Part shown: positions 1 to 64,000 of the stretch, piece by piece | How the letters are laid out: every line of letters begins with the position of its first letter | Numbering within the stretch: the first letter of the stretch is position 1 | Source: an uncultured Acidobacteriota bacterium | GTDB taxonomy: Bacteria > Acidobacteriota > Thermoanaerobaculia > Thermoanaerobaculales > Sulfomarinibacteraceae | Reading direction: 5' to 3' | NCBI GenBank assembly: GCA_963753035.1 | Contig: CAVWAW010000009.1 | Location: 2,956-66,955, forward strand | DNA: 64,000 bases | Made by a program: the position numbers and the translations under genes | Notes under the pieces: model-generated | Told to the model about the DNA's origin: nothing | Database searches by the model: none | The model's input: only the letters and a program-made list of their open reading frames with translations

Positions 1-1029
1 AAGCCGAAGTTCAACGGAAACCTGCATTCTGGCCATTTCAGGCCGGCGGATTTCGGACCGCAGAAAGACCAGTCCGACGCCGGCGCCGAAGAAGGCCAGC
101 CGAAGGACGGCCCGACCTCAACCGGACCGGTGTTTCCGGACTCCCCGTGGAACCTCGCGTTCCTCGATCGTTTCGATGCCGAGCTGGATTGGAACATCAG
201 CGAGCTCGAGGTCTTTCACGACACCAACCGGGAGATCGAGATCTCGATTATCCTCCGCGATGGTGAAGTGAAGATGGACCGCTTTCGGGGAACCGGGCAC
301 CTCGGCGGCACCTTGACGGGCAGTGCATCCCTCACCCCCGCGCCCGAGGGGCGCCGGCTCGTGGTCGAGTTTCACCTCGCCGACAGCCAGCTCAATCTTG
401 CCGGAGAGGGCGCCGACCCGAGTCAGTACGCTCCAGCGGATATCGATTTCACCATGAGTCTTGCCGGGCGAACGGCGCACGAGATGGCGGCCAGCGCCAA
501 CGGCCGGATTGTGGTCAATATCGGTGCGGGGGTTCTGCAGAAGAGCATCATCGACGTCCTGTCCGCCGATGTCCTCGTCACCCTGCTCGAGGCGCTCAAT
601 CCGTTTTCCAAACAGGAAGACCACACCAACCTCAATTGTTCGGTGCTGGTCGCGAACTTCACCGACGGGGTCATGACCCTTGATCCGGCGGCCGTTCAGA
701 CCGACATGGTGACCATCCTCGGTGACGGCACCATCGACTTCTCGACCGAGAAGCTCAGGCTCGACTGGATCACCAAACCCCGAAAGGGCATCGGCATCAG
801 CGCGAGCATGTTCACCAACCCCTACATCCGGCTCGGCGGCACGCTGTCGAAACCCGCCATCGAGATGAAGCCCGCCCAGGCCCTCGCTTCAACCGGGGCC
901 GCGGTCGCAACCATGGGTATTACCCTCGTCGCCAAGGGTTTCCTCGACCGGATCACCTCGGAGAAGAAGGTCTGCGAGCAGGCGACGAAGCAAGCCGCGA
1001 AACAGATTCAACCGCAACCACCGAGGTAG
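1..1029 (+). CDS. AsmA-family protein, C-terminal portion (gene starts upstream of the window)
   Basis: Frame 1 is open from base 1 into listed ORF 130..1029. The C-terminus GDGTIDFSTEKLRLDWITKPRKGIGISASMFTNPYIRLGGTLSKPAI resembles the AsmA C-terminal region (from memory, no search). Confidence 0.55.
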   Translation, partial: KPKFNGNLHSGHFRPADFGPQKDQSDAGAEEGQPKDGPTSTGPVFPDSPWNLAFLDRFDAELDWNISELEVFHDTNREIEISIILRDGEVKMDRFRGTGHLGGTLTGSASLTPAPEGRRLVVEFHLADSQLNLAGEGADPSQYAPADIDFTMSLAGRTAHEMAASANGRIVVNIGAGVLQKSIIDVLSADVLVTLLEALNPFSKQEDHTNLNCSVLVANFTDGVMTLDPAAVQTDMVTILGDGTIDFSTEKLRLDWITKPRKGIGISASMFTNPYIRLGGTLSKPAIEMKPAQALASTGAAVATMGITLVAKGFLDRITSEKKVCEQATKQAAKQIQPQPPR

Positions 1030-1131
1030 GCGATAGGAGTGTCCTATCGCGGAGCGCCCGAGACGCCCGCAGTGGATGGTACGATCCGAGCAGACCAGAC
1101 CGATCACAGCGGACCGATTTGGAAGGCGCGG

Positions 1132-2833
1132 ATGACCGGATACAAACGACCGAAATTTCAGAAACGCGGCGGGATGCTCCTTTTGGCCGGATTGCTGGTC
1201 CTCTCCGCGACCTCGGCGCATGCGTCCCCGAAACACCCCCTGGAGCCGCTCGATCGATCCAGTCCACGGGCAACGCTGACGTCATTCATCGAGTCCCTCG
1301 ATCGGGCATGGGATCTTTATTCGGCCGGCGATCCCGGATACCGCAGCGTATTTCGCGAGACCAGAGACTGTCTCGACTTGAGCGATGTGCCGCCGTTGGT
1401 GTTCGACGAGGCCTCGGCGCGGGCCGCACTGCTCCTGAAAGAGGTCCTCGACCGCATCGAGCTGCCGCCGTTCATCGAGATCCCCGACGCCGCGACCGTC
1501 GGCGAGCTCGGGTTGGAGCGCTGGACCATTCCCCACACCGAGATCACCCTGGATCGGATCGCCGACGGCGATCGGCAGGGGCAGTGGGTCTTCTCCACCG
1601 GCACGGTTCGACGAATCGAGGAATTCTACGGCATTGTCCGGCACCTGCCCTACCGACCCGGTCGAGTGGGCGGCCACATCGAGGAGCTGCAGTCGGCTTC
1701 CAGGTCCGTCCTCCTGCTGAAACTGATCCGGACGATGCCGTCCTGGGCTGCCTTGCGTGTGGGCGGGATGATGGTGTGGCAGTGGTTCGGACTGTCCCTG
1801 TTGATCGGGCTGCTGGCCGTGGGACTGGCCGTTGTCGCCTGGCTCGCCCGTCGCCTTCGGGCCGGTGAAACGCTCTGGCGGGCTCCGGCTCGGGCGCTGG
1901 TGCCGGCGGCGCTGCTTTCGGTGCCGTTCGTCGGGCAGTTCATGATCGACCGTCTCTTCACCCTCCCCGGAACACCGGCGCTCTGGTTGCGGGTGGCGCT
2001 TTCGGTCGTCGGGGCCTTCGGATTGGCGTGGTTGGCCGCGCTCGCGGTGATACGCGTCGGCGAGCTGACCGTTCAAATCTGGTTTCGCGACGCGCGGCCG
2101 CTGAAAAAACAGCTTGTCCGGGTCATGTTCCGCATCGCCACCATCATCGTCGTCACCGGGATCGGCGTCGTGGCCATGCAGCGACTCGGCGTTCCCGTGG
2201 CCGGGCTCGTCGCCGGACTCGGTGTCGGTGGTCTCGCCATCGCCCTGGCCGCCCAGAGCACCCTCGAGAACTTCATCGGCGGCATCATCCTCTATGCCGA
2301 CCAGCCGGTGCAGGGTCGGCGATATCTGCAAGTTCGGCGACCGCCGCGGCACCGTCGAAGATGTCGGGCTGCGTTCGGTCAAGGTCCGCACCATCGACAA
2401 CACCGTGGTGACAGTCCCCAACGCCACCTTCGCCAAGATGCAATTGGAGAATCTGTCGGAACGGGATCGGATTCTGCTCCGAGAAATCCTCGGTCTGAGG
2501 TACGAGACAACACGAGATCAGCTGCGAACGGTACTGTCGAATGTCGAGTCTATGCTTCGAAGCCATGGATCCATCGACGATGACCGACTCCGGGTGCGTT
2601 TCGACGGCTTTGACGATGCTGCTCTCAAGATCGAGATCTACGCCTATGCGATGGCCGAAACCTGGCCGGAGTTTCTCGAGATCCGCGAGGACGTCCTCTT
2701 CAAGGTCATGGAGATCATCGAGAACGCGGGAACCCGCCTCGCCCTGCCCACCGAGGTGCACTATGCGGCGGAGGGAGCGTCGGGAATCGTGGGACGTAAG
2801 TCGCATGAGCCGGAGCGCCCCGCAACTCCGTAG
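1132..2833 (+). pseudogene. MscS-family mechanosensitive channel with N-terminal extension; frame broken once near 2311 (pseudogene or sequencing error)
   Basis: ORF 1039..2583 has a signal-like N-terminus and TM helices and ends ...GGIILYADQPV. ORF 2114..2833 continues RVGDICKFGDRRGTVEDVGLRSVKVRTIDNTVVTVPN, the MscS beta-domain signature. Deleting the c at 2311 (gtgCagg) joins them as DQPVRVGDI. ATG 1132 follows ggaagg. Confidence 0.75.
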
Positions 2834-2856
2834 CCGGACCATCCGGACCTCATCGT

Positions 2857-3216
2857 GGGTTTTTGAAACACGAAGGTCACAAAGAACCACCAAGGCTGCC
2901 ACAAAGCACCTCGATTGAAAGTCGGACCTCGGTTCCGGAGCGACATTCGACTTCGTGGATCGGTTGATGTGACTTCAGCGGTTTGTTTGAAACGCAAAGA
3001 GCGCCATGAACGCAAAGGCCATCGCAAAAAACCCATTTCATACAACCATCGCATCGGATCTGCTGCGTTCAACCATTGATGAAACGCTGCGATGGTGCGA
3101 TGGGTCAAAATTGCGATGGCCTTTGCGATGTTCTTGGCGATCTTTGCGGTCTTTGCGGTAAAACTGCGATGCTTCGTGCAGCCCTTGGTGGTCCTTTTTG
3201 ATCTTCGTGTTTCAAA
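2857..3216. repeat. MITE-like element (family Rep-B): ~48-bp imperfect terminal inverted repeats around a core with tgcgatggtgcgatgg and ctttgcg repeats
   Basis: 2860-2910 (tttgaaacacgaaggtcacaaagaaccaccaaggctgccacaaagcac) is about 85% identical to the reverse complement of 3166-3216. The core 3088-3160 carries tgcgatggtgcgatgg plus cctttgcg/tctttgcg repeats seen at other loci. Confidence 0.6.
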
Positions 3217-3374
3217 CTCGCCGTTGAATCCACCACAACCGATCCACGGAGTTTTTGAAAGTAGCAACGCGCCGGCGACTTCGGCCAGGTGAGCGCTGGG
3301 ACTTCGAGAATCGACCTCGCGGGATTCAAGAAAACCCGATGTGAAGACTGGTGATCTTCCCGGAGACCAAGAAA

Positions 3375-3416
3375 CGTCTTACGTCTAACGCCTAACATCT
3401 AACGTCTAACCACTCA
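3375..3416. repeat. AT-rich heptamer tandem array (cgtctaa-type, 6 units) abutting the helicase start codon
   Basis: The array reads cgtctta cgtctaa cgcctaa catctaa cgtctaa ccactca directly, and ends 3 nt before ATG 3420. Confidence 0.8.
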
Positions 3417-3419
3417 CGA

Positions 3420-6026
3420 ATGCACCGCTCCCTTATACTCACCGGCATGACCGAAACCACTGACGTTCAGAACCTCGTATCGCGTATTCCCGAAGGCGGC
3501 ACCACCGATCCCGATCGAATCCTCGATCTCTTTCTCGAGTGGGTGGCCGATATCGGCTTCGAGCTCTACCCGGCGCAGGAAGAGGCGCTGCTCGAGGTCA
3601 TGGCTGGGCGGCACGTCGTCTTGTCGACCCCGACGGGATCAGGCAAATCACTGGTCGCGCTGGGGCTCCACTTCAAGGGATTGTGTGAAGGCAGGGTTTC
3701 CTACTACACCTCCCCCATCAAGGCGCTGGCGTCGGAGAAGTTCTTCTCGCTGTGCAACGATCTCGGCGCCGACAACGTCGGGATGCTCACCGGTGACGCG
3801 AGCATCAACCCCGATGCGCTGGTGATCTGCTGCACCGCCGAGGTGCTGGCCAACCTCTCGCTGAGGAAGGGACCCGAGCTCGAGGCGCCTTACGTTGTGA
3901 TGGACGAGTTCCACTACTACGCCGACCGCGACCGCGGCTGGGCCTGGCAGGTGCCGCTGGTCAACGCACCGACGAGTCAATTCCTCCTCATGTCCGCGAC
4001 CCTGGGCGACATGACGGCCATCATGCAGCAGATTGAGGACCGCACCCGCCGGGAGGCGGTTCACGTCACCTCGGCCGAGCGCCCGGTGCCGCTGGATTTC
4101 ACCTATCGCGAGACGCCCATCCACGAAACGGTGGAATGGCTCGCCGAGAGCGGCAAAGCGCCGATCTATGTCGTCAACTTCACCCAACGGGAGTGCGCCG
4201 AGCTCGCCCAGGCGCTCACCAGCATGCCGCTGACGACCAAGGACGAGAAGGCGGCGATCAAGGAAGCCGTCGGCGCGACCCGGTTCACGACCCCGTACGG
4301 CAAGGAGTTCAGGCGTTTTCTCTCCTTCGGGATCGGCGTCCACCACGCCGGGCTGCTGCCGAGATACCGGTTGCTGGTCGAGAAATTGGCGCAACAGGGC
4401 CTGCTCAAGATCATCTCGGGCACCGACACTCTCGGGGTCGGGGTCAACATCCCGATCCGCACCGTCCTGTTCACCAAGCTCGCCAAGTTCGACGGCGAGA
4501 AGGTGACCCAGCTCAAGGTCCGCGACTTCAAGCAGATCGCCGGCCGTGCAGGACGCAAGGGCTTCGATGATCAGGGAAGCGTCGTCGCTCAGGCCCCCGA
4601 CCACGTCATCGAGAAGGTCATCGCCGACCGCAAGGCCGCCGCCAACCCGAAGAAAAAGAAAAAGGGCCCGCCGAAACAACCGCGCGCCGGCGAGGTCTCG
4701 TGGTCCGAGGACAGCTTCAACAATCTCATCAAGAACGACCCGGAACGATTGGTCTCACGCTTCCGGATCACCCCCGGAATGATGGTCGACCTTCTCCAGC
4801 GCGACGCCGCCGTCAACGACCCGACGGCCGGCAACTTCCACTCGCTGCGCGACCTCATCCGCCACTGCCACGATGACGACGGCGGCAAGGCGAGCCACCT
4901 CAACCACGCCGCCAAGCTCGCACGGTCGCTCGAGCACGCCGGCATCATCAAAATGGTCAAGGACACCGACAGCCCCTACTACTGGGTCGTGGTCAACGAC
5001 GATCTCCAGTTCGACTTCTCGCTCTTCCACAATCTCTCGCTCTTCCTCATCGAGGCCATCGAGGGGCTCGACCGGGACGATCCGGATTTCGCGCTGGATC
5101 TCGTGAGCCTGGTGGAATCGGTGCTCGAAGATCCGACCATCATCCTCCGACGTCAACTGGATGTCATCAAGACCGAACTCATCAACCGGCTCAAGGCCGA
5201 GGGGGTGAGCTATGACGAGCGGATGAACCGGCTCGACGCGGTCACGCCGCCGCAGCCCCGCGCCGACTATCTCTTCGCGGTCTTCGAGCACTTCCGCAAG
5301 CTCCACCCGTGGGTCGGCGGCGACATGGTCAAGCCCAAGTCCATCGGCCGCGAGATGCTCGAGGAATACCTCGATTTCGGCGACTACGTGAAGAAGTACG
5401 GTCTCCACCGCTTCGAGGGCGTTCTTCTTCGGTATCTCTCCCAGCTTTACAAGACACTGGACCAAAACGTGCCGGATCTCGTCAAGGACGACGCCGTCCT
5501 CGAGGTTCTCGGTTACTTCCGCTCCATGCTCGAGCGGGTCGACACCAGCCTCATCGAAGAATGGGAGGGGCTTCGCCACCCCGAGCTGCGGCTGGAAAAG
5601 GGTGTCGAGGACTCCCACGAAGCCCTCCGCCTGCTCGCCGTCGAGGAGCTGCGGACCGACGACCGCAAACTCGCCTCACGGGTCCGCGCCGAGATGCGGC
5701 AGCTCGTACGGGCCCTGTCCCAACGCGATTGGGAGGCGGCCGAGAGCAGCGTCAGACAATCTGAAGACGAGGACGATGGGTGGCCGGCCGATCGCTTCAG
5801 CTCGGCCATGGCGCCATTCTACGAGCGATTCGAATCCCTCATTTTCGACCACCGGGCCCGCCTCAACGACACCACCGTCATCGCCCGCGAGGGCGACAAA
5901 CGATGGAAGATCACCCAGAACCTCTTCGACCCCGAAGACGAGAACCTCTGGTACATCGAGGGCGAGGTCGATCTCGATCAATGGAACGGAGGGCCGCTCG
6001 TGGCGGTGACGGAGATTGGTTCGTGA
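3420..6026 (+). CDS. DEAD/DEAH-box (Ski2-like) helicase with long C-terminal domain (DUF3516-like)
   Basis: 868-aa intact ORF. It has Walker A TPTGSGKS, a DEFH box (VVMDEFHYY) and helicase C motifs (HHAGLLP, QIAGRAGRKG). The alternative start is ATG 3447. Confidence 0.85.
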   Translation: MHRSLILTGMTETTDVQNLVSRIPEGGTTDPDRILDLFLEWVADIGFELYPAQEEALLEVMAGRHVVLSTPTGSGKSLVALGLHFKGLCEGRVSYYTSPIKALASEKFFSLCNDLGADNVGMLTGDASINPDALVICCTAEVLANLSLRKGPELEAPYVVMDEFHYYADRDRGWAWQVPLVNAPTSQFLLMSATLGDMTAIMQQIEDRTRREAVHVTSAERPVPLDFTYRETPIHETVEWLAESGKAPIYVVNFTQRECAELAQALTSMPLTTKDEKAAIKEAVGATRFTTPYGKEFRRFLSFGIGVHHAGLLPRYRLLVEKLAQQGLLKIISGTDTLGVGVNIPIRTVLFTKLAKFDGEKVTQLKVRDFKQIAGRAGRKGFDDQGSVVAQAPDHVIEKVIADRKAAANPKKKKKGPPKQPRAGEVSWSEDSFNNLIKNDPERLVSRFRITPGMMVDLLQRDAAVNDPTAGNFHSLRDLIRHCHDDDGGKASHLNHAAKLARSLEHAGIIKMVKDTDSPYYWVVVNDDLQFDFSLFHNLSLFLIEAIEGLDRDDPDFALDLVSLVESVLEDPTIILRRQLDVIKTELINRLKAEGVSYDERMNRLDAVTPPQPRADYLFAVFEHFRKLHPWVGGDMVKPKSIGREMLEEYLDFGDYVKKYGLHRFEGVLLRYLSQLYKTLDQNVPDLVKDDAVLEVLGYFRSMLERVDTSLIEEWEGLRHPELRLEKGVEDSHEALRLLAVEELRTDDRKLASRVRAEMRQLVRALSQRDWEAAESSVRQSEDEDDGWPADRFSSAMAPFYERFESLIFDHRARLNDTTVIAREGDKRWKITQNLFDPEDENLWYIEGEVDLDQWNGGPLVAVTEIGS

Positions 6027-6048
6027 TCGTCGATTGAACGATACTGAA

Positions 6049-6204
6049 GGCAGGCTGGAAGCCTGCCCCACAATTCGGACCCCTCCTGGTAGTTTTGGCC
6101 CTTTGGGGAACAGGCTTCTGTCCTGGTGCACGGACGGGCCCTTTGTGGAGCAGGCTTCCAACCCTGGTGCCTGGTCCTTTGTGGAGCAGGCTTCCAGCCT
6201 GCTC
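6049..6204. repeat. Cluster of REP-like GC hairpins with CCACAAT/CCACAAA tails
   Basis: ggcaggctggaagcctgcc + ccacaat lies at 6049-6074. The reverse-oriented cctttgtgg + gagcaggcttccagcctgctc lies at 6175-6204, with a degenerate copy at 6138-6165. Confidence 0.7.
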
Positions 6205-6480
6205 ATGGTTCATTCGAGCAAGTGGGCCTAGTCAACCATCGGAACCAACCACGAATTCATCGCCCAATCTCCGTGCTGAGGCCCGCGCATCCCACGCGAT
6301 GACCGGGGTCACGGCATCCGTCGTTTGCGTGTGTAAAATGCGCTCATCGACGCTCTCGATGCGATCGACAGCCCGATCTTTCCAATCCATCCTTCCGGTG
6401 AGGCGTGCACCTCAACATGGTCTGCACGGTCATCACGGGCGTCATGGATTGCACGATCCGTTCTCAAGAGAGGAGAGAGC

Positions 6481-7704
6481 ATGAACCGCCGTTTGATGAT
6501 CATTTCGCTACTGTCCACCATATTCGCGGTGACTCCCGCATTCGCCCAGTTTGGTTATCCATCCTGTACCGGACAACCGGTTCTCACCGGAGACCAAACC
6601 GGCACGGTGAGTTTCAACGCCTACGCGAGTTTCACTCCGTACAGCGACACCATCGACACCACCACCGGCACCGGGTGCGAACCTGCCGCGGGGCTTCCCG
6701 ATTCGGTGGTCTGCTTCACACCGGAGACCCCCTGCAGCGTCACCGCCCGTCTCATCTCATTAAACGGCACGCAGATGGCTCTCAATGTTCTGACCGGGTG
6801 CAGCACGACTCCCGCCTCCTGCATCGACGGCCTAGCCGGTGACACCGGGGAGATCGGCGCGACCACCCTCCTGTCCGATACACAGATCTGCTATGTCGCC
6901 AGCGTCGCCGGCGCGCCGACCGATGCCAGATTTGAGTTCGATGATCTCTCAGCCTGCGGCACGCTCGCCGGAGGCGGTGGGGGCGGGGGCGGAGGCGGCG
7001 GTGGCGCCGACCTCGACGAAATCTACTTCATCCCGGCCGCCGCACGCGCAGCCGGCGCCGGCTCCTCGTTCTTCGTAACCGATATCGATGTCAACAACTC
7101 GGGCAGGTTCATGGCAACCTACAAGTTTCTCTGGCTGCCCCGCGACACCAACAACGCGTCACCCGCCGAATCCGGCGCCTTCACCATCGGACCGGGTGTC
7201 TCGATCCGCTACGAGGACGTCCTCGCCGAGATCTTCAACGTCGGCAGCGGCACCACCGCGCTTGGAGCGCTGGCCATCATCTCGGACAGCCCAAACCTGC
7301 TCTTCATGAGCCGGACCTTCAACTCGAGCGTAGACGGCACCTTTGGCCAGGCCATCGTGGGGATCGAGGAAAGCGATCTCATTCGAGCGGGTGAACGACG
7401 TCGTGTTCTCTTCATGACCGAGAACAACGACTATCGATCCAACGTCGGGTTCCAGAACGGGACCGACACCGCGCTGACCGTAAAATGGGAGCGGTTCAGG
7501 GCCGATGGCACCTCGATCAACACAGGAGAAACCCGGCTGCTCCCCTTGGGCAACACACAGTGGAACCGGGTCTTCAACGACCTCAAACCCATCGAGGCGG
7601 CCTATGTCGATGTCTGGACCGAGACATCGGGGGGCAAATTCGCCGTCTACGGCTCGGTGCTCGACTCCGGCACTTCGGATCCGACAACCGTGCCAGGTCA
7701 GTAA
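6481..7704 (+). CDS. Secreted hypothetical protein: Cys-containing N-domain, 12-Gly linker, uncharacterised C-domain
   Basis: Signal peptide MNRRLMIISLLSTIFAVTPAFAQ. RBS gagaggagaga lies before the ATG. It has a GGGGGGGGGGGG linker. I recognise no family with confidence. Confidence 0.6.
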   Translation: MNRRLMIISLLSTIFAVTPAFAQFGYPSCTGQPVLTGDQTGTVSFNAYASFTPYSDTIDTTTGTGCEPAAGLPDSVVCFTPETPCSVTARLISLNGTQMALNVLTGCSTTPASCIDGLAGDTGEIGATTLLSDTQICYVASVAGAPTDARFEFDDLSACGTLAGGGGGGGGGGGGADLDEIYFIPAAARAAGAGSSFFVTDIDVNNSGRFMATYKFLWLPRDTNNASPAESGAFTIGPGVSIRYEDVLAEIFNVGSGTTALGALAIISDSPNLLFMSRTFNSSVDGTFGQAIVGIEESDLIRAGERRRVLFMTENNDYRSNVGFQNGTDTALTVKWERFRADGTSINTGETRLLPLGNTQWNRVFNDLKPIEAAYVDVWTETSGGKFAVYGSVLDSGTSDPTTVPGQ

Positions 7705-7727
7705 CCGAAACATCCGATCCATCTGCC

Positions 7728-7760
7728 AACGGCGGGGCTTCGGCCCCGCCGTTCTTGGTT
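7728..7760 (+). terminator. Rho-independent terminator candidate
   Basis: aacggcggggc ttcg gccccgccgtt forms an 11-bp stem, followed by cttggttatatat, 24 nt after stop 7704. Confidence 0.6.
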
Positions 7761-7845
7761 ATATATCGGTTCGGCCCGACACCCCTGGAAGATCGACCGC
7801 GGTGTTCGTGTTCTCTCATGCAGATCCCATGGCAAGGAGAGAAAG

Positions 7846-8253
7846 ATGACACGATTTGGCGACTATGCTGACCATGCATATGCACTTCTGAGAATCATGG
7901 CTGGATTCATGTTCACGATGCACGGGGTGCAAAAGATCTTCGGGGTGCTGACAGAGCGCGAGACCGAAGTCTTTTCCCAGCTCTGGTTCGGTGGACTCAT
8001 CGAACTGGTCTGCGGGATCCTGATCCTGCTGGGATTCCAGACCCGATGGGCCGCATTTCTGGCGAGCGGCACCATGGCCGTTGCCTATTTCCAGTTCCAC
8101 TGGAAGTTTCAGTTCGGAGCCGCGTTCTTCCCCGGCGTCAACCACGGAGAGCTGGCGGTTCTCTACTGCTTTGTCTTTCTCTACATGGCCACTCGCGGAG
8201 GTGTAAAGTGGTGCTTCGACGCCACAGACGGAACTTCGTCCAACGCGCACTGA
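7846..8253 (+). CDS. DoxX-family membrane protein
   Basis: 135 aa. LLRIMAGFMFTMHGVQKIFG and multiple TM segments are typical of DoxX. RBS aaggagag. Confidence 0.8.
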   Translation: MTRFGDYADHAYALLRIMAGFMFTMHGVQKIFGVLTERETEVFSQLWFGGLIELVCGILILLGFQTRWAAFLASGTMAVAYFQFHWKFQFGAAFFPGVNHGELAVLYCFVFLYMATRGGVKWCFDATDGTSSNAH

Positions 8254-8269
8254 CACAAGGAGGCGCCAA

Positions 8270-8626
8270 ATGAATCACGACGCAACGATTCGAGACGATG
8301 TTTTCATCGAGGACGCAGAATCGAACGAGTGCGGTATTCCGATGCCGAGCATCAATGAGGTGGGATGGCTGCTTGTCGGTGGCGGTGTTGTGGGCCTGAT
8401 CGTCGCCCTCCTGCGGAAGCGGCGCGGTCTCCTCGATATCGCCGCACCTCTCGGTCTCATGGGTCTCGGTTCGGGAGTACTGCTCCAGGAGCGCCAGACC
8501 AACATGGATGTCGCAGAGGACAATATTCTCGCCGAGCTCGACGCCCTCGATCCGGTCGCCCGGGCTCAGGTTCTCAAGGCCGTCGCGAAAGAGGAGTTCG
8601 GGCGGATTCCCGGGCTCGGATCGTAG
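8270..8626 (+). CDS. Hypothetical small membrane protein
   Basis: 118-aa ORF with RBS aaggagg at 8256-8262 before the ATG. It has two hydrophobic segments and no recognisable family. Confidence 0.45.
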   Translation: MNHDATIRDDVFIEDAESNECGIPMPSINEVGWLLVGGGVVGLIVALLRKRRGLLDIAAPLGLMGLGSGVLLQERQTNMDVAEDNILAELDALDPVARAQVLKAVAKEEFGRIPGLGS

Positions 8627-8708
8627 ACCTTGGATCTCAACGGTTGAGATCGGGCAGTACGCTTTCCGCCGCCTCGCGGCGGCGACGCAGGCGGAGCAGC
8701 CGCCGAGG

Positions 8709-9152
8709 TCACGCGTCGATGGTCGGAGGTTCGTCAGGGTCTCGTTGGGACGACCAGTCTGCGTCGAAGGTGACCGGCCCGCCGCCGCCCTGGACCCGGC
8801 CACGAAAGGCCTCGACGAGCGCCCGCCGGACCGCCGACCGGGTGGGCGGGATCAACAGAAGAAAACCGAAGATGTCGGTGAGCAGCCCGGGTGTGAGCAG
8901 CACCGCCCCGGCGACCAGGATGAGGAGCCCGTCGACCAGCGCGTCGGCCGGCACCCGACCGGCCGCCATGTCTGTTTGAACACGCCGCATCGTCGCCAAA
9001 CCCTGCCACCGCGCGAGAGCCGCACCCGCAAATCCGGTCACCAGAACGATGGCGATGGTGGGCGCGAGCCCGATGACCCGCCCGAGCTGAATCAGCAGCC
9101 CGAGCTCGACGAGGGGAACGACGGTGAAGAGCAGCAGCAGGCGGAAGAACAT
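8709..9152 (-). CDS. fxsA: FxsA-family cytoplasmic membrane protein
   Basis: MFFRLLLLFTVVPLVELGLLIQLGRVIG... and LLTPGLLTDIFGFLLLIPPTR match the FxsA pattern. Confidence 0.8.
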   Translation of the reverse strand: MFFRLLLLFTVVPLVELGLLIQLGRVIGLAPTIAIVLVTGFAGAALARWQGLATMRRVQTDMAAGRVPADALVDGLLILVAGAVLLTPGLLTDIFGFLLLIPPTRSAVRRALVEAFRGRVQGGGGPVTFDADWSSQRDPDEPPTIDA

Positions 9153-9297
9153 GAGGAGAGACTACCACCGGTCACCAGTATTCATCGAGCATGAAACGTC
9201 AAAGCGCTCTGCTGCAGCTCTGTCAGGACTGATCGCGTCGCTGAAGCAACCGCCACTCTCGTCTTCGAGCCCCGTAAAACCCCAGGACCTCGAGACT

Positions 9298-9801
9298 TCA
9301 GTCAACCGGCACCATCGTCCGCGCCTGCCGGTCCTTCTTGACTCCGGGGAAGGGCAGGACCCGGTTGTGCATGACGGCGTAGACTCCGCCATCGAGGAGT
9401 TTGGCGGCAAGGAGCGCCTCGGTGACGTTCTGCAGCCCGTCGGTGTCACGGAATTCGTAGGGCCGCATGGCGCCGGTGAGGATCACCGGAATGTCGATCT
9501 CACCGAGTTCACTGTGCAGGACCTCGCCCGTTTTCGCCAGCGTGTCGGTACCGTGCAGGATTACGATCGCGTCCGAAGAAGTCAGCGCATCCTGCACGGC
9601 TTTGAGGATCACCAATCGGTCTTCCTCGGTCATGTCGAGGGAGTCCTTGTGCATCACCACGTTGTGTCGGACAAAGAGATCGGGCAGCCGCAACGACCCG
9701 AGGATGACATCGAGCACCGAGCGAGAGTTCGCCAACGAGCCGTCGAACTCGTTGTAGGTCTTGTCGATCGTTCCACCGGTGGTGAGGATTGTGAGTCGCA
9801 T
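9298..9801 (-). CDS. Asparaginase N-terminal-domain protein (short, 167 aa)
   Basis: ILTTGGTIDK and HGTDTL motifs of the L-asparaginase/GatD N-terminal domain. There is no C-terminal domain. Confidence 0.65.
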   Translation of the reverse strand: MRLTILTTGGTIDKTYNEFDGSLANSRSVLDVILGSLRLPDLFVRHNVVMHKDSLDMTEEDRLVILKAVQDALTSSDAIVILHGTDTLAKTGEVLHSELGEIDIPVILTGAMRPYEFRDTDGLQNVTEALLAAKLLDGGVYAVMHNRVLPFPGVKKDRQARTMVPVD

Positions 9802-9829
9802 GGTGTCGCTCCAGAAAATGCAGTACCAG

Positions 9830-9951
9830 GTTTTAGTTTTGAGTTCTTAGTTTCTAGTTTTTAGTTATTGACATCTCAGTTTCGCTGTCTGAACAAAATG
9901 CGATGGAACTAAGAACTGCAAGAACTCAAGAACTGACAGAAACTAGAAAAG
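9830..9951. repeat. Two inverted AT-rich heptamer arrays flanking a 35-bp core containing tgcgatgg
   Basis: 9830-9871 reads gttttag ttttgag ttcttag tttctag tttttag ttattga. 9906-9951 carries the complementary aagaact-type units (gaactaagaactgcaagaactcaagaactgacagaaactag). The core is ...aaaatgcgatgg. Confidence 0.75.
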
Positions 9952-10899
9952 CCCTACCCCCCACAGATCATGCACATGCAGCACTCCTGCAACCTTGCCG
10001 CTGCCGTCGCAGACCATGAGCGAGGTGATCCTCTTCTCTTCGAGCTTTTTGAGCGCCGCGGTGGCGAGTTCGTCGGCAGAGATGCAGGCGCCACCCTTGT
10101 GCATGACCTCGTCGGCGGATCGCGCCAGTGGATCGGGGTCGCGTTCCATGAGCCGTCGGAGATCACCGTCGGTGATGACCCCGAGCAGCGCGCCGTCATC
10201 ATCGAGGACGGTAGCGAGACCAAGCCCCTTGCGACTCATTTCGTAGATGACGTCCTTCATGGCGGCGTCAGCCGCGACGACCGGCATGTCTTCACCGGCG
10301 TGCATGAGGTCTTTGACCTTGAGGAACTTCTTGCCGAGTTTGCCTCCCGGATGGAACCGGGCGAAGTCCTCCTCACGAAAGCCCTTCCGGGCTGAGACCG
10401 TCAGCGCGAGAGCGTCGCCCAGAGCGAGGCTCGCGGTGGTCGAGGCGGTGGGAGCGAGATTCAACGGGCAGGCCTCGTTCCGCACCCCGAGATCGAGGTG
10501 GACATCGGCCGCCCTGGCGAGCGGCGAATCGGGATGGGAGCTCATGGCGATGAGCTTGATCCCCAGCCGCCTCAGAATCTCGAGCAACCGGAGGATTTCA
10601 TCGGTGGCGCCCGAGTTGGAGATCGCCACGACGAGATCCGATTCGGTGACCATTCCAAGATCGCCGTGGATCGCTTCCGCCGGGTGGAGGAAGAGCGATG
10701 GCGTCCCGGTGGAGCTCATGGTCGCGGCGAGCTTGCGGCAGATGATCCCCGACTTACCCATTCCGGTCCAGACGACTCTGCCGGTGCACGATACGACCAT
10801 CTCGACGGCTGTTTCGAAATCGCCGCCGAGTTCGTCCAACACTTTGCGGATGGCGTCGGCCTCGGTCTGGAGAACCTGCCGTGCGATATCGAGAGTCAC
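9943..10899 (-). CDS. kdsD: Arabinose-5-phosphate isomerase (KpsF/GutQ family; SIS + tandem CBS)
   Basis: 318 aa. It has the SIS motif GMGKSGIICRKLAATMSSTGTPS and C-terminal CBS pairs. It lies in an operon with kdsA. Confidence 0.9.
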   Translation of the reverse strand: MTLDIARQVLQTEADAIRKVLDELGGDFETAVEMVVSCTGRVVWTGMGKSGIICRKLAATMSSTGTPSLFLHPAEAIHGDLGMVTESDLVVAISNSGATDEILRLLEILRRLGIKLIAMSSHPDSPLARAADVHLDLGVRNEACPLNLAPTASTTASLALGDALALTVSARKGFREEDFARFHPGGKLGKKFLKVKDLMHAGEDMPVVAADAAMKDVIYEMSRKGLGLATVLDDDGALLGVITDGDLRRLMERDPDPLARSADEVMHKGGACISADELATAALKKLEEKRITSLMVCDGSGKVAGVLHVHDLWGVGLF

Positions 10900-11729
10900 G
10901 GCTCGACCTTGCCCAGCGCATTCGAGATCGCCACGACCTGGGTCACCAGACGTGCGAACTCGGCCGGATCGAGCTGGGTCGTCGCATCGGAAAGAGCCTC
11001 ACTGGGTCGCGGGTGGACCTCGACAAAGATCCCGTCGACCCCGACAGCGGCGGCGGCCCGAGTCAAATAGGGGTGAAACTCGCGCGCCCCGCCAGTGGAG
11101 TGGCCGAGGCCGCCCGGGAGCTGGAGCGAGTGGGTGGCGTCGAAGACCACCGGAGCGAATCGCCGCATGATGGGCAGCGCGCGCATGTCCACAACGAGGT
11201 TGTGGTAGCCGAAACTGACACCGCGTTCGGTCAGGGTGACACGGTCATTCCCGGTGGAACGCACCTTGTTGACCGCGTTGCTCATGTCCTCGGGCGCCAT
11301 GAACTGGCCCTTCTTGATGTTGACCGAGGCGCCGCTCTCGCCGCAGGCGATGAGCAGATCGGTCTGACGGCAGAGGAATGCAGGCACCTGGATCACATCG
11401 GCCACTTCGGCGACTCGCCTCGCCTGTGCCGGTTCATGCACATCGGTGAGAATCGGGAGCCCGGTGGCCTCCTTGACCGCCTGGAGGACCTCGAGACCCT
11501 CTTCGAGTCCCGGACCGCGGAAACTCGTCACCGACGAGCGGTTTGCCTTGTCGAAGGAGGCTTTGAAGATGGCCCTGACGCCCATGCGCTCGGCAACGGC
11601 CTTGACGGTCTCGGCAACCCCGAGGGCGAACTCGGCCGACTCGATGACGCAGGGGCCGGCGATAAAGAACGGCGTCGAGCCGTCACCGACGGTGATGCCG
11701 GGAGCAATGTCGAATGAAGACCATTCCAT
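10896..11729 (-). CDS. kdsA: 3-deoxy-8-phosphooctulonate synthase
   Basis: FFIAGPCVIES, FKASFDKANRSS and DATHSLQLPGG are present. I chose ATG 11729 (MEWSSF...) rather than the ORF-track start 11915, which runs into repeats. It overlaps the kdsD start by 4 nt. Confidence 0.9.
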   Translation of the reverse strand: MEWSSFDIAPGITVGDGSTPFFIAGPCVIESAEFALGVAETVKAVAERMGVRAIFKASFDKANRSSVTSFRGPGLEEGLEVLQAVKEATGLPILTDVHEPAQARRVAEVADVIQVPAFLCRQTDLLIACGESGASVNIKKGQFMAPEDMSNAVNKVRSTGNDRVTLTERGVSFGYHNLVVDMRALPIMRRFAPVVFDATHSLQLPGGLGHSTGGAREFHPYLTRAAAAVGVDGIFVEVHPRPSEALSDATTQLDPAEFARLVTQVVAISNALGKVEP

Positions 11730-11751
11730 GGGGTCAGTGTAGCTGAAACCG

Positions 11752-11792
11752 ATACTGGATATTGGATACTGGATGCTGGATGCTAGATCTAG
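11752..11792. repeat. AT-rich heptamer tandem array (ctggat-type, about 5 units) just upstream of kdsA
   Basis: actggat attggat actggat gctggat gctagat, about 25 nt from the kdsA start on the opposite strand. Confidence 0.8.
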
Positions 11793-11854
11793 CGCAGGGG
11801 ACCGATGCTGGAGCCGTTTCGGTCTCGGAACTGAACCACAGAGGCGTCGCAGCG

Positions 11855-11928
11855 TTGCAAACACGAAGGTGCGAAGGCACAAAGTGTTCACCAAGACATC
11901 GCATGATTGACCCATCGCCGAACGATGC
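11855..11928 (-). repeat. Rep-B family copy (cacgaagg / catcgcatgattga module)
   Basis: caaacacgaaggtgcgaaggcacaaagtgttcaccaag resembles 2865-2905. catcgcatgattgacccatcgcc is the reverse complement of the 44233-44256 motif. Confidence 0.6.
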
Positions 11929-11994
11929 TACAAATGGCACCCCGTTCGAGGCCAGATTTGCAGACCCTCGAAAGAACGCGGGATAGGGGCGTGC

Positions 11995-12220
11995 GGCGGG
12001 GTGCCGGGTCCGGCATTGTGCCGGCATCCCGTTCCGGTTCGCGTCACATTCCGCACAATGCCGTACCGGGCACCCTCGGGAGACGCCTCAAGGTCAATTC
12101 TCCCGGCTCAGAAGGAGGCCGCCGCTCGCGCAATCAGCGTGGTCGACTCCCTCCCCGCCACCACCGAACGACCGTGCTGATTGCGCGACGCTGGGTCGCC
12201 AAGGCGGTCCAGAAGGCCGG
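11995..12220 (+). repeat. Rep-A double-hairpin element, divergent copy 1 (inside the pyrG-kdsA spacer)
   Basis: Hairpin 1 pairs 12001-12024 with 12051-12073 (core cggcattgtgc/gcacaatgccg). Hairpin 2 pairs 12125-12145 with 12169-12189 (19 bp with two G-U pairs on this strand). The tail is cagaaggccgg. Confidence 0.75.
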
Positions 12221-12269
12221 TATCGATTGCCCCGTTGCGATACTCCTATCCAGATCGCGTAGGCGACGC

Positions 12270-14000
<1,731 letters not shown>

Positions 14001-14747
14001 TCAATCCCCACTGTTCATCATCATTCGGACGCGTTCGAGGTCCTGTGGCGTGTCCACTCCATGAGCCTCGTCCGGTGCGTCGAAAACCAAAATATCGATG
14101 CCGTTGGCCAGGGCGCGGAGCTGTTCCAGTCCCTCGGCCTGTTCCAGCGAAGACGGCGCCATCGCGACAAACGCCGCAAGCGTCTCAGGCCGGAAGCCAT
14201 AGATTCCCAGGTGAAGCCGCCACAACGACTCGGCGGCGCCCGGATCCCGCGGGAAAGGAATCGCGGAGCGCGAGAAGTACAGAGCCTTGCCATCCGTCCT
14301 TCGGACGACTTTGACCGCATTGGGATCTTCCACATCCACGGCCGAAATCGGCCGGCAGAGCGTCGCCATCCCGACCTCGGGCCGCGCGCGCATCCCTTCG
14401 ACTAGAGTGTCGATGTTGGCCCCCGAGAGCATGGGCTCATCGCCCTGGACGTTGATCACGAGTTCCCAGTTCGATCCTCCTGCAACCGCCTCGGCGATCC
14501 GGTCGGTCCCCGAGGGATGGACACCCGTCATCACGGACTGGGCGCCGGCCTCATTCGCGGCGGCCGCAACCCGCTCGTCGTCGGTGGCGACGATCACGTG
14601 ATCGACGGTCGTCGCGGCGAGCGCCCGGCGCACCACGTGGGCGATCATGGGCTCACCATTCAGCTCGGCCAAGGCCTTACCGGGAAAACGGGTCGACCCC
14701 CAGCGTGCGGGGATCGCCGCAACGACGCGTGGTGCATCAATTGTCAT
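14001..14747 (-). CDS. kdsB: 3-deoxy-manno-octulosonate cytidylyltransferase
   Basis: AIPARWGSTRFPGKALA and NVQGDEP motifs; 248 aa; upstream of pyrG. Confidence 0.9.
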   Translation of the reverse strand: MTIDAPRVVAAIPARWGSTRFPGKALAELNGEPMIAHVVRRALAATTVDHVIVATDDERVAAAANEAGAQSVMTGVHPSGTDRIAEAVAGGSNWELVINVQGDEPMLSGANIDTLVEGMRARPEVGMATLCRPISAVDVEDPNAVKVVRRTDGKALYFSRSAIPFPRDPGAAESLWRLHLGIYGFRPETLAAFVAMAPSSLEQAEGLEQLRALANGIDILVFDAPDEAHGVDTPQDLERVRMMMNSGD

Positions 14748-14803
14748 CCTGTAGTGGAATGCTAGCGATCATCGGGCCATGAGTCAAGGCCTCTTTCAAG
14801 ATT

Positions 14804-14821
14804 AATACAATCGTTTGTATT
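14804..14821. promoter_or_regulatory. Candidate TetR operator (AATACAA-N4-TTGTATT) in the AT-rich divergent kdsB/tetR spacer
   Basis: A perfect 7-bp inverted repeat is read directly. A weaker atacaN6tgtat lies at 14942-14957, overlapping the tetR ATG. Confidence 0.45.
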
Positions 14822-14953
14822 TCCCCAGTATCTCAACAGAAAAAATGAGTTAAGAGGTTGATTCTCGAGCAAATCCTGAGCGAATGGAATGTCGGGCAGG
14901 GTCGGTTGCCAAAAAGATTGATCTCGACCCCGGATTTTGATACAAACAACTGT

Positions 14954-15551
14954 ATGACTTTGGACACCAAATCGCGCCTTCTGGAGACCGCCGCGACCCT
15001 CTTTGCCGATCACGGCTACCGCGGAGCGTCGGTTCGCCATATCTGCGATCTGGCGAGGGCGAACCCCGGGGCGGTCTCCTATCACTTCGGCGGGAAGAAA
15101 CAGCTCTATCGCCTCGTGCTTCGCAGGGCGGCCGCAGCGCTGGCGGAACTCACGATCATCGAGGACGCGACCCGGCGAAGACTCCCCTCCCCTCGAGATC
15201 TCCGATGCCGTGGATCGAATCCTCCGCCGGATGGACGATCACCCGCATGAAACCCGGCTGCTTCTGCGTGACCTCGCAGACGGCGGCGATGTCGCAGTGG
15301 AGGCTTTGGAGCCGACGCTCCGAACCGCGTTCGAGAATCTCCGGCTGGCCATCGGCGAGGACGCCGCGCCCCGGGGATCATCGAGCGGCCGCGCGCTGTT
15401 TCTCGATCTCGCCGCTCCCCTTTTTCTCCTCACAGCAGCGTGGCCGGTGCTGCAGCGGGCGCTCGATCTCGACCCCGATCAGCGGAAGGGACTACTCACC
15501 GACGCCTGCCGACGCACTCTGAAAGCTCACGGGTATCCGGAGCTGGGATAG
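14954..15551 (+). pseudogene. TetR-family transcriptional regulator; frame broken once between about 15150 and 15185
   Basis: The N-terminal HTH (SRLLETAATLFADHGYRGASVRHICDLARANPGAVSYHFGGKKQLY) is in ORF 14858..15250. The ligand-domain continuation (ISDAVDRILRRMDDHPHETRLLLRDLADGG...) is in ORF 15003..15551. Confidence 0.7.
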
Positions 15552-15759
15552 CCAGCGCACCCTCCGGCTCGGGTGGATGCTCGATCTCGTCGAAGAGTGA
15601 ACCAGCTTCATGCAATGGACCGAAGTGATTGACACCCACCAGTCCTCGTCGCTAACCTGTCGGAGATGAGAGGCCGATCGCTGATTCATGCCGGAACGAG
15701 CGGGCACCGACCGGCGGTGCCCCTCATCACCTACGTGAACCGTTTCAGCGGCCTCTAGT

Positions 15760-15824
15760 CTCCCTGTTTTCCGCTATTCACCGAAACAACACGGCGCCGG
15801 CCACGGCGCCTCGGAAACAGGGAG
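15760..15824 (+). promoter_or_regulatory. Leader helix that can sequester the RBS of the downstream operon
   Basis: ctccctgttt (15760-15769) is complementary to aaacagggag (15815-15824, the SD region 7 nt before ATG 15831). The GC hairpin ggcgccggccacggcgcc lies between them. A possible TTGACA -35 box is at 15648. Confidence 0.4.
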
Positions 15825-15830
15825 AATCTT

Positions 15831-16986
15831 ATGAGAATGATCGTACTCGGCTGCGGCCTGGTCGGTGGACCGATGGCCGTGGATCTGGCGAAGGATCCAG
15901 GGTCTGAAATCACCATCGTCGACAGAAACCAAGATGCGCTACGAGCCTTGGCGGGCAAACACTCCAACATCGAGACGGTGCAACGGGATCTGGGAAATCC
16001 GCGAGAGATAGCTGCGCTGATCGCCGACCATGACATCGTGATCAACGCGGTCCCCGGATTCATGGGTTTTCAAACCCTCGAGGCCATCATCGGAGCCGGG
16101 AAGAACGTCGTCGACATCGCCTTCTACCCGGAGAACCCCTTCGACCTCGATGCTCTGGCCAGGGACCGGGGCGTCACAGCGGTGGTCGACTGCGGCGTGT
16201 CCCCGGGTCTGAGCAATCTGCTGATAGGCCACATCCACGAGCGGCTGGACCGAACCGACTCGATTCTCATCTATGTCGGTGGGCTGCCGGAGATCCGCCA
16301 CTGGCCCTTCGAGTACCGTGCCGTTTTTTCGCCCATGGACGTCATCGCCGAATACACCCGGCCGGCGCGTTTCGTGGAGAACGGCAGACTGGTGACCCGT
16401 CCCGCCCTCTCCGATCCCGAGCTCATCGACTTTCCCGGCATCGGAACCCTCGAGGCGTTCAACACCGACGGTCTCAGAACCCTGGCCGATACAATCGACG
16501 CTCCGAACATGAAGGAGAAGACCCTCCGCTACCCGGGCCATATCGAGAAAATGGTCTTTCTACGCGAAGCGGGGTTCTTCGACGAGGAACCGGTCGTGGT
16601 CGACGGCCGTCCGATTCGACCGGTCGATTTCACCGCCGAGCTGATGTTCCCGCAGTGGCAGATGGACGACGGCGAGGTCGACATCACGGTGCTGCGGATC
16701 ATGGTCGAGGGCGAGGAGCGACGGCCAGTCTCGTCGGTATGTCTACAACCTCTTCGACCGATACGATTCCTCGAGCGACACCCACTCCATGGCCCGCACC
16801 ACCGGCTACACCGCCACCATGGCGGCACGGCTGTTGGCAACGGGCCGGTACGACCGGAAAGGCATCTCGCCGGCGGAGTTCGTGGGACGTGACCGAGAAT
16901 GCGTCGAGTTCATGCTCAAAGGCCTCGCTGATCGTGGCATCATCATCGAGGCGCACGAGGACGCCTTGGCGCACCAGAAGTCGTGA
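15831..16986 (+). pseudogene. Saccharopine-dehydrogenase-family oxidoreductase; single frameshift at about 16719
   Basis: Rossmann N-terminus MIVLGCGLVGGPMAVDL. The C-terminus YVYNLFDRYDSSSDTHSMARTTGYTATMAARLL is in the +1 frame (ORF 16789..16986). Removing c16719 gives VEGEEDGQSRRYVYNLFDRYD. Confidence 0.75.
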
Positions 16987-17053
16987 GAGTCCGAATCCGT
17001 ATTTGCTAAGGTGTCATCGGGCCAAAACCTCGCCTTCCGCCAGGAGGATCACC

Positions 17054-18506
17054 ATGCGTCCCAAGGTCAGATTTCTCGACGACGACCTCAAGATCAGGAT
17101 CATCGACGAGGCCCGCCATCTGCTGTGCACGCTCGGCGTGGAGATTCACAACCCCCGCGTGCTCGGTCTGATCGGCGACCACGGCGCCGAGGTGGATCCG
17201 GCCAAGCAGCATGTCCGATTGACGGACGAACTCATCGACCGGGCGCTATCCACCGTGCCGAGCGGATTCAAGCTCTACGACGTCGTCGGCCGGCAGACGC
17301 ACGACCTCTCGGGCGACAACGTGTACTTCACGCCAAGCTCGGCCGCCATCAACATCCTCGACAACGGCGCCATGCGAAAGCCCCAAACCGCCGACTACGT
17401 CAAGTATGCCAAAGTGGTCAGCGGGCTCGATCACATTCAGGCGCAAAGCACGGCATTCATCCCCGCAGACGTGGCCGAGGAGATCTCGGACAGTTACCGG
17501 CTCTTTCTCAGCCTGCTCTATTGCGAAAAACCGGTGGTCACCGGAGCCTTCACAATCGGTGCGTTCGACATCATGCGTGATCTCCAGCTGGCGGTCCGTG
17601 GCTCTGCGGAGGCGCTCAGGTCCAAGCCGTTGACCGTCTTCTCGTGTTGCCCCACAGCACCCATCAAGTGGAGCGAGTCAACCTCGCAGAATGTCGTGGA
17701 TTGCGCTCGGATGGGAATCCCGGTGGAGTTCATCTCGATGCCGTTGTCCGGTTTCATGGCGCCGGTCACGATTGTCGGGTCTCTGATCCAGCACACCGCC
17801 GAGACTCTCAGCGGCGTTGTCATCAGCCAACTCGCCGGCCCCGGCACACCGGTCCTCTACGGCGGCTCTCCCGCGATCTTCGACATCCGGTACGAAACCA
17901 CGCCCATGGGCGCCGTCGAAACCGAGATGCTCGATTGCGCCTACTCAGAGATCGGCAAACACCTCGGCATGCCCACCCAGGCCTATATCGGCTTCAGTGA
18001 CGCAAAACGGTTCGACGCCCAGGCGGGCTTCGAAACCGCCATGGGGGCGACCCTGGCGGCGTTGTCCGGCATCAACAGCATCTCAGGTCCCGGAATGCTC
18101 GACTTCAGCAGCTGTTTCAGCCTCGAGAAGCTCGTACTCGACAACGAAATCTGCGGCCATGACACAGCGTCTCGTCAGGGGAATCGAGCCGCGAGAGGAC
18201 TTCCCCTCCACGCCGATCTTCGAGGAGCTCATCCGCGACAAGCACCTGCTCATCGCCGATCACACCCGGCGCCACCTCAAGGACGAGATCACTTTCCCGG
18301 GACCCGTCGTCGATCGCGCGAACAGCTCTCGTTGGCTCGAGGATGGGGCACTCACCCTCCACGAACGGGCCGCGAAAGAGGTCGGGAAACTCATCGATTC
18401 CTACCAACCTTCGGCGTTACCCGACGATGTCAAATCCGAGCTGGAACGCCTGATGACGGCTGAAGCGCGTCGATTCGGCATGGATAGTCTGCCCGGCCGG
18501 GATTGA
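17054..18506 (+). pseudogene. MttB-superfamily (non-pyrrolysine) quaternary-amine:corrinoid methyltransferase; single frameshift at about 18158
   Basis: MRPKVRFLDDDLKIRIIDEARHLLCTLGVEI... runs to ...LVLDNEICG in ORF 16655..18463. It continues MTQRLVRGIEPREDFPSTPIFEEL... in ORF 17817..18506. The extra c lies in ggCCatg. RBS aggagg precedes ATG 17054. Confidence 0.8.
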
Positions 18507-19234
18507 TGTCGGGAATCGCGCATTTTCCGCGTTCCACGGCGACGCCGGATCGTCATACGGTGTTGAGGGCACAGGGTATCCCCGACGAAGCATCGGTCCC
18601 GGAACGTGTCGCCGCACTCGTTGATGACGGGTTTGAGATCTACTCCAGCGCTGTCGATGCCACGGGCATTCGAGCGGAAATCTCCATCGAGGAATTCGAC
18701 GCGGTCTACCGCGGAGAGGGCCGAAACGCCTCCCGAACACCACTCGAGGGGGTTTTCCCCGGCGCGCACCGCCTGGCGTTGTTCGCGGTCACCGTCGGCG
18801 AGGCGGTGTGCAGCGAGATCCGCCGTCTTTTCGACACCGGTGATCCGGCGCTGGGATACACCCTCGACACCATCGCGTCGGCCGGCGCCGAGGGTTTGGC
18901 CGACGCCATGGCTCGCGACTACCAAGATACGGTCTCGCAGTCGAATCCCAACGCCTCCGACGTGCGCGTCCTGCCCTACAGTCCGGGCTACTGCGGCTGG
19001 CACGTCAGCGGCCAGGCAAAGCTCTTCCGGTTTCTCCAACCCGGGCGCATCGGCATCTCGCTCAACGCCAGCGCTCTGATGGAACCTCTGAAGTCGGTCT
19101 CCGGCGTATTGGTGGCTTCCGACAGAGAGATCCACGACTTCGATATCGAGTTCGAATTCTGCGCCCACTGCGCCGGCCAGGAATGCCGGGAACGGATCCA
19201 ATCGGTTCTTTTCGACACCCGTGGAGGTCAATGA
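18503..19234 (+). CDS. Methionine-synthase activation-domain-like protein (corrinoid reactivation accessory)
   Basis: VLPYSPGYCGWHVSGQAKLFRFL...LMEPLKSVSGVL resembles the SPGYxxW/KSVS pattern of Met_synt_B12-type domains. It overlaps the neighbouring genes by 4 nt on both sides. Confidence 0.5.
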   Translation: MMSGIAHFPRSTATPDRHTVLRAQGIPDEASVPERVAALVDDGFEIYSSAVDATGIRAEISIEEFDAVYRGEGRNASRTPLEGVFPGAHRLALFAVTVGEAVCSEIRRLFDTGDPALGYTLDTIASAGAEGLADAMARDYQDTVSQSNPNASDVRVLPYSPGYCGWHVSGQAKLFRFLQPGRIGISLNASALMEPLKSVSGVLVASDREIHDFDIEFEFCAHCAGQECRERIQSVLFDTRGGQ

Positions 19235-19869
19235 TGGAAATTCTGCAGGAGATCGCTTCGAGTCTCAGAAACGGTGACGACCAGCGCACGGCCCTGCTGA
19301 CCCAGCAGGCCATCAACGATGGTATTCCTGCCGAAGAGATTCTGAACACCGGGCTCATGGCCGGGATGAAGGTTGTGGGCGCGCTGTTTCGCGACCACGA
19401 TATCTTTCTCCCCGAGGTGCTGCTCGCCGCTCGCGCGATGAACAGCGGTGTGGATCTGCTCAAACCGCTGCTCGCCGGCGGGGATGTCCCGACCATCGGG
19501 AAGGTGGTGATCGGGACCGCCAAGGGCGATCTTCACGACATCGGCAAGAACCTGGTCGGGATCATGCTCAAGGGCGCCGGTTTCGAGGTCATCGACCTCG
19601 GAAACGACGTGACTGCGGAGCGGTTCGTCGACGCCGCCGTGGAATCGGGGGCAAAGGTCATCGGCATCTCGGCGCTGCTCACCACTACGATGTCTTCGAT
19701 GAAGGGTGTGGTCGATCTCGTGCAGGAGCGAGGACTGGGCGGAAAGATCCACATCATCGTCGGTGGCGCTCCCGTGTCGAAGGAGTTCGCCGCCGAGATC
19801 GGCGCCGACGCCTACGGATACGACGCCGCCAACGCGGTGGAGCAGGTCAAGGCGCTGACGGGCGTCTGA
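19231..19869 (+). CDS. Corrinoid (cobalamin-binding) protein, MtbC/MttC-like
   Basis: B12-binding signature GDLHDIGKN (DxHxxG), then SALLTTT and GGA. There is an ATGA overlap with the upstream gene. Confidence 0.85.
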   Translation: MMEILQEIASSLRNGDDQRTALLTQQAINDGIPAEEILNTGLMAGMKVVGALFRDHDIFLPEVLLAARAMNSGVDLLKPLLAGGDVPTIGKVVIGTAKGDLHDIGKNLVGIMLKGAGFEVIDLGNDVTAERFVDAAVESGAKVIGISALLTTTMSSMKGVVDLVQERGLGGKIHIIVGGAPVSKEFAAEIGADAYGYDAANAVEQVKALTGV

Positions 19870-19896
19870 TCGGAGACCCTCTCCCTCTCAAGCCCT

Positions 19897-19982
19897 CGAT
19901 TCCTGCATTCGATCCTGATCCCGATCCCATTCCCGATACCGAACTTGCGCCATCCGGGAACCGGGTCGGGATCGGGACCGAC
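19897..19982. repeat. Hexamer-periodic array forming an imperfect palindrome between convergent genes (possible bidirectional terminator)
   Basis: gatcctgatcccgatcccattcccgataccg faces cgggaaccgggtcgggatcgggaccg. Confidence 0.5.
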
Positions 19983-20002
19983 TCAATCCTCGTATGCCCC
20001 TC

Positions 20003-22468
20003 TCAACACCTGACGCGCTCCATCTTGGGGTCGTACATCGGGCGCATGGGCAGGCCAACCTGGAGGGGGTAGCGCTTGCCCGCAATGTCGATCTCCCATT
20101 CGCCCGCCTCGAGATAGGCCTTGTTGATCGGTTCGCCGGCCTCGATCATGGCCAGACCCACCGCGCCGCCGAGGGTGAATCCGTAGCTCGCCGCACGGAC
20201 ATAACCGACCGCCTTGTTGTTCCGATAGACGACCTCGGCGTGGTAGAGCAGCGGTTCGGGGTCCCTGACCAGCACCTGCAGCAGGCGCTGGTTGTAGGCC
20301 GGCCCCTGGGCCTTCTTTTCGACACAGAATGCCTTGCCGATGAAATCCGGTTTCTTGAGGTCCACCGCGAAACCGAGACCGACCTCATAGGCGTTGTCGG
20401 TGTTGTCGATGTCGTGACCGTAATCGCGGTAGGCCTTTTCCATGCGCAGGCTGCCCAGAGCCCGCAGACCGGCGTGACGAAGACCGAAGTTCGCGCCCGC
20501 CTCGATGACCCGGTCGTAGACGTGCGCCGCCTGCTCCGCGGGGATGTTCAACTCGTATCCGAGTTCGCCGACGTAGGTGATCCGGTTGCACGTCATGCGT
20601 GCGTACCCGATGTCGATCTCGCGTGCGGTGCGGAAGGGAAAGGCCTCGTTGGACAGATCCGCCGATGTGATGGATTGCAGCAACTCCCGCGATCTCGGGC
20701 CCTGCACATTGAGCTGACCGATTCCGCCCGTGACATCGGTGAGAAAGCAGTGCGCATCCGATGGGATGTGGCGCCTGAGCCACGTCTCGACGTGGCGGTG
20801 CATGGTGTCGGTGACCACCACGACAAAGCTCTCCTCGTTCAGTTTGGTGACCGTGACGTCGGCCTCCAGTTTGCCGCGTTCGTTGAGAAACTGGGTGTAG
20901 GTGATGGTCTCGACCGGGCCGTTGACGCTGTTGGCCGAAATGTGGTCGAGCACCCTCCCGGCATCGCGCCCCTGGACGAGAAATTTCCCCATGAACGTCA
21001 TGTCCATGGCGATGACGGCCTCGCGGCAGGCCCGGTGTTCCGCCTCCCAATAGGGAAACCAGTTCTGTCGTCCCCATGACAGTTTCTCGACCTTGGGCTC
21101 CCGTCCCTCCGGCGCATACCAGGCCGGGCTTTCCCATCCGCTCACATCGGTGAAGTAGGCGCGTTGGTCCTTCAGCCGATCGTGAAAGGGTGAACGCTTG
21201 CAGTCGCGCGCGGTCAGGGGCACGCGGGTGGGATAGTGGCGTCGAAAGACCATCCCCAGTGTCTCGACCACGCGGGTCTTGCGGTACTCGGGGTTGCACT
21301 GGTAGGGGTGAAAGCGATCAACATTGATCCCGGTGATGTCCGCACCCGGGTCGCCGGTGGTGATCCACTGGGCCATGATCCTGCCGAGGCCGGGACCGGT
21401 GATGATGCCGATGGAGTTGAGTCCCGCGGCGACGAAGTAGTTCTCGATCTCCGGCGCCTCGCCGAAGGCCACGCCCATGTCGGGCGTAAAGCTTTCCGGG
21501 CCGCAGAAAAATTTCTTGAGGCCGATCTCCCGGGAGATCGGGACGCGGCTCATGGCTTTCTCGAGGAAGGGCGCCATGCGATCCCAGTCGGGCTCGATCT
21601 CGCCGAAGGTGAAGTCATCGGGGACGCCGTCCACCATCCACGGGGCGCAGACCGGCTCGAACAGTCCGATCATCAGGCCGCCTCCTTCTTCCCGGTAGTA
21701 TCCGTGACAGGAGGGGTCCTCGATGATGGGCAACTGCCGCGTCATTCCCTCGAAGGGCTCGGTGATGAGGTAGTAGTGCTCGGTGGACTGGTTCGGGATG
21801 CTCACGCCCGAGAGGGCGCCGAGCTGTCGCGCCCACATGCCGGCGCAATTGACCACGAACTCAGCCTCGATGGTGCCCTGCGTGGTGGTCACGCCCGTTG
21901 CTCGGCCGTTCGTGGTGGTGACGCCCGTGACCGCCACGCCCTCGATGATCTTGACGCCCTTCTGACGTGATCCTTTGGCCAGGGCCATGGTCGCGTCCAC
22001 GGGATTGACGCGCCCATCCTGCTTCAGATAGTAGCCCGCCTGGATATCGTCGACCCTGGCCAGGGGAAAGAGCCTCTTGATCTCATCGGGGCCGATCTCC
22101 TCGACGTCGTTGCCGTGCAGACGGTTGAACGTCGCGACCCGCCGATACTCCTCCACCCGGTCCGAGTCTGCGGCGAGCTCGATGAGACCCAGGGGCTCGA
22201 AGCCGGTGCCGAGCCCGGTCTCCGCCTCGAGACGACCATAGAGTTCACGTGTGTACATTCGCATCTCGATCGAGGTCGCCGAGGTCGAGCCGAAGGTGGT
22301 CATCAGCCCCGCGGCGTGCCAGGTCGTGCCCGAGGTGAGCTCGCTCCGCTCGATGAGAACGACGTCACTCCAGCCGAGGTGGCCGAGGTGGTAGGCGATG
22401 GAACAACCGATGATGCCGCCGCCGATGATGACGACGCGCGCGTGATCCGGAACCTGTTCTGCTGGCAT
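20003..22468 (-). CDS. Dimethylglycine/sarcosine-dehydrogenase-like flavoprotein (DAO domain + GcvT aminomethyltransferase domain)
   Basis: FAD fingerprint VVIIGGGIIGCSIAYHL and a C-terminal GcvT-like half. I chose ATG 22468 (MPAEQV...). Confidence 0.85.
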   Translation of the reverse strand: MPAEQVPDHARVVIIGGGIIGCSIAYHLGHLGWSDVVLIERSELTSGTTWHAAGLMTTFGSTSATSIEMRMYTRELYGRLEAETGLGTGFEPLGLIELAADSDRVEEYRRVATFNRLHGNDVEEIGPDEIKRLFPLARVDDIQAGYYLKQDGRVNPVDATMALAKGSRQKGVKIIEGVAVTGVTTTNGRATGVTTTQGTIEAEFVVNCAGMWARQLGALSGVSIPNQSTEHYYLITEPFEGMTRQLPIIEDPSCHGYYREEGGGLMIGLFEPVCAPWMVDGVPDDFTFGEIEPDWDRMAPFLEKAMSRVPISREIGLKKFFCGPESFTPDMGVAFGEAPEIENYFVAAGLNSIGIITGPGLGRIMAQWITTGDPGADITGINVDRFHPYQCNPEYRKTRVVETLGMVFRRHYPTRVPLTARDCKRSPFHDRLKDQRAYFTDVSGWESPAWYAPEGREPKVEKLSWGRQNWFPYWEAEHRACREAVIAMDMTFMGKFLVQGRDAGRVLDHISANSVNGPVETITYTQFLNERGKLEADVTVTKLNEESFVVVVTDTMHRHVETWLRRHIPSDAHCFLTDVTGGIGQLNVQGPRSRELLQSITSADLSNEAFPFRTAREIDIGYARMTCNRITYVGELGYELNIPAEQAAHVYDRVIEAGANFGLRHAGLRALGSLRMEKAYRDYGHDIDNTDNAYEVGLGFAVDLKKPDFIGKAFCVEKKAQGPAYNQRLLQVLVRDPEPLLYHAEVVYRNNKAVGYVRAASYGFTLGGAVGLAMIEAGEPINKAYLEAGEWEIDIAGKRYPLQVGLPMRPMYDPKMERVRC

Positions 22469-22648
22469 GGGCACATCCTGTGATGGAGATAGAAACAACA
22501 ACCCTCGATGTTGACGGACCTTCAGGACCGATGAACTCTCCTCGCGCTCCAGCAATAGTACACGACGGATTCTCTTTGTTCTCGCTCGATTTACGGCGCC
22601 CTCGCCGAGGTTTGGCGAACCATCTGCGAGTCACCCTGAGCGAGCGAG

Positions 22649-23607
22649 TCAGACGACGTAGTCCTCACGCTCCATCGCCTCGAGCTCTCGAGAAACGGCC
22701 GCCCTCACCTCCGGCGGCATGTCGTGCTCCCTGGCCAACATCGGGCGCAGCCCCTTGCCAACGCCGTCATCGATGAAGTGGGGCCGGACAAAATCGGAGG
22801 TCCAGGTCCGGTCCTCGAAGGACCTGCTCTCGAGCCGCTCGAAGAAGCTCTTGATGCCCCTGTCCGGATCTCCTTCCAACTCCCTGAAGTAGGAGCCGTA
22901 GATGTGGAGCGAGTCGCTGATGTCGACATAGCGGCCGAGCCGAACCGGCCGGCCGCTTGATTTCGAGATCTTCTCCGCGATCTTTCGCATCAGCGCCGTC
23001 AGGGCGATAACGTTCTCGAACCAGGCCTTGTAGAGATCACGGCTCCGCCAGTGCGTGTTCATGTTGAAGACGAGGACCCCGTCATCATCCTCGATCAGCC
23101 GTCCCCAGATTCTCTGCAGACACGGCGGATGATCTGAGGGCGGGTCGAGAATCGGGTTCCAAGTGATGCCCTGAGCGCGTCGGCTGTAGCCGGTCCGGGC
23201 GAGCTTCTTCACCATGAAATCCAACTGGTCGATGACCGAATTGTCGATCTCGTACTCGGCGAGACGCCGGTGATAGGTGTAGGTCCAGCGGGTATCGGTG
23301 CTGTCGACGCCTTTGAGGATCTCCTCCCGCGGCTTGATCCAATAGTCGTGGGCGCCGTGAACAACTTCCATGACGTACTCTGAGAGTCCCCCAGCCCATC
23401 GGCAAATGAACGGTGGAAACGCGGCTGGCCGAACGGATTCTCGACGGTGATCACCACCGTGGCATCCCGGCTCGGCGGATCCTCGGGACGATCGTACTCG
23501 GTGCGGACGCTCACCCCTTTTTCCCAGACCTCCTTGATGGCCCTCTCGTACGCGCGCGGGATAGTCTCGCCGAAAACACTCAAAACCGGAATGTCCCCTG
23601 AGTTCAT
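22649..23607 (-). pseudogene. Thymidylate-synthase-fold protein (divergent, archaeal-like); -1 frameshift in a C5/G5 run at 23388-23392
   Basis: The N-terminal part (MNSGDIPVLSVFGETIPRAYERAIKEVWEKG...FADGLG) is in ORF 23209..23607. The remainder (GLSEYVMEVVHG...RRAQGITWNPILDPPSDHPPCLQRIW...HWRSRDLYKAWFENV...SLHIYG) is in ORF 22649..23659. Adding one G restores DGLGGLSEY. Confidence 0.6.
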
Positions 23608-23687
23608 ACTTCCTCCCTCGGATCAATTCTAGTCTCAACCGGAGAGGACGACTCCCCACCCGACAGGGTGCCAGGCACTACCGTGGT

Positions 23688-24101
23688 CTATTCGAGCTGA
23701 TCGAGAGATCTCGGGCTCGTAAGCCTTGATAGACACTCGATGAGTTCGTCCTGATCGACCGGTTTGGCGAGCACGCAATCGGGCCCGCGCTCGAGATCAA
23801 GGCCCCTGAGATAGGTCCTGCCGTTGTCCTGGACGATGGAGTCGTTGCCGGTGAGGACCACCACGGGAACCGGTGACCAGCGTTCGTGTTGGCGGATCGT
23901 CACGAGCAGATCGAGCCCGGATCTTCCGGGCATGATGACATCGAGGATGACCGCATCGGGCTCGACCTCGTCGAGGGCGACCAACGCCGCCGATGTGCGA
24001 TTCGCCGACGAAACCTCATATCCGTGATCCTCGAGAAAGAGACCGAGATACTCAACGATGTCAGGGTCGTCGTCGACCACCAGGATCCGTCTCGGTTCCA
24101 C
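23688..24101 (-). CDS. Receiver-only response regulator
   Basis: ILVVDDDPDIVEYL, VILDVIMPGRSG and AKPV are present, with no output domain. The GTG start shares one base with the kinase TAG stop (TAGTG). Confidence 0.85.
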   Translation of the reverse strand: MEPRRILVVDDDPDIVEYLGLFLEDHGYEVSSANRTSAALVALDEVEPDAVILDVIMPGRSGLDLLVTIRQHERWSPVPVVVLTGNDSIVQDNGRTYLRGLDLERGPDCVLAKPVDQDELIECLSRLTSPRSLDQLE

Positions 24102-25681
24102 TAGGAACTCCCGGCAGTCCTGGCTCCGGCGATCTCGCCGTCGACCGTCGTGCTCGGGCGGGCGACCAGCGGAATCCGGACGACGAAACGGGTGCCCTTG
24201 CCCGATTCGGATTCGACATCGATGTTGCCACCATGTTTGTCGACGATCTTGTTCGAGATGAAAAGCCCGAGACCCGTCCCCTTGAGACCCTTGGATGAGA
24301 AGAACAGCGAAAAGATCCGATCACGGGTCTCCCTGTCCATCCCGATCCCGTTATCCTCGACCGAAATGATCATATAGGGCTCGGCCCGACGGGCTCCGAC
24401 GGTGATGACATGGTCGGTCTTTTCGCTGTCCATACGGCAGGCATCGATGGAGTTCTCGATGAGATTGAGCAACATCGCCCGAATCGCCTGAGGATCGCCA
24501 TCAAAAACGCCGATATCGTCGGGAATCTTGAATCGGACGTCGGCGCCGAGATCGAGGGCCTTCTTCTTGATGCCGTCCCTCAGATCGTCGACCATCCCCG
24601 CGAGGCTGATGTCCTCGACGATGAGTTCCCGATCCTTGGCGTAGTAGAGAATATCGAGCACCATGGACCGAATCCGATCCACGTTGCGCTGGACCATTTC
24701 CCAGCCTTTTTTGACCCGCTCGGGTTTGTCTCGCTCGAATCCGGAGTTCACCATGTAGATGCCGCCGTCGAGACCGGTGAGCAGGCCCTTGATACCGTGC
24801 GAGATCGAACCAACCAGAAGTCCGATGGAGGTCAACTGGTCCTGCAGTTTGCGAATCTGGGTGATGTCCACACCCATCTCGATGACGGACTCGACCACGC
24901 CATCGGAATTCCGAAGCGGGGCGGTGGTGACCAGAAGATTGAGCTCTTCGCCATCCTTGGACAAGACCGTGGTCTCGTAGTCGTGCGTATCGCCGGTCTC
25001 GAACGTACTCATCATCGGGCACGTAAGGCACTTTTCCTCACGGTGCTTGTAAACCCGGAAACACTCCTCGCCGACACCGTAACCAAAGGCCTCACGGAAT
25101 CGTCGATTGGCGCGGCGAATGACGCGGTCGGGCCCCTGGACGGTGATAAAGCAGGGCACCTCTTCGAAGAGCTGCAGCAGCCGCCCCTGGCTCTGCCGGA
25201 GTTCTTTCTGGAGTACCTTGACCTCCTCGATCTCGGTGTGCATCTCCATCACCGCCACAACCTCGCCCGAGGTATCGCGAATCGGGGTCGTGTGCACCAT
25301 CACCGGAACCTGTTCCCCTGATGCCGTCGTCAGCAGTTGTTCCGACGGATGATTCTGGCCATCGAGAAACGTCGCCTCCACGGGGCAACTCGGGCAGATA
25401 TCGTCACGCCCCTTGTAGACCTTGAAACAGTGCTGGCCGATCCTTTCGCCGAAGTCCTGACGAAAGCGTCGGTTTCCCTCGATGATCCGGAACTCCCGGT
25501 CGTGGATCGAGAGATAACAGGGCATTTCGTCCCAGTACCGACGATACATGGCGGAATCTGTTAGCAGGTGCGAGTTCGCTTCGACACCGTGCACCCGCCT
25601 GGCGGCAGAAAAACCATCGGGCTCGACCGCGCCGGAATCCGGCGCGGTCGGCCCGATGGGAATGAGATCTCTATCGGCCAA
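24101..25681 (-). CDS. Sensor histidine kinase with two PAS domains, each carrying four Cys
   Basis: H-box SISHGIKGLLTGL and ATP-lid motifs DNGIGM and GTGLGL. The PAS regions have PCY...HCFKVYKGRDDICPSCP and PCF...ECFRVYKHREEKCLTCP. The TTG start lies 2 nt after the upstream stop. Confidence 0.85.
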   Translation of the reverse strand: MADRDLIPIGPTAPDSGAVEPDGFSAARRVHGVEANSHLLTDSAMYRRYWDEMPCYLSIHDREFRIIEGNRRFRQDFGERIGQHCFKVYKGRDDICPSCPVEATFLDGQNHPSEQLLTTASGEQVPVMVHTTPIRDTSGEVVAVMEMHTEIEEVKVLQKELRQSQGRLLQLFEEVPCFITVQGPDRVIRRANRRFREAFGYGVGEECFRVYKHREEKCLTCPMMSTFETGDTHDYETTVLSKDGEELNLLVTTAPLRNSDGVVESVIEMGVDITQIRKLQDQLTSIGLLVGSISHGIKGLLTGLDGGIYMVNSGFERDKPERVKKGWEMVQRNVDRIRSMVLDILYYAKDRELIVEDISLAGMVDDLRDGIKKKALDLGADVRFKIPDDIGVFDGDPQAIRAMLLNLIENSIDACRMDSEKTDHVITVGARRAEPYMIISVEDNGIGMDRETRDRIFSLFFSSKGLKGTGLGLFISNKIVDKHGGNIDVESESGKGTRFVVRIPLVARPSTTVDGEIAGARTAGSS

Positions 25682-25683
25682 GG

Positions 25684-27495
25684 TCAGTTTGCTTTCTCGT
25701 CTACTTTCTCAATGATATGCGCTACATAGGATATCAGTTTCTCTTCATCGACCGGTTTGTTGAGGTAGCCCTCTGGGGGCGGCACTCCGCGATCATAGAT
25801 GACCTTGCGGAACTCCGGGTGGCCGGTGACGACACAGACCGGAATTTCCTGGATCTCCGGGGTCTTGCGGAGTTCGAAAAAGGCATCGACACCGCTCTTT
25901 CCGGGCATGGAAAGATCGAGGGAGATGAGATCCGGTTTGAAGGTTTTGGCCTTCTCGATGCACTCGTCGCCATCGGCGGCTTCCACAACCTCGGCGCCGG
26001 CGTCCTCGAAGACCGTGACGAGGAAGGTCCTGATGTCCTCTTCATCGTCGACCACCAGAATCTTCCGTCCGGCCAGGGGCGCCTCGGCGGCGACGGCGGG
26101 AGCGGCAGCCTTCTCATCAACGGGTTCCACAACCACCGGGGGTTCGGGCATCGGCGCGCCGGCCGGGCGGTTCTTCATGACGGCGCATTCCTCGAGCACC
26201 AGCGCATCGGCCACAAGGTCGACGAGCTGCTTGACCTCGCAGCCGAGCTCGTAGTGCTTGATCAGGTCCGACAGGCCGTCGACGCAGTTGTGGCAGCTGG
26301 TGACCACGACTGTAGCGCCGGTCTCGCGGATCTGGTTGGCCTTGATCTCGGCAGACTTGAGCCTGCGCGGGGTGTACTCGGACATGGACATGGCGCCGCC
26401 GCCGCCCGTGCAGCAGAAATTCTCGGCACGGTTGGGGTACATCTCCTGGAAGTCGGTGGTGACCATCCTGAGCAGCTCGCGCGGCTCCTCGAAGAAACCG
26501 CAGCTGCGGGCGTTGTTGCACGAATCGTGGAAGGTCATTCGCTGGGAGTTCTTGGTCGGATCGACGACGATCTTACCCTGCTTGATGTACTCGATCATCG
26601 TCATGACCGAGCTCTCCATCGGAAAGGCCTCGGCATCACCCGACCAGTTGACGCCTTCGCACCGGGTCGACCGGTAGCCGTGGCCGCACTCCGAGATCAC
26701 GATCTTCTCGACGCCCAGTTCCCGAGCCTTGTCGTACTCGCGTTTTGCACTTGCGCCGCCGAGGCCGTCGTCGCCCGAGAAGAGGCCGAAGTTGGTGTTG
26801 TCCCAGCCTTCGGACGGCATGGTCCAATCCTCACCGGCAGCCCAGAAGATGAGCGCGGCTTCCTTGATGGTGCGCGGGTCGTACTTCACTTCGCGCGGGT
26901 TGATGGCGTACATGATCTTGGCGCCGGCTTTGTCGATGGGAATCTCAGCCTCACCGTGGCCGAGATCCTCTTCGAGCTCCTCGGACATCCACTCGATGGT
27001 GTCGAGGTAGTCCTCCTTGAGGACGCCCATCTGGTTACCGAGCTCCCACTGGTCCTTTGAGACAACCCGAACGCCTTCGGGCATCACGCCGACGTTGGTC
27101 AGCAGACCGCGCATGATCCGGTTCAAAGTGGCGGTGTCGACGCCCATCGGACAGTTGATGGTGCAACGACGGCAGTTGGTGCAGGTGCCGAAGGCGACAT
27201 CCTTGAGCTTGTCAAGGTCTTCGTCGGTCAGCGGCACCTTGTCGGCGCCAACCCACCAGGGAAAGACACTTCCCGTCCAGTCGTGGTTGGCCTTGAAGAG
27301 CTTGCGCAGCTGATCGGCCTTGTACGACGGGGTCATCTTGGGGTCTTCCGGGTGCGACAGAACATAGTGGCAGCAGTCGTTGCACATGCCGCAGTGGACG
27401 CAGCCCACCAGCGAGCCGACCACCTGGCGGTTCAGCTTCTTGGTGAGCTGCTCTTCCATCATTTTGATCTTGTGAGTTTTGGCTGGTTTGGTCAT
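25684..27495 (-). CDS. HdrD/DsrK-like iron-sulfur CCG-domain oxidoreductase fused to a C-terminal receiver (REC) domain
   Basis: Two Cys clusters (CVHCGMCNDCC, CTNCRRCTINCP) and CCG-type motifs (FCCTGGGG ... SCHNCVDG; CGHGYRSTRC ... FHDSCNNARSC). The REC has KILVVDDEED, LISLDLSMP, VCVVTG and LNKP. AGGAGG lies 5 nt before the ATG. Confidence 0.75.
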   Translation of the reverse strand: MTKPAKTHKIKMMEEQLTKKLNRQVVGSLVGCVHCGMCNDCCHYVLSHPEDPKMTPSYKADQLRKLFKANHDWTGSVFPWWVGADKVPLTDEDLDKLKDVAFGTCTNCRRCTINCPMGVDTATLNRIMRGLLTNVGVMPEGVRVVSKDQWELGNQMGVLKEDYLDTIEWMSEELEEDLGHGEAEIPIDKAGAKIMYAINPREVKYDPRTIKEAALIFWAAGEDWTMPSEGWDNTNFGLFSGDDGLGGASAKREYDKARELGVEKIVISECGHGYRSTRCEGVNWSGDAEAFPMESSVMTMIEYIKQGKIVVDPTKNSQRMTFHDSCNNARSCGFFEEPRELLRMVTTDFQEMYPNRAENFCCTGGGGAMSMSEYTPRRLKSAEIKANQIRETGATVVVTSCHNCVDGLSDLIKHYELGCEVKQLVDLVADALVLEECAVMKNRPAGAPMPEPPVVVEPVDEKAAAPAVAAEAPLAGRKILVVDDEEDIRTFLVTVFEDAGAEVVEAADGDECIEKAKTFKPDLISLDLSMPGKSGVDAFFELRKTPEIQEIPVCVVTGHPEFRKVIYDRGVPPPEGYLNKPVDEEKLISYVAHIIEKVDEKAN

Positions 27496-27504
27496 TGAAT
27501 CCTC

Positions 27505-28191
27505 CTAACCCCGGGCGATGGGGTAGCTGCCCCGGTGACCAAGCGTACGGCCGATCCAGATCCGGGTGAAGGGGTAATAGAGATAGTGGGAGATCTTTGA
27601 AAACGGAACATAGACCAGGAAGAAGCTGGTCAGGAAAAGATAGGCCACGAGGATGTTCACACTCTCGAAACCCTGGACACCCGCTAGGTGGGCCTGAGTC
27701 ACGGTGCCGAGACCGAACCACGCGGTCAGCATGAAGAGCGAGAAGTAATCGTCGGGTGTACTGATGAGTTTCATCACCGGAGTGAAGAGCCGCCGAAATA
27801 CCCGGTAGATCGCGACCAGAAACGCGAGGAACAGGGTGCTCCCGCAGATCCAGGCGAATGCCGGGCTGGCGACGAGATTCGGGGTGATCGAACTCAAGAA
27901 AGCCAGGGTGATGCCCGCGACCACGCCGAGATGGAAAATGACGAAGGTGAGGTAGAAGGCAAAGCCCTTGCGGGTGCTCTCCATCGACCACGGCATCGCC
28001 ACGTTGAAGAGCGAATAGAAGGCGCCCTTCTTCTTGTCGGTGCGTTGGGGCGCGCCCGGGGCGGATTTGTCGACGCCTGGCTTGAATTTGAAGAGCCACC
28101 TCAGGCGGAGGGAATAAACAACGGCCATGATGATCAGCGCCGCCCAGTGGACGATCTCGGCCGTGTGCAGCAGAGAACTCGACTCGTGCAT
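27505..28191 (-). CDS. Multi-pass membrane protein, NarI/DsrM/HdrE-like (putative b-type cytochrome/quinol-interacting subunit)
   Basis: It has several hydrophobic helices with conserved-looking His residues (EIVHWAAL, VIFHLGVV, FSKISHYLYYPF). It sits directly upstream of the CCG protein. ATG 28191 is 1 nt from the macro stop. Confidence 0.5.
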   Translation of the reverse strand: MHESSSLLHTAEIVHWAALIIMAVVYSLRLRWLFKFKPGVDKSAPGAPQRTDKKKGAFYSLFNVAMPWSMESTRKGFAFYLTFVIFHLGVVAGITLAFLSSITPNLVASPAFAWICGSTLFLAFLVAIYRVFRRLFTPVMKLISTPDDYFSLFMLTAWFGLGTVTQAHLAGVQGFESVNILVAYLFLTSFFLVYVPFSKISHYLYYPFTRIWIGRTLGHRGSYPIARG

Positions 28192-28192
28192 G

Positions 28193-28726
28193 TCACACTC
28201 CTTCTTCGAATTTCGCGGTAAACGGACCAATTTCCCGGGGATCCTGTACCACGATCAGGACATCCTCGAGACCCGAGCCGTTTTCCAGGTGCCGACCGAT
28301 GGTGTCGATCATGACCCTGGCGCAGAGATCCATGGGAACCTGATAGATCCCGGTCCCGATGGGTGGGAATGCGAGCTGTTTGATGCCCTTCTCCTCGGCG
28401 AGAGCGAGCGCCGCCATGGTGGCTTTTTCGAGCTTGCCCGCTTCGTCTTCTTCACGGAACTTCGGGCCGTTGACGTGAATGATGTGGTTGGCCTTCAGGA
28501 TTCCGGCCTGGGTGACCACAGCTCCGCCGGTCGGGACCGAGCCGATCTCATCGAGTTCTTTTTGAATGACGATTCCACCGCGCTGTTGGATTGCGCCGCC
28601 GTACCCGGATCCCAGCTTGGCGTCCTCGGTAATGTCAAAGACAAAGGCCTCGACCTCGATGTCGGTAATGTCGCCACGCACCATCCGAAGTCGCTTGCCG
28701 CCGATGTTTCGCTCCACCATCTCCAT
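28193..28726 (-). CDS. Macro-domain (ADP-ribose binding/hydrolase) protein
   Basis: 177 aa with GDITDIEVEAFV, GSGYGGAIQQRGG, NGPKF and AFPPIGTGIYQVP. Confidence 0.85.
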   Translation of the reverse strand: MEMVERNIGGKRLRMVRGDITDIEVEAFVFDITEDAKLGSGYGGAIQQRGGIVIQKELDEIGSVPTGGAVVTQAGILKANHIIHVNGPKFREEDEAGKLEKATMAALALAEEKGIKQLAFPPIGTGIYQVPMDLCARVMIDTIGRHLENGSGLEDVLIVVQDPREIGPFTAKFEEGV

Positions 28727-28783
28727 CCTCCTCGTTCATAATTTCACAAGCCCGGGTGCCTCCCATTCGGGAGATCCCGGGCC

Positions 28784-29260
28784 TCAACTGCTCGACAGAA
28801 CGCTTCCCATTTGGATTTGCATCTCTCCGAGCTCAATTCCCTTTTCCCTAGCCCACGAAGGATCAAGGAGATCCTCCAGAGTGAATTCATCGAGCACCTG
28901 GGCGATCTTTTGATTGATGAGGCCGTAGACGATCCTGCATTCACAGAATTCGGCCTTCAGACATGACTCCGGCTCTTCGACGCAGTCAACGATGCAGACC
29001 GGTCCGATCGACGCTTCAATGATCTGCCGGATGGTGATTTTCGATGGCGGCGAGGCGAGCCGGTATCCCCCGTGCCTTCCCGCAACACTCTTGACCAACC
29101 GGGCGGCGCGAAGCGCAGGCGCCAGCTGTTCGAGGTATCCATGCGAGATGTCCGTTCGACCTGAAACCGACGATAGACTGACGGGCGAGGCGCTCCCTCC
29201 ATGATGGGCGATGTCGAGCATCATTCGAAGAGCGTAGCGGCCGCGGGTGGAGATCCTCAT
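28784..29260 (-). CDS. Rrf2-family (IscR-like) transcriptional regulator with a Cys cluster
   Basis: MRISTRGRYALRMMLDIA... is a winged-helix N-terminus, followed by the Cys-rich segment CIVDCVEEPESCLKAEFCEC. I chose ATG 29260. Confidence 0.85.
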   Translation of the reverse strand: MRISTRGRYALRMMLDIAHHGGSASPVSLSSVSGRTDISHGYLEQLAPALRAARLVKSVAGRHGGYRLASPPSKITIRQIIEASIGPVCIVDCVEEPESCLKAEFCECRIVYGLINQKIAQVLDEFTLEDLLDPSWAREKGIELGEMQIQMGSVLSSS

Positions 29261-29283
29261 GGCGATTTCGAATTTAAACATAA

Positions 29284-29308
29284 AATACCCATCTGTCAAC
29301 TAGGTATT
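29284..29308. promoter_or_regulatory. Candidate Rrf2 operator (AATACC-N13-GGTATT) in an AT-rich divergent promoter region
   Basis: The inverted repeat is read directly 24 nt upstream of the Rrf2 start. The shape is similar to IscR-type sites (ATAxx...xxTAT). Confidence 0.4.
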
Positions 29309-29423
29309 AATGAATACATCCTGATTCTCATTCTCAGAGCGCGAATTGTTGCCCGAGACCAACCGGGGTGCTATCTTGAAATCGACCGATGGCCCGGGCA
29401 ACGGAGTCGGTCTAGGAGGCAGA

Positions 29424-29807
29424 ATGGCAGCGAAAACCGCCCTCATCATCGACGACGAACCCGATGTCACGACCTACCACGGAACCGTGCTCAGCGATCA
29501 CGGCTGGGAAGTTCACACAGCGAACAGTGGCGCCGACGGCATCGCCATCGCTCAGGAAAAGAATCCGGATGTGATCTTGCTCGATGTGATGATGCCGGAG
29601 AAAGGCGGGCTCAGCACGCTGATCGCTCTGCGGAAGGACGATCGGACGAAGGAAATACCCGTGGTCCTCGTCACCGGGATCCAGGAAGCCCTCAACGCCG
29701 ATTTCGAGGCGTTTCTCGCCAGGTTCAAGACATACAACCCGAACGGGTATATGGAAAAGCCTATCGACGTGGACAAGCTGATCTCGACCCTGGAAGAACT
29801 CATCTGA
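29424..29807 (+). CDS. Receiver-only response regulator
   Basis: ALIIDDEPDV, ILLDVMMPEKGG, VLVTG and MEKPID. RBS aggagg is at 29414-29419. Confidence 0.85.
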   Translation: MAAKTALIIDDEPDVTTYHGTVLSDHGWEVHTANSGADGIAIAQEKNPDVILLDVMMPEKGGLSTLIALRKDDRTKEIPVVLVTGIQEALNADFEAFLARFKTYNPNGYMEKPIDVDKLISTLEELI

Positions 29808-30426
29808 GCTTCAAACGGAGGGGCCACGCCGCGGCCTCGCCGGCGTAGTCGACACCAACCCGTGGGAGCCGATCCATACCGAGATCGGAAAAGCTGCGCC
29901 CATCCGACCGGATGGTGAGCGGACTTCCCGGATCGCCGAAATCGAGACCGTTCTCGGCACGGGTGACCGCCAATGCTTGGCAGAGCTTTCCGGGACCGTC
30001 GGTGAGGTTTCGCAGAGCGACTTTCGGCCCGCGCCGCCCGCGCACGAGTCCGTTCCCCAAGACCGGGACCCCACCTCGAATCAGAACCGCCTCGGGCACG
30101 CCCTCCCCTACCGTCACCACGTTGAGGCAGTGGTGCATCCCGTAGATGAGATAGACATAGGCCCTTCCCGCCTCACCCCACATGGTCTCGGTCCGCGGGG
30201 TTCGCCTGCCCCCGAAGGTGTGGCAGGCCGGGTCATCGACACCGAGATAGGCCTCGACCTCGGTGAGACGGACCGCGACGGTCCCCCCCGGCGTCTGGTG
30301 AACGAGGATCTTGCCGAGGAGATCCTGCGCGACGTCCAAGGTTGGGCGTTGGTAGAATCCACAGGACAGGACTGCAGCCTCGGCGAGGCTTTCCGCGGTC
30401 AGGAGGTCAGCAATGGGTTCAATCAT
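29800..30426 (-). CDS. mpg: DNA-3-methyladenine glycosylase (Mpg/AAG family)
   Basis: VAQDLLGKILV, TEVEAYLGVDDPACHTFGGRRTPRTETMWGEAGRAYVYLIYGMHHCLNVV and GPGKLCQAL. The start could also be 30453. Confidence 0.85.
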   Translation of the reverse strand: MIEPIADLLTAESLAEAAVLSCGFYQRPTLDVAQDLLGKILVHQTPGGTVAVRLTEVEAYLGVDDPACHTFGGRRTPRTETMWGEAGRAYVYLIYGMHHCLNVVTVGEGVPEAVLIRGGVPVLGNGLVRGRRGPKVALRNLTDGPGKLCQALAVTRAENGLDFGDPGSPLTIRSDGRSFSDLGMDRLPRVGVDYAGEAAAWPLRLKLR

Positions 30427-31342
30427 CTGTGTCACAGGGGGCGCCGGTTTCATCGGCAGTCATGTTGCCGAAGCGCTGGTGCGCGACGGACACCAGGTTG
30501 TGATTCTGGACGACCTCTCCAGCGGCCGCAAGGAGAATATCCCCGAAGGCGCTGAACTCGTCATCGCGGACATCAGATCCGACAAGGCGGCGGGCGCCAT
30601 TGTCGATCGTGGGGTTGAGATTCTCATCCACCACGCGGCGCAGATGGATGTTCGGCGATCGGTGGCGGACCCGCGTTTCGACGCGGATGTCAACATCGGA
30701 GGGTTTCTCAATCTGCTGGAGGCCGCCCGAACCGGCTCAGTCAAACAGGTCATCTTCGCCTCCACCGGCGGCGCCATCTATGGCGAACAGGATGTTTTCC
30801 CCGCCGACGAAGGCCACGCCGTTCGACCGCTCTCGCCCTACGGTGTGTCCAAGCTCGCCAGCGAACGCTATCTCTTCTTTTACAACCAGCAGTACGGGCT
30901 CGATGTCACGTGCCTTCGGTACGCCAACATCTACGGCCCACGGCAGAGCCCGCACGGCGAGGCGGGGGTCGTCGCGATCTTTGCCCACAAGCTCCTGGCG
31001 AACGTCCAGCCCACCATCAACGGCGACGGAAAACAGAGCCGAGACTATGTCTATGTCGGCGATGTCGTCCGCGCCAATCTCGCGGTCCTCGGACTCCCAG
31101 GATTCCGGACCTTCAACATCGGCACCGGGGTCGAGACCGATGTCAACGAGCTCTTTGAACAGCTCCGCGCAGCCATCGGAACCGGCCCGCCGGCCGACCA
31201 CGGCCCGGCAAAGGCCGGCGAGCAGCTTCGATCGTGTATCACCTCAGGACTCATCGAGTCCGAACTGGGGCTGAGAATCGGAACCCCCTTCGATCAGGGG
31301 ATTCAGATCACCGCGGACTGGTTCAAAGCGCAGCAGGCGTAG
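30413..31342 (+). CDS. NAD-dependent epimerase/dehydratase (UDP-glucose 4-epimerase-like)
   Basis: GGAGFIGSH Rossmann motif and YGVSK (YxxxK) catalytic motif; 309 aa. Confidence 0.85.
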   Translation: MGSIICVTGGAGFIGSHVAEALVRDGHQVVILDDLSSGRKENIPEGAELVIADIRSDKAAGAIVDRGVEILIHHAAQMDVRRSVADPRFDADVNIGGFLNLLEAARTGSVKQVIFASTGGAIYGEQDVFPADEGHAVRPLSPYGVSKLASERYLFFYNQQYGLDVTCLRYANIYGPRQSPHGEAGVVAIFAHKLLANVQPTINGDGKQSRDYVYVGDVVRANLAVLGLPGFRTFNIGTGVETDVNELFEQLRAAIGTGPPADHGPAKAGEQLRSCITSGLIESELGLRIGTPFDQGIQITADWFKAQQA

Positions 31343-31532
31343 CAGCGGCAGCTGGGGCAGCAGCGGCCGGGAATCCCACCTAGCCCAACCGTCCCGCACT
31401 CTCTCGGAAACGCCCAACCGACTTCAACGTCTCTGACGGGCAGGCTGGAAGCCCGCCCCCACAATGCCCACCCACCCTGATCTGGTTCCGAAACCGAGGC
31501 CGACCAGAGCACGCGGAAAACCCCGCCCCCTC

Positions 31533-31771
31533 GGGGTGCCGGGTACGCCATTGTGCTGGAACCACCACCCGGCTCCGTCCCGCGCCCCGCACAATGGCGC
31601 TACCGGGCTCCCTCGGGAGGCACGATGCGGTCTGCTCTCCCGGCTACGAGGCAGGCCGCCGGCGTACCATCGGCGTGGTCGCAGCCCTCCCCGCCTCCCA
31701 CGCGCGACCACGCCGATGGTGCGACGCTGGGCCGCCGGGACGCCAAAGCGTCACGACGGCCCAGAAGGCCG
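31533..31771 (+). repeat. Rep-A double-hairpin element, copy 2
   Basis: Hairpin 1 pairs 31537-31560 with 31588-31611 (core cgccattgtgc/gcacaatggcg). Hairpin 2 pairs 31661-31682 with 31704-31725 (17 bp perfect, plus a U-G pair). The tail is cccagaaggccgg. Confidence 0.8.
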
Positions 31772-31987
31772 GCGTCAATAGAACCCCGTAGCCGTGACCG
31801 TTGCCGTTGCCGTGACCGCGGCCGGGAATCCCACCCAGCCCGACCGTCCCGCACTCTCTCGGATACGCCCAACCGACGTCAACCTCTCTGACGGGCAGGC
31901 GGGACGCCCGCCCCCACAATGCCCACCCACCCTGATCTGGTTCCGAAACCGAGGCCGACCAGAGCACGCGGAAAACCGCGCCCCATC

Positions 31988-32226
31988 GGGGTGCCGGGTA
32001 CGCCATTGTGCTGGAACCACCACCCGGCTCCGTCCCGCGCCCCGCACAATGGCGCTACCGGGCTCCCCCGGGGAGCTCGATGCGGTCTGCTCTCCCGGCT
32101 ACGAGGCAGGCCGCCGGCGTACCATCGGCGTGGTCGCAGCCCTCCCCGCCTCCCACGCGCGACCACGCCGATGGTGCGACGCTGGGGCGCCGGGACGCAT
32201 TGGCGTCACAGCGGCCCAGAAGGCCG
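31988..32226 (+). repeat. Rep-A double-hairpin element, copy 3
   Basis: Near-identical to copy 2; it is part of the second 455-bp unit. Confidence 0.8.
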
Positions 32227-32255
32227 GCGCTGAGGGCATGGCCCGGAACCACAGC

Positions 32256-32510
32256 AGCGCCCTTTGTTGCGCCCACGTCTCGGGGGCGATGAAACCAACC
32301 CGCGTCGGTACACCGCCATCGCCGGCGGGACGCTGGCGCTACAAACATCGCAGCGCCCTTTGTTGCGCCCACGTCTCGGGGGCGACGGAACCAACCCGCG
32401 TCGGTACACCACCATCGCCGGCGGGACGCCGGCGCTACAAACATCGCAGCACCCTTTGTGGCGCCCACGTCTCGGGGGCGATGAAACCAACCCGAATCGG
32501 CACTCCCCCG
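32256..32510 (+). repeat. 96-bp tandem repeat, about 2.7 copies, each with small GC hairpins
   Basis: cagcgccctttgttgcgcccacgtctcggggg...ggcgctacaaacatcg restarts at 32256, 32351 and 32447. It contains gccggcg gga cgccggc hairpins, one copy with a G-U pair on the + strand. Confidence 0.85.
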
Positions 32511-32823
32511 GGGAGCGCGATACGGTCTGCTGCTCCGGCCACGAAGCAGGCCGCCGACCGGACCCAATGGAAGGGCGCCAGGGTGAGGCAGGGAGATTTC
32601 AAACACAAAGGCCAATCCCGCGGGCGGGACGCCCGCACCACAACGGTCGCCATCTCCACCCGAATCCCACGCATGAACATGCGCTGCAAAATACTGCCGG
32701 GCTCATTCACAATGATTGCGTGAACGTTGAACGGACGGAGGTCCCCACTCTCGCGGCGACGGGACGTTGCCGGTGGCATCTTGCGCGAGGTACCTTGGAC
32801 CAACAACATGCTAGGAGGACGGT

Positions 32824-34176
32824 GTGAAGTCATTCATCGTGATTCTGATTCTGGCGCTCTGCATCCCGGTCGCGGCAATGGCCGAAGGCCCGGCGCAGCT
32901 CATCGGTTCCGTCGAGGCGGTCTACCACGAAGGTCTGGTGACCTTTCAGGTCGAGCACACCGACGCCGTCTCTAGTTCGATCAAGGTTTACGATCTCTCG
33001 ACCGATGCGCTCGTCTACGACAGCGGACCGCGAGCCCGGACTCTGGTGTCCTGGCCAGCCGGCCATGATTTGGTAGGCGCCTTCCGCTATGTGGTCACCG
33101 CATGGAACGAACGGGGCGAGGTCGTGGTCTCCCAGGCCGCCGTCACCAAGAACCTCACGCCGATCAGCAACATCACCTTTGACACCATCCCCGGCGACAC
33201 CAAGCTCCTCGGCCCCAACGAGGTCATCGTCGAGAGCGACCTTCAGGTTGGCGCTACCCAGGGGGTCCGTCTCGACCAGAATATCAACAGCCACGGAGGA
33301 GGCGCTTACTTCTACGAGGAGGACGGTTCGACCACTTACGCGTGGATGAATCCCGACTTCGACGGCCAGGGCGGTTTCTTTCACATCAAGGGTTCCGCGG
33401 CCTCGGGCGGCTACATTCAGGCTCAGGGCATGGATTCCCTGGCAGGCGCCCAGGCTTCCCTCCGCGTCGAGGGGACCTCGGACTTCGGCGTCTACGCCGG
33501 TCTCACCGGAACCGAATCGGTGGTCTTGCCGAGCAACGCGGTCTCCTCGTTCGAGATTGCGAACGAAGCGGGATTGGCATCCACCAGCACGCAGTCCGGC
33601 GTTGGACTGGAGGATACCCCGGTGAACGTGTTGGAACGCACCATCATCGTGCCGACCAACGGATATGTCTTGGCGATCGCGAACGCCGAAGGTCTGATGT
33701 ATCACGTCAACGGATCTGAGAGCCGCTACGTCTGCACGATCAGCGACACATCTCAAACACACGCTCTGGTTCAATCATCGGTCTTTTTGGCCCCCACACT
33801 TCCTTCTGGTGGCTACAATATCCCCGTGGCGGTCAGCCGCATCCTGCCGGTGACTTCCGGCGCTCACACCTTTTACCTCGTCTGCTCCGCGAACGATGTC
33901 ACCGGAGCCAACAACACGGGTGTTCGCGGTCGCCGGCTCGACCTTCTCTTCGTCCCCACCGCGTACGGAACGGTGACCGCACCACTCAAGGTCGTGGAGG
34001 GTCAAATGGAAGGTGTCGAGGACCACCTCCACTCGCCAACCGGGCTGAGCCAGGCGGAGATCGACGGCGAACGCGCCGAGTCCATCGCCTTCAACCTTGC
34101 ACGGATCCAGGCCGAGCTCGCCGAGCTCCAGGCCCAGGCCGACGCTCTCGCCGGCCCCGGGGGGAACCAACCCTAG
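32824..34176 (+). CDS. Secreted hypothetical protein with C-terminal coiled-coil-like tail
   Basis: GTG start 7 nt after aggagg. Signal peptide MKSFIVILILALCIPVAAMA. 450 aa with no recognised domain. The tail is ARIQAELAELQAQADALAG. Confidence 0.55.
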   Translation: MKSFIVILILALCIPVAAMAEGPAQLIGSVEAVYHEGLVTFQVEHTDAVSSSIKVYDLSTDALVYDSGPRARTLVSWPAGHDLVGAFRYVVTAWNERGEVVVSQAAVTKNLTPISNITFDTIPGDTKLLGPNEVIVESDLQVGATQGVRLDQNINSHGGGAYFYEEDGSTTYAWMNPDFDGQGGFFHIKGSAASGGYIQAQGMDSLAGAQASLRVEGTSDFGVYAGLTGTESVVLPSNAVSSFEIANEAGLASTSTQSGVGLEDTPVNVLERTIIVPTNGYVLAIANAEGLMYHVNGSESRYVCTISDTSQTHALVQSSVFLAPTLPSGGYNIPVAVSRILPVTSGAHTFYLVCSANDVTGANNTGVRGRRLDLLFVPTAYGTVTAPLKVVEGQMEGVEDHLHSPTGLSQAEIDGERAESIAFNLARIQAELAELQAQADALAGPGGNQP

Positions 34177-34198
34177 CCCGTTCGCCATGATCAATCAC

Positions 34199-34229
34199 GG
34201 CCCCGCGATCGCGCGGGGCCGTTTCTTCG
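34199..34229 (+). terminator. Rho-independent terminator
   Basis: ggccccgcg atcg cgcggggcc (9-bp GC stem) followed by gtttcttcg, 23 nt after the stop. Confidence 0.7.
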
Positions 34230-34477
34230 TAGCGCCGTCACAACGACCGCGTCCACGCCCCGCTGAGCATGGTTTCCTCATCGCTGGTGGCCGAGAGTGC
34301 CCCTCAATCCATTGTTCGGCCCCAGCGTCAGGCCTACCTCAACGTCCAGCCGCCGAACAAGAGATTGAACGGCACGTCCGTTCGAGGCCATCCCCAGGTG
34401 CTGTCGAGGCAATCCGTCCGCTGCGATGAATTGCTAGCGCGCTCCGCGCGCCGCGACCCACGCCTCGCCCACTCTCA

Positions 34478-34575
34478 ATTGCGATGGCTTTGCGCCTCTT
34501 TGCGATGGATGATCTTCGCGCCCTTTGCGATTCAACCCTGCGATGGTGCGATGGATCTGCGTGATCTGCGGACAA
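34478..34575 (+). repeat. Rep-B family copy (gcgatgg / ctttgcg motifs)
   Basis: ttgcgatggctttgcgcctctttgcgatggatgatcttcgcgccctttgcgattcaaccctgcgatggtgcgatgg. Confidence 0.6.
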
Positions 34576-34603
34576 CCCTGAGATGCCTTTCGGGACATCG
34601 ACC

Positions 34604-35527
34604 TCAATCAGCCACGACAGCTGACGCATCCTCCCCGGCGCCGTCCTGCTCCTCAACCTGTACACCAAGATTGGCGAGTTCCTCGAGCGCGAGGGGCGGC
34701 AGTGACGGCAACGGCGGTCGATCGAGGGCCAGGGTCTCTGACGATCGGATCTCATTTCGAGTCTGTTCGCAGGCTTCCAAAAGACGAGCCTCGACAACGC
34801 CCCAATCCGAAGCCGCCAGAACCCGGCCGCCCATGGCCTCGAGCCGGTGGGCCTCGATGGCGAACTCGAGATCCGGGTGCGGATCGACGAGGGCGATCCA
34901 CTCCTGTTGTTTCGGATCGATCCGCCAACGACCGTGCTCACCCGGGGCCAGGCCGTCGAAGAATATGAGGTCGAATTCCTCCACCAGCCACGGGTTGTGG
35001 TCTCCCTTTTTGAGCAGGACCGCTCTGAAGTGCACCATCGAAACCATGTGATTGGTGTTGTTGTCGATTCTGAACTCGATGACGGGCCACTCGAGGTAAT
35101 TCCGATTTCGCTTGTAGACCTTGGCCTCGCTGAAGCGGAACTCGCGGAGATCTCGCCGCGCCGGTCTCGTTGATTCTCTCCACGACTCGAGTTCGGAAAC
35201 CGCCGACCGCACCTCGAGCATTCTTCGCCGGCGAGCCTCGACAACGATGCCGTCCGCAGTCCGCCCGTCGAGCGGGGCCAGGAGTTCGATCTCCCTCTCC
35301 CCCAGCGCAGCGCCACCCTCCGGTTTGCCCAGCCACGGTGTTCCTGCCAGATAGAAGAGCGACTCATCAAAAATCGCTGCCTCGTTCTCGATCATGGGTT
35401 CGCGCATCTTGCGCGCAGTCCGATCGAGTGCTCCCTGACTCGAGGTATCGAGGGTCAACGGACCGCAAGCCTGCGCAACCACGACCAACAACGCCAAAAC
35501 AAAACCACGACGGTGTGACCTGTTCAT
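34604..35527 (-). CDS. Hypothetical lipoprotein
   Basis: MNRSHRRGFVLALLVVVAQAC has a lipobox-like VAQAC. 307 aa with no recognised family. It lies downstream of parA on the same strand. Confidence 0.5.
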   Translation of the reverse strand: MNRSHRRGFVLALLVVVAQACGPLTLDTSSQGALDRTARKMREPMIENEAAIFDESLFYLAGTPWLGKPEGGAALGEREIELLAPLDGRTADGIVVEARRRRMLEVRSAVSELESWRESTRPARRDLREFRFSEAKVYKRNRNYLEWPVIEFRIDNNTNHMVSMVHFRAVLLKKGDHNPWLVEEFDLIFFDGLAPGEHGRWRIDPKQQEWIALVDPHPDLEFAIEAHRLEAMGGRVLAASDWGVVEARLLEACEQTRNEIRSSETLALDRPPLPSLPPLALEELANLGVQVEEQDGAGEDASAVVAD

Positions 35528-35676
35528 TGTCTCGCCCCCCACTGAACGGCACCCGTTTTCGATCACGCGTCTACAACCAGACTAGGTCAAGACCGCCTTC
35601 GAGTCCGAGAGCTACGTCACACCCGGGGGGTGAGCTCGCACCAACGCCAGATCATCCGCGTCGCTATCGGAAGGGG

Positions 35677-36465
35677 CTAATTGGTCTTCCGTCTTCCACG
35701 TCCGAGGGTGTTGGCGTGCAGCGCCTCGAACTGTTCCGTCAGCTTGTGGCTCGGCGCAAGATATGGCAACGGCCGAGCCGCCTCGTGGCTCTCACGAATC
35801 TTGACCGACGAGGTGAGATAGGGTTCGAGCACCGGCAGACCCTCGTCGACGAGTTCATCGACCATCCGCTTCGGCAGGCGCGCCCTGGGCTGGAACTGGT
35901 TGACAACGATCCCGGCGACCTCGAGCCGCGGGTTGTGGTCCTCGCGGACCTCGGCGACCGATTCCAGTAAACCGTATAGCGCGCGTCTGGAGAAGTCGTC
36001 GCAGTCGAAGGGGATGAGGCACTTCTGGGCGGCGATGAGTGCAGACAGGGTGTAGAAGTGAAACGCCGGCGGGGTGTCGAGAATAATGTCGTCGTAGTCG
36101 TCAAGTTCCCTGAGAGCGTCACGAAGCTTGTAGATCTTGTACTTCGCCTCGAGCTTGCCCTGGAGAGGTTCCAGAGCCGGGGACGACGCCATGACATGAA
36201 GACGGTCGAACCGGGTGTGGTGGACAAAGCCCTTCGCCTCATTCTTGAAGAGCTTGAACCCCAGGGTCTGTTCGAAATACTCCGCGATGTTGGGGCTCAG
36301 ATCATCGGCATCGGAGCCGAGGAGATAGTGGCTCGCGTTGGCCTGGGTGTCGAGATCGACCACCAGAGTCTTGCGGCCGGCCCGCGCGTTGACCGCGGCG
36401 AGATTGCATACGATGGTCGATTTCCCGACACCGCCTTTTTGGTTGAACACAACCCAACGCATCAT
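35677..36465 (-). CDS. ParA/MinD-family ATPase (orphan; no parB seen)
   Basis: Deviant Walker A NQKGGVGKST, then VVDLDTQAN and IILDTPP. ATG 36465 (MMRWVVF...). Confidence 0.85.
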   Translation of the reverse strand: MMRWVVFNQKGGVGKSTIVCNLAAVNARAGRKTLVVDLDTQANASHYLLGSDADDLSPNIAEYFEQTLGFKLFKNEAKGFVHHTRFDRLHVMASSPALEPLQGKLEAKYKIYKLRDALRELDDYDDIILDTPPAFHFYTLSALIAAQKCLIPFDCDDFSRRALYGLLESVAEVREDHNPRLEVAGIVVNQFQPRARLPKRMVDELVDEGLPVLEPYLTSSVKIRESHEAARPLPYLAPSHKLTEQFEALHANTLGRGRRKTN

Positions 36466-36606
36466 GGCCTCCAGGCGCCGGGTTCCGTCCTTCGAGCACT
36501 CCAACCCGGCCGCAGCAGGATAGACCCTATGCCGCACTGCGTCAAGAATGCTCCGCCCATCACGTCTTCCCGACGGTGGCGGACTCGGCTATGGTCATGG
36601 CGACTC

Positions 36607-37224
36607 ATGAACAAAAACGCATCGAGCATCCGTCTCAGCAGCGCCCGAATCAAGAGACCCGAGCCAAATCCCGTCCTTCCCTTTGCAGTGGTGCTCGTGG
36701 TCCTGACCATCGTGCTCGTCATCTTCTTTGGAATTCCTGATGGAGATCCGCAACCGGCGCCCGCACCTCCGGAACCATCAACGACCCCCACGCCCATCCC
36801 GACCCCACGGGCAACGCCGACACCCGGTTTTGTCAAAGAGAGTTCCGGTTGGGTCGATGCCACAGTCGTTCTGCCACCGACACCCTCCCCCACCATCCCG
36901 ATCTATGTTCCGGAACCGACCCGCGCTCCGCGCCCGACGCCGAGCATCTCCCAGTGCGCAGACTACCGTTGGTCCACCGTCCAGGCATTCTCTCCCTCGG
37001 CCCAGGTCAAGGTCGACATCCGCGTCAACAACCGCTGTCCCTACGACCTCGGACCCTCCAACCTCTGGTTCGACATCACCGGCTGGCGCGACGGCGCCCG
37101 GGTGCAGAGCGTCCGGGGCGCTCCGTTCGAGACCATCCGCAAGGGCTGGACCGACGATCTCTCCATCGGTCTGCCGGGATCGCTCGACTGGTATGACGAG
37201 ATCACGGTGGTGGTTCAGGACTAG
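36607..37224 (+). CDS. Hypothetical membrane-anchored protein with a Pro/Thr-rich linker
   Basis: ATG 36607. It has one TM segment (VLPFAVVLVVLTIVLVIFF), a PAPAPPEPSTTPTPIPTP linker and a C-terminal domain of about 90 aa of unknown fold. Confidence 0.45.
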   Translation: MNKNASSIRLSSARIKRPEPNPVLPFAVVLVVLTIVLVIFFGIPDGDPQPAPAPPEPSTTPTPIPTPRATPTPGFVKESSGWVDATVVLPPTPSPTIPIYVPEPTRAPRPTPSISQCADYRWSTVQAFSPSAQVKVDIRVNNRCPYDLGPSNLWFDITGWRDGARVQSVRGAPFETIRKGWTDDLSIGLPGSLDWYDEITVVVQD

Positions 37225-37230
37225 CGCGGT

Positions 37231-37265
37231 GATTGATGAATGATGAATGATGAATGATGAACATC
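37231..37265. repeat. AT-rich heptamer tandem array (gaatgat x4)
   Basis: gattgat gaatgat gaatgat gaatgat gaacatc, immediately after stop 37224. Confidence 0.8.
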
Positions 37266-37384
37266 GCAATTCAACGCAGAGGCGCGCAGAGCCACCGCGT
37301 CGTCACGCGGACTCTCATCGGGTGGGTTGCGGGTCGTCAACGACCCGCCTACAGCTGTGAGACCCGGAACGCATCGAGGAGTTC

Positions 37385-37460
37385 CTGTCATGGTCCCTGT
37401 CCCTGCCGCGGTCCCTGTCGCTGTCGCTGTTCGCTGTCCCGGACGCTGATGCTGACCCTG
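37385..37460. repeat. GC-rich hexamer-periodic low-complexity array
   Basis: gtccct gtccct gccgcg gtccct gtcgct gtcgct gttcgct gtcccg gacgct ... Confidence 0.6.
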
Positions 37461-37471
37461 GAAAGGGTACG

Positions 37472-38644
37472 ATGATCGCCGGAGGAAACATGATCGAAAA
37501 CCTCAAGGCTGACGAACTCGCGGCGATGATCAACCGGGTCTTCGCGCCCCAGGCGGAGGACACCGCGCTGGCGGTGCTCGTTGATCTGCCGGATGATGCG
37601 CTTGCCGACAACGACGACTGGGCTCAGCGCCGCGCCATCGCCGCCGGCTGGGTCCGCGAGCTCGCCGCTGCGCGGGACGAGCACGGTTTCGACATCGATC
37701 TCGTCGCCTATCGAAACGTCCGCGCCAACAACGCCGATCTCCCGCCAACCGCGTGGCTCTGCGAACCCGACGAACTTCCTGCAACGGCTGACGATCTCGA
37801 CCCGGCTACGGCGCGGGATTTCGGCGAGATCCTCGATGAGCACCGGCTGGTGCTCGCCCCCACCGAGCTCTCGGCCACGGCACCGCTGAAGATGCTCAGC
37901 CCCCGCCACGGTTGCCGCGGCGCGACCATGCCCGGATTCTCAACGGCCATGATCCCCGCCCTCCGGCTCGACTACACCGAGATCAATCGTCGGGTCCACC
38001 TGCTCAAGGATCTCCTGGATCGTGCGGTCTCGGCCGATCTCCGATTCACCGTCGACGGCGCCCACGGGTATGATCTCCATCTCGATCTCCGCCATCGCAC
38101 CGCCCACGCATCCGGAGGTCTCCTGCCGCAGCCCGGGACTGCCGGCAACCTGCCATCGGGTGAGGCCTATATCGTGCCCTATGAGGGTGAGATCGATGGT
38201 GATCCGACAACGACCAGGGGAATCCTGCCGGTTCAGCTCGGTGACGAGGTCGTGCTCTTCGAGATCGAAGACAACGTGGCCAAGAGGGTGGTCTCGGATG
38301 GCCCGCATTCTGACCGGGAGGCCTCACTGCTCGCGGCGGAGCCGGCGCGCGGCAACATCGCGGAACTCGGTCTCGGCGTCCTCTCAGCCTTTGGGCTAGA
38401 ACCAATCGGCGAGGTCCTTCTCGATGAGAAGCTCGGTCTACATGTGGCCTTCGGCCGGAGCGAGCACTTCGGCGGCCAGGTCGGGCCGACACAGTTCTCG
38501 ACCCCTGAAGCGGTGATCCACCAGGATCACGTTTACCTGCCGAAGATCCAGCCGAGGATCTCGGCAGCGGCGGTCGATCTGCATTTTGAAGGTGGTGAAA
38601 CGCTGGAGTTGATGAGGGACGACGACTACGTCATCGGGTTCTAA
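37472..38644 (+). CDS. Aminopeptidase, M29 (AmpS/PepS)-like
   Basis: GNLPSGEAYIVP matches the M29 NLPxGE motif. NIAELGLGV and LLDEKLGLHVAFG are also present. 390 aa. Confidence 0.6.
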   Translation: MIAGGNMIENLKADELAAMINRVFAPQAEDTALAVLVDLPDDALADNDDWAQRRAIAAGWVRELAAARDEHGFDIDLVAYRNVRANNADLPPTAWLCEPDELPATADDLDPATARDFGEILDEHRLVLAPTELSATAPLKMLSPRHGCRGATMPGFSTAMIPALRLDYTEINRRVHLLKDLLDRAVSADLRFTVDGAHGYDLHLDLRHRTAHASGGLLPQPGTAGNLPSGEAYIVPYEGEIDGDPTTTRGILPVQLGDEVVLFEIEDNVAKRVVSDGPHSDREASLLAAEPARGNIAELGLGVLSAFGLEPIGEVLLDEKLGLHVAFGRSEHFGGQVGPTQFSTPEAVIHQDHVYLPKIQPRISAAAVDLHFEGGETLELMRDDDYVIGF

Positions 38645-38966
38645 CCGGGTCTCGACCTACAGCGGGTTGACCGACTATCCGACCAGCGCGCCGACAACCA
38701 GGACGATGAGGAAGACACCGCCGACCGCAACCGGGAAAAGAACCTCGTAACCTTTTGACACTTCAGTCCGTTCTACGTCTCTCACTGTGCCCCCCAACGC
38801 AGATCCTGCGTTCCAAAGGATGTTAACTCAAATAACTTCGTGATGGAAGCTCGATTCACCAACTTCGATCTCAACATCATCATTACAACTCCCCTTCCGG
38901 GCGGAAGAGGAGCCGAATTGTGGAGAATTCAAGGCAGAATGTGGCGAAATCAAGGCACAGCCGGGT

Positions 38967-40661
38967 TCAATTGCCTTTGCGGAGCGGCAACGCCAATCCG
39001 ATGACAATCAGAATCAGTGACACGACCCAGGGGCCGTCGAACGCCATGAGGATCGCCCCGGAAACGAGGCAGAAGCCCCCGTAGATCGTGGCCCTGGTTC
39101 CGGCCAGGGGACGCTGAACCGGTTTGCGGGACCGTTCTTCGAGCACGCTCAGACCTTCGGAAACGAGCAGAGGCATCTTGACGAAGGCGTCGAAGATATC
39201 GGGGGCGGCCCTGAGGGCTTCGTTGAACAGCCGAGTTCCCGAGAACTCGAGACGGAAGATCCGGGCGGCGTGGCGTTTGGACACCTCAGCGACATTGAAG
39301 TCGGGATCGAGGAGATAGCCCACACCCTCATAGGTGATGAGCGCTTTGACCATGAGAACCATTTCAACCGGGAAGTAGAGCCGGTAGCGGGCGCCGAGCT
39401 GGACGCACTCGAGCATGAGCAGCCCCAGGGAAAAGTCCTCGAAGGTGGCCCTTCGCCGCCATTTCCGGGCAACCTCCTTGACCGCGGTCCGGAAACCCAG
39501 GACATCGGACCGTTCGTCGGTCCGCGACACCGCGGCAAGGTAGCGGGCGGCGCGCTCGAAATCCTCCATGACCAACGAGTAGAAGAGGTGGAGGAGATTG
39601 TGCCGGAGCTCGGCGTCGAAGTGGCCCACCATCCCGAGATCGATAAAGCCGACCTTGGGCCCGGGAAGCGCAAGCAGGTTCGCCGGGTGGAGATCGGCGT
39701 GGAAGTACCCGTCCTGGTAGAGCATCCGGATGATGGACGACGCCCCCAGATCGATCATCTTCTGGCGTTCGGCCAAGGGGAGATCGAGCACCTCCGGATC
39801 ATCCGGTCGCACGCCATCGAGGAACTCCATGCAGAGCACGCTGGTGCCCGAATAGTCGTGGTAGATCGCCGGGAAAACCACATCCGGCATATCGGCGAAG
39901 TTGACGGCGAAGGTCTCGGCATTCTCCGCCTCGAGACGCATCTCGACCTCGCGCACCGTGTACTCGCAGAACTCGTCGATTACGTTTTTCGGCTGGTATC
40001 TCGGGATGATGTACTGCAGGAATTGGGCGGTCGTCCGGAGCAGCGTCGAGTCGCGGTAGATGAGCTCCCGTATGCCGGGTTTGACGACCTTGAGGATGAC
40101 GTCCTCGCCGGATTTCAGCTGCGCCCGGTGGCTCTGGGCGATGGACGCCGAACCGAGCGGCATTTCATTGATCGAGGCGAAAATCTCTTCGATGGGTTGT
40201 CCGAGATCGTCCTCGATGACCACACGAATCTTGTCGAAACTCACCGGCGGGAGGTCGGAAAGCAGGTTGCGCAACTCATCGGTCACCACATCGGGCAGCA
40301 GATCCTTACGCAGGCTGAGGATCTGACCTAGCTTGACATAGGTCGGGCCGAGGATCTCGAGCCGTCTGCGGAGCTGCTCCGGATACGGCAGACCACGGAT
40401 CTCGCGGTCGAGGAAGGGCCGAATGAACAAGGCGGTGAACGCACGAAAACGATAGAAGAGGCCCGTGTCACCCCGCCTGCGGGCGGCGTCCACCGAGGCG
40501 ACATAGCCGCCGAAGACGAGCGCCGAAATATGCCGCAGGGTCGTTCGCCCTCGGCGTGCGAGATCCGGGATGTTGATATAGCCCCGGCGCGAGGGCCGTC
40601 GCCGCCTCTCCGGCGGTTCCTCACCCGATGCGGCGGGCACCGATGCCGGGATCTCCTCCAT
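38967..40661 (-). CDS. ABC1/UbiB-family atypical kinase
   Basis: GPTYVKLGQILSLRKDLLP, GSASIAQSHRA, FHADLHPANL and IDLGMVG, plus C-terminal TM segments. ATG 40661 (MEEIPAS...). Confidence 0.85.
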   Translation of the reverse strand: MEEIPASVPAASGEEPPERRRRPSRRGYINIPDLARRGRTTLRHISALVFGGYVASVDAARRRGDTGLFYRFRAFTALFIRPFLDREIRGLPYPEQLRRRLEILGPTYVKLGQILSLRKDLLPDVVTDELRNLLSDLPPVSFDKIRVVIEDDLGQPIEEIFASINEMPLGSASIAQSHRAQLKSGEDVILKVVKPGIRELIYRDSTLLRTTAQFLQYIIPRYQPKNVIDEFCEYTVREVEMRLEAENAETFAVNFADMPDVVFPAIYHDYSGTSVLCMEFLDGVRPDDPEVLDLPLAERQKMIDLGASSIIRMLYQDGYFHADLHPANLLALPGPKVGFIDLGMVGHFDAELRHNLLHLFYSLVMEDFERAARYLAAVSRTDERSDVLGFRTAVKEVARKWRRRATFEDFSLGLLMLECVQLGARYRLYFPVEMVLMVKALITYEGVGYLLDPDFNVAEVSKRHAARIFRLEFSGTRLFNEALRAAPDIFDAFVKMPLLVSEGLSVLEERSRKPVQRPLAGTRATIYGGFCLVSGAILMAFDGPWVVSLILIVIGLALPLRKGN

Positions 40662-40671
40662 CACAGTGGCT

Positions 40672-42213
40672 CTATCGGTTGCGGCCGTACTTCTCGTGCG
40701 ACGAGACCCAATCGAGGGAGGAAATCGCCGATGCGAGGGAGATTTCTCCCGCGAGAACCACCGCGCCGACAATCTCGGCGAGCTTGCGGACCTTGTTCTT
40801 GCCCGCACACCCCAAGATCTCGAGGCACTCGCGTTGGGTCGGCAGCCCGACCCCGCCGCCATAGGTGGCGACGATCAATGACGGGATCGTGATCGAAATG
40901 TAGAGGTCCCCGTCCGTTGTCAACTCGGTGTAGACGATCCCGGAGCAGGACTCGGCCACATTGGCAACGTCCTGACCCGTGGCGATGAACATGGCGGTGA
41001 TCCCATTCGGCGAGTGAGCACCGTTGTTGTTCGCACCGGAGATGAAAGCACCGACGTTGGAAATCTGAGAGTGGTAATTAAGACTCTTCGGTTCGACTCG
41101 CATGTGCTGTACCAGGATGTCGCGGGGGATCACCGCCTCGGCGGTGACCCGCTTGCCCCGAGTCCGCATGATGTTGATCTGCGAGTGCTTCTTGTCGGTG
41201 GCCAGGTTGGACTCGAGAAAGAACGAACGCACGGTGTCGATGTTGTCGAGCATCCACGAACAGGCCGCGAAGGTGGCCCGGCCGACCATGTTCTGCCCGG
41301 CGGCGTCACCGGTGGCGTAGTTGAACCGAAGATAGGCGAATTTGTTCGACAGGAATGTGTCGATGTCGAGCAGCTTGGCCACGCTCGAGGTCGCCTCGGC
41401 AGCGCGCCGGATCTCATCGATGTTCTCGTTGACCCAACCGCGGAAGTCGCGAGCCTCGCGCGCGGAGTCGAAAACAAACACCGGCGCACGCTGCATCCGG
41501 TCATCGGAAACCGTGGCGGTGACGCCTCCCGAGAGGTTGAGCACCTTCATACCGCGGTTGTAAGACGCAACCAGAGTCCCCTCTGTTGTGGCCATGGGGA
41601 TGATGAATTCCCCTTTTGCATACTCGCCGTTGACGGTCACCGGTCCTGCGAGCCCGATCGGCACCTGGGCGACCCCGATGAAGTTCTCGATGTTGCCGTC
41701 GGTCAGCCTCGGGTCAAACGACGAAGCGTAGAGATGCTCCGGTTTCGCGCCGGAAAACGATGTCAAGAAATCGCGCCGGGCGCCGATGATCTCGTCCGAG
41801 TAGTTGTCTTCTTTGTCGTAGGGAACCGTGATCCGTTCTTCCTTGTGCTCGCGGATGGAGTCTTTGACCTTGAACGAGAGCCTGCCGAAGGGGTCGGCCT
41901 CGAAATCGATCGTGAGCGTGTGCTTGCCGATCTCGAGCGCCGCGCCGTTCCAACGCACCGTCATGACCCTGGCGAGAGGAAACTCGAGCGGATGATCCGG
42001 CGTCACCTCGGACGGGGCGGCTATGCCATCGTTCCCGAGATCAAAGATCACCTCATCCAGGGGGAGGGCCTCATCGTCGATTCTGATCTCGTTGATCTTG
42101 GTCAGCACCGCGTCGCTGAGACGATTCTTGAGGGTGAACCGGGCGCCGTCCCCTTCGTTTTCGAGACTCCCGAAGGTGTAGAGCTGCTTCAAAATGAGAG
42201 ACGGGATCTTCAC
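40672..42213 (-). CDS. HMG-CoA reductase (class I-like catalytic domain) with a ~110-aa N-terminal extension
   Basis: IPMATTEGTLVAS, GDAAGQNM and ATYGGGVGLPTQ. The GTG start at 42213 lies 6 nt after ggagga. Confidence 0.85.
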   Translation of the reverse strand: MKIPSLILKQLYTFGSLENEGDGARFTLKNRLSDAVLTKINEIRIDDEALPLDEVIFDLGNDGIAAPSEVTPDHPLEFPLARVMTVRWNGAALEIGKHTLTIDFEADPFGRLSFKVKDSIREHKEERITVPYDKEDNYSDEIIGARRDFLTSFSGAKPEHLYASSFDPRLTDGNIENFIGVAQVPIGLAGPVTVNGEYAKGEFIIPMATTEGTLVASYNRGMKVLNLSGGVTATVSDDRMQRAPVFVFDSAREARDFRGWVNENIDEIRRAAEATSSVAKLLDIDTFLSNKFAYLRFNYATGDAAGQNMVGRATFAACSWMLDNIDTVRSFFLESNLATDKKHSQINIMRTRGKRVTAEAVIPRDILVQHMRVEPKSLNYHSQISNVGAFISGANNNGAHSPNGITAMFIATGQDVANVAESCSGIVYTELTTDGDLYISITIPSLIVATYGGGVGLPTQRECLEILGCAGKNKVRKLAEIVGAVVLAGEISLASAISSLDWVSSHEKYGRNR

Positions 42214-42301
42214 AATGCTTCCTCCATTTTCCGGTGCTGACGATCCGGCAGATTGTAACACCGGCGGCGCCGAGGAAACACGCCGCAGGGCGGCGTCGCA
42301 A

Positions 42302-43054
42302 CTATCTGCTCTGCAGCTTCTCGGCGAGCATCTTGAGCGGACCCTGAACCTCCGGGCGGAACCACTCTCGCGCCATCTCCTCGATATCGCCCGATTTCGA
42401 TTCTCGTACGATCTCCACGAGATCGCGGCGAACGATCTGTCGCGTGATACTGAGGGCGTGCGGAGGAAGCTCGGTGAGTGCTTGACACCACTCAACGGCC
42501 GTCGCCACAACCTGGTCACCCGCGACCACGCGATCAACCAGACCAATCTCGAGGGCGTCCTGCGGCCCCATTAAACTCCCGGTTTGGCAGAGTCTCTCAG
42601 CCTGTCTGGGACCCACCACCCTGGCGAGCGCCTCGGCGACCCCCACGGGCACGGGGATCCCGACCCGAACCTCGTTGAGACCGATGAAAAACGGGCCATC
42701 GGCCATCACCCTGAAGTCGCAGAAGAGAGCGAGGACCGCACCCCCCGCCGGGCTGTGACCGGTGATCGCCGCTGCCACTGGAATCTCGGAAACGGCCAGG
42801 GCTTCCATGGCGCCGAAGAAAAGTCCGAGTGTGCGCACCATTTCTTCGTGATCGAAAGTCAGCAGCAGCGGGACGTCCAGACCGCCAGTGAAAAGACCCT
42901 CGAATCCCGAGATCACGAGCGCGCGGGCGCCATCGGCCGGCGCCGCCGAAACCTGCGAACACAATTCCTTCAAAAGCTCCGGGCTCAGGGCGTTCGCCGG
43001 TGGTCGAGCAAGCCGCAATTCGCGGACTTTGCCGTGTTCGATGACTTCGATCAT
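42302..43054 (-). CDS. Enoyl-CoA hydratase/isomerase-family protein
   Basis: Crotonase-fold pattern (LRLARPPANAL, FTGGLD, AAITGHSPAGGAVLALFCDFRV). ATG 43054. Confidence 0.8.
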   Translation of the reverse strand: MIEVIEHGKVRELRLARPPANALSPELLKELCSQVSAAPADGARALVISGFEGLFTGGLDVPLLLTFDHEEMVRTLGLFFGAMEALAVSEIPVAAAITGHSPAGGAVLALFCDFRVMADGPFFIGLNEVRVGIPVPVGVAEALARVVGPRQAERLCQTGSLMGPQDALEIGLVDRVVAGDQVVATAVEWCQALTELPPHALSITRQIVRRDLVEIVRESKSGDIEEMAREWFRPEVQGPLKMLAEKLQSR

Positions 43055-43157
43055 GACGACGCTCCAGACTTCATATCGACTCCCCCAAAAACGGTATCCG
43101 TGTTGGACGCCGAATGTAGCACGCCGGTGACCACCGTCCTCTCGAGAGAACACACGA

Positions 43158-43340
<183 letters not shown>

Positions 43341-43394
43341 TCTTGGCTGGCATCGAAGTTGCGTATTCCCTCGACGAACCGCACGGAGGTCACA

Positions 43395-44102
43395 ATGCTT
43401 CGACACACCACACGCATCATGCTGCTCGCCACCCTGCTGCTCCTCGTCTCCGGCGCCGATGCCGAGGCTCAATGGCAACGCCACTACGAGCCGAACGGTC
43501 AGTTCCGCTTTCGGCTCGGTCTCTTCGAACCGGTTGGCGGTTCCGAGGGTTGGGACGAGGTCTTCGAGGGTTTCACCGGACAGCCTTCAGACCTGCGGGA
43601 TTTTGTCTGGGGCACCGATTTTCTCTGGCGGACCGGTCGCCACACCGCGGTTCTCTTCGGATTCAGCTACTACGGCGGCGCAACCACCAGCGGATACGAG
43701 GACTGGGTTGCCGTTGACGGCAGCGAGATTCGTCACACCACCAGCCTCGACACCTGGGATCTGACGGCGGCGTTTCTCTACCGGTTCGGCGGCAAGGGCG
43801 TCCGTCCGTATCTCGGAATCGGGGGTGGACTCGTGTCATGGCGACTCACCGACGAGGGCTACTTCATCGACTTCGGAGCTGCCGGACAACCCGTTATCTG
43901 GGCTTGGTACGGCGCCCAGGGATCCACCTTCGAAGCATTCGGTCTGGCCGGTATCGACATTCCGATCAACCCTCGGTGGAGCATCATCATCGAAGGCCGT
44001 TACCGCTACGCCACCGACGAGCTCGGTGACGATTTCTCTGGTTTCGGAAAACTCGACCTCTCGGGCTACGAGCTCACTGCCGGCTTCGGAATCAACTTCT
44101 AG
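43395..44102 (+). CDS. Outer-membrane beta-barrel protein (OmpW/OmpA-like small barrel)
   Basis: Signal peptide MLRHTTRIMLLATLLLLVSGADA, alternating-hydrophobic strands and a C-terminal ...YELTAGFGINF. Confidence 0.6.
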   Translation: MLRHTTRIMLLATLLLLVSGADAEAQWQRHYEPNGQFRFRLGLFEPVGGSEGWDEVFEGFTGQPSDLRDFVWGTDFLWRTGRHTAVLFGFSYYGGATTSGYEDWVAVDGSEIRHTTSLDTWDLTAAFLYRFGGKGVRPYLGIGGGLVSWRLTDEGYFIDFGAAGQPVIWAWYGAQGSTFEAFGLAGIDIPINPRWSIIIEGRYRYATDELGDDFSGFGKLDLSGYELTAGFGINF

Positions 44103-44126
44103 GCTACCGGCTCGAGCGCGATGATT

Positions 44127-44301
44127 GGAACCGCAAAAACGCTGAGGTCGCAAAGATCCCGCAAAGCACTGCAATCATGAATTGGGCCATCGGATCGTGA
44201 GTGAATCAGGTCTTCGATGAGAGGTTGCGATGGTGCGATGGCTCAATCATGCGATGTCTCTGCGCCTTTGCGCCTTTGCGTCTTTGCGTCTTTGCGGTTC
44301 C
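44127..44301. repeat. Rep-B family palindromic copy
   Basis: The left arm ggaaccgcaaaaacgctgaggtcgcaaagatcccgcaaagc pairs with the right arm gcgcctttgcgcctttgcgtctttgcgtctttgcggttcc. The core is tgcgatggtgcgatggctcaatcatgcgatg. Confidence 0.7.
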
Positions 44302-44462
44302 ATTGTGCGCCGCGGCGACCGGGAACACATGCGGCTACCGATTGCGGGAACGCGGCCGGCGTCCTGCGTGTTACGATGGATGTGAATGCCGCAAACCACT
44401 TCAGCTGTAAAAGCGCAAAACCGTCGCCCGACGGACCCGTACATCAAACCAGGAGGCAATGA

Positions 44463-44669
44463 ATGACCTCGAATCACGAGCAGCTCGAGCACCAGACACC
44501 GAGCTTTGAGGAGCTTCAGGAAAGCCATCAGAAGTACGAACAGCGCATCGAAGAGCTTCGGAAGAAGTCGTGGCTCACTCCCGATGAGGAACTCGAAGAG
44601 AAGCGCCTGAAAAAACTCAAGCTGGTGATCAAGGACCAGATGGCGAACATGCGCCGCGCGGTTTCCTGA
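44463..44669 (+). CDS. DUF465 (YdcH-like) small coiled-coil protein
   Basis: 68 aa; SHQKYEQRIEELRKKSWLTPDEELEEKRLKKLKLVIKDQM fits the DUF465 pattern. RBS caggagg. Confidence 0.7.
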   Translation: MTSNHEQLEHQTPSFEELQESHQKYEQRIEELRKKSWLTPDEELEEKRLKKLKLVIKDQMANMRRAVS

Positions 44670-44680
44670 ATCGAACTCAG

Positions 44681-45318
44681 ATGATCGCACCTGAGGGTTG
44701 GGTATTTGTTTGGGTCCCGGTGTGCTTGGGCGGCGGCGCCCTTTTTCTAGGTTGGCCTGGCTGGGCTGGCCGCTCATAGCCATGGGCCTTTTCGCACTTT
44801 ATTTTTTCAGAAACCCGGACCGACACTGCGATCACAGCAACGAGGTCGCCTGTTCACCGGCCGACGGCAAGGTCATCGTCGTCGGCAGCGCTCCCGATGA
44901 ACTGGCCCAAAGTGGCCTCCCACGACAGATCAGCGTCTTCATGTCGGTCTTCGATGTTCACGTCAACCGAGCGCCCATGACCGGAGAGCTCGTCGACTAC
45001 CAGTACAACAAGGGTCGCAAGTTTTCCGCTTTCAAGGAAAAGGCGTCGCTCGAAAACGAACAGAACCTGTCGGTTTGGGATGGGCCCCTCGGCCGGATCG
45101 CTCTCAAACAAATCGCGGGTCTGGTGGCGCGCAGGATCGTGTTCGATCACTCACTCGGCGAATCCGTCAATCGGGGCGATCGCATCGGCCTCATCCGTTA
45201 TGGATCGAGGGTTGACATCTTCCTGCCCGACAATGCACAGACACTCGTCCGGGTGGGTGACCGCGTCCGCGCCGGCGAATCGCCCCTGGCCATTCTCGGT
45301 CGCCCAACCGAATCGTGA
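44681..45318 (+). pseudogene. psd: Phosphatidylserine decarboxylase proenzyme (short form); -1 frameshift in a T5 run at 44742-44746
   Basis: ATG 44681 gives MIAPEGWVFVWVPVCLGGGALF, and the frame of ORF 44698..45318 gives ...LAWLGWPLIAMGLFALYFFRNPDR. The self-cleavage motif is YGSRVD. Adding one T restores a single ORF. Confidence 0.75.
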
Positions 45319-46130
45319 GACGCCCGGTATTCCGCCGTCGTCCGAGCAAGCAGAAGCTGCGCAAGGGTATCTACCTGATTCCATCGCTCTTCACAATGGC
45401 CAACATGTTCTGCGGTTTTCTCTCGGTGATCGAATCGAGTCGGGGCCACTTCGAGCCCGGTCGTGGTCATTTCGAATGGGCGGCGATTCTGATCCTGTTC
45501 GCGATCATCGCCGATATTCTCGATGGTCGAATCGCTCGGATGACCGGAGCCATCACATCCTTCGGGGAAGCCTACGACTCCCTCGCTGATGTCATCTCCT
45601 TTGGAATCGCACCGGCGCTCCTCGCCTTCCAGTGGGGGCTGTGGCAAGTGCCCAGGGTCGGCATGGCGATGGCCTTTCTCTTCCTCGCCGCCACATCCAT
45701 CCGGCTCGCCCGCTTCAACACGACGGCCCACGATAGTCACGATTTCTCGGGGCTGCCGAGCCCGGGCGGCGCAGGGGCGGTGGCTATGATGGTTTTGCTG
45801 TCGCCAACCCCGGTGCAGCATCCATATTTCATTCCCGTCGTTGCGGTCGTGGTCCTGAGTCTCGCGCTTCTCATGGTCTCCAACCTCCCCTATCGCTCGT
45901 TCAAAGACCTCAAGATGCGACGACAGTGGCCGGCGCCGACCCTTTTCGCCATTGCACTGGTCTTTTCACTCATCACCCTCGATCCGCGCCTGCTGTCGAT
46001 TCTCGCGGCGATCTACATTCTGTCGGCTCCCTTCAACGTCCTCACCCGACGCCTGCGGGGCGGAAAAGCGACACCTTCAACCACCCAACCACCAGGGAGC
46101 GCCGATGGCATCGAAAATCCTGATCATTGA
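45315..46130 (+). CDS. pssA: CDP-diacylglycerol-serine O-phosphatidyltransferase
   Basis: CDP-alcohol phosphatidyltransferase motif DILDGRIARMTGAITSFGEAYDSLAD. There is a GTGA overlap with psd. Confidence 0.85.
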   Translation: MRRPVFRRRPSKQKLRKGIYLIPSLFTMANMFCGFLSVIESSRGHFEPGRGHFEWAAILILFAIIADILDGRIARMTGAITSFGEAYDSLADVISFGIAPALLAFQWGLWQVPRVGMAMAFLFLAATSIRLARFNTTAHDSHDFSGLPSPGGAGAVAMMVLLSPTPVQHPYFIPVVAVVVLSLALLMVSNLPYRSFKDLKMRRQWPAPTLFAIALVFSLITLDPRLLSILAAIYILSAPFNVLTRRLRGGKATPSTTQPPGSADGIENPDH

Positions 46131-47053
46131 TCCCTTGACCCTCGTCGGACGAGAGTTCATCCGATGCCTCGAGGACGCTCCCGACCTGGCCGTCGATGTG
46201 GACTACCGTCACACCTCCACCGACGACGAGCATCAGATCGCGGAACTCGGGGCGAAACCGGCCCTGGTCCCTCCGCTTGATGACCCTGCCGAGATCGCCG
46301 GATTCGGCATCGTCGTGGTGACGAGTGACAGCGAAACCGAACGCACCGGTCATCTCGAGAATCTCCTGATCCGCCATCCCGAAGTGACGTTGGTGGACGT
46401 CAGCCGCCTCCCGAGGTTGGCGGAACTGACCATTCCCGCCATCGGCGAGACGGTCGGAACCACCGATCGGTGGCACCTGCGGGTTGCTCACCCGGCGCTC
46501 GTCGCCGCGGCCAAGATCCTCATCGCGCTGCGCCCTCTCGAACCCATCCGCGGCTCCGTCGCGGCGGTGGAACCGGTCTCGATCTTCGGCCGCGAAGCGC
46601 TGGAGACCCTGGTTCATCAGGCGGGCCGGCGAATGCAGGGCGGGGAACCCGACCACCCCATCGACGGCCATGTTCTCGCCTTCAACCAGGTGGCGGTCGA
46701 TTCCGACGCCCTGACGGAGGAAGCCGCCGAGCTCATCCCGGGAACTCCCCTGGCCGTGACCCGCACCCTGACGGGAAGTTTCCACGGCCACGTGGCTCAC
46801 ATCACCATCGAGCTCGCCGAGCCGGTGGACGACCCCGAGCTCCGCGACGCCTTCGACGCGGCCGACGACATCGTCATCGGCGAACCGCCGATCAGTCTCG
46901 AGGTGGTCCCCGACCGGGATCACGTTCTGCTTGCCCCACCACAGCTCTCACCCGACCGGCGAATCGTCTCCATGACCGCGATGATGGACGGTCTGACGGC
47001 TCGGGGGAGCGCTGACAGCGGTCGAGATCCTACGCGCGATGACCGTGAACTGA
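46105..47053 (+). pseudogene. Aspartate-semialdehyde-dehydrogenase-like protein lacking the catalytic Cys; +1 frameshift at about 46996
   Basis: It is Asd-like overall, but the expected NCST site reads HPALVAAAKILIALRPL. After ...MMDGL the conserved-looking end RLGGALTAVEILRAMTVN* is in the next frame, with its stop at 47051-47053. Confidence 0.55.
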
Positions 47054-47104
47054 AATACGCTAAAATGCCGTCTCAACGCGAGTCCGGCACCAAGGAGGTC
47101 AAAC

Positions 47105-48577
47105 ATGAGCAGTCCGTTGCTTGATCTGGAGCCCAAGCTCCTGTGGCAGCATTTCGACGGAATCCGACAGGTCCCCCGCCCGTCCAAACACGAAGAAAAG
47201 ATCACCGAACACGTCGAGAACTGGGCGTCCGATCACGGTTACGAAGTTCAGAAGGACGAGGCCGGCACCATGGTGATCCGGGTGCCCGCCACCGAAGGCC
47301 ACGAGAATGCCGACACCGTCATTCTCCAGGGCCACCTCGACATGGTCTGCGAGAAGAACTCCGATGTCGATCACGACTTCATGACCCAGGGCATCGAGGT
47401 CGAGGTCGACGGCGACTGGGTTCGCGCCAAGGGGACGACCCTCGGCGCCGACAACGGCATCGGCCTCGCGGCCGCCATGGCGCTCGCCGACGATCCCGGA
47501 CGTGGTCCACGGACCGCTCGAGATCCTCGCCACCGTCGACGAGGAGACCGGTCTCACCGGGGCGAAGATGCTCGACGCCTCGCTGATCCAGCGGCAGGAT
47601 CCTGCTCAACCTCGACACCGAAGAGGACGGCGCGATCTACATGGGCTGCGCCGGCGGCGCCGACACCGACGCCTTCCTGCAAGATCTCTCGCCGCCGCGG
47701 GCTCCTCGGCTCGGTCCCGGTCAAGCTCGCCGTCCGCGGTCTGGCCGTGGCGGTCACTCGGGGCTCAACATCATCGAGAATCGGGGCAACGCCATCAAGC
47801 TCGCGACCCGTGTTCTCCAGGCCGCCCTCTACGCCGACATCGATGTCGATCTGGTCTCCATCGACGGCGGTTCGAAGCACAACGCCATCCCGCGCGAGTG
47901 CTTTGCCATCTGCCGGGTGGACAAGGGCGCCATCGATGGCTTCCGAGCGATCGCCGAGAGCCTGCGCCGCCGATTTCCGCGAAGAATTCAGCGCCACCGA
48001 TCCCGACCTCAACGTCGCAGATCGAGGAGATGGACGACGACGACGCGACCCGCCAGGTTCTCAATGTCCACGCCCGTGACCGGCTGCTGCGCCTGCTCGA
48101 CGCGCTCCCGCACGGCGTCCAGACCATGTCGCGCGAGGTGCCCGGTCTGGTGGAGACCTCGACCAATCTGGCCGTGGTCGAGACCCAGGAAGACGGCCTC
48201 AAGTTCGTCACCTCCCACCGGTCATCGGTGATGCCCGCCCTCTTCGCCCTGCGCCGCTCGGTGACCTCGAACTTCCGTCAGGCCGGCGCCAAGGTCAGCT
48301 ATGACGAGCACTACCCGGGTTGGCAGCCCAACCCCGAGTCGGCCATCCTCAACCGTTCGCGGATGTCTACGAACGGCTCTTCGGCGAGCAACCGGAGATC
48401 AAGGCGATCCACGCCGGTCTCGAGTGCGGTCTGCTGCTGGACAAGGTCCCGGGTATGGACGCCGTCTCCATGGGCCCCCAGATCGAGGGCGCCCACTCCC
48501 CCGATGAGCGCGTGCAGATCTCCTCGGTGGCCAAGTTCTACAAGCACGTCGCTGCACTCCTCGAAGACCTCGCATAG
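47105..48577 (+). pseudogene. pepD: Aminoacyl-histidine dipeptidase PepD (M20 family), interrupted by about 7 single-nucleotide frameshifts
   Basis: Conserved blocks are spread over all three frames: LQGHLDMVCEKN, TLGADNGIGLAAAMAL, VHGPLEILATVDEETGLTGA, ILLNLDTEEDGAIYMGCAGG, GGHSGLNIIENRGNAIK, GGSKHNAIPRE, PGWQPNPES, IHAGLECGLL and HSPDERV. The frame switches near 47498, 47589, 47680, 47747, 47967, 48018 and 48354. RBS aggagg precedes the ATG. Confidence 0.8.
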
Positions 48578-48599
48578 TCGAAGCAACGCTCACAATCCA

Positions 48600-48630
48600 G
48601 CCCCGGGCATACGCCCGGGGCTTTTCTTTG
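48600..48630 (+). terminator. Rho-independent terminator
   Basis: gccccgggc ata gcccggggc (9-bp stem) followed by ttttctttg, 23 nt after the pepD stop. Confidence 0.75.
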
Positions 48631-48729
48631 TGTGCTGCTTTTATTCTGCCGACGGTTCGCGGCAAACCGTCGGTCAAAATAAAGAATTGACGACAGCCTT
48701 GAAAACGCAGGGCCATCGAATCGTCCACA

Positions 48730-50888
48730 ATGGACGTCGTGAACACCACGATCCCACAGCCGAATCCGGTAACCACGACCATCTTGTTGGGTGTCGCAAC
48801 CGTCATCGCCCAAGCGCTTCTGCTCCGCGAAGCGATGGCGGCCATGGGCGGATCGGAGATGGCTTGGGGTCTGGTGATGGCGTTGTGGCTGGCCGGGATG
48901 GGCGCCGGTGCCCAGCTCGGTGTTCGCTTCGGGACCTTTCGATCCGCGATCACGCTGCCCGCCGTCACTCTCGCCCTGGCTGGTGTCGGCGCCGTCCTAT
49001 TCCGAGCTGCACCGGCGCTTGTCGGCGCAGCGCCCGGCGAAACCATCACCACCTGGCACGCGGTCTGGCTGTGGGCTCTCGCGGTCATTCCCGCTGCCTC
49101 CGCCGGCGGCTTCGGGTTTCCGATTCTCGCCGGCGAGCTCGGTCGGCGGGGACCCGGTCGGGCCTACACCCTCGAGGCCGTCGGCGCCCTGCTTGGCGGG
49201 ACGATGCTCAGCTTCGCGTTAACGGCCCTCGGAACGGCCGCTGCGTTCGTCATCGCATTCGGCATAGTCGGCGGTGCGACCCTGTGGCCGCGCCGGCGGA
49301 TATTCGCGGTGCTCGTCGTCCTCGGGAGCACGATGGCCGCCATGCCTACAGGCGAGATGCTCGCTCGGGCCACCTGGCGGTGGGCGGGCCATCCCGCAGT
49401 TCTCGGCAACTGGGCCGAAACCCGGCAGCAACGGCTCGAAGCCTCCACCGGCCCGCCGATGGCTCTCTACACCGACGGTCGCCTGGCGGCGAGCTACCCG
49501 GACCCCTACACCACCCTGCCCCGGGCGCATCTGATGCTGCTGCTCCACCCCGCGCCGCGGCGCATACTCGCCGTCGGCTGCACCGCCGACGGCAGCGCCG
49601 AGGCCATGGTTCGACATCCCGTCACCGAGATCATCCTGGTCGACGAGGACCCACAGCTGGCTCGTCGGCTGAGCGACTGGTACCCCGAGCGATTTCCGCA
49701 CCCTCATGGCGAACCCGAAACTGACCGCACGATCCACCGACCCACTGCGGGCGATTGAGAACATCGGCGATCTCGATCTGGTGATCCTCGCCGATGGCGA
49801 CCCCATCAGCCTGCGCGCCAACCGAACCCGCACCGTGGAGTTCCTAGGGAGCTGCCGCCGCTCCATGAAAGACGACGGGGTCCTCATCATGCGGGTCGGT
49901 GTCGGCGACACCTATCTCGGAGGCTTCGCCGGAGATCTGCTGGCAACCCTGGCGAGCACGCTCAAGGAGGTCTTTCCACGGGTCACTGCGATCCCCGGAG
50001 AACAGGTGCTCCTCGTGGCAGGCGTCTCGGAAGACCCCCTGGACACCTCCGACCACAGCCTGATGACGCGCCGCCTCGACCGACCCGAGATCGGTGACCA
50101 GTTGCACCCGGCCCTGCTGACGGTGCTTCTCGATGACGACCGCCGCACCGCGCTGGTCTCGTTCATCGACAACGCCGATATGCCACCGAACACCCTGCGG
50201 CAACCGCGGGCTGTGCCCATCGCCGCCCGGCTCCACGAATCGCGTTCCGGGCCGGCTTTGGTGTCGTCCCTCGCCGAGATCGGCCACCAGCTGCCGGTGA
50301 TCTTTGGCTCCACCGCGGCCGTCGCCGTGGTCTCTCTGATCGCGCTCGCCTTCGCCGGCGGCGCCGCCACTCGGGCCACCGCCGCCGCCGCAGTGATCGG
50401 TTTCACGTCCATGGGCTGGTGGATGCTCCTCGTGGCGACCTGGCAGGCCACCCGCGGCTCGGTCTATGCCGAGGTCGGCGCCCTGACCGGCGTCTTCATG
50501 GCCGGGGTCGCGGCGGGCTCGTGGGCGAGCCATCGAAGCGATCGGCAGGTGCGGGTCGTTCCCTGGATCCTCGGCGCCGGAACCGCGCTGTCCCTCCTGC
50601 TGGCCACCGGGCTCGCCGCACATGCACCCTTGGGGCTCGTGCCTGTATCTACTCGTCATCGCAGGCATCCTCACCGGCGCCGCCTTTCCCGGTCTCGGCG
50701 AACTCGCGAGCCGAACCTCCTGCCGTCGCGGCGCCGGGATCGCCTTCGCCGCCGACGAGATCGGCGCCGCCGCCGCGGCGCTCCTCATCGGCACCATCGC
50801 CATCCCATCGATCGGGATGACGGCGACCGCGACCGGGTTGGCGGTGTTGGGGTTGGCGGCGATTCCGGCGGTCGTGCGGACGGGGTGA
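48730..50888 (+). pseudogene. Polytopic membrane protein fused to a spermidine-synthase-like methyltransferase-fold domain; two frameshifts
   Basis: N-terminal TM bundle, then ILAVGCTADGSAEAMVRHPVTEIILVDEDPQL, LDLVILADGDP, and a C-terminal TM bundle. The frame switches in a C4 run at 49683-49686 and near 50625-50640 (ORFs 48730.., 49706.., 50622..). Confidence 0.6.
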
Positions 50889-51004
50889 GGGGGTGAGGGT
50901 TTGAGTCGTGGGGTCGCCTCTGCCTGTGACTCTGCCGCCGCCGCGGTCGCGGTCATGGATACGGACTTTGCAGTATGATCACATCCAACCTGAGAGGTCC
51001 CAAC

Positions 51005-52933
51005 ATGACTCGCTGGTCGGTTTTCGGAATCGTCGCCCTCGTCGCAACGTGCACTGCATCCGGTGAGGATTGCGCACAGCTCGGCGGTTCCTGGCCGTAC
51101 GGTCCGGTCAACGCGGTGGCGGAATATGACTGGACGGCGGTGATCAACAACGGAACGCAGCTTCAGACGGTCGACGTCACCAATCCCTTGACACCTTTCG
51201 TGATGGCCGAGATCCCACTGCCGGAGCCGGCTCGCGATATCGAGGCGGTAGCGGACAAGGCGTTTGTCGCGGTCGGGAGTCACGGTCTCGTCATCGTCGA
51301 CATCTCGAACCCGGTCTCGCCGGTCGAGCTGAGCCGAATCGACACTCCCGGTTTTGTCGAAGGCGTCGCATTCCTCCACGATCACGCCTACCTTGCCGCC
51401 GGCGACGCCGGTCTGCGGGTCATCGACGTCACCGATCCAGAAGCACCGGTCGAGGTCGCCTCGCTCCCGACCTCCGGTTACGCCCGCAGCGTCACCGTTC
51501 GTTCATCCTTCGACGTGATGGTCGCCGACAGTAACGGAGGAATGGTGGTGGTCGATGTCACCTCACCCACCGCGCCGATCCAGGTGGGCGAATGGGGAGA
51601 GTTTTCGACCATGGTGCTCGACATCGCGATGATGTGGCCCTACGCGGTGCTCACCGACGCCAATCTCGCCGGGATGGTCTGGGTGCTCGACGTGACCGAT
51701 CCGGCCAACCCCACGTGGGCCGGTGACACAGTTTTCTCAGAGGCCGAGTGGCCGTCGGCAATATCGATTTCGGGAACCACCGGCTATGTCGCGAGCTTTT
51801 CTGACTACGACCGCGGAACCGGCCTTCTGCACGTCGTCGATTTCTCCAACCCGTCGTTACCCCAGGTGCTCACAAGCTTGAGCACGACAGGCACGCCCTC
51901 GCGCATCAGTAGGGTGTTTGACCGGGCGTACCTCGCCGACGGGCCGGGGGGCTTGAGGATCTTCGACACCACGAACCCCTCGGTCCCGACCGAAATCGCC
52001 CATCTCGACGCAGCCGGTCATACCAACGATGTGGCGATGGCGCCGGGGTTGGCGGTTGTCGCGGATGCGGATTTCGGTGTGCGGGTGATCGACATGTCAC
52101 AACCCTCGACTCCTTTCGAGACCGGCTTCACGCCGCTCTCGGGCATGGCGTCCCGCGTGGTGGTCGCCGACGGCCTCGCCTATGTCGCCGACACCGTGGA
52201 GGGCCTTCATGTTATCGATCTTTCCGATCCTTCCGCCCCGACGCCGCTGGGTTCGTTTGCGATGGCGACCGGTGCCTGGGGACTCGACGTCAGCGGCAGC
52301 CACGCGTTCATCGCCGGTCGATACTCCGGCCTGATCGTGGTTGACGTCTCGGTGCCCACCGCGCCGGCGTTGGCGGGCGAATTGCCGCTGTCCGGCGGCC
52401 GTACCGGCGATGTCGCGGTCTCGGGAAACCTCGCGCTCACCCTGACCAGCTTCGGGAATCAGGGCACGATTCGCGTCATCGATGTCTCGGTTCCCTCGGC
52501 CCCGGTGGAGCTGGGTTCCCTCACGGTTCCCGGCTCGTCGGGGAGAATCGCCTTCGACGGCCACCGCGCCGTCGTGGCGAACACCTACGCCGGGACTCGG
52601 ATCATCGACGTCTCCGACCCGACGGCGCCGTACGAGACCGGCTTCTACGACCCGTCGGTCTCGGGAGCGGGGGCGCTCGATGTCGTGGTCGACGGGGCGC
52701 ACGCCTTCGTTGCGGATCGAATCGGGGTGCTCCGAGTCATCAACGTGGCCAACCCGCTGTGGCCCGTCGAGGTCGGCTCGTACAGCGAAGCGGGCGGTGC
52801 GGGAATTGACATCCGCGGCGGGCTCGTCCACCTCGCGACTGGTGACGGTGGGATGCTCGTCATCGATGTCGGCGACTGTACCTCCGGGCTCTTCAGCGAC
52901 GGCTTCGAGTCGGGCGATGCGGCCGCGTGGTGA
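51005..52933 (+). CDS. Secreted LVIVD-repeat beta-propeller protein
   Basis: Signal peptide MTRWSVFGIVALVATCTA. Many repeats of the type GLVIVDISNPVSPVEL / GLRVIDVTDPEAPVEV. It ends LFSDGFESGDAAAW. Confidence 0.75.
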   Translation: MTRWSVFGIVALVATCTASGEDCAQLGGSWPYGPVNAVAEYDWTAVINNGTQLQTVDVTNPLTPFVMAEIPLPEPARDIEAVADKAFVAVGSHGLVIVDISNPVSPVELSRIDTPGFVEGVAFLHDHAYLAAGDAGLRVIDVTDPEAPVEVASLPTSGYARSVTVRSSFDVMVADSNGGMVVVDVTSPTAPIQVGEWGEFSTMVLDIAMMWPYAVLTDANLAGMVWVLDVTDPANPTWAGDTVFSEAEWPSAISISGTTGYVASFSDYDRGTGLLHVVDFSNPSLPQVLTSLSTTGTPSRISRVFDRAYLADGPGGLRIFDTTNPSVPTEIAHLDAAGHTNDVAMAPGLAVVADADFGVRVIDMSQPSTPFETGFTPLSGMASRVVVADGLAYVADTVEGLHVIDLSDPSAPTPLGSFAMATGAWGLDVSGSHAFIAGRYSGLIVVDVSVPTAPALAGELPLSGGRTGDVAVSGNLALTLTSFGNQGTIRVIDVSVPSAPVELGSLTVPGSSGRIAFDGHRAVVANTYAGTRIIDVSDPTAPYETGFYDPSVSGAGALDVVVDGAHAFVADRIGVLRVINVANPLWPVEVGSYSEAGGAGIDIRGGLVHLATGDGGMLVIDVGDCTSGLFSDGFESGDAAAW

Positions 52934-52959
52934 TCCCCGGCCTTCTGGACCGCTGATTC

Positions 52960-53016
52960 TGTCGCGGTCGCGGTCGCTGTCCCTGTCGCTGCCACTGCCC
53001 CTGACGCTGTCCCTGA
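52960..53016. repeat. GC-rich hexamer-periodic array
   Basis: gtcgcg gtcgcg gtcgct gtccct gtcgct gccact gcccct gacgct gtccct. It is preceded by a 20-nt partial Rep-A start at 52937-52955. Confidence 0.7.
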
Positions 53017-53020
53017 TCCC

Positions 53021-53260
53021 CGGCCTTCTGGGCCGCTGTGACGCTATGGCGTCTCAGCGACCCAGCGTCGCACCATCGGCGTGGTCGATCGTGGGAAAGC
53101 AGGGAGGGCTGCGACCACGCCGATGGTACGCCGGCGGCCTGCTTCGTATCCGGGAGAGCAGACCGCATCGCCCTGCCCGAGGGAGCCCGGTATGACATTG
53201 TGCGGGGAGCGCCGCGAAACCGGGTGGTCGTTCAGGCACAATGTCAAACTCGGCACCCCG
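53021..53260 (-). repeat. Rep-A double-hairpin element, copy 4 (opposite orientation)
   Basis: On the + strand it starts with ccggccttctggg and ends with cggcacccc. Hairpin 2 arms are identical to copy 2 on the minus strand. The hairpin 1 core is tgacattgtgc/gcacaatgtca. Confidence 0.8.
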
Positions 53261-53323
53261 ATGAATCGCGATCTCCCGCGTGCCCTGACCTGCATTTGTC
53301 GCGGTCGCGGTCGTTGCCGCCAT

Positions 53324-54628
53324 TCAGGGGGTCGACAGCAATGAGTCCGACCACGCTTCAGTGTCCCCGGACTCGAAACCGTCGGCAAAGATCTCGGGGA
53401 AGGAACCGAACCAACGCGCCCAGAGGCAGTAGTCGGCCCCGCCGACTCCGCAGTCGTCGCTCACCCACGCGGCCACGATGTCGGAGGTGGCGCCACAATA
53501 TGCGATGTCCGTACCATCAACGCCATTGACTGGGGGGTGATCCGAAACCCTAAACTCGGGGTCGCAGCCGGAGCCGACATCCGGGTAACGGCAGGCAGTC
53601 AGCCCCGTCCACATCGCCATGAAGTCGCCGTTCGCCCTGGCCGTGAGCCCGCGTTGCCAACACCATTCGCAGTCGGGCGAAGTGACGAAGACGTTCGAGA
53701 GCAACGGGGCCCCGTCAGCGTCAAAGCGGCTGGCACGGACACGCTCCAATTCGACGCCGCCATTTTGGTCCCAGTAACTGTTGTCGTAAAGCACAAAGAA
53801 ACCGCCGCTGCCATCGGGCGCGGTGCGCGGATCGGTCACACTCTCCCAGATATCCCCGATAAACGGCGCGTTCGCCTGCGCGATCACAGTTTCGCTGCCG
53901 ACCGGGGTACCAGCGGGGTCGAAGCGTTGTGCCCTGATCGACGTGTAACTATCCCCGTTTGAGGAATTTCCTGAGCGTGTAGCCCAGACCATGGTGGGTG
54001 CGCCGTCAACGCTGATGACGACCGACTCTCTCCTCACCGAGTTGCCCCAAACGGACGGGTCGTGGGTGGGCCAAACCACCTCAAAGACCTGGCCCTGCGG
54101 ACTGCCGACCGGATCGTAGCGCTGGCCCTTGAGCAACGTGTCGTCGACCCAGGTGACTGCGAAGCCGCCGTCAGGGCCCAGACTGATGGATCTGGCGTCC
54201 GGCCGCGCGACAACCAGTTCAGGCCCCCAGGTCAGGGTCGTGCCGTCCAGACGCCGGCGGCGTACCGTGCCGTCGGGGGGCGAGATCCAGCCCACCACAA
54301 AGCCCCCGGTGCCGTCAAGCCCAACCGCAGGCCGCTGATCCGATCCCGCCGCGCCGATTTGCATCTGGCCTCCGAGCGGGTCCTGACCGAGGAACAGACG
54401 CCCCTCCACCGACCCGCTCGCGGGGTGCCACCAGACCACGATGGCAAGGTCATCCGCATTTCGACAGGCGACACCGACCTTGTGGGTGTGGGCGCTGAAG
54501 ATCGGTGTCTCTTCGACCAGCACCCCCTGACCCAGGGGAAGGTAAGCGCTCGTCTGTGCTCCGGCGGGGCTGGCGAAGAGGAGGCTTCCCCAAGCGGCGA
54601 AGACGCCGTAAACGAATGCTCGGGCCAT
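53324..54628 (-). CDS. Secreted hypothetical repeat protein
   Basis: ATG 54628 lies 4 nt after gggaggg. Signal peptide MARAFVYGVFAAWGSLLFASPAGA. There are recurring ...G.F.V.W...RRF/QRYD..G.P.G blocks. It ends IFADGFESGDTEAWSDSLLSTP. Confidence 0.55.
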   Translation of the reverse strand: MARAFVYGVFAAWGSLLFASPAGAQTSAYLPLGQGVLVEETPIFSAHTHKVGVACRNADDLAIVVWWHPASGSVEGRLFLGQDPLGGQMQIGAAGSDQRPAVGLDGTGGFVVGWISPPDGTVRRRRLDGTTLTWGPELVVARPDARSISLGPDGGFAVTWVDDTLLKGQRYDPVGSPQGQVFEVVWPTHDPSVWGNSVRRESVVISVDGAPTMVWATRSGNSSNGDSYTSIRAQRFDPAGTPVGSETVIAQANAPFIGDIWESVTDPRTAPDGSGGFFVLYDNSYWDQNGGVELERVRASRFDADGAPLLSNVFVTSPDCEWCWQRGLTARANGDFMAMWTGLTACRYPDVGSGCDPEFRVSDHPPVNGVDGTDIAYCGATSDIVAAWVSDDCGVGGADYCLWARWFGSFPEIFADGFESGDTEAWSDSLLSTP

Positions 54629-54778
54629 CTTTCCCTCCCGTGTCTTCATTTGACGTGCGAATCTGAAGGAGTCCGTGAACACAATATCGCCTCCTGGCTT
54701 CAGCAAGCAAGCTGGGAAGTTCCAACCTCCCATCGTTCTGAAGCCGGCGATCGAATGTAGCGCCGTTGGCTGACGGGA

Positions 54779-56572
54779 TCAGGGAACCGTGCTCGACCAA
54801 GCCGAGGTGTTCCCGGTCTCGAAACCGTCGGCGAAGAGCCGCAACAAAGCCACGAAGAGTACGGCGTCGGAGGCGTCGCTGTCGCCGTTGAGGTCCGTCA
54901 TCCCCTGTTGCGACTCGTTCACCCGGAACGCGACGGTCGCCTCGGCCACCGCAATCGTCTCCGTCGCGAGCTCGAGGTTCGTAGTGACCCCGCTCGAGAA
55001 GTCGTGGAGATGCCCAATGTAGTCGAGAATGTCGCCGTCGCCGTTGAGGTCCGTCGTGTCTTGATCGCTCTCGCGGGTCCTGAACGCGAGCACCTGGTCA
55101 CTCATCGCAAGCACCCAGGTAGACCCACCAGAGGCGAGCCCGAGGTTGGTCGGGCCGCCGCCCGTGACTTCGTGGAGGAAGATCACGGCGTCGTCGGTGT
55201 CGGTATCGCCGTTCAGGTCCATGCCTTCCTCTTCCTCTCTGACCTGCACCGCAACCGTTCCGGCGGCGATGCCATGGCTGTAGGTGCTGGACGCTGACAC
55301 CAGATTCGATGTGGTTTGCGTGCTGTGATCGTAGAGGTGCAGCACCCAGTCGTCAGTGTCGGCATCGCCGTTCAGATCGGTGTTCCCTTGGTGTGACTCA
55401 ACAACGAGGAAGGCGACGTGTCCGTCGCCGACCGCGAGGCTGTACTGCGGACCCGCGAACCCGGTGTTGGTGAGCGTTGCCGCCGCGATGTCGTAAACCG
55501 CAAAGATCGCGTCGTTCAGGTCGGCGTCGCCGTTCCCATTCACACCCTGGCCGGCCTCCGAGTAGCGGAAGGCCACAAGGTCACCGTCAACCGCAAAGCT
55601 GTGCGTTCCGACATAGCTCGCCGAGGCGCACTCGTAGCCGACGTTGGCCTGGGCGGTGGTCGCGATGTCGTGAACGAAGAGCACATTGTCGATGAAATCC
55701 CCGTCACCGTTTAAGCTGGTCTGCCCCTGGGCGAACTCGTTCACGCGCACCACGGCTTTGCCGTCTTCGAGTTCAACCTCCGGGCTGCTCGAGTACGACG
55801 CGAGCTGCGTATTGGTCAGAATCTCGGTCGACACGTCATAAACATGCAGCACGAGATCGAAGGCGTCGCCGTCGCTGTTGAGATCCGAGTTGTTCTGATC
55901 AGCCTCATCGACAAAGAAGGCGGCGATTCCGCCCTCGGCATCGAATCGGTTGGCTGCGCTGATCTCCACGGCCAGGGCAAGGTTCGTAGTAACGAGGCTC
56001 TCCGCGTCGTAGACGTGCACCACCCAGTCGGTGGTGTCACCGTCAGCGTTGAGGTCGGTGGCGTTCTGCCACGCCTCCGACACTACCGCAACGGCGAGCG
56101 GGTCACTGACTTGCAGATCCCACTCCGAGACCGCCCGTCCGAGGTTGCTGGTGACATCGGTGCGGGCGTCGTACACATGCCAAATGGTATCGGTGGCGTC
56201 GCCGTCGTTGTTGAGATCGGTATTGCCCTGGTCTTCCTCCGATACCGCGAAGACCACCAGCGCACCATCAACGACGGGTCGCCCGCCGGCGAGGGCGAGA
56301 TTCCGAACCTGACCGCTCACCGGATCGAGCACGTGGATCACTTCGTCATCGATGTCTTGGTCGCCGTTGAGGCTCTGAGCACCCTGGTTTGCCTCGACCA
56401 CCTGGAATGCGACAAGGTCGGGGCTCGTCGCCACATCTGCGACCGCGTAGCCGGTGTTGGAGAGCGCGCGGTTGGCCAGGTTCACCGTCGCGGCGGGGGC
56501 AATTCGGCCGGTAAGCAGAATTGGGCCGAGCACCAGGGCCAGCATGCCGGAGCGTAGGACTGATTCCCGCAT
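54779..56572 (-). CDS. Secreted protein with about 10 repeats of about 55 aa carrying DLNGDGD calcium-binding-like loops
   Basis: It has a signal-like N-terminus. The repeat pattern is VAF.V.E..QG.TDLNGDGD..D.VLHVYD..T...TNL. It ends LFADGFETGNTSAWSSTVP. Confidence 0.6.
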   Translation of the reverse strand: MRESVLRSGMLALVLGPILLTGRIAPAATVNLANRALSNTGYAVADVATSPDLVAFQVVEANQGAQSLNGDQDIDDEVIHVLDPVSGQVRNLALAGGRPVVDGALVVFAVSEEDQGNTDLNNDGDATDTIWHVYDARTDVTSNLGRAVSEWDLQVSDPLAVAVVSEAWQNATDLNADGDTTDWVVHVYDAESLVTTNLALAVEISAANRFDAEGGIAAFFVDEADQNNSDLNSDGDAFDLVLHVYDVSTEILTNTQLASYSSSPEVELEDGKAVVRVNEFAQGQTSLNGDGDFIDNVLFVHDIATTAQANVGYECASASYVGTHSFAVDGDLVAFRYSEAGQGVNGNGDADLNDAIFAVYDIAAATLTNTGFAGPQYSLAVGDGHVAFLVVESHQGNTDLNGDADTDDWVLHLYDHSTQTTSNLVSASSTYSHGIAAGTVAVQVREEEEGMDLNGDTDTDDAVIFLHEVTGGGPTNLGLASGGSTWVLAMSDQVLAFRTRESDQDTTDLNGDGDILDYIGHLHDFSSGVTTNLELATETIAVAEATVAFRVNESQQGMTDLNGDSDASDAVLFVALLRLFADGFETGNTSAWSSTVP

Positions 56573-56745
56573 CGATTTTCCCCTGTTCTCTTGTAGGTCT
56601 GTTTGCCTGTGCCGGCATTCTCCGTTCCGTGGATTCCAATGTCAAGTCAGAGAGTGGTGTTGGAGGCGCCGAAACACTGTCGCTGTCTCGGTCGCTGTCG
56701 CTGTCCCGGCCCCGGTCGCGGTTCCGGATGCGGACTCTTTCGACA

Positions 56746-56972
56746 CCGGCCTTCTGGGCCGCTGTGACGCTTTGGCGTTCCAGAGGCCCAGCGTCGCACC
56801 ATCGGCGCGATCGCGCGGAGGTAACGGGGATAACTGCGACCACGCCGGCGGCCTGTTTCTTATCCGGGAGAGCAGACCGGATCGCCCTGCCCGAGGGAGC
56901 CCGGTATGACATTGTGCGGGGAGCGCCGCGATGCCGGGTGGTCGTTCCGGCACAATGTCAAACCCGGCACCC
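56746..56972 (-). repeat. Rep-A element, copy 5 (degenerate: 11-nt deletion in hairpin 2)
   Basis: It aligns to copy 4 but lacks gatggtacgcc after gcgaccacgcc. Confidence 0.7.
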
Positions 56973-57345
56973 CGATGGGCGTGGTTTTCCAGGTGACCTG
57001 GTCGGCTTCGGTTGATGATGGGTGTCATTTGGTGGTTGGGAGGCTCGTTGTTTGCCGCGGACTTTGGCCGGTACGGGTTGGGTGATCGCGAGTCCCGAGG
57101 GTCGTGGACCGGGATTTCGGGGATTCTGATCTTGGTGAGATTCCGATTACACAGGTGTTGCTTGGAAAAACCCTGGACCATATCGCGATGCAAACGAGAG
57201 CGGCGTTGGACTGGCGTGCGGCGCGACGCAGATCGACGAGGGCTCTGATGGGCCGGCGGGACGCCGGCCCTACAATCATCGCAATTGTGATCTCGGGTGG
57301 AGGAGGCGCCACGTGATGGCTCGGACTTCGTCGAAATCGACTACA
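56973..57345. repeat. Segmental-duplication module X, copy 1 (about 95% identical to 58590-58965), ending in a 3' remnant of the four-helix-bundle gene
   Basis: 57003-57345 aligns base-for-base with 58623-58965. On the minus strand it encodes only ...DFDEVRAITWRLLHPRSQLR*. Confidence 0.8.
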
Positions 57346-57409
57346 CGCCCATCCCTGAACGACCCGGAGGTGACCATGAACATCGGGGCCAGGAGGGCGC
57401 ATCGGTTGC

Positions 57410-57498
57410 TGGCCGCTGGTGACTGTCGCTGATTCCTGACGCTGTCCCGGTTCCGGACACGGTCGCTATTGCTGTCCCGGACGCGGTCGCGGATGAGG
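57410..57498. repeat. GC-rich hexamer-periodic array
   Basis: gactgtcgctgattcctgacgctgtcccggttccggacacggtcgctattgctgtcccggacgcggtcgcgg. Confidence 0.6.
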
Positions 57499-57522
57499 AC
57501 ACGGGATTCGGACATCGCGGAC

Positions 57523-57551
57523 TTGATACGGGCGTCCACGCGAGCTAAAAT
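57523..57551 (+). promoter_or_regulatory. Sigma70-like promoter TTGATA-N17-TAAAAT giving a leaderless transcript
   Basis: -35 box at 57523-57528, 17-nt spacer, -10 box at 57546-57551. ATG 57558 lies 7 nt downstream and no SD is present. Confidence 0.6.
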
Positions 57552-57557
57552 ATTCTC

Positions 57558-57728
57558 ATGAAGAGAGTTGTTCACAAGGCGCGGTCATTTGACGAAGCGG
57601 CGGATTGGGACATCAAGCAGCAGGTGTCGATGACGCCCCAGGAGCGAATCCGTGCTTCCCGTGAGCTGCAGAAGCGGGCGTACCCCGGCCCGCGGCAAGA
57701 CGTGCGCGAATGCCACCGGAAGTCGTAG
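57558..57728 (+). CDS. Small protein (56 aa), antitoxin-like partner of the downstream nucleotidyltransferase
   Basis: This ORF is not in the track (<60 aa): MKRVVHKARSFDEAADWDIKQQVSMTPQERIRASRELQKRAYPGPRQDVRECHRKS. It overlaps the next gene by 19 nt. Confidence 0.45.
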   Translation: MKRVVHKARSFDEAADWDIKQQVSMTPQERIRASRELQKRAYPGPRQDVRECHRKS

Positions 57729-58219
57729 AACCCGATTCGTTCTCCCCGGACGCTCGGGAGTTTCTTCGCCTGCTGAATGTCCACACGGTGCGGTTCATGA
57801 TCGTTGGAGGGGAGGCCGTGATCTTCTACGGCCATATCCGGCTCACCGGTGATGTCGATGTCTTCTTCGATCGAACTTCAACCAACGCCGAAAGGCTTTT
57901 CGAAGCACTCGAAGCATTCTGGCGGGGCGTGATTCCAGGGCTCCCTGGTCCCGCGGAACTCGAAAATCCGGGGATCGTCTTTCAATTCGGCGTTCCTCCG
58001 AATCGAATCGACCTCTTGAACGAGATCGATGGTATTGAGTTTGCCGCCGCATGGCCGCGCCGAACAGAGGTCGTGCTTGGCGAAGGGCCCGATCAAACTC
58101 GATATGCCTACATCGGTCTTGACGATCTCATTGAGAACAAGCGAGCCTCCGGCAGGCCGAAGGACCTTGGCGATCTTCCCTTTTTGCTGGAGGCGCGCCA
58201 AAGCCGGCTTATACGGTAG
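57710..58219 (+). CDS. Nucleotidyltransferase-fold protein (DUF2204/DUF6036-like, toxin-antitoxin-type)
   Basis: FMIVGGEAVIFYGHIRLTGDVDVF and LIENKRASGRPKDLGDLPFL fit the minimal-NTase TA-associated pattern. Confidence 0.6.
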   Translation: MPPEVVEPDSFSPDAREFLRLLNVHTVRFMIVGGEAVIFYGHIRLTGDVDVFFDRTSTNAERLFEALEAFWRGVIPGLPGPAELENPGIVFQFGVPPNRIDLLNEIDGIEFAAAWPRRTEVVLGEGPDQTRYAYIGLDDLIENKRASGRPKDLGDLPFLLEARQSRLIR

Positions 58220-58256
58220 TTCGCCAGCCGGTGCGCATCAAGACCACGTCTCAGCC

Positions 58257-58495
58257 CCGGCCTTCTGGGTCGCTGTGACGCTATGGCGTCCCAACGGCCC
58301 AGCGTCGCGCCATCGGCGTGGTCGCACGGAGGTAACGGGGATGGCTGCGACCACGCCCATGGCGCGCCGGCGGCCTGCCTCGTCGCCGGGAGAGCAGACC
58401 TCGAGGCGCTCCCCGAGGGAGCCCGGTATGACATTGTGCGGGGAGCGCCGCGATGCCGGGTGTTCGTTCAGGCACAATGTCAAACCCGGCACCCC
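58257..58495 (-). repeat. Rep-A double-hairpin element, copy 6
   Basis: It starts with ccggccttctggg. Hairpin 2 shows one compensated pair relative to copy 4 (cgcgcc/ggcgcg versus cgcacc/ggtacg). Confidence 0.75.
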
Positions 58496-58965
58496 CTTGG
58501 GGCGCGATCTCCCGCGTGCTAGCAACGCTTTGGGTGCCGCTGTCCCGGTCGCGGTCGCGATCGCGGACCCTGCCCTCATCACCGGCACCCCGAGGGGGTG
58601 CGGTATTCCGCGTGTCGTGAATCGGTTGCGGTTGATGATAGGTGTCGTTAAGTGGTTGGGAGGCTCGTTGTTTGCCGCGGACTTCGGCCAGGTACGGGTT
58701 GGGTGATCGCGAGTCCTGAGGGGCGTGGACCGGGATTTCGGGGATTCTGATCTTGGTGAGATTCCGATCACACAGGTGTTGCTTGGAAAAACCCTGGACC
58801 ATATCGCGATGCAAACGAGAGCGGCGTTGGACTGGCGTGCGGCGCGACGCGGATCGACGAGGGCTCTGATGGGCCGGCGGGACGCCGGCCCTACAATCAA
58901 TGCAATTGTGATCTCGGGTGGAGGAGTCGCCACGTGATGGCTCGGACTTCGTCGAAAAGGTGGAG
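58496..58965. repeat. Segmental-duplication module X, copy 2 (extends into the intact four-helix-bundle gene)
   Basis: See 56973-57345. It includes the hexamer array 58536-58576 and the hairpin gggccggcgggacgccggccc + tacaat at 58871-58897. Confidence 0.8.
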
Positions 58966-59259
58966 AGCTGAGTCGGTGCGGTTGACGTCGATTGCGCCGG
59001 ATCCCGCAAGAAGTCGTAGATGCGTATCGACCTCTTTCGCAGAGCCGTAGGCGATTCGCCAATGATGCATCCGGTCTCTTCCGCATCGGCCATGGCCTTC
59101 CGAGAGGTTTGCAGGTACTGACGACGCTGATCGAATCACCTGATCGGCGATACTTTTCAGTGGAGCCGGAACCCGCATCGCCAGGGCAATTGCGATGCCG
59201 GCGGCTTCGAGGGCCTTGCGGTGAGCGATGAGGCCGGTTTCTGTTCGGGCGTTGCGCAT
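58897..59259 (-). CDS. Four-helix-bundle protein (23S rRNA intervening-sequence protein / Avd-like family)
   Basis: QVIRSASSVPANLSEGHGR and AYGSAKEVDTHLRLL. ATG 59259 lies 5 nt after aggagg. Confidence 0.7.
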   Translation of the reverse strand: MRNARTETGLIAHRKALEAAGIAIALAMRVPAPLKSIADQVIRSASSVPANLSEGHGRCGRDRMHHWRIAYGSAKEVDTHLRLLAGSGAIDVNRTDSALHLFDEVRAITWRLLHPRSQLH

Positions 59260-59415
59260 GATCACCTCCTGGTTGTTCATGCCCTCCCACCAGCCGCTGA
59301 GATGGCCGATGTCAAGGGTCGCCTCCGAGGCGACTTGTCTTGCCCTTGACATCGGCCATCTCAGCGGCTACCCGTGTCTTCAAGAACAACCAGGAGTGAA
59401 CATGCTGCCCCGGTA

Positions 59416-59548
59416 GCTGACGCGGTCGTTGCCGCTGTCGCCGTCTGGCCCCTGTCCCGGTCGCTGTTGCTGGCCCTGCCGCTGCCTTCTGGCGCTGGTT
59501 CCTGGCGCTGGCCCTGCCGCTGATTGCTGCCGCTGTCGCTGTCGCGGA
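59416..59548. repeat. GC-rich hexamer/trimer-periodic array directly downstream of the cox operon
   Basis: gctgacgcggtcgttgccgctgtcgccgtc...ctggccctgccgctgcc...gccgctgtcgctgtcgcgg. Confidence 0.6.
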
Positions 59549-60139
59549 TCAGAGCGCGAGCACGGCGAGGATGCCGAGCCAGACGATCCCGAGGAAGTGC
59601 CAGTACATGGCGACATCGGTGACGCCCTCGTGGTCGGCGGCGGTGTAGCGGCCCGCCTTCGAGCGCAGGGTGATCCAGATCAGCGGGATCAAGCCACCGA
59701 CCACGTGCAGGACGTGAAGAAAGCTCAGCACGTAGACGCCGAAGAGGTAGAGGTTGTTCTGCGGCAGCTCGGAGGCCGCCGCCATCCGCACCCAACCTGA
59801 AACCTGCGAGAGCACGAAGGCGATCCCCACCATCGAGGCGGCGGCGAGCAATCGGGTCAACTGGGCGTTCCGTCCCGCATCGACCGCGCGCTCGGCCGCG
59901 ATCAGAAGCAGGCTGATGATCACCAGCAGCGCGGTGCTCAACCAGAACGCGGTGGGCAGACCCGGCGATCCCGTCGGCGGCCACTCCGGGGCGCGGAGAC
60001 GGATGACGATGAACCCGACCAGACTGCCGCCGAAGAGCATCGCCAGCGATGCCAGAAAGAGCCACATCCCAAACCGGCGGCGCTGGGCGATCACCTCGAC
60101 CCCGTCCGCATCGACTCCCCGGACGACGCTCGGCTTCAT
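59549..60139 (-). CDS. Heme-copper oxidase subunit III-family protein (second Cox3-like subunit)
   Basis: FGMWLFLASLAMLFGGSL and MYWHFLGIVWL; 196 aa. Confidence 0.7.
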   Translation of the reverse strand: MKPSVVRGVDADGVEVIAQRRRFGMWLFLASLAMLFGGSLVGFIVIRLRAPEWPPTGSPGLPTAFWLSTALLVIISLLLIAAERAVDAGRNAQLTRLLAAASMVGIAFVLSQVSGWVRMAAASELPQNNLYLFGVYVLSFLHVLHVVGGLIPLIWITLRSKAGRYTAADHEGVTDVAMYWHFLGIVWLGILAVLAL

Positions 60140-60143
60140 GTCT

Positions 60144-60470
60144 CTAACTCAGCGGCCAACCGGGGATGATGACGTCCTGATAGTGGGCCGAGTCCATCAG
60201 CGCAAAACCGATGAAGAGCGCCAGGAAGGCAAAGGCCGAGATGAAGACAAATGCATTGAAGGGCTTGTCCCAGCGCAGGTGCATGAAATAGAGACCGACC
60301 AGGATCGCCTTGACGGTGGCGATGCCGAGCCCGATCCAGATATTGAGGACGCCGAAGTCGAAATGGGTCACCGACACCGTCAGCCAGGTGCCGATCATGA
60401 GGGCGATCATGACCCCCACCAGGAGTTTGAGGCTGGCGACGTGAACGCCCGATTCGGTGTGTTCGCTCAT
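60144..60470 (-). CDS. Cytochrome c oxidase subunit IV (prokaryotic CoxD/CtaF-like)
   Basis: 108 aa with three TM segments. VKAILVGLYFMHLRWD is typical of the family. Confidence 0.7.
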   Translation of the reverse strand: MSEHTESGVHVASLKLLVGVMIALMIGTWLTVSVTHFDFGVLNIWIGLGIATVKAILVGLYFMHLRWDKPFNAFVFISAFAFLALFIGFALMDSAHYQDVIIPGWPLS

Positions 60471-60482
60471 GATTGTCGGCTC

Positions 60483-61394
60483 CTAGTCAATCAAGTAAAG
60501 GAGGAGGAAAAGGTAGATCCAGATGATGTCCACCACGTGCCAGTAGAGGGCGACCATATCCACCTTGGTGAAGTGGCCGCCGTCGAAGTCGCCGCGCCTG
60601 AGGCACTTGAGCAACCAGAGCATGGCGGCGATCCCGCCGAGGACGTGGATGCCGTGGAGTCCGGTCATCATGAAGTAGATCGAGAAAAAGACCCTCGCGT
60701 TGAGCGGCTCGACCGGGACGAGGTCGTGGTCCGCCTCTTCTACCGGTCCCGCCAAGCCCTCCGGTCCGCGGGCGGCCGGTGCAATGGTTGAGCTATCCGG
60801 ATCGGCGACAACGGGCGCCGGATCGATCTCGACCTCAGCGGCGACGGGCTCGACGATTTCACCCTCCGCCACGGCTTGAATCTCCTCGATCTCGATGATC
60901 TCGACATCGGCCTCAGGCGTGTGAAGCTCGCCCTCGACTTCGATGGTCTCGAAGGCTTCCTCGTGGTCCACATGGGGGTTGTAGGCCCCTGCCCACAGCA
61001 GACCGTGTTTCCACTTGGCGCTGTACTCGACATACTTGACGCCGAGGAAGGCGAAGGCGCAGAGCATGGTCGCGATGATCAGCCACTTCAGCAGTTTGAT
61101 CTGCTTGAGCTGGGCTGCGCGAACCGCCCAGGCGATGGTGAACGAACTGAAGATGAGCACCACGGTGTTGAGCGCACCGAGCGCGGTGTCGAGGAAATGG
61201 GCGCCGAAGACAAAGACCTCGGGGTGGTTGCCGCGATAAACCGTGTAGGCGACGAAGAGGCCACCGAAGAAAAGGATCTCGGTTGCCAGGAAGAGCCACA
61301 TCCCGAGCTTGGCCGACTGGCGCTGCTGTTCGGTCGATTCGAAGTGATGGGCCAGATTGGGATCGTGGCCGTCGTCGTGGTGCTGCGCGGCCAT
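60483..61394 (-). CDS. coxC: Cytochrome c oxidase subunit III with a ~95-aa acidic insertion
   Basis: LGMWLFLATEILFFGGLF, FFSIYFMMTGLHGIHVLGG and LYWHVVDIIWIYLF. The insertion is HVDHEEAFETIEVEGELHTPEADVEIIEIEEIQAVAEGEIVEP... Confidence 0.85.
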   Translation of the reverse strand: MAAQHHDDGHDPNLAHHFESTEQQRQSAKLGMWLFLATEILFFGGLFVAYTVYRGNHPEVFVFGAHFLDTALGALNTVVLIFSSFTIAWAVRAAQLKQIKLLKWLIIATMLCAFAFLGVKYVEYSAKWKHGLLWAGAYNPHVDHEEAFETIEVEGELHTPEADVEIIEIEEIQAVAEGEIVEPVAAEVEIDPAPVVADPDSSTIAPAARGPEGLAGPVEEADHDLVPVEPLNARVFFSIYFMMTGLHGIHVLGGIAAMLWLLKCLRRGDFDGGHFTKVDMVALYWHVVDIIWIYLFLLLYLID

Positions 61395-63091
61395 CAGTGG
61401 GCTCCGCCTTCGGCAAGAATGATCGACTGCGGATCCTTGCGCACCCAGCCCTGAGTCGCAGGGTCGTATTGCAGCGATTTCAGGTCATAGGGGTCGCCGG
61501 CGATGAAGTCGCGGTCGAAGTTGTAGTACGGCGGCGGCGAGGTGGTCTCCCACTCGAGGGTGGCCGAGCCCCACGGGTTGTCGGGCGCGGGTTTGCCGCG
61601 GAAGAGCGAGTGGATGAGGTACCCGGCCATGATGAAGAAACCGAGGGCGAGCACATACGACCCGATGGTCGACGCCTGGTGCAGGGTGGTGAATTCCTCG
61701 ACGTAGTTGTAGTACCGGCGCGGCATGCCGTGGCTGCCCATGACGAACTGGGTGAAGAAGGTCAGGTTGAAGCCGACGAAGACGAGCAGCGCCGAGATCT
61801 GGCCCCATCGCTCCGAATACATCTTGCCGAACATCTTCGGCCACCAGTAGTGGAGGCCACCGAGGAAGGCGATGACCGTCCCGCCGAACATCACGTAGTG
61901 GAAGTGGGCGACGACGAAGTAGGTGTCGTGCAGGTGAATGTCGGTGGAGAGCGCGCCGAGGAAGAGCCCGGTCAGACCGCCGATGGCGAAGAGAAAGAGA
62001 AAGCTGAGAACGTAAAGCATGGGTGTGGCGAGCCGGATCGAGCCCTTGTACATGGTCGCCAGCCAGTTGAATACCTTGACCGCCGATGGGATCGCCACCG
62101 AGAAGGTCAGGGCCGAGAAGATCATGTTGGTGATCCCCGACTGACCCGAGGTGAACATGTGGTGGCCCCAGACCAGAAAGCTGAACATGGCGATGGCGAT
62201 GGACGACCAGGCGATGAACCGATAGCCGAAAATGTGCTTGCCCGAGAAGACCGACACCAACTCGGAGATGATCCCCATGGCCGGCAGAATCATGATGTAG
62301 ACCGCCGGGTGGGAGTAGAACCAGAAGAAATGCTGGAAGAGGACCGGATCGCCGCCCAGGGTGGGGTCGAAGATGCCGACACCGAGAGCGCGTTCGGCCA
62401 CCAGCAGCAACAGGGTGATCCCGAGAATCGGGGTCGCGAGAACCTGAATAATAGCCGTCGAATAGAGCCCCCAGAGGAAGAGCGGCATCTTGAACCAGGT
62501 CATCCCCTCGGGTCGCATCTTGTGAATCGTCACGATGAAGTTCAGCCCCGTGAAGATCGAAGAGAAGCCGAGGATGAAGACCCCCAAGGTCATACTGATC
62601 ACCGCCGTTCCGGTGGTCGTGGAGTATGGCGTGTAGAAGGTCCATCCGGTGTCCACTGCGCCGACGATGATGGACACCACGGCAAAGACCGCACCGACCA
62701 TCCAGAACCAGAAACTGGTCAGGTTGAGTCGCGGCAGGGCCACATCCTTGGCGCCGAGCATGAGCGGGAGCACGAAGTTCCCGATGGCCGCCGGAATTCC
62801 GGGAATGATGAACAGAAAGATCATCACCGCGCCGTGAAGGGTGAACATCTTGTTGTAGGAGTCGGCGGTCATGATGGTCGGGCCGGAGGTCAGCAGCTCG
62901 GTGCGGACGAGCAGCGCGAAGACGCCCCCGAGGAAAAACGAGGACGTGATGGCCACCAGGTACATCACCCCGATGCGTTTGTGGTCGAGGGTGAAGAGCC
63001 AGGAGAGGATGCCTCTGCCGTGGGTGAGATAACTCTCCTGATTCTGAGTCCCAACGGCGGCGCCGTCGTGGCTTGGGTTGTCGACTGCCAT
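61394..63091 (-). CDS. coxA: Cytochrome c oxidase subunit I
   Basis: 565 aa with [16 protein letters not shown] and WGHHMF, and 12 or more TM helices. Confidence 0.95.
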
Positions 63092-63095
63092 GCTG

Positions 63096-64000
63096 CTACT
63101 CCTCGCTGGAAGCCCCGTCGAGGGACTTGAAGTACTCGATGATTGCCATGATCTCGGGATCGCTGAGCCGGCCCTGGTAGGTGGGCATCACCGGTTCGAA
63201 ACCGGTCACGATTCTGGCCTGTGGTTCGAGGATCGACTCGCGGATATAGTTCTCATCCACCGTGATGGTCGTGCCGTCGGCAAAGGTCTCCTGCTTCCCG
63301 AAGACGCCGAGCAGGGTCGGGCCGGTCTTGGCCGAGCCGTCCACCGAGTGGCACTGCTGGCAGCCGCGAACCTGGAAAAGCTTGCGACCGGCGTCAACCG
63401 GGGTCATGGTCTCGAGGAAGTTCGACGCCTTCTCGAGCCAGGTTTCGAACTCACCAACCGGGTGGACGATGACGTGGGCGACCATTCCCGAGTGGGACGT
63501 ACCGCAGTACTCGGCGCAGAAGAGGTCGTACTCACCGGGTTTGGTCGCTTCGAACCACGCCTTGGAGTAGCGGCCCGGCACGACATCCATCTTGATTCGG
63601 AAGGCCGGGACGTAGAGGCTGTGGATGACATCCTGCGAACCCATGACGAGCCTGATCGGCCGATCCACGGGAACGTGGAGATCGGAGTCGATATAGCCGT
63701 TCGGGTAGGTGAAACTCCAGCTCCACTTCTGACCCTCGACGAGGATCTCGTAGGCGTTGGAAGGTGGCGTCGACATGTCAAGGAAACCCTTGAACCCGAA
63801 GACGAAGATCACGACCACCAGGATCATCGGAATCGCCGTCCATGTCAGTTCCAATGCCAGGTTGTGGCTCGGCGAATCCTCCGCCTCCTGACCCTCCCGG
63901 TATCGATACTTGATCACGAAGATCACCATCGCCACCACGATCAGCATAAAGAAAAGGACCGAGATCGCGAGGATGAAGTTGAACAACCAATCCACGCCTT
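63096..64000 (-). CDS. coxB: Cytochrome c oxidase subunit II with C-terminal cytochrome c domain (caa3 type); 5' end beyond the window
   Basis: CuA site [13 protein letters not shown] and heme c site CQQCHS. The frame stays open to base 64000. Confidence 0.9.

Follow-up and report, generated by a model that had tools for sequence, protein, structure and literature searches.

A conserved gene cassette encoding a receiver-bearing iron-sulfur oxidoreductase, a macro-domain protein and a Cys4-PAS histidine kinase

Two known systems come closest to the cassette described here, the Tmc complex and the hmc operon of Desulfovibrio. Downstream of hmc lie rrf1 and rrf2, both of which regulate it (Keon 1997; PMC10861901). 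rrf1 is reported to encode a receiver-type response regulator (Keon 1997), and Rrf2 is the founding member of the Rrf2 family. In Desulfovibrio vulgaris, the two-component genes DVU0258-DVU0260 adjoin tmc. The catalytic signature of DsrK, HmcF and TmcB consists of ferredoxin motifs, a single CCG motif and a T/GECGH cysteine; HmcF itself has one CCG motif and the T/GECGH cysteine (PMC10861901). Thiol/disulfide chemistry has been shown for DsrMK(JOP)/HdrED (PMC10861901), which are menaquinol/methanophenazine:DsrC-trisulfide or heterodisulfide oxidoreductases. For respiratory-type Fe-S enzymes of the DsrMK/Hdr/Hmc/Tmc group, transcription is considered the main level of control. Among sensor kinases, NreB is cytoplasmic and carries a four-Cys PAS domain (C-x2-C-x11-C-x2-C) that binds a [4Fe-4S] cluster, and in ArcB and RegB kinase activity follows the redox state of the quinone pool.

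We analyzed a locus within a 64,000-nt stretch of DNA from an uncultured Acidobacteriota bacterium (the window). An initial annotation had described six co-directional genes, encoding an Rrf2 regulator, a macro-domain protein, a multi-pass membrane protein, a CCG iron-sulfur protein with a C-terminal receiver (REC), a tandem-PAS kinase and a REC-only protein. All six open reading frames were present at the positions it gave on the minus strand (29260-23688), as determined by an ORF check and sequence reading, and profile searches upheld every domain assignment. The four junctions it had reported also held on direct reading. The macro stop and membrane-gene start read TGAcATG (28195-28189), AGGAGG lies 6 nt 5′ of the CCG gene ATG at 27495, the CCG::REC stop and the kinase TTG start are separated by 2 nt (TGAccTTG, 25686-25679), and the kinase and downstream REC genes overlap in TAGTG (24103-24099). 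The list was incomplete, as a seventh associated gene, encoding a divergent REC-only protein, lies on the plus strand (29346/29424-29807). The claim that no characterised system has this composition holds only in the strict sense, since the hmc-rrf1/rrf2 precedent was missed; a description of the cassette itself was not found in the literature we searched. A heme-copper oxidase is also encoded in the window.

To see whether the gene set recurs, as the initial annotation had proposed, we compared 80 related genome loci whose labels span about ten phyla. The order macro, membrane protein, CCG::REC, kinase, REC recurs among these loci. Counting for each gene only the loci with enough flank (denominators 66-74), the membrane gene was present in 74/74, the macro gene in 70/74, the kinase gene in 65/68, the downstream REC gene in 59/68 and the Rrf2 gene in 40/66. 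The median gaps were 2 nt between the macro and membrane genes, 11 nt between the membrane and CCG genes and 2 nt between the kinase and REC genes. Around the cassette, no further conserved neighbours were found in the 80 loci. Carriers include Thermoanaerobaculia/Sulfomarinibacter, Zixibacteria and Planctomycetota, and the cassette was also seen in Ignavibacteria, Myxococcota and Fibrobacteraceae bins. The fused CCG::REC family forms a compact clade, more than 50% identical across lineages. Two cautions apply. As the loci were gathered by similarity to the fused protein, the fused fraction is biased upward, and the phylum labels come from metagenome bins, some of which may be wrong. Lack of conservation in related genomes, which the initial annotation had said would refute its reading, was thus not observed; gene order is kept under about ten phylum-level labels. 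The domain content is established, and catalytic and phospho-acceptor residues, gene order and tight coupling are conserved across lineages.

The 603-aa CCG protein (25684-27495, minus strand) was identified as a DsrK/HmcF/TmcB-like Fe-S catalytic subunit by Pfam, NCBIfam and conserved cysteines. Pfam CCG, Fer4 and Response_reg domains are combined in this one protein, with the catalytic part in residues 1-440, followed by a Pro/Ala-rich linker and the receiver. Across 78 orthologues, both ferredoxin-type CxxCxxCxxxC motifs (C32-C35-C38-C42 and C105-C108-C111-C115; Pfam Fer4_8, 1.2e-08) are at least 97% conserved. The same holds for the single CCG motif (C326...C361-C362...C401-x2-C404; Pfam CCG, 1.3e-11, one copy) and for SECGH at 268-272, which contains C270. 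The best NCBIfam match was HmcF (1e-95), followed by TmcB (6e-94) and DsrK (2e-75), but all scores were far under the equivalog cut-offs (321 vs 750, 315 vs 735 and 254 vs 400, respectively). We conclude that the subunit belongs to a separate subfamily and is an orthologue of none of the three. The conserved catalytic cysteines suggest an active enzyme, although both activity and a noncubane cluster are inferred from sequence alone.

The receiver of the fusion spans residues 477-596 (25708-26067, minus strand; Pfam 1.2e-20), with its phospho-acceptor D527 encoded at 25915-25917. This Asp is present in 69/69 proteins, the Thr in 67/69 (Ser in the other 2) and the Lys in 69/69, and the fold matches RR468/PhoB (TM 0.88). 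With the Asp/Asp/Asp/Thr/Lys set kept, we infer a bona fide receiver. An iron-sulfur oxidoreductase with a fused REC was not found as a described architecture in the literature searched. The AlphaFold model of the whole fusion was poor (pLDDT 63) and allows no statement on how the receiver docks.

The membrane protein (27505-28191, minus strand) is a NarI/HmcE/TmcC-like five-helix protein and putative cytochrome b, assigned by NCBIfam and fold matches. It had no Pfam match. In NCBIfam it matched HmcE best (8e-13), then TmcC (5e-10), and fell far under the HmcE equivalog cut-off (48 vs 275). Its AlphaFold model (pLDDT 78.9) shows long helices, and the top 8 PDB fold matches in Foldseek were all NarI, at probability 1.0 but with modest TM scores (0.41-0.51; E ~5e-3). 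In 76 orthologues, H87 and H202 (in a PFSKISH motif) are invariant; H9 is found in 55/76 and H219 in 42/76, and position 15 alternates between His and Gln. Two invariant histidines are compatible with one haem, a content we infer. As NarI-type di-heme proteins have four, quinol coupling could differ from that of DsrM/NarI. Both this protein and the CCG subunit score far below the equivalog cut-offs, and therefore the substrate need not be DsrC.

The macro-domain protein (28193-28726, minus strand; Pfam Macro, 2.8e-27) most resembles TTHA0132 in the PDB (2dx6, 1e-23). The adenine-binding Asp (GDIT) occurs in 68/71 orthologues, and the phosphate-binding Gly loops LGSGxGxAI and GxGxY are conserved. 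The canonical NAAN asparagines were found in 0/71 orthologues; alignment to 2dx6 shows them replaced by F/Y-D/Y-I/A-T/Q. The protein also fell below the cut-off of every NCBIfam macro equivalog. The likely role, which is inferred, is binding of an ADP-containing ligand rather than MacroD-type hydrolysis. A search for anti-phage defence systems with macro domains using PADLOC models yielded only generic REC cross-hits.

The kinase (24101-25681, minus strand) is a cytoplasmic histidine kinase with PAS-PAS-HATPase domain calls (HATPase_c, 1.4e-25), a conserved H-box histidine (H294) and no membrane or periplasmic sensor domain. Each PAS domain contains four invariant cysteines (C55, C85, C96 and C99 in PAS 1; C177, C207, C218 and C221 in PAS 2) with the spacing C-x29-C-x10-C-x2-C, a motif shared by none of the solved PAS structures. 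The REC-only protein whose translation is coupled to that of the kinase by the TAGTG overlap (23688-24101, minus strand; Pfam 1e-21) retains D54, T84 and K113, each in 55/55 proteins. In the divergent REC-only protein (29346-29807, plus strand; Pfam Response_reg, 1.9e-19), D80, T110 and K138 are conserved in 31/31 orthologues, mostly from Acidobacteriota. Two of the receivers are free-standing proteins, and the third forms the C-terminus of the Fe-S oxidoreductase. All three match the NCBIfam "DVU0259" family best. Retention of the Asp/Asp/Asp/Thr/Lys residues suggests that all three are functional, again from sequence alone.

The Rrf2-family regulator (28784-29260, minus strand; Pfam Rrf2, 4.5e-33) carries cysteines with Fe-S-type spacing (C94-x5-C100-x5-C106), conserved in 48 orthologues. 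It reached none of the NCBIfam equivalog cut-offs for IscR, CymR, NsrR and RirA and is therefore none of these. A promoter-like site (TTGACA-17-TAAATT; 29271-29299, minus strand), whose -35 element is kept in Thermoanaerobaculia-type loci, ends 11 nt before the Rrf2 ATG, which would make the transcript near-leaderless. Overlapping the -35 element is an inverted repeat (ATACCTA-N9-TGGGTAT; 29285-29307, minus strand) that is kept in about 30 orthologous loci and has the perfect form ATACCTA...TAGGTAT in L003. This repeat is a candidate Rrf2 operator, a role that is inferred. Which DNA binder lies upstream depends on the lineage (Rrf2, MerR+Cys or HTH_17+Cys), and each type seen is Cys-rich. In 11 loci from Zixibacteria, Ignavibacteria and several other labels, this regulator combines HTH_17 with a Cys-rich region and a degenerate REC-like domain.

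Within the window, two further claims of the initial annotation held: none of the RECs carries an output domain, and the only DNA binder is Rrf2. Its reading of the enzyme as a NarI/DsrM-like plus HdrD/DsrK-like pair was likewise supported, by the NCBIfam matches, the NarI fold and the single CCG motif with SECGH. It had overlooked the four invariant cysteines of each PAS domain, the macro protein as a member of the enzyme core, and the replacement of Rrf2 by other Cys-rich regulators in other lineages.

How does the cassette compare with described systems? Like Hmc (D. vulgaris HmcABCDEF), it is accompanied by Rrf2, and HmcF and HmcE are the best NCBIfam matches of its two redox subunits. Unlike Hmc, it lacks the cytochrome c HmcA as well as HmcB, HmcC and HmcD; its receiver is fused to the catalytic subunit rather than separately encoded; it adds the Cys4-PAS kinase, a second and third REC and the macro protein; and it is found well outside sulfate reducers, with scores far below the equivalog cut-offs. 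No periplasmic multihaem cytochrome c (HmcA/TmcA) was detected in the window neighbourhood or among the conserved genes of the 80 loci. The TmcB/TmcC pair of Tmc (TmcABCD) is homologous to the CCG/membrane pair, and the RECs share the DVU0259 family of single-domain receivers, but TmcA (cytochrome c3) and TmcD are absent from the cassette, and Tmc is not known to include a fusion or a macro protein. DsrMK(JOP)/HdrED resemble the cassette in pairing a membrane b-type cytochrome with a CCG Fe-S subunit bearing the noncubane-cluster motif. They differ in the low DsrK score, the two invariant histidines of the membrane subunit, the receiver fusion and the absence of DsrJOP. The kinase resembles NreB in being cytoplasmic with four cysteines per PAS, but the Cys spacing differs, two Cys4 PAS domains follow each other in tandem here, and the operon also encodes a separate membrane redox enzyme.

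Some loci separate the enzyme from its signalling genes. The macro-membrane-CCG trio occurs without a fused REC in L072, L077 and L079; the macro protein is part of the enzyme core. Neither L072 nor L077 carries a kinase or REC gene downstream; in L079 what follows was not seen, as the contig stops ~100 nt past the CCG gene. Since a trio without signalling genes exists, the enzyme has its own function and the two-component genes are an add-on. Other loci contain possible partners. DsrC/TusE-like genes adjoin the cassette in L042, L077, L040, L054 and L059, and L042 has a gene for a two-cysteine DsrC immediately upstream. In L051 and L057 that position is taken by a DsrM/DsrK-like pair; the REC in L051 also matches the DVU0259 family best. 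In P0245, the nearest relative without a REC (45% identity), a DsrC-like domain is fused at the exact place of the REC, but both of its redox cysteines are absent. There is no DsrC-like gene in the window, and most loci have none nearby.

The reading we tentatively prefer, with a probability of roughly 0.45, is that the cassette encodes a phospho-switched quinol-linked protein-disulfide (DsrC-type) reductase. Which way information flows, what the substrate and cofactors are and what the macro protein does are all inferred, and there is no experiment on any member. The two mechanisms that the initial annotation had put forward, a phosphorylation-controlled enzyme or an enzyme that reports redox state to the kinase, could not be distinguished in silico. 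In the preferred reading, the core would consist of the macro protein, the NarI-like cytochrome b and the DsrK/HmcF/TmcB-type CCG subunit and, by analogy with DsrMK, HdrED and TmcBC, would link the menaquinone pool by electron transfer to a thiol/disulfide substrate in the cytoplasm. This substrate would most likely be a DsrC/TusE-type protein or else another protein or cofactor disulfide. The soluble Cys4-PAS kinase would probably sense cytoplasmic redox, oxygen or Fe-S status and phosphorylate the enzyme-borne receiver on its flexible linker, switching activity or substrate access post-translationally. The co-translated free REC may compete as a phosphate sink or pathway branch. The Cys-rich regulator (here the Fe-S-type Rrf2, elsewhere MerR+Cys or HTH_17+Cys) would control the whole unit through the promoter-overlapping operator.

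A possible alternative is that the membrane/CCG module is an input device that samples the quinone pool or thiol redox for the kinase, either because the PAS cysteines are reduced or oxidised or because the tethered REC acts back on the kinase, with the REC-only proteins, and perhaps Rrf2, as the output. In favour of this model, the kinase has no membrane or periplasmic sensor of its own, its eight invariant cysteines include two CxxC pairs that could be disulfide substrates, and the three RECs lack a classical output domain. Single-domain receivers that act back on their own kinase are known, such as an Fe-S-binding receiver (PMC7078487), and ArcB and RegB are kinases under quinone-dependent cysteine oxidation. 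Against it, at least three loci have the trio with no REC fused to it, and two of these lack any kinase or REC; all catalytic motifs are strongly constrained, as in real enzymes; identity above 50% across lineages is what one typically sees when an enzyme has a fixed substrate; and the fusion in P0245, like the DsrC/TusE-like neighbours, suggests that the substrate is an external protein. A bolder variant, which we consider improbable, joins the sensor-input and phospho-switch models in a closed feedback loop of respiration, thiol redox and two-component signalling, spread to many lineages by horizontal transfer. A membrane quinol:protein-disulfide oxidoreductase would set the thiol/disulfide or Fe-S state of the Cys4-PAS kinase, converting quinone-pool redox state into phosphorylation, and the kinase would in turn gate the enzyme via the tethered receiver, with the macro subunit adding an NAD+/ADP-ribose-type metabolic input. 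Since the receiver holds the place of the sister clade's DsrC-like domain, it may be a phosphorylation-dependent pseudo-substrate or lid.

It is also unlikely that the cassette is simply a second DsrMK/TmcBC-type complex for dissimilatory sulfur metabolism (DsrC-trisulfide reduction) whose regulators set only expression. The homology to HmcF, TmcB and DsrK, the full Dsr pathway including DsrC in relatives of the source organism (Sulfomarinibacter), the DsrM/DsrK-like pairs upstream in L051 and L057 and the two-cysteine DsrC upstream in L042 support this idea. However, the cassette is carried by bins of Planctomycetota, Ignavibacteria, Myxococcota and Fibrobacteraceae, groups that are not generally sulfate or sulfite reducers; its scores are far below the DsrK, HmcF and TmcB cut-offs; neither a periplasmic cytochrome c nor a DsrJOP partner is conserved around it; a heme-copper oxidase is encoded in the same window; and the fused REC and macro protein are left unexplained. 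Still less likely is that the RECs only buffer phosphate flow, with a DNA-binding regulator encoded elsewhere as the real target and an enzyme unregulated by phosphorylation. REC-only proteins are well known to serve as phosphate sinks, CheY1 of Sinorhizobium and LovR of Caulobacter among them, and the regulator with a degenerate REC-like domain in 11 loci could be the real output. But a fusion kept in a compact clade under about ten phylum labels, with the acceptor intact in 69/69, is hard to explain as a passive sink, and a separate REC already supplies one. Chance adjacency of unrelated genes in this genome is all but ruled out by the shared order across informative loci with about ten phylum labels and by median gaps of 2-11 nt; nothing supports it beyond the lack of experimental data.

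The cassette suggests that a respiratory-type iron-sulfur enzyme is under direct control of a two-component kinase. That a receiver is fused to the catalytic subunit and stays intact throughout a compact, widely spread clade suggests that phosphorylation directly controls how electrons flow into thiol chemistry in the cytoplasm. The carriers include abundant sediment and soil bacteria. The cassette offers a handle on what the many "orphan" HmcEF/TmcBC-like modules found outside sulfate reducers act on, on what single-domain receivers do and on why Rrf2 was first found with rrf1 beside hmc. Because it is small (five to six genes), it is experimentally tractable.

Examination of the gene boundaries led to several smaller observations. 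The macro start, placed at 28726 by the initial annotation, may instead be the second ATG at 28720, which has better Shine-Dalgarno spacing. The TTG start of the kinase looked doubtful, yet a TTG or GTG 2 nt after the stop was kept in 6/6 close relatives compared; in other clades the kinase starts 50-130 nt further on. The divergent REC gene likely begins at the ATG at 29424, giving a protein of 127 aa. Between this gene and the Rrf2 gene lies a conserved direct repeat, TGAGAATGAGAAT (29324-29336, minus strand), which takes the form TGAGAnTGAGA in most Thermoanaerobaculia loci.

The interval 23688-29308 carries six genes, every one on the minus strand and listed here as transcribed: an Rrf2 regulator (29260-28784, Pfam 4.5e-33), a macro-domain protein (28726-28193, Pfam 2.8e-27), a 228-aa multi-pass membrane protein (28191-27505), a 603-aa fusion protein that combines a pair of ferredoxin-type motifs and a single CCG domain with a receiver (REC) at its C-terminus (27495-25684), a soluble PAS-PAS histidine kinase (25681-24101), and a 137-aa REC-only protein (24101-23688). 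The initial annotation had described these as six co-directional genes at these coordinates; both this claim, checked by ORFs and Pfam/NCBIfam matches, and all of its quoted junctions, read in the sequence, held. The macro and membrane genes meet at TGAcATG, AGGAGG precedes the fusion ATG (27495) at 6 nt, the fusion and kinase genes are separated by 2 nt (TGAccTTG), and the kinase and REC genes overlap through TAGTG. The kinase's TTG start codon seemed weak at first, but is supported by a TTG or GTG in the same place, 2 nt past the stop codon, in six of six close relatives, with no frame-breaking indels. A seventh associated gene, encoding a divergent REC-only protein, lies on the plus strand (29346/29424-29807).

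Recurrence of the gene set across genomes, a check proposed in the initial annotation, was confirmed in a survey of 80 loci, obtained by scanning genomes with the fusion as query (52-97% identity). When the proteins of the window were mapped onto these loci, order and strand were invariant. The membrane gene was present in all 74 loci with sufficient upstream sequence, the macro gene in 70 of these 74, the kinase gene in 65/68, the downstream REC gene in 59/68 and the Rrf2 gene in 40/66. Median gaps were 2 nt between macro and membrane genes, 11 nt between membrane and CCG genes, and 2 nt between kinase and REC genes. When all ORFs of the loci were clustered against one another, no additional conserved gene emerged in distant lineages. 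The cassette is not a chance neighbourhood. The survey has two limits: loci were picked by likeness to the fused protein, and the taxon labels are those of metagenome bins. They comprise Acidobacteriota (Thermoanaerobaculia, Sulfomarinibacteraceae, Holophagae, Korobacteraceae), Planctomycetota, Zixibacteria, Myxococcota, Ignavibacteria, Syntrophaceae/Thermodesulfobacteriota, Thermodesulfovibrionia, LCP-89, Fibrobacteraceae and Pseudomonadota, with the nearest bins (94-97% identity to the fusion) being uncultured Acidobacteriota; an identity search with the fusion itself gave no exact hit. In one locus (L073), CCG and REC seemed to be split, an artefact of the way tblastn reports segments; its ORF encodes a 641-aa fusion whose linker is longer.

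Only 270 members of a library of 1.84 billion representatives clustered at 50% identity matched the fusion at E <= 1e-30, and the fused family collapsed to one full-length representative (P0241). The fused family is therefore a tight clade that exceeds 50% identity and spans many lineages, a pattern suggestive of strong constraint, of horizontal spread, or of the two together.

To which known enzymes is the core related? The best NCBIfam matches of the CCG protein were HmcF (1e-95), TmcB (6e-94) and DsrK (2e-75), and those of the membrane protein HmcE and TmcC. Since all of these scores fall far under the equivalog cut-offs, we regard the proteins as a sister subfamily, orthologous to none of the five; with the curated thresholds failed, the cassette should not be classed under any of these names. 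Among 78 orthologues, conservation is at least 97% for the two CxxCxxCxxxC motifs, for the five cysteines of the CCG motif and for the cysteine of S-E-C-G-H. According to the DsrMKJOP paper (PMC10861901), a single CCG motif and a T/GECGH cysteine form the signature of DsrK, HmcF and TmcB, a signature tied to a noncubane [4Fe-4S] cluster that reduces disulfides or trisulfides with electrons received from menaquinol via b haems.

No Pfam family covers the membrane protein and a PDB sequence search gave no match; its likeness to NarI was seen by fold search only. With its AlphaFold model (pLDDT 78.9), the top eight PDB matches were all NarI chains (probability 1.0, modest TM-scores of 0.41-0.51). 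H87 and H202 are the sole invariant histidines, the others being variable, so one haem instead of two is possible. H202 lies within a PFSKISH motif, resembling the PFTRLVH motif that NarI carries. For the 603-aa fusion, model confidence was too low (pLDDT 63, below 50 in the N-terminal domain) to read how the REC domain docks, and a fold search returned only receivers, plus LutA for the CCG part. In public annotation, the fusion is listed as "response regulator" or "Fe-S oxidoreductase/CheY-like".

Three loci contain the trio of macro, membrane and CCG genes without a fused REC. In two of them, from Zixibacteria (L072) and Thermodesulfovibrionia (L077), kinase and REC genes are absent downstream; in the third (L079), the contig stops ~100 nt past the CCG gene, and the downstream content is not visible. 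Because the trio also occurs without the fused REC, we assign the macro protein to the enzyme rather than to the signalling genes. Its domain retains the glycine loops and, in 68 of 71 orthologues, the adenine-binding Asp of GDIT, while the NAAN asparagines are absent in all 71. Since the Asp and loops are kept and the asparagines are missing, the protein is likely, judged from sequence alone, to bind an ADP-containing ligand rather than to act as a MacroD-type hydrolase. We rejected a defence-system role for the macro gene, as PADLOC models gave no match.

In the fused receiver the acidic pair is present, D527 (the phospho-acceptor) is kept in 69/69 orthologues, Thr in 67/69 (Ser in the other two) and Lys in 69/69; the domain is attached by a poorly conserved, Pro/Ala-rich linker of ~40 residues. 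D54, T84 and K113 of the downstream REC are present in 55/55, and the triad of the divergent REC, which occurs chiefly in Acidobacteriota, is kept in 30-31 of 31 orthologues. All three receivers, together with the REC of L051, match the NCBIfam "DVU0259 family" best. The kinase lacks a membrane segment and keeps H294. Each of its two PAS domains has four cysteines (C55/C85/C96/C99 and C177/C207/C218/C221) that are at least 97% conserved, and the motif is in no solved PAS structure. C207 aligns, weakly, with the flavin-adduct cysteine of LOV domains, in the cofactor pocket. The evident candidates are a metal site, an Fe-S site and redox-active thiols, any of which is possible.

The initial annotation had further claimed that the operon lacks a DNA-binding response regulator. 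This holds in the window and is not general for the cassette. In 11 loci, Rrf2 is replaced by a ~265-aa protein in which an HTH_17 domain is combined with a Cys-rich region and with a degenerate REC-like domain, encoded 5' of the macro gene (L043:7857-8654; also L039, L052, L058, L060, L064, L069 and others). Only the HTH has a Pfam match, and we consider the protein an undescribed type of regulator. Four loci from Pirellulaceae bins have instead a 172-aa MerR-family protein (L054:8150-8668; L040:8133-8651; L059:1449-1967; L075:8108-8671) with a Cys-rich tail of about nine or ten cysteines, C-x-x-C-P-V-Y-R included. The Rrf2 protein of the window has C-x5-C-x5-C, the spacing of cluster-binding family members. 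Thus, the upstream DNA binder is exchangeable between loci, yet Cys-rich every time. The motif C-x-V-Y-R/K-x4-5-C, common to the Cys4 PAS domains and the alternative regulators, prompted a test of relatedness; HMM scores of at most 7 bits were insignificant, and the motif was rejected as evidence of a shared sensory module.

Immediately 5' of the Rrf2 ATG is a sigma-70-like TTGACA-17-TAAATT. An inverted repeat overlaps its -35 and a direct repeat, TGAGAnTGAGA, lies farther upstream; both are kept in ~30 orthologous loci. This layout is as expected for an autoregulated Rrf2 operator, a possibility that we infer without experimental support.

Hints to the substrate come from DsrC-type proteins. 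A DsrC/TusE-like gene lies directly 5' of the macro gene in L042, with both redox cysteines present, and directly 3' of the CCG gene in L077, where an OsmC-type gene comes next and a desulfoferrodoxin-domain gene is found farther on. Three Pirellulaceae loci have two or three DsrC/TusE-like copies at 1-4 kb, and two loci (L051 and L057) have a DsrM-like/DsrK-like pair directly 5' of the cassette. Among relatives of the CCG subunit that lack a REC, the nearest (P0245, 45% identity) has a DsrC-like domain fused C-terminally at the exact REC position, with both redox cysteines absent. None of these hints (DsrC/TusE-like gene, DsrM/DsrK-like pair or DsrC-like fusion) is present in the window itself. 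A DsrC-type substrate is possible, a lead and not a finding. As a separate observation, Pirellulaceae bins encode tandem DsrC-DsrC fusions 1-1.5 kb 5' of the cassette (L040:6996-7781, L054:7155-7874, L059:547-1212) that have the internal cysteine only and adjoin single TusE-like copies.

The most economical reading, which we hold tentatively (probability roughly 0.45) and infer from sequence alone, is phospho-control of an enzyme. The cassette would encode a quinol-linked thiol/disulfide oxidoreductase, with phosphorylation as the switch on its catalytic subunit; the free REC may be a phosphate sink or pathway branch, and a redox-sensitive repressor would set transcription. A possible rival, ranked below it, is that the enzyme acts as a sensor for the kinase. 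In its favour, the kinase has no other evident input, and its two CxxC-containing PAS domains could themselves be substrates. Against it, the trio exists without two-component genes, the enzyme is under enzyme-like constraint, and there are ties to external DsrC-type proteins; for these reasons we prefer phospho-control. The remaining weight is shared jointly by a plain alternative DsrMK, a phosphate-sink role, and chance. The earlier interpretation, a membrane redox enzyme operon wired to a kinase, is supported overall to the limit of sequence evidence.

The nearest known systems are the Hmc complex of Desulfovibrio and the Tmc complex. Downstream of the hmc operon lie its regulators, rrf1 and rrf2 (Keon 1997, cited in 10.1101/2023.11.02.564894). 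The cassette resembles a pared-down module of the HmcEF/TmcBC kind, but differs in having a receiver fused on, its own kinase and a macro subunit, and in lacking a periplasmic cytochrome c. In the literature searched, neither the cassette nor a REC-fused DsrK-like protein was described. The cassette has an uncommon architecture, is widespread, and is compact enough to be tested.

Just 3' of the cassette, a thymidylate-synthase-like gene is split across two frames (22649-23659 and 23209-23607, both minus strand), with the N-terminal ~75 residues in one and the remainder in the other; in L003 the orthologous ORF is unbroken at 319 aa. A sequencing indel could explain the split, or the gene may be a pseudogene. 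In two Microflora Danica bins (L076, L080), orthologues 86-97% identical are broken into several tblastn segments, perhaps through frameshift errors of long-read assemblies, and the frameshift in the window therefore calls for caution. On the other side, a methylpurine-DNA glycosylase gene (29800-30453, minus) and an NAD-dependent epimerase gene (30413-31342, plus) overlap head-to-head by 41 nt (30413-30453); the protein alignments overlap by the same 41 nt in L001, L006 and other relatives. Beyond lies a gene-poor stretch with two tandem repeat arrays (31363-32229, 455-bp unit, 1.9 copies, 95% identity; 32254-32494, 96-bp unit, 2.5 copies, 94% identity), whose long ORFs are apparently repeat artefacts. 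The window also encodes an MttB-superfamily methyltransferase (16655-18463, plus) and a dimethylglycine/sarcosine-dehydrogenase-like flavoprotein fused to GCV_T domains (20003-22555, minus), which together suggest glycine-betaine demethylation. Since it encodes heme-copper oxidase subunit I (61394-63091, minus), the organism is unlikely to be strictly anaerobic.

Follow-up and report, generated by a model that had tools for sequence, protein, structure and literature searches.

Why should the catalytic subunit of a respiratory-type redox complex end in a receiver domain? Transcription factors, second-messenger enzymes and chemotaxis proteins are known targets of two-component receivers (REC); to our knowledge, no receiver is known to control a subunit of a respiratory-type membrane redox complex. 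Electron-transfer modules of the DsrMK/HmcEF kind reduce protein disulfides in sulfate reducers. A 64,000-nucleotide stretch of DNA from an uncultured Acidobacteriota bacterium (the window) carries a gene, hmcF::REC, that brings the two together; an initial annotation described its product as an HdrD/DsrK-like CCG iron-sulfur protein fused to a REC and took the fusion to imply phosphorylation-gated electron transfer.

The gene lies on the minus strand (the initial annotation named no strand). It is intact, with an ATG start and AGGAGG 5 nt upstream, and the 603-aa open reading frame first proposed is confirmed as a single frame with its own ribosome-binding site; a plus-strand reading of the same interval was rejected, its frame being interrupted by a stop. 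Pfam analysis of the protein identified Response_reg (1.2e-20; 74.2 bits, cutoff 30.2), CCG (1.3e-11) and Fer4_8 (1.2e-8), and NCBIfam analysis identified HmcF (1e-95, 321 bits), TmcB (6e-94, 315 bits) and DsrK (2e-75, 254 bits). The equivalog cutoffs of these three models are 750, 735 and 400 bits, respectively; the product scores under all of them and is a separate lineage inside the DsrK/HmcF/TmcB superfamily. Every motif quoted in the initial annotation was located in the protein, which is, as judged from sequence, a CCG iron-sulfur protein fused to a functional-looking REC.

The iron-sulfur half contains the two ferredoxin-type cysteine clusters that had been annotated (CVHCGMCNDCC, residues 32-42, and CTNCRRCTINCP, residues 105-116). 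Both have the form CX2CX2CX3C, and all eight cysteines are invariant among 146 homologues; C41 is not conserved in the 73 loci or the 146-sequence alignment. Two CCG motifs had also been proposed, in the segments CGHGYRSTRC (residues 270-279), SCNNARSC (325-332), FCCTGGGG (360-367) and SCHNCVDG (400-407), and this proposal had to be revised. There is one canonical five-cysteine CCG motif, of which C326, C361, C362, C401 and C404 are all invariant in the 146 homologues and in which the residue following CC is Thr (CCT), not Gly; C270 is part of an invariant S-E-C-G-H motif, a remnant of a second CCG, and C279 and C332 are only partly conserved. DsrK, HmcF and TmcB have one five-cysteine CCG motif (CXnCCXnCX2C) together with a T/GECGH cysteine left over from a lost second CCG, and this cysteine is their proposed catalytic residue (PMC10861901). 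With the published DsrK/HmcF/TmcB set the protein shares the eight ferredoxin cysteines, C270 and H272, and the five CCG cysteines (PMC10861901). Identity with HdrD was rejected because HdrD has two complete CCG motifs, whereas Pfam finds one here, the first being reduced to SECGH. Of the label HdrD/DsrK-like, the DsrK side is retained, as membership of the single-CCG DsrK/HmcF/TmcB lineage with closest scores to HmcF and TmcB, and the HdrD side is dropped. The best PDB match to the Fe-S/CCG half was the HdrD-like module of EtfD (9ojn; Foldseek E 5.6e-12, phmmer 1.2e-10, 21% identity).

The Ala/Pro-rich linker of the initial annotation is present at residues 440-475, and AlphaFold2 (AF2) gives pLDDT values below 50 at residues 453-470. 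The REC beyond it carries the motifs VVDDEED (481-487), LISLDLSMP (523-531), VVTG (555-558) and LNKP (578-581). Alignment with CheY equates D483/D484 with D12/D13, D527 with D57, T557 with T87, Y577 with Y106 and K580 with K109, and these residues are 96-100% conserved across homologues. The Asp/Thr/Lys triad is therefore intact on the CheY alignment as well as conserved, and the Pfam match and residue correspondence agree with the earlier description of a complete REC with acidic pocket and phospho-acceptor. Joined to the C-terminus by a disordered linker, the REC possesses the full set of residues that phosphorylation requires. AF2 models it as five strand/helix pairs (pLDDT ~90-95), with Foldseek TM scores of ~0.9 to RR468, PhoB and Spo0F. 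An AF2 model of the whole protein, suggested earlier as a view of the REC/CCG interface, has a disordered linker and a pTM of 0.62; it and Foldseek support the folds of both halves only, with no usable information on the interface. Cys554 of the REC is also conserved; it is a single cysteine in β4, three residues ahead of T557, at a position that is normally buried, and one might speculate that it is a redox partner of the CCG site.

The neighbourhood, which the initial annotation did not mention, comprises a NarI-like anchor and a macro gene upstream and a double-PAS kinase and a second REC downstream, and is conserved across phyla (Table 1). The genes are tightly packed in the order (Rrf2)-macro-HmcE-like cytochrome b anchor-HmcF::REC-double-PAS histidine kinase-free REC. 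The anchor gene is upstream of hmcF in 76 of 76 loci, and its stop codon overlaps the ribosome-binding site of hmcF::REC. Its product matches NCBIfam HmcE (8e-13) and TmcC (5e-10) and aligns with a Pfam Nitrate_red_gam protein (hhalign 93.6%), both histidines included. As these are its only two invariant histidines, at most one bis-His haem is assured, and quinone coupling is predicted solely from family membership. No cytochrome c or NrfCD-like genes were found among the cassette genes of the window and the loci examined. The macro gene (72 of 74 loci) ends 1 nt ahead of the hmcE-like ATG. The product of hmcF::REC is the cytoplasmic, catalytic half of a DsrMK/HmcEF-type membrane redox module with two subunits.

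The kinase gene starts 2 nt past the hmcF::REC stop and is directly downstream in all 67 fused loci; the start of the free REC gene overlaps the kinase stop, and in 59 of 64 loci the kinase gene has a REC gene after it. These associations, with cassette junctions of 0-9 nt, point to a dedicated kinase, and hmcF::REC is predicted to be co-transcribed with the soluble double-PAS kinase and the paralogous free receiver, their genes overlapping or abutting. The coding strand of the cassette has no terminator-like site, and a scan of the cassette for promoters and terminators yielded only as many hits as expected by chance. The kinase is complete (H-box H295 plus N, G1, F and G2 boxes), and each PAS domain has a set of four cysteines: C85, C96 and C99 (invariant) with C56 (60-90% conserved) in the first, and C177, C207, C218 and C221 (all invariant) in the second. 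The free REC is a paralogue of the fused one, their α1 and α4-β5 surfaces being near-identical, and in the kinase/REC part of the cassette Pfam and NCBIfam detect neither a DNA-binding domain nor an effector domain of any other kind. An Rrf2 gene occurs in 43 of 70 loci, its slot being taken by a MerR regulator in Pirellulaceae loci; in the window the true Rrf2 start is probably an internal Met (MRISTRG...). The divergent REC beside Rrf2 is conserved in acidobacterial loci only.

Table 1. Features of the hmcF::REC gene and its cassette, in window coordinates
Feature	Coordinates	Strand	Evidence
hmcF::REC, 603 aa: HmcF/TmcB/DsrK-type Fe-S subunit, flexible linker and REC	25684..27495	-	ORF, Pfam, NCBIfam
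First ferredoxin-type [4Fe-4S] motif, C32/C35/C38/C42	27370..27402	-	Invariant in 73 loci and 146-sequence alignment
Second ferredoxin-type [4Fe-4S] motif, C105/C108/C111/C115	27151..27183	-	Invariant; Fer4_8 covers residues 31-119
S-E-C-G-H motif, C270 and H272	26680..26694	-	C270 and H272 invariant; counterpart of T/GECGH in DsrK/HmcF/TmcB
Single CCG motif, C326-x34-C361C362-x38-C401-x2-C404 (predicted noncubane [4Fe-4S] ligands)	26284..26520	-	Pfam CCG 1.3e-11, residues 321-404
Ala/Pro/Glu-rich flexible linker, residues 440-475	26071..26178	-	Lowest conservation in protein, 0.42 column identity
REC, residues 477-595	25711..26067	-	Pfam Response_reg 74 bits, CheY alignment, AF2, Foldseek
REC codon D527 (phospho-acceptor)	25915-25917	-	CheY alignment
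REC codon T557	25825-25827	-	CheY alignment
REC codon K580	25756-25758	-	CheY alignment
HmcE/TmcC-like NarI-family membrane anchor, 228 aa, ~5 TM helices, invariant H87 and H202	27505..28191	-	NCBIfam, hydropathy, hhalign
Macro-domain protein, 177 aa, first core-cassette gene	28193..28726	-	Pfam Macro 2.8e-27; NCBIfam ADP-ribose-binding protein 4.6e-33
Soluble histidine kinase, PAS-PAS-DHp-HATPase, H-box H295	24101..25681	-	Pfam, NCBIfam, conservation; no TM segment
Free single-domain response regulator, 137 aa	23688..24101	-	Pfam Response_reg 1e-21; D11, D54, T84, K113 conserved
Rrf2-family transcription regulator, upstream of cassette on same strand	28784..29299	-	Pfam Rrf2 5.9e-33
Third single-domain REC, divergently transcribed	29346..29807	+	Pfam Response_reg 1.9e-19

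The fusion is encoded by 75 of 78 related loci from independent metagenome-assembled genomes (MAGs), and the fused architecture is found in all of the at least 240 database proteins listed in two homologue searches. A lookup of the exact protein sequence among public assemblies returned no record. The cassette is shared, with identities no lower than 52%, by anoxic-sediment bacteria of at least eight phyla, with hosts among the Acidobacteriota, Planctomycetota, Zixibacteria, Ignavibacteria and others; all members found are MAG or metagenome sequences. Three unfused orthologues (L072, L077 and L079; 65-69% identity) were recovered without kinase or free REC, and L072 and L077 retain macro-HmcE-HmcF, which indicates that the enzyme can stand alone and that the two-component system travels with the fusion. 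In a neighbour-joining tree (branches unsupported) the unfused orthologues nest within the fused clade, implying joint loss.

The explanation we favour, with chances that we put at about even, is that the cassette specifies a thiol/disulfide oxidoreductase module linked to quinones, and that a dedicated two-component system has the catalytic subunit of this module as its phospho-controlled output. The module would exchange electrons with the menaquinone pool on one side and, on the other, with a DsrC-type thiol/disulfide (or trisulfide) in the cytoplasm, as DsrMK does. The Cys4-PAS domains of the kinase would sense a cytoplasmic redox or metal signal, and the kinase would phosphorylate D527; the phospho-REC, via its family-specific α4-β5 face, might then affect the Fe-S subunit in its activity, its access to substrate or its oligomeric state, so that electron flow via the HmcF::REC branch would be switched post-translationally. 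The free receiver, in the role of phosphate sink or second messenger, would be a competitor of the fused one for the kinase. That the enzyme is itself the output domain is suggested because the kinase/REC part has no other effector domain and because the two-component system is absent from the unfused orthologues. In essentially all characterised REC-enzyme fusions known to us (CheB, PleD and RpfG), the REC regulates the attached enzyme, and the phosphorylation-gated electron transfer of the initial annotation appears to be a reasonable, leading hypothesis.

The DsrC-type substrate class is proposed because of gene linkage. A DsrC-like gene directly follows the unfused hmcF of L077, in place of the kinase and free REC, and in a sister-clade protein (P0125) DsrC is fused at the C-terminal position otherwise taken by the REC, with a second dsrC adjoining; the cassette of L042 lies between dsrABNC and dsrMK, and DsrC and DsrMK paralogues adjoin the cassette in Pirellulaceae loci. 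Against the output model, Dsr-type genes were found within 8 kb of the cassette in only 12 of 80 loci, and in the 64-kb window no dsr genes were found besides hmcF::REC itself. A C-terminal REC on a disordered, poorly conserved linker of ~35 aa also fits a tethered partner equally well, and since the free REC has the same α4-β5 motif as the fused one, this face may bind a third party and not the Fe-S domain. Nor does this model account for the macro-domain protein, invariably linked though it is.

The same observations would suit a reverse wiring, which we hold as a tentative alternative of real though minor probability. Here HmcE/HmcF would be the sensory input, and the state of the menaquinone pool or of DsrC-type thiols would set the gain or loss of phosphate by the tethered REC. 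Alternatively, the Cys-rich PAS domains of a docked kinase might be reduced or oxidised by the CCG site itself. The diffusible free REC would then be the true output, with the fused REC as a redox-tuned phosphate sink or a place for the kinase to dock. Established precedents are the ArcB and RegB kinases, which are under the control of quinone-dependent cysteine oxidation, and the CheY proteins that serve as phosphate sinks. The four conserved cysteines in each of the two PAS domains would fit such a role; the sets (CxxC plus two Cys) nevertheless resemble metal or Fe-S ligands more than a redox-active disulfide pair. The presence of DsrC in the REC slot in the sister clade, and of a dsrC-like gene after the unfused L077 gene, suggests that the C-terminal appendage is perhaps presented to the active site, for which the long, disordered linker would be a suitable tether, and the near-identical α1 and α4-β5 faces of the REC paralogues are those expected of competitors for one kinase. 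However, the cassette encodes no downstream target of the free REC, which is missing in five of the 64 loci, the kinase being never missing, and the residues that a turnover enzyme needs for catalysis are retained without exception. More doubtful still is an extension in which the cassette would represent a redox sensor of a new class, with a complete quinone-linked oxidoreductase inside a phosphorelay: the HmcF CCG/ECGH site, supplied with menaquinone or DsrC-type electrons, would reduce or oxidise the Cys4-PAS domains, the tethered REC would hold the kinase, the free receiver would carry the signal and the macro protein would be a further input.

It is unlikely that the fused REC is simply an equivalent of Rrf1 that controls operon expression with the adjacent Rrf2 (or MerR), the fusion being a mere tether to the membrane complex. 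The gene order in D. vulgaris is hmcE-hmcF-rrf1-rrf2 (PMC10924467), and rrf1/rrf2 are reported there, citing Keon et al. 1997, to regulate hmc expression. An Rrf2 gene is upstream in the window as in the 43 of 70 loci, MerR having its place in Pirellulaceae, although ~40% of loci are without Rrf2 and the kinase is universal. We know of no REC-Rrf2 interaction. The best NCBIfam REC family for all cassette RECs is that of Desulfovibrio DVU0259 (NF045717), yet all fall under its 160-bit cutoff, in the range 70-110 bits (fused REC 83, free REC 70.6, divergent REC 72.8, and free RECs of L040 and L042 104 and 110). A homologue search with the free cassette REC for named Desulfovibrio DVU0259/Rrf1 proteins returned only close Planctomycetota orthologues. 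A link to Rrf1 may be drawn from the literature and the NCBIfam best match.

That two genes were joined in assembly or gene calling, or that the REC is a pseudo-receiver with no signalling role, is extremely improbable: frameshifts do occur in the gene at loci L070, L076 and L080, all from one long-read MAG series and looking like indel errors, but the gene is a single ORF with no frame change and its own ribosome-binding site, its architecture recurs in independently assembled loci and across phyla as described above, which rules out an artefact, and the phosphorylation residues are all conserved.

The fusion indicates that receiver and HmcF-type subunit work together physically, and respiration may be linked directly to two-component signalling by a conserved, uncharacterised cassette. 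The link between REC and redox subunit is hard-wired, and in some genomes it lies inside a dissimilatory sulfite reductase gene cluster. If phospho-gating is correct, the cassette would act as a direct post-translational valve on electrons passing between quinones and DsrC-type thiol carriers, a step central to the sulfur cycle; if the sensor reading is correct, respiratory status would be read in a new way. Either would offer a testable explanation for a long-standing puzzle in Desulfovibrio, where response regulator, kinase and Rrf2 genes cluster with the operons hmc and tmc. The macro (ADP-ribose-binding) protein is tied to HmcF::REC biology, so far without a rationale.

Literature searches for a described CCG/HmcF/Hdr-REC fusion found nothing relevant, only remarks on hmc/tmc gene neighbourhoods. 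The initial annotation implied that a REC-CCG link is without precedent, a claim to be tempered, since REC and kinase genes beside hmcF/tmcB have long been known in Desulfovibrio: rrf1/rrf2 are downstream of hmcF, and response regulator, histidine kinase and USP genes flank the TmcBC genes (PMC10924467, PMC5109826). HmcEF (of HmcABCDEF) and TmcBC give the best NCBIfam matches for both cassette subunits (HmcF/TmcB and HmcE/TmcC). The hmc cluster likewise has a receiver gene right after hmcF, and Rrf2, so that the fusion reads as a Rosetta-stone hmcF+rrf1, and the cassette RECs best match the DVU0259 family. Unlike Hmc and Tmc, the cassette lacks HmcBCD as well as a multihaem cytochrome of the periplasm (HmcA/TmcA), scores far under the equivalog cutoffs (321 vs 750 and 315 vs 735 bits), has a covalently fused REC and a macro gene, and is found in Acidobacteriota, Planctomycetota, Zixibacteria, Ignavibacteria and others, not in Desulfovibrionales.

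DsrMK, part of DsrMKJOP (a menaquinol:DsrC-trisulfide oxidoreductase; PMC10861901), resembles the cassette in its NarI-family cytochrome b and its cytoplasmic Fe-S subunit with two ferredoxin clusters, one CCG and a (T/G/S)ECGH cysteine; DsrC-family genes are recurrently linked to the cassette, as are dsrAB/dsrMK in some genomes. The differences are a score under the DsrK cutoff (254 vs 400 bits) and nearer HmcF/TmcB, an anchor with two invariant histidines only, the absence of DsrJOP genes, and the C-terminal REC, dedicated kinase and macro partner, none of which is known for DsrMK. EtfD of Mycobacterium smegmatis (9ojn) also combines a membrane cytochrome b with an HdrD-like module and exchanges electrons with menaquinone; unlike the cassette, it is a single fused polypeptide without REC that serves ETF oxidation, with 21% identity to the Fe-S/CCG half.

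Among signalling proteins, CheB, PleD and RpfG, and proteins with a C-terminal REC such as CheV and hybrid kinases, also join a phosphorylatable REC to an enzyme or adaptor, have the cognate kinase alongside, and may use a second REC as a phosphate sink. By contrast, the partner here is a respiratory-type Fe-S/CCG subunit docked on a membrane cytochrome and no signalling enzyme, and the order is enzyme then REC. In ArcB and RegB a phosphorelay responds to quinone-pool redox state and to cysteine chemistry, as it might in the cassette, a parallel drawn at the level of function; in those systems the kinase itself senses quinones via its own cysteines, whereas here a separate, complete quinone-linked oxidoreductase module bears the REC.

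The window carries a single 603-amino-acid ORF (hmcF::REC) on the minus strand, joining an iron-sulfur protein to a receiver domain (REC); each motif quoted in the initial annotation is found in its minus-strand translation. A plus-strand reading of the interval is interrupted by a stop codon. Pfam places Fer4_8 at residues 31–119 (1.2e-8), one CCG domain at residues 321–404 (1.3e-11), and Response_reg at residues 479–591 (1.2e-20; 74 bits, cutoff 30). A ribosome-binding site of its own (RBS; AGGAGG) lies 5 nt ahead of the gene's ATG, and GC3 stays high along the whole length (N-domain, 0.86; linker, 0.80; REC, 0.71). From the intact ORF, motifs, Pfam scores, RBS, and GC3, the combination of CCG iron-sulfur and receiver domains is therefore real and far above chance; the initial observation stands once the minus strand is stated and the CCG count is reduced to one.

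Residues 11–434 are closest to HmcF (321 bits), TmcB (315), and DsrK (254) among NCBIfam models, all far under the equivalog cutoffs. Invariant among 73 full-length orthologues from genome loci and in a 146-sequence alignment are eight ferredoxin cysteines (C32/35/38/42 and C105/108/111/115), C270 and H272 of S-E-C-G-H, and the CCG cysteines C326, C361, C362, C401, and C404. DsrK, HmcF, and TmcB, unlike HdrD and HdrB, retain a single CCG motif (CXnCCGXnCX2C), and their conserved cysteine in T/GECGH is the leftover of a second (Barbosa et al., PMC10861901). The hmcF::REC pattern matches theirs exactly, so what had been read as two CCG-type motifs is one CCG motif plus an ECGH remnant, and the protein is of the DsrK/HmcF/TmcB rather than the HdrD type. 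In the PDB, M. smegmatis EtfD (9ojn) ranks first for this half in both sequence and fold comparisons, and LutA comes next.

Alignment of the receiver with E. coli CheY equates D483/D484 with D12/D13, D527 with D57, T557 with T87, Y577 with Y106, and K580 with K109; these residues are 96–100% conserved. In the AF2 model (overall pTM 0.62), pLDDT is ~90–95 in REC and <50 in linker residues 453–470; the receiver overlays RR468, PhoB, and Spo0F at TM ~0.9. Family-specific conserved positions (C554, G558, P560, E561, R563, Y567, R569, P574, and G576) are grouped in β4-α4-β5.

The fusion gene lies in a conserved cassette, surveyed by running the proteins encoded around it in the window against all loci with tblastn. 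Its window genes abut or overlap: the macro/anchor junction is TGA-C-ATG, the anchor TAG lies inside the RBS of hmcF::REC, the hmcF::REC/kinase junction is TGA-CC-TTG, and the kinase TAG shares bases with the GTG that starts the free (second) REC. A scan of the coding strand of the window cassette found no terminator-like site. A dedicated kinase and a paralogous free REC share an operon with hmcF::REC.

Features of the cassette and its surroundings (loci, loci with the feature/evaluable loci)
Feature	Coordinates	Strand	Loci	Remarks
MttB-family methyltransferase	16655-18463			Demethylation cluster
Met_synt_B12-like activation protein	within 16655-22555			Demethylation cluster
Corrinoid-binding protein	19183-19869			Demethylation cluster
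DAO + GCV_T fusion	20003-22555	-		Demethylation cluster; 850 aa; resembles dimethylglycine or sarcosine dehydrogenase
ORF after free REC	22649-23659	-		Archaeal-type thymidylate synthase model TIGR03283, 1.3e-27, residues 113-259 only
Second (free) REC			59/64	After kinase
Histidine kinase	24101-25681	-	67/67	Directly downstream of fusion; soluble; two PAS domains, complete catalytic core
hmcF::REC	25684-27495	-	75/78	REC fused to Fe-S protein
NarI-like anchor	27505-28191		76/76	Directly upstream of fusion; HmcE 8e-13, TmcC 5e-10 (NCBIfam); ~five TM helices
Macro-domain gene	28193-28726	-	72/74	Upstream of anchor; ADP-ribose-binding type; first cassette gene, same position in L001-L077 of the best 80 loci
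Rrf2 regulator			43/70	Farther upstream
Third single-domain receiver	29346-29807	+		Divergent from Rrf2 gene

The anchor profile matches a Pfam Nitrate_red_gam protein (hhalign probability 93.6%) at both invariant histidines, H87 and H202; because these are its sole universal histidines, one bis-His haem is predicted and at most one assured. Anchor and iron-sulfur protein form a two-subunit module of the DsrMK/HmcEF type, with all catalytic ligands intact. The kinase PAS domains carry four cysteines each (C56/C85/C96/C99 and C177/C207/C218/C221) in a common pattern, VPC...G..C..YK.R...C..CP; C56 is 60–90% conserved, and the other seven and H111 are invariant. This suggests that the domains bind a metal or an Fe-S cluster or carry redox-active thiols; the NreB [4Fe-4S] PAS domain has a different cysteine spacing. 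Outside Acidobacteriota the free REC is a paralogue of the fused one (40–50% identical), with a common signature in α1 and α4-β5 (...FIxxRxxVPPPEGY..KP). The best NCBIfam match of every cassette REC is NF045717 (DVU0259 family), at 70–110 bits against a cutoff of 160.

The macro-domain gene keeps its leading position across phyla, translationally abuts the anchor gene, and is retained even in unfused variants (L072 and L077). The N-A-A-N stretch usual in MacroD-type enzymes is apparently replaced in its product (FDITEDAKLGSGYGG), and we know of no connection between macro domains and DsrK/HmcF-type modules that accounts for its presence. The divergent third receiver, 36–43% identical to the fused REC, is conserved in position in acidobacterial loci only. 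Adjoining the cassette is what appears to be a demethylation cluster for methylamine or glycine betaine (16655–22555); it is probably unrelated, since it is kept only in the closest relatives. In the ORF following the free REC, the match begins at residue 113 and the Arg-rich N-terminal extension appears non-coding, so translation probably begins well past the listed GTG.

The fusion is genuine and occurs widely. Searching 5.8 billion proteins yielded 2,903 relatives, the best 120 of which all have the Fer4-CCG-REC architecture (77–94% identity); at least 120 further relatives at 60–65% identity, among the matches listed in a profile search, belong to Zixibacteria, Planctomycetota, Bacteroidota, and FCB-group MAGs. 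Among GTDB species representatives, a scan identified 117 encoding loci. The best 80 of these (L001–L080) are MAGs without exception, from Acidobacteriota (Thermoanaerobaculia/Sulfomarinibacteraceae, Holophagae, and Korobacteraceae), Planctomycetota, Zixibacteria, Myxococcota, Syntrophales, Ignavibacteria, Fibrobacteraceae, and LCP-89. The window's nearest kin are uncultured Acidobacteriota bins (94–97%). Clustering at 50% leaves essentially one full-length fused representative (P0121), beyond which relatives are unfused (410–460 aa, 33–45% identity). Public annotation calls the fused proteins merely "response regulator" or "Fe-S oxidoreductase/CheY-like." In three related loci (L070, L076, and L080; matches ~8001–9800) hmcF::REC and neighbouring genes are frameshifted, across the entire cassette in L076, the window's closest relative (97%); L076 and L080 are from the "MFD" MAG series. 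These frameshifts resemble indel errors of assembly more than the marks of pseudogenes.

REC is absent from three orthologues at 65–69% identity (L072, L077, and L079), and neither kinase nor free REC was found at these loci (the L079 sequence stops ~50 bp past the gene). A neighbour-joining tree without support values recovers the fused clade as monophyletic; a fused Fibrobacteraceae sequence branches at its base and the unfused sequences fall within it, which suggests that REC, kinase, and free REC were lost jointly and secondarily.

Several relatives are linked to DsrC, which hints at the substrate. The unfused gene of L077 is followed by a DsrC-family gene (penultimate CysA retained) and then by OsmC, with desulfoferrodoxin farther downstream. 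Within the sister group, the DsrK-like protein P0125 has a DsrC domain fused to its C terminus; in this nearest sister lineage (L081:1322–4081) the presumed substrate DsrC sits where REC sits in the hmcF::REC family, between a preceding NarI-like anchor gene and a following second dsrC. Dsr-type genes lie ≤8 kb away in 12 of the 80 loci, and a search of the window found none. A Syntrophaceae locus (L042:1819–16784; MAG UBA5619) reads dsrA-dsrB-dsrN-dsrC-macro-hmcE-hmcF::REC-kinase-REC-dsrM-dsrK, the whole cassette lying between dsrABNC and dsrMK on one strand throughout; an additional DsrM-like/DsrK-like pair follows. In Pirellulaceae (L040:2422–6651, L054, and L059), genes for DsrC, DsrM/DsrK-like proteins, a tandem double-DsrC protein (261 aa), and MerR are immediately upstream of the cassette, and an additional DsrM/DsrK-like pair is downstream; to our knowledge, Planctomycetes are not among the classical sulfate reducers. 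An Ignavibacteriales MAG (L065:11328–17703) has a second REC-kinase-REC set just downstream of the cassette on the opposite strand, alongside another HmcF-like paralogue, with dsrABN ~5 kb upstream.

A REC predicted to be phosphorylation-competent is tethered to the DsrMK/HmcEF-type module. The initial proposal of phosphorylation-gated electron transfer by a heterodisulfide-reductase-type subunit is partly supported: the CCG Fe-S/REC domain call holds and the HdrD type does not. In our leading model, inferred and given about even odds, the tethered redox enzyme would be the output of the two-component system, because the kinase/REC part of the cassette contains no other effector domain, fusion and kinase are gained and lost as one, and RECs in essentially all characterised REC-enzyme fusions control the enzyme to which they are joined. 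In the main rival model, which we consider tentative, the module would be a sensory input and the fused REC either a redox-tuned sink or a docking site for the kinase; in its favour are the cysteine-rich PAS domains, a C-terminal appendage placed where a substrate would be, and a linker that resembles a tether. An Rrf1-like role of the fused REC together with an Rrf2 or MerR regulator is improbable. The mechanism of hmcF::REC remains inferential.

The literature searched contained no published description of a CCG/HmcF-type fusion to REC. The protein is an uncharacterised, strongly conserved, and broadly distributed variant of the enzyme-type response regulator on a respiratory-type redox module, relevant to specialists in two-component signalling and anaerobic respiration alike. 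The D. vulgaris hmc cluster ends in hmcE-hmcF-rrf1-rrf2, with hmc expression under rrf1/rrf2 control (PMC10924467), and in both D. multivorans and D. vulgaris response-regulator, kinase, and USP genes flank tmc/hmc (PMC5109826); in effect, hmcF::REC joins an HmcF-type subunit to such a receiver in Rosetta-stone fashion. It scores under the equivalog cutoffs of HmcF, TmcB, DsrK, and the DVU0259 REC family, and its cassette, in contrast to Hmc and Tmc, is without periplasmic cytochrome subunits; it therefore represents a lineage of its own, outside the Hmc, Tmc, and Dsr complexes.

Follow-up and report, generated by a model that had tools for sequence, protein, structure and literature searches.

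Rep-A, a strictly intergenic repeat of 268-295 nt found in the window (the whole 64,000-nt stretch of uncultured Acidobacteriota DNA analyzed here), has good support as a candidate for a new family of structured RNAs, with about 120 copies available for a seed alignment. In kind it is an interspersed mosaic repeat, and it matches none of the described RNA or repeat families that were tested. The reading we prefer, and to which we give an even chance, is that Rep-A is a lineage-specific structured non-coding module of a mosaic, probably selfish cassette system, in which a gene for IVP (~125 aa; '23S rRNA intervening sequence protein', S23p) is another part, and that the module acts as a single strand, most likely RNA, in the orientation first proposed for it.

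Copies and conserved fold of Rep-A

Repeat finding, MAFFT alignment and a covariance model all recovered the six copies of the original prediction, in the places and orientations given there, although the predicted lengths fell short, each copy extending ~25 nt further 5′ in the covariance model. This model (R1), built from the six window copies, comprises 268 positions with 84 pairs and scores the copies at 203-283 bits (E 1e-44 to 1e-62); their mean column identity in the MAFFT alignment is 80%. The window thus contains six full copies of ~268 nt, three per strand, and two fragments (Table 1). Copy 1 lies in the spacer between pyrG and kdsA, antisense to both (flanking genes by Pfam), while copies 2 and 3 belong to tandem units that are 95-96% identical. 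For copy 4, the single-sequence fold has an energy of -143.4 kcal/mol (z = -4.9 against dinucleotide shuffles). Before copy 5 come a D-module and a remnant of 19 codons from the IVP 3′ end (tblastn, 57279-57335). Of the fragments, the weak partial hit covers the middle module (~101-155 in the model) and lies where the 96-nt tandem array ends, and the remnant near copy 6, as read in the sequence, fits an internal deletion between GCCGG repeats.

Table 1. Rep-A copies, fragments and associated features in the window
Feature	Position	Strand	Description
Rep-A copy 1	11972-12223	+	R1 203 bits; most divergent, hairpin 3 tip absent
Rep-A copy 2	31507-31775	+	R1 273 bits; unit 1 of 455-nt tandem repeat (TRF 31363-32229)
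Rep-A copy 3	31962-32230	+	R1 272 bits; unit 2 of 455-nt tandem repeat
Rep-A copy 4	53017-53285	-	R1 283 bits; convergent genes either side
Rep-A copy 5	56743-56998	-	R1 244 bits; 12-column deletion in hairpin 2 5′ arm
Rep-A copy 6	58254-58521	-	R1 277 bits; 375 nt downstream of IVP gene, same strand
Weak partial Rep-A	32452-32578	+	R1 23.9 bits, E 2.6e-4; nhmmer 32503-32557
Rep-A remnant	58582-58619	-	First ~38 nt (cacgacacgcggaataccgcaccccctcggggtgccgg) fused directly to 3′-flank microsatellite; read in sequence
IVP gene	58897-59280	-	127 aa; PF05635 E 3e-14 (Pfam), TIGR02436 E 6e-15
IVP 5′ hairpin	59257-59404	-	~150 nt; outer stem catgttcactcctggttgttc with gaacaaccaggaggtgatcatg, start codon included
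D-module	58622-58957	-	~335-nt repeat between IVP stop and copy 6; 90-97% identical to 57002-57336
Second D-module	57002-57336	-	Precedes copy 5; contains the final 19 codons of IVP
U-module	31363-31506	+	Precedes copy 2; second occurrence at 31818-31961, ahead of copy 3
Microsatellite (CTGTCGCTGTCC)n	52959-53020	.	Hexamer/12-mer; adjoins copy 4 (TRF)
96-nt tandem repeat	32247-32534	+	~2.5-3 units, directly after copy 3 (TRF)

The label "double hairpin" did not survive closer modeling, which gives Rep-A four to five helices. Besides a small 5′ hairpin there are a long hairpin 1 with bulges, a short hairpin in the middle, and hairpins 2 and 3, around which an outer helix closes. The core of hairpin 1 occurs in exactly the three versions predicted (cgccattgtgc/gcacaatggcg, cggcattgtgc/gcacaatgccg and tgacattgtgc/gcacaatgtca), and its two covarying pairs (41-94 and 43-92) were borne out. 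In hairpin 2, copy 1 does differ from copies 2-4 at four stem positions (pairs 161-218, 162-217, 164-215 and 168-211), but only three of the differences are fully compensated, the fourth being a change from U-G to C-G. The alignment confirmed one further compensated hairpin 2 pair in copy 6, as well as a loss from one hairpin 2 arm in copy 5; this deletion lies in the 5′ arm and spans 12 alignment columns rather than the 11 nt proposed.

Covariation held when more copies were added (n=89), with none of 500 shuffles reaching the observed values. Canonical pairs fill 93.1% of the 7372 pair cells in these 89 full copies, compared with 37-49% in a control with 3′ partners slid by 1-3 columns, although such counts overstate the number of independent events because the copies are related by descent. 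Double changes were found at 30 pairs, with up to five pair types per position (one pair, for example, occurs as AU 36, CG 28, GC 18, UG 4 and UA 2 times). Because the 89-copy alignment had been fitted to the structure, we repeated the covariation test blind to it, computing APC-corrected mutual information from a plain MAFFT alignment: the top four column pairs were consecutive antiparallel pairs of hairpin 1, three of them 96-99% canonical, and pairs of hairpins 2 and 3 ranked next. Pairing is kept at 92.9% in solo copies and 94.7% in gene-linked ones.

The original prediction also held that non-Watson-Crick pairs are G-U on one relative strand, and this polarity persists in a far larger sample, with 518 G-U/U-G against 117 A-C/C-A cells in the 89 copies. 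A-C is almost absent from the well-supported helices, and the pairs rich in it sit at helix ends and in doubtful helices; G-U makes up ~7% of pair cells. Folded into the consensus structure, the sense strand has a mean energy of -123 kcal/mol, compared with -110 kcal/mol for the antisense strand, and is lower in 89 of 89 copies, in a comparison that favors the sense strand in that the consensus was derived on it; the unconstrained MFE does not differ between sense and antisense, which are thus distinguished by the conserved-fold energy alone. Copies are oriented at random with respect to flanking genes (47/36 upstream, 48/46 downstream), which makes a mutational strand bias from host transcription an unlikely cause of the polarity. 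Taken together, the covariation, the G-U excess and the sense-fold energy support the earlier proposal of selection on a single-stranded fold with defined polarity, and we infer that the folded strand is RNA and not ssDNA.

Separately, we observed that the folding strand is weakly biased to the C-rich strand of the flanking DNA (38/56 loci, p = 0.003), a replication-strand signal confounded by gene content and overlapping loci, on which we do not rely.

For copies without a neighboring IVP gene, three orthologous pairs from MAGs with coding flanks 77-92% identical were compared. Between L031 and L062, 27 of 100 unpaired and 12 of 168 paired positions have changed, five of the latter 12 as GC/GU exchanges. 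The pair L012/L049 has changes at 22 of 99 unpaired and 22 of 168 paired positions, among which many are GC/GU and one is a double change from UA to CG. In L020/L050 the numbers are 4 of 101 and 1 of 168, with Rep-A 95-100% identical, coding flanks 88-92% and the neighboring spacer 42-52%; this high identity could reflect gene conversion instead of selection. Divergence between orthologous solo copies therefore falls mainly in loops or takes the form of GC/GU changes, and the most economical reading is that solo Rep-A is retained under selection.

These results bear directly on the idea that Rep-A is an ordinary MITE or a neutral DNA palindrome whose stems persist only through the youth of its copies. 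Such an element might well be abundant, intergenic and mixed into mosaics with other repeats, as Rep-A is. However, the copies are old (~79% pairwise identity) and yet 93% paired, with multiple pair types per position; their orthologues diverge in loops and not in stems; and a palindrome in double-stranded DNA would not give the asymmetry of G-U over A-C. With neither terminal inverted repeats nor target-site duplications (TSDs) at any boundary offset (see below), this explanation is largely refuted, and we regard it as extremely improbable.

The IVP gene and its 5′ hairpin

IVP is encoded by the only multi-copy ORF near Rep-A. Its structure as predicted by AlphaFold (pLDDT 89) is matched best in Foldseek by the S23p pentamers 2GSC and 2RLD, with Avd (4DWL, 8UB7) at TM 0.69-0.82, and on this modeling IVP is a predicted Avd/S23p-like four-helix-bundle protein. 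IVP paralogues are under purifying selection (median dN/dS 0.19). Matches in metagenomes number 3954, the best 120 of the 3954 all being 77-89% identical, and a library clustered at 50% identity holds 1536 clusters related to IVP.

At loci anchored on Rep-A, 16 of 16 IVP genes or gene fragments have a co-oriented Rep-A 15-450 nt downstream, and half of the 16 have an upstream Rep-A as well. We also picked seven independent loci via the IVP protein and not via Rep-A: in four of them (L070, L074, L155 and L157) a full Rep-A follows 0-11 nt after the IVP stop, one (L156) has the hairpin 1 domain only, and two (L069 and L158) carry another 3′ module. Most IVP-linked copies of Rep-A begin 0-35 nt past the stop codon. 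The association is frequent, not obligatory, because ~85% of Rep-A copies have no IVP gene nearby and two to three of the seven IVP-anchored loci have no full Rep-A. The complete cassette runs from a microsatellite through a 150-nt 5′ hairpin and the IVP gene to Rep-A. Four loci (window 57279-57335, L059, L065 and L066) keep the 3′ end of IVP alone beside Rep-A.

The 5′ hairpin, ~150 nt long, lies upstream of every IVP gene; its outer stem pairs CATGATCACCTCCTGGTTGTTC with GAACAACCAGGAGGTGATCATG, the latter being the start codon and first seven codons, and within it lie an inner stem of 28 bp and, at the apex, a small hairpin. In 18 cassettes, double changes occur at 19 of 54 pairs, and the coding 3′ arm takes part, the N-termini MNNQEVIM, MNNPEVTM and MNDPEVTM changing in step with the 5′ arm. 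In contrast to Rep-A, the hairpin consists almost wholly of Watson-Crick pairs and has no G-U excess (variable G-U 7 against A-C 13), and it could act as DNA or as strictly double-stranded RNA, for instance as an RNase III site. IVP homologues ~40-50% identical, from another and more G+C-rich lineage, retain both the hairpin and the flanking microsatellites; no Rep-A was found beside them, and different local repeats lie there instead, for example at L162 975-1300 and 1880-1950. Because these distant homologues retain the hairpin without Rep-A, the hairpin and IVP form the conserved core and Rep-A is a lineage-specific addition, and IVP in general does not need Rep-A RNA.

Standalone S23p/Avd-like proteins are very widespread, and we know of no function for those four-helix-bundle proteins outside diversity-generating retroelements (DGRs). 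Since the early 1990s it has been an open question where the 23S rRNA intervening sequences (IVSs) that encode S23p come from and how they move. The family now gains two conserved nucleic-acid partners, the covarying 5′ hairpin and Rep-A. In the literature searched, we found no report of Rep-A coupling to standalone Avd/S23p genes, or of their 5′ hairpin.

Like the 23S rRNA IVSs, the cassettes encode a PF05635 protein and have near-perfect stems of ~28 bp, of the type cut by RNase III; the Coxiella IVS has a 28-bp stem (PMC4990558). IVSs with an S23p ORF, as in Leptospira and Coxiella, are regarded as selfish, with origin and mobility unexplained, and the Coxiella ORF has been reported as decaying (PMC4990558), in contrast to the dN/dS of 0.19 for IVP. 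The cassettes further differ from IVSs in being multi-copy and placed in spacers of protein genes (Rfam finds no rRNA in the window), in having their inverted repeat wholly 5′ of the ORF instead of enclosing it, and in carrying Rep-A, which has no counterpart in the IVSs described.

A second family of comparisons concerns DGRs, in which Avd binds RNA encoded just downstream of avd (10.1101/2023.10.23.563531). By this analogy, Rep-A RNA may be a ligand of IVP as a nucleic-acid-binding pentamer. Alternatively, its role may be protective or lie in processing, with RNase III as one candidate enzyme. On our preferred reading of Rep-A as a structured, probably RNA module of the IVP cassette, it would be transcribed in the IVP sense, and an IVP-linked copy would form the 3′ part of the IVP transcript. 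Scans for sigma-70-like promoters and intrinsic terminators around the copies returned nothing assignable to Rep-A or IVP.

The resemblance to DGRs invites a stronger reading, namely that Rep-A and IVP form a DGR-related, retroelement-like parasite that recruits a reverse transcriptase (RT) in trans, with solo or 5′-truncated copies as retro-copies. The predicted fold of IVP is like that of Avd, and the cassette resembles the DGR core (avd, TR, Spacer, RT) in that an Avd-fold gene is followed on the same strand by ~270 nt of structured non-coding sequence, mirroring avd-TR-Sp, where TR plus Spacer is also ~270 nt (10.1101/2023.10.23.563531). The loci that keep only the 3′ end of IVP beside Rep-A, and the G-rich 12-mer arrays that flank cassettes, would fit as well. 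Unlike DGRs, however, the cassettes have no adjacent RT (none near any of the ~25 examined, nor among the called genes of ten IVP loci), no TR/VR pair and no VR-like target copy seen in a coding gene, and Rep-A reaches tens to hundreds of copies per genome where DGRs have one or few. Adenine mutagenesis of the DGR type was not seen, with variability at unpaired positions of 0.27 for A, 0.33 for U, 0.18 for C and 0.17 for G, and with compensated changes in stems. Many Rep-A fragments are moreover truncated at the 3′ side, contrary to what premature stops of reverse transcription would leave, and tandem arrays include spacer. We consider this reading very unlikely.

A broader proposal, distinctly unlikely in our judgment, would treat the hairpin-IVP-Rep-A cassette as a hitherto undescribed kind of selfish protein-RNA element in which an Avd-like pentamer binds its own downstream RNA, the pair spreading via a trans-acting RT and an RNA intermediate or via recombination guided by hairpins or microsatellites; such cassettes would then be the free-living relatives that gave rise to the S23p-encoding 23S rRNA IVSs.

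Mosaic spread and comparison with mobile elements

Rep-A is embedded in other repeats. The D-module next to copy 6 opens with a hairpin (GGGCCGGCG..GCCGGCCC), and the U-module, which holds a degenerate 3′ arm of hairpin 1 (CCCCCACAATGCCC), precedes about half of all copies. Microsatellites similar to the one at copy 4 lie at 56677-56727 (copy 5) and 31786-31824 (copy 2), and like arrays flank cassettes of Rep-A and IVP in other loci; flank types include microsatellites with units of 6 or 12 nt, for example (GCGACC)n and (GGGGCAGCGACC)n, as well as other repeat modules. The 96-nt repeat also occurs beside Rep-A in L002, L005, L010 and L040.

Neighboring copies share the same strand in 42 cases and are opposite in one, and tandem units measure 296-506 nt with the spacer included. 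Partial copies break at module borders (113, 155, 100-127, 168 and 197), many fragments being 3′-truncated to positions 1-113 or 1-155, and one subfamily carries an insertion of 100-125 nt at position 113. Orthologous spacers differ in copy number, in one case measuring 1910 nt (L017) against 377 nt (L067), and, between L003 and L024, in copy orientation. In a KdsA-anchored metagenome scan for an empty site, the nearest relative had 83% amino-acid identity and a different, unalignable pyrG-kdsA spacer. Because fragments break at internal borders and tandem units include spacer, recombination is favored over end-defined transposition, and Rep-A behaves as a recombining mosaic and not as an end-defined mobile element. 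Solo copies, tandem arrays and module fragments would arise by duplication, deletion and recombination between flanking microsatellites and modules, and spread would not proceed by cut-and-paste transposition.

Searches for the marks of an autonomous transposon, which would have pointed to an ordinary MITE, left the original reading standing. No TSDs were detected at any boundary offset, with 0-59 nt scanned to either side for k = 4-8; a repeat was found in no more than 8-11 of 87 copies, derived from microsatellites of tandem arrays, with 2-6 in controls. By eye, no terminal inverted repeats were seen at the ends of a 96-copy consensus (GGNCACGCGG... and ...CCCAGAAGGCCGG), and the 3′ end of Rep-A pairs internally with the base of hairpin 2. 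Within ~600 kb around copies there was no autonomous transposon with matching ends, and all-against-all clustering of 2195 ORFs from 69 sequences revealed no multi-copy transposase ORF, the clusters being housekeeping paralogues, translated repeats and IVP only.

The lack of TSDs and terminal inverted repeats is equally expected of a non-autonomous ssDNA element, of the IS200/IS605 PATE or the REP/REPIN type, mobilized by a Y1/HUH enzyme (TnpA/RAYT) encoded elsewhere. IS200/IS605 PATEs are characterized by a subterminal hairpin at either end, by a fixed target of 4-5 nt on the 5′ side of the left end and by the Y1 transposase TnpA, encoded in the genome. Like PATEs and REPINs, Rep-A is non-autonomous, strictly intergenic and very numerous, with strand-specific hairpins that tolerate G-T and with copies clustered in the same orientation, and the weak C-rich-strand bias (38/56 loci) has been counted on this side too. 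That bias, however, is confounded by gene content and runs opposite to the lagging-template prediction of the IS608 type. Against ssDNA mobility also stand the absence of a Y1/HUH-like or other multi-copy transposase ORF from the ~600 kb of fetched loci, an architecture that by far exceeds REPs and IS605 ends in length and complexity, with conserved junctions, and the modular fragmentation described above, with breaks at internal borders and tandem units that include spacer. Reading and aligning the 5′ flanks gave no conserved 4-5-nt target motif, the flanks being heterogeneous (stop codon, microsatellite or U-module), and G-U at ~7% of pair cells is more typical of RNA. We therefore judge an ssDNA element unlikely and retain the interpretation of Rep-A as a structured, probably RNA module.

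Known intergenic repeats offer a looser parallel. REP sequences are short (20-40 nt) imperfect palindromes in mosaic intergenic clusters with a cognate RAYT gene, and REP/BIME of E. coli, ERIC, RIME, NIME and Correia elements are all intergenic, repeated, palindromic mosaic modules with no internal transposase. Rep-A is likewise intergenic, forms variable mosaics and tandem clusters, and is oriented freely with respect to flanking genes. Unlike these elements, it is ~270 nt long, with four to five helices, compensatory covariation, strand polarity and coupling to IVP, and none of them has a sequence or an Rfam model in common with it. The earlier remark that it was not recognized as a known REP type agrees with a unit of ~270 nt with several different helices and no RAYT near copies.

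Several other candidates were tried and rejected. Integron attC sites are single imperfect palindromes of 57-141 nt with R and L boxes (GTTRRRY), in an array beside or derived from the integrase; Rep-A is a multi-hairpin ~270-nt unit dispersed over many contigs and spacers, with no GTTRRRY on reading the consensus ends and no integrase in the loci. A CRISPR-like array was dismissed because the spacers are duplicated along with the repeats, a type III toxin-antitoxin system because upstream of the gene the only repeats are microsatellites of 6-12 nt, and a retron on its anatomy.

Range and abundance

Rep-A was not recognized as a known Rfam family in the original reading, and Rfam 15 agrees: a window-wide search at gathering thresholds returned no match, and E-value mode on 31300-32900, 56500-59500 and L020 3600-4700 returned only eukaryotic miRNA and snoRNA hairpins far below threshold. 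The window contains no tRNA or tmRNA. When 339 kb of unrelated metagenome DNA from bacteria was scanned with the covariance model, no Rep-A match reached E <= 1, and none was found in phage and plasmid collections (blastn) or viral contigs (pattern scan).

By comparison, an exact-pattern scan of 185,579 species genomes identified at least 68 loci, which among the matches listed come nearly all from three MAGs of uncultured Acidobacteriota and one of Thermoanaerobaculales, with at least ~40 of the listed loci in one MAG alone. The Rep-A-bearing MAGs named are CAWGLT01, CAVQJV01 and CAVPHA01. In 540 kb of those MAGs, fetched as loci none of which overlaps the window, the covariance model detected ~120 full or nearly full copies beyond those of the window, together with many fragments. 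As no fetched locus overlaps it, the window belongs to yet another related genome. Given this density, and the ~40 loci listed from one MAG, a copy number of at least tens per genome is implied, and it is probably in the hundreds.

The 5′ hairpin of IVP genes

A conserved hairpin of about 150 nt lies 5′ of each gene for the IVP, an S23p/Avd-like four-helix-bundle protein, both in the window cassette (such cassettes are ordered microsatellite, 5′ hairpin, IVP gene and, where present, the folded intergenic repeat Rep-A) and in 17 others. Its outer stem contains the start codon and first seven codons of the gene, and compensatory changes are numerous, including ones that alter the protein N-terminus. 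Nearly all pairs of the hairpin are Watson-Crick, and they show no G-U polarity; it is retained in IVP homologues of roughly 40-50% identity that have no Rep-A. For the tail-to-tail IVP genes of a more distant lineage, the gap is only 54 nt and holds no Rep-A-like element.

Features of the window and of loci outside it (L-numbers, own coordinates)
Feature	Location	Strand	Remark
IVP 5′ hairpin	window 59257-59404	-	~150 nt
IVP 5′ hairpin, example cassettes	L017 2316-2462; L074 3876-4024; L161 1378-1524		
Two IVP genes	L159 1501-2246		tail to tail
(GTCCCT/GTCGCT)n microsatellite	window 37391-37454		spacer without Rep-A
(GAATGAT)x4.4 array	window 43158-43188		perfect
(ATTCATC)x4.4 array	window 43309-43339		perfect; reverse complement of GAATGAT array
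(TGAATGA)x4.6 array	window 37230-37261		related to the 43158/43309 arrays
TTTGCGATG / TGCGCCTT short tandem arrays	window 3111-3159, 34483-34531, 44256-44296; L024 2730-2830; L158 3010-3100		
Module E	L017 1471-1545, 3229-3303; L070 3700-3790		~75 nt, hairpin-containing
DUF6036 nucleotidyltransferase-like ORF	window 57710-58219	+	Pfam E 1.5e-6
Six-fold internal repeat	window 54844-56239	-	unit ~73 nt, 60-74% identical

Tandem arrays and dispersed repeats

The stand-alone (GTCCCT/GTCGCT)n array is of the same type as those flanking Rep-A and IVP cassettes; thus, cassette-type microsatellites are also found alone. Between the inverted (GAATGAT)x4.4 and (ATTCATC)x4.4 arrays (window 43158-43339), the bracketed ~120 nt include a hairpin, GGTGGGCCTGGGCCCACC+TTCAGA, whose motif recurs in L069 after the stop codon of the IVP gene. 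The TTTGCGATG / TGCGCCTT arrays look like a further dispersed intergenic repeat family of these genomes. Module E, laid out as GGCTGTCGCTACACAA..AGAACGGCC..TGTGTAGCGACAGGCTTCCAGCC, was not found in the 64,000-nt window; in L017, its direct repeats bracket the entire Rep-A/IVP composite.

ORFs near the repeats

The DUF6036 ORF lies between two units of Rep-A and its preceding ~335-nt D-module, on the strand opposite to them, and may be a small toxin-antitoxin-type insert in the repeat island. The sequence at 57523-57551 is a predicted sigma-70-like promoter. The six-fold repeat falls within a 597-aa ORF (54779-56572) that has no match in Pfam and probably encodes a repeat-domain protein.
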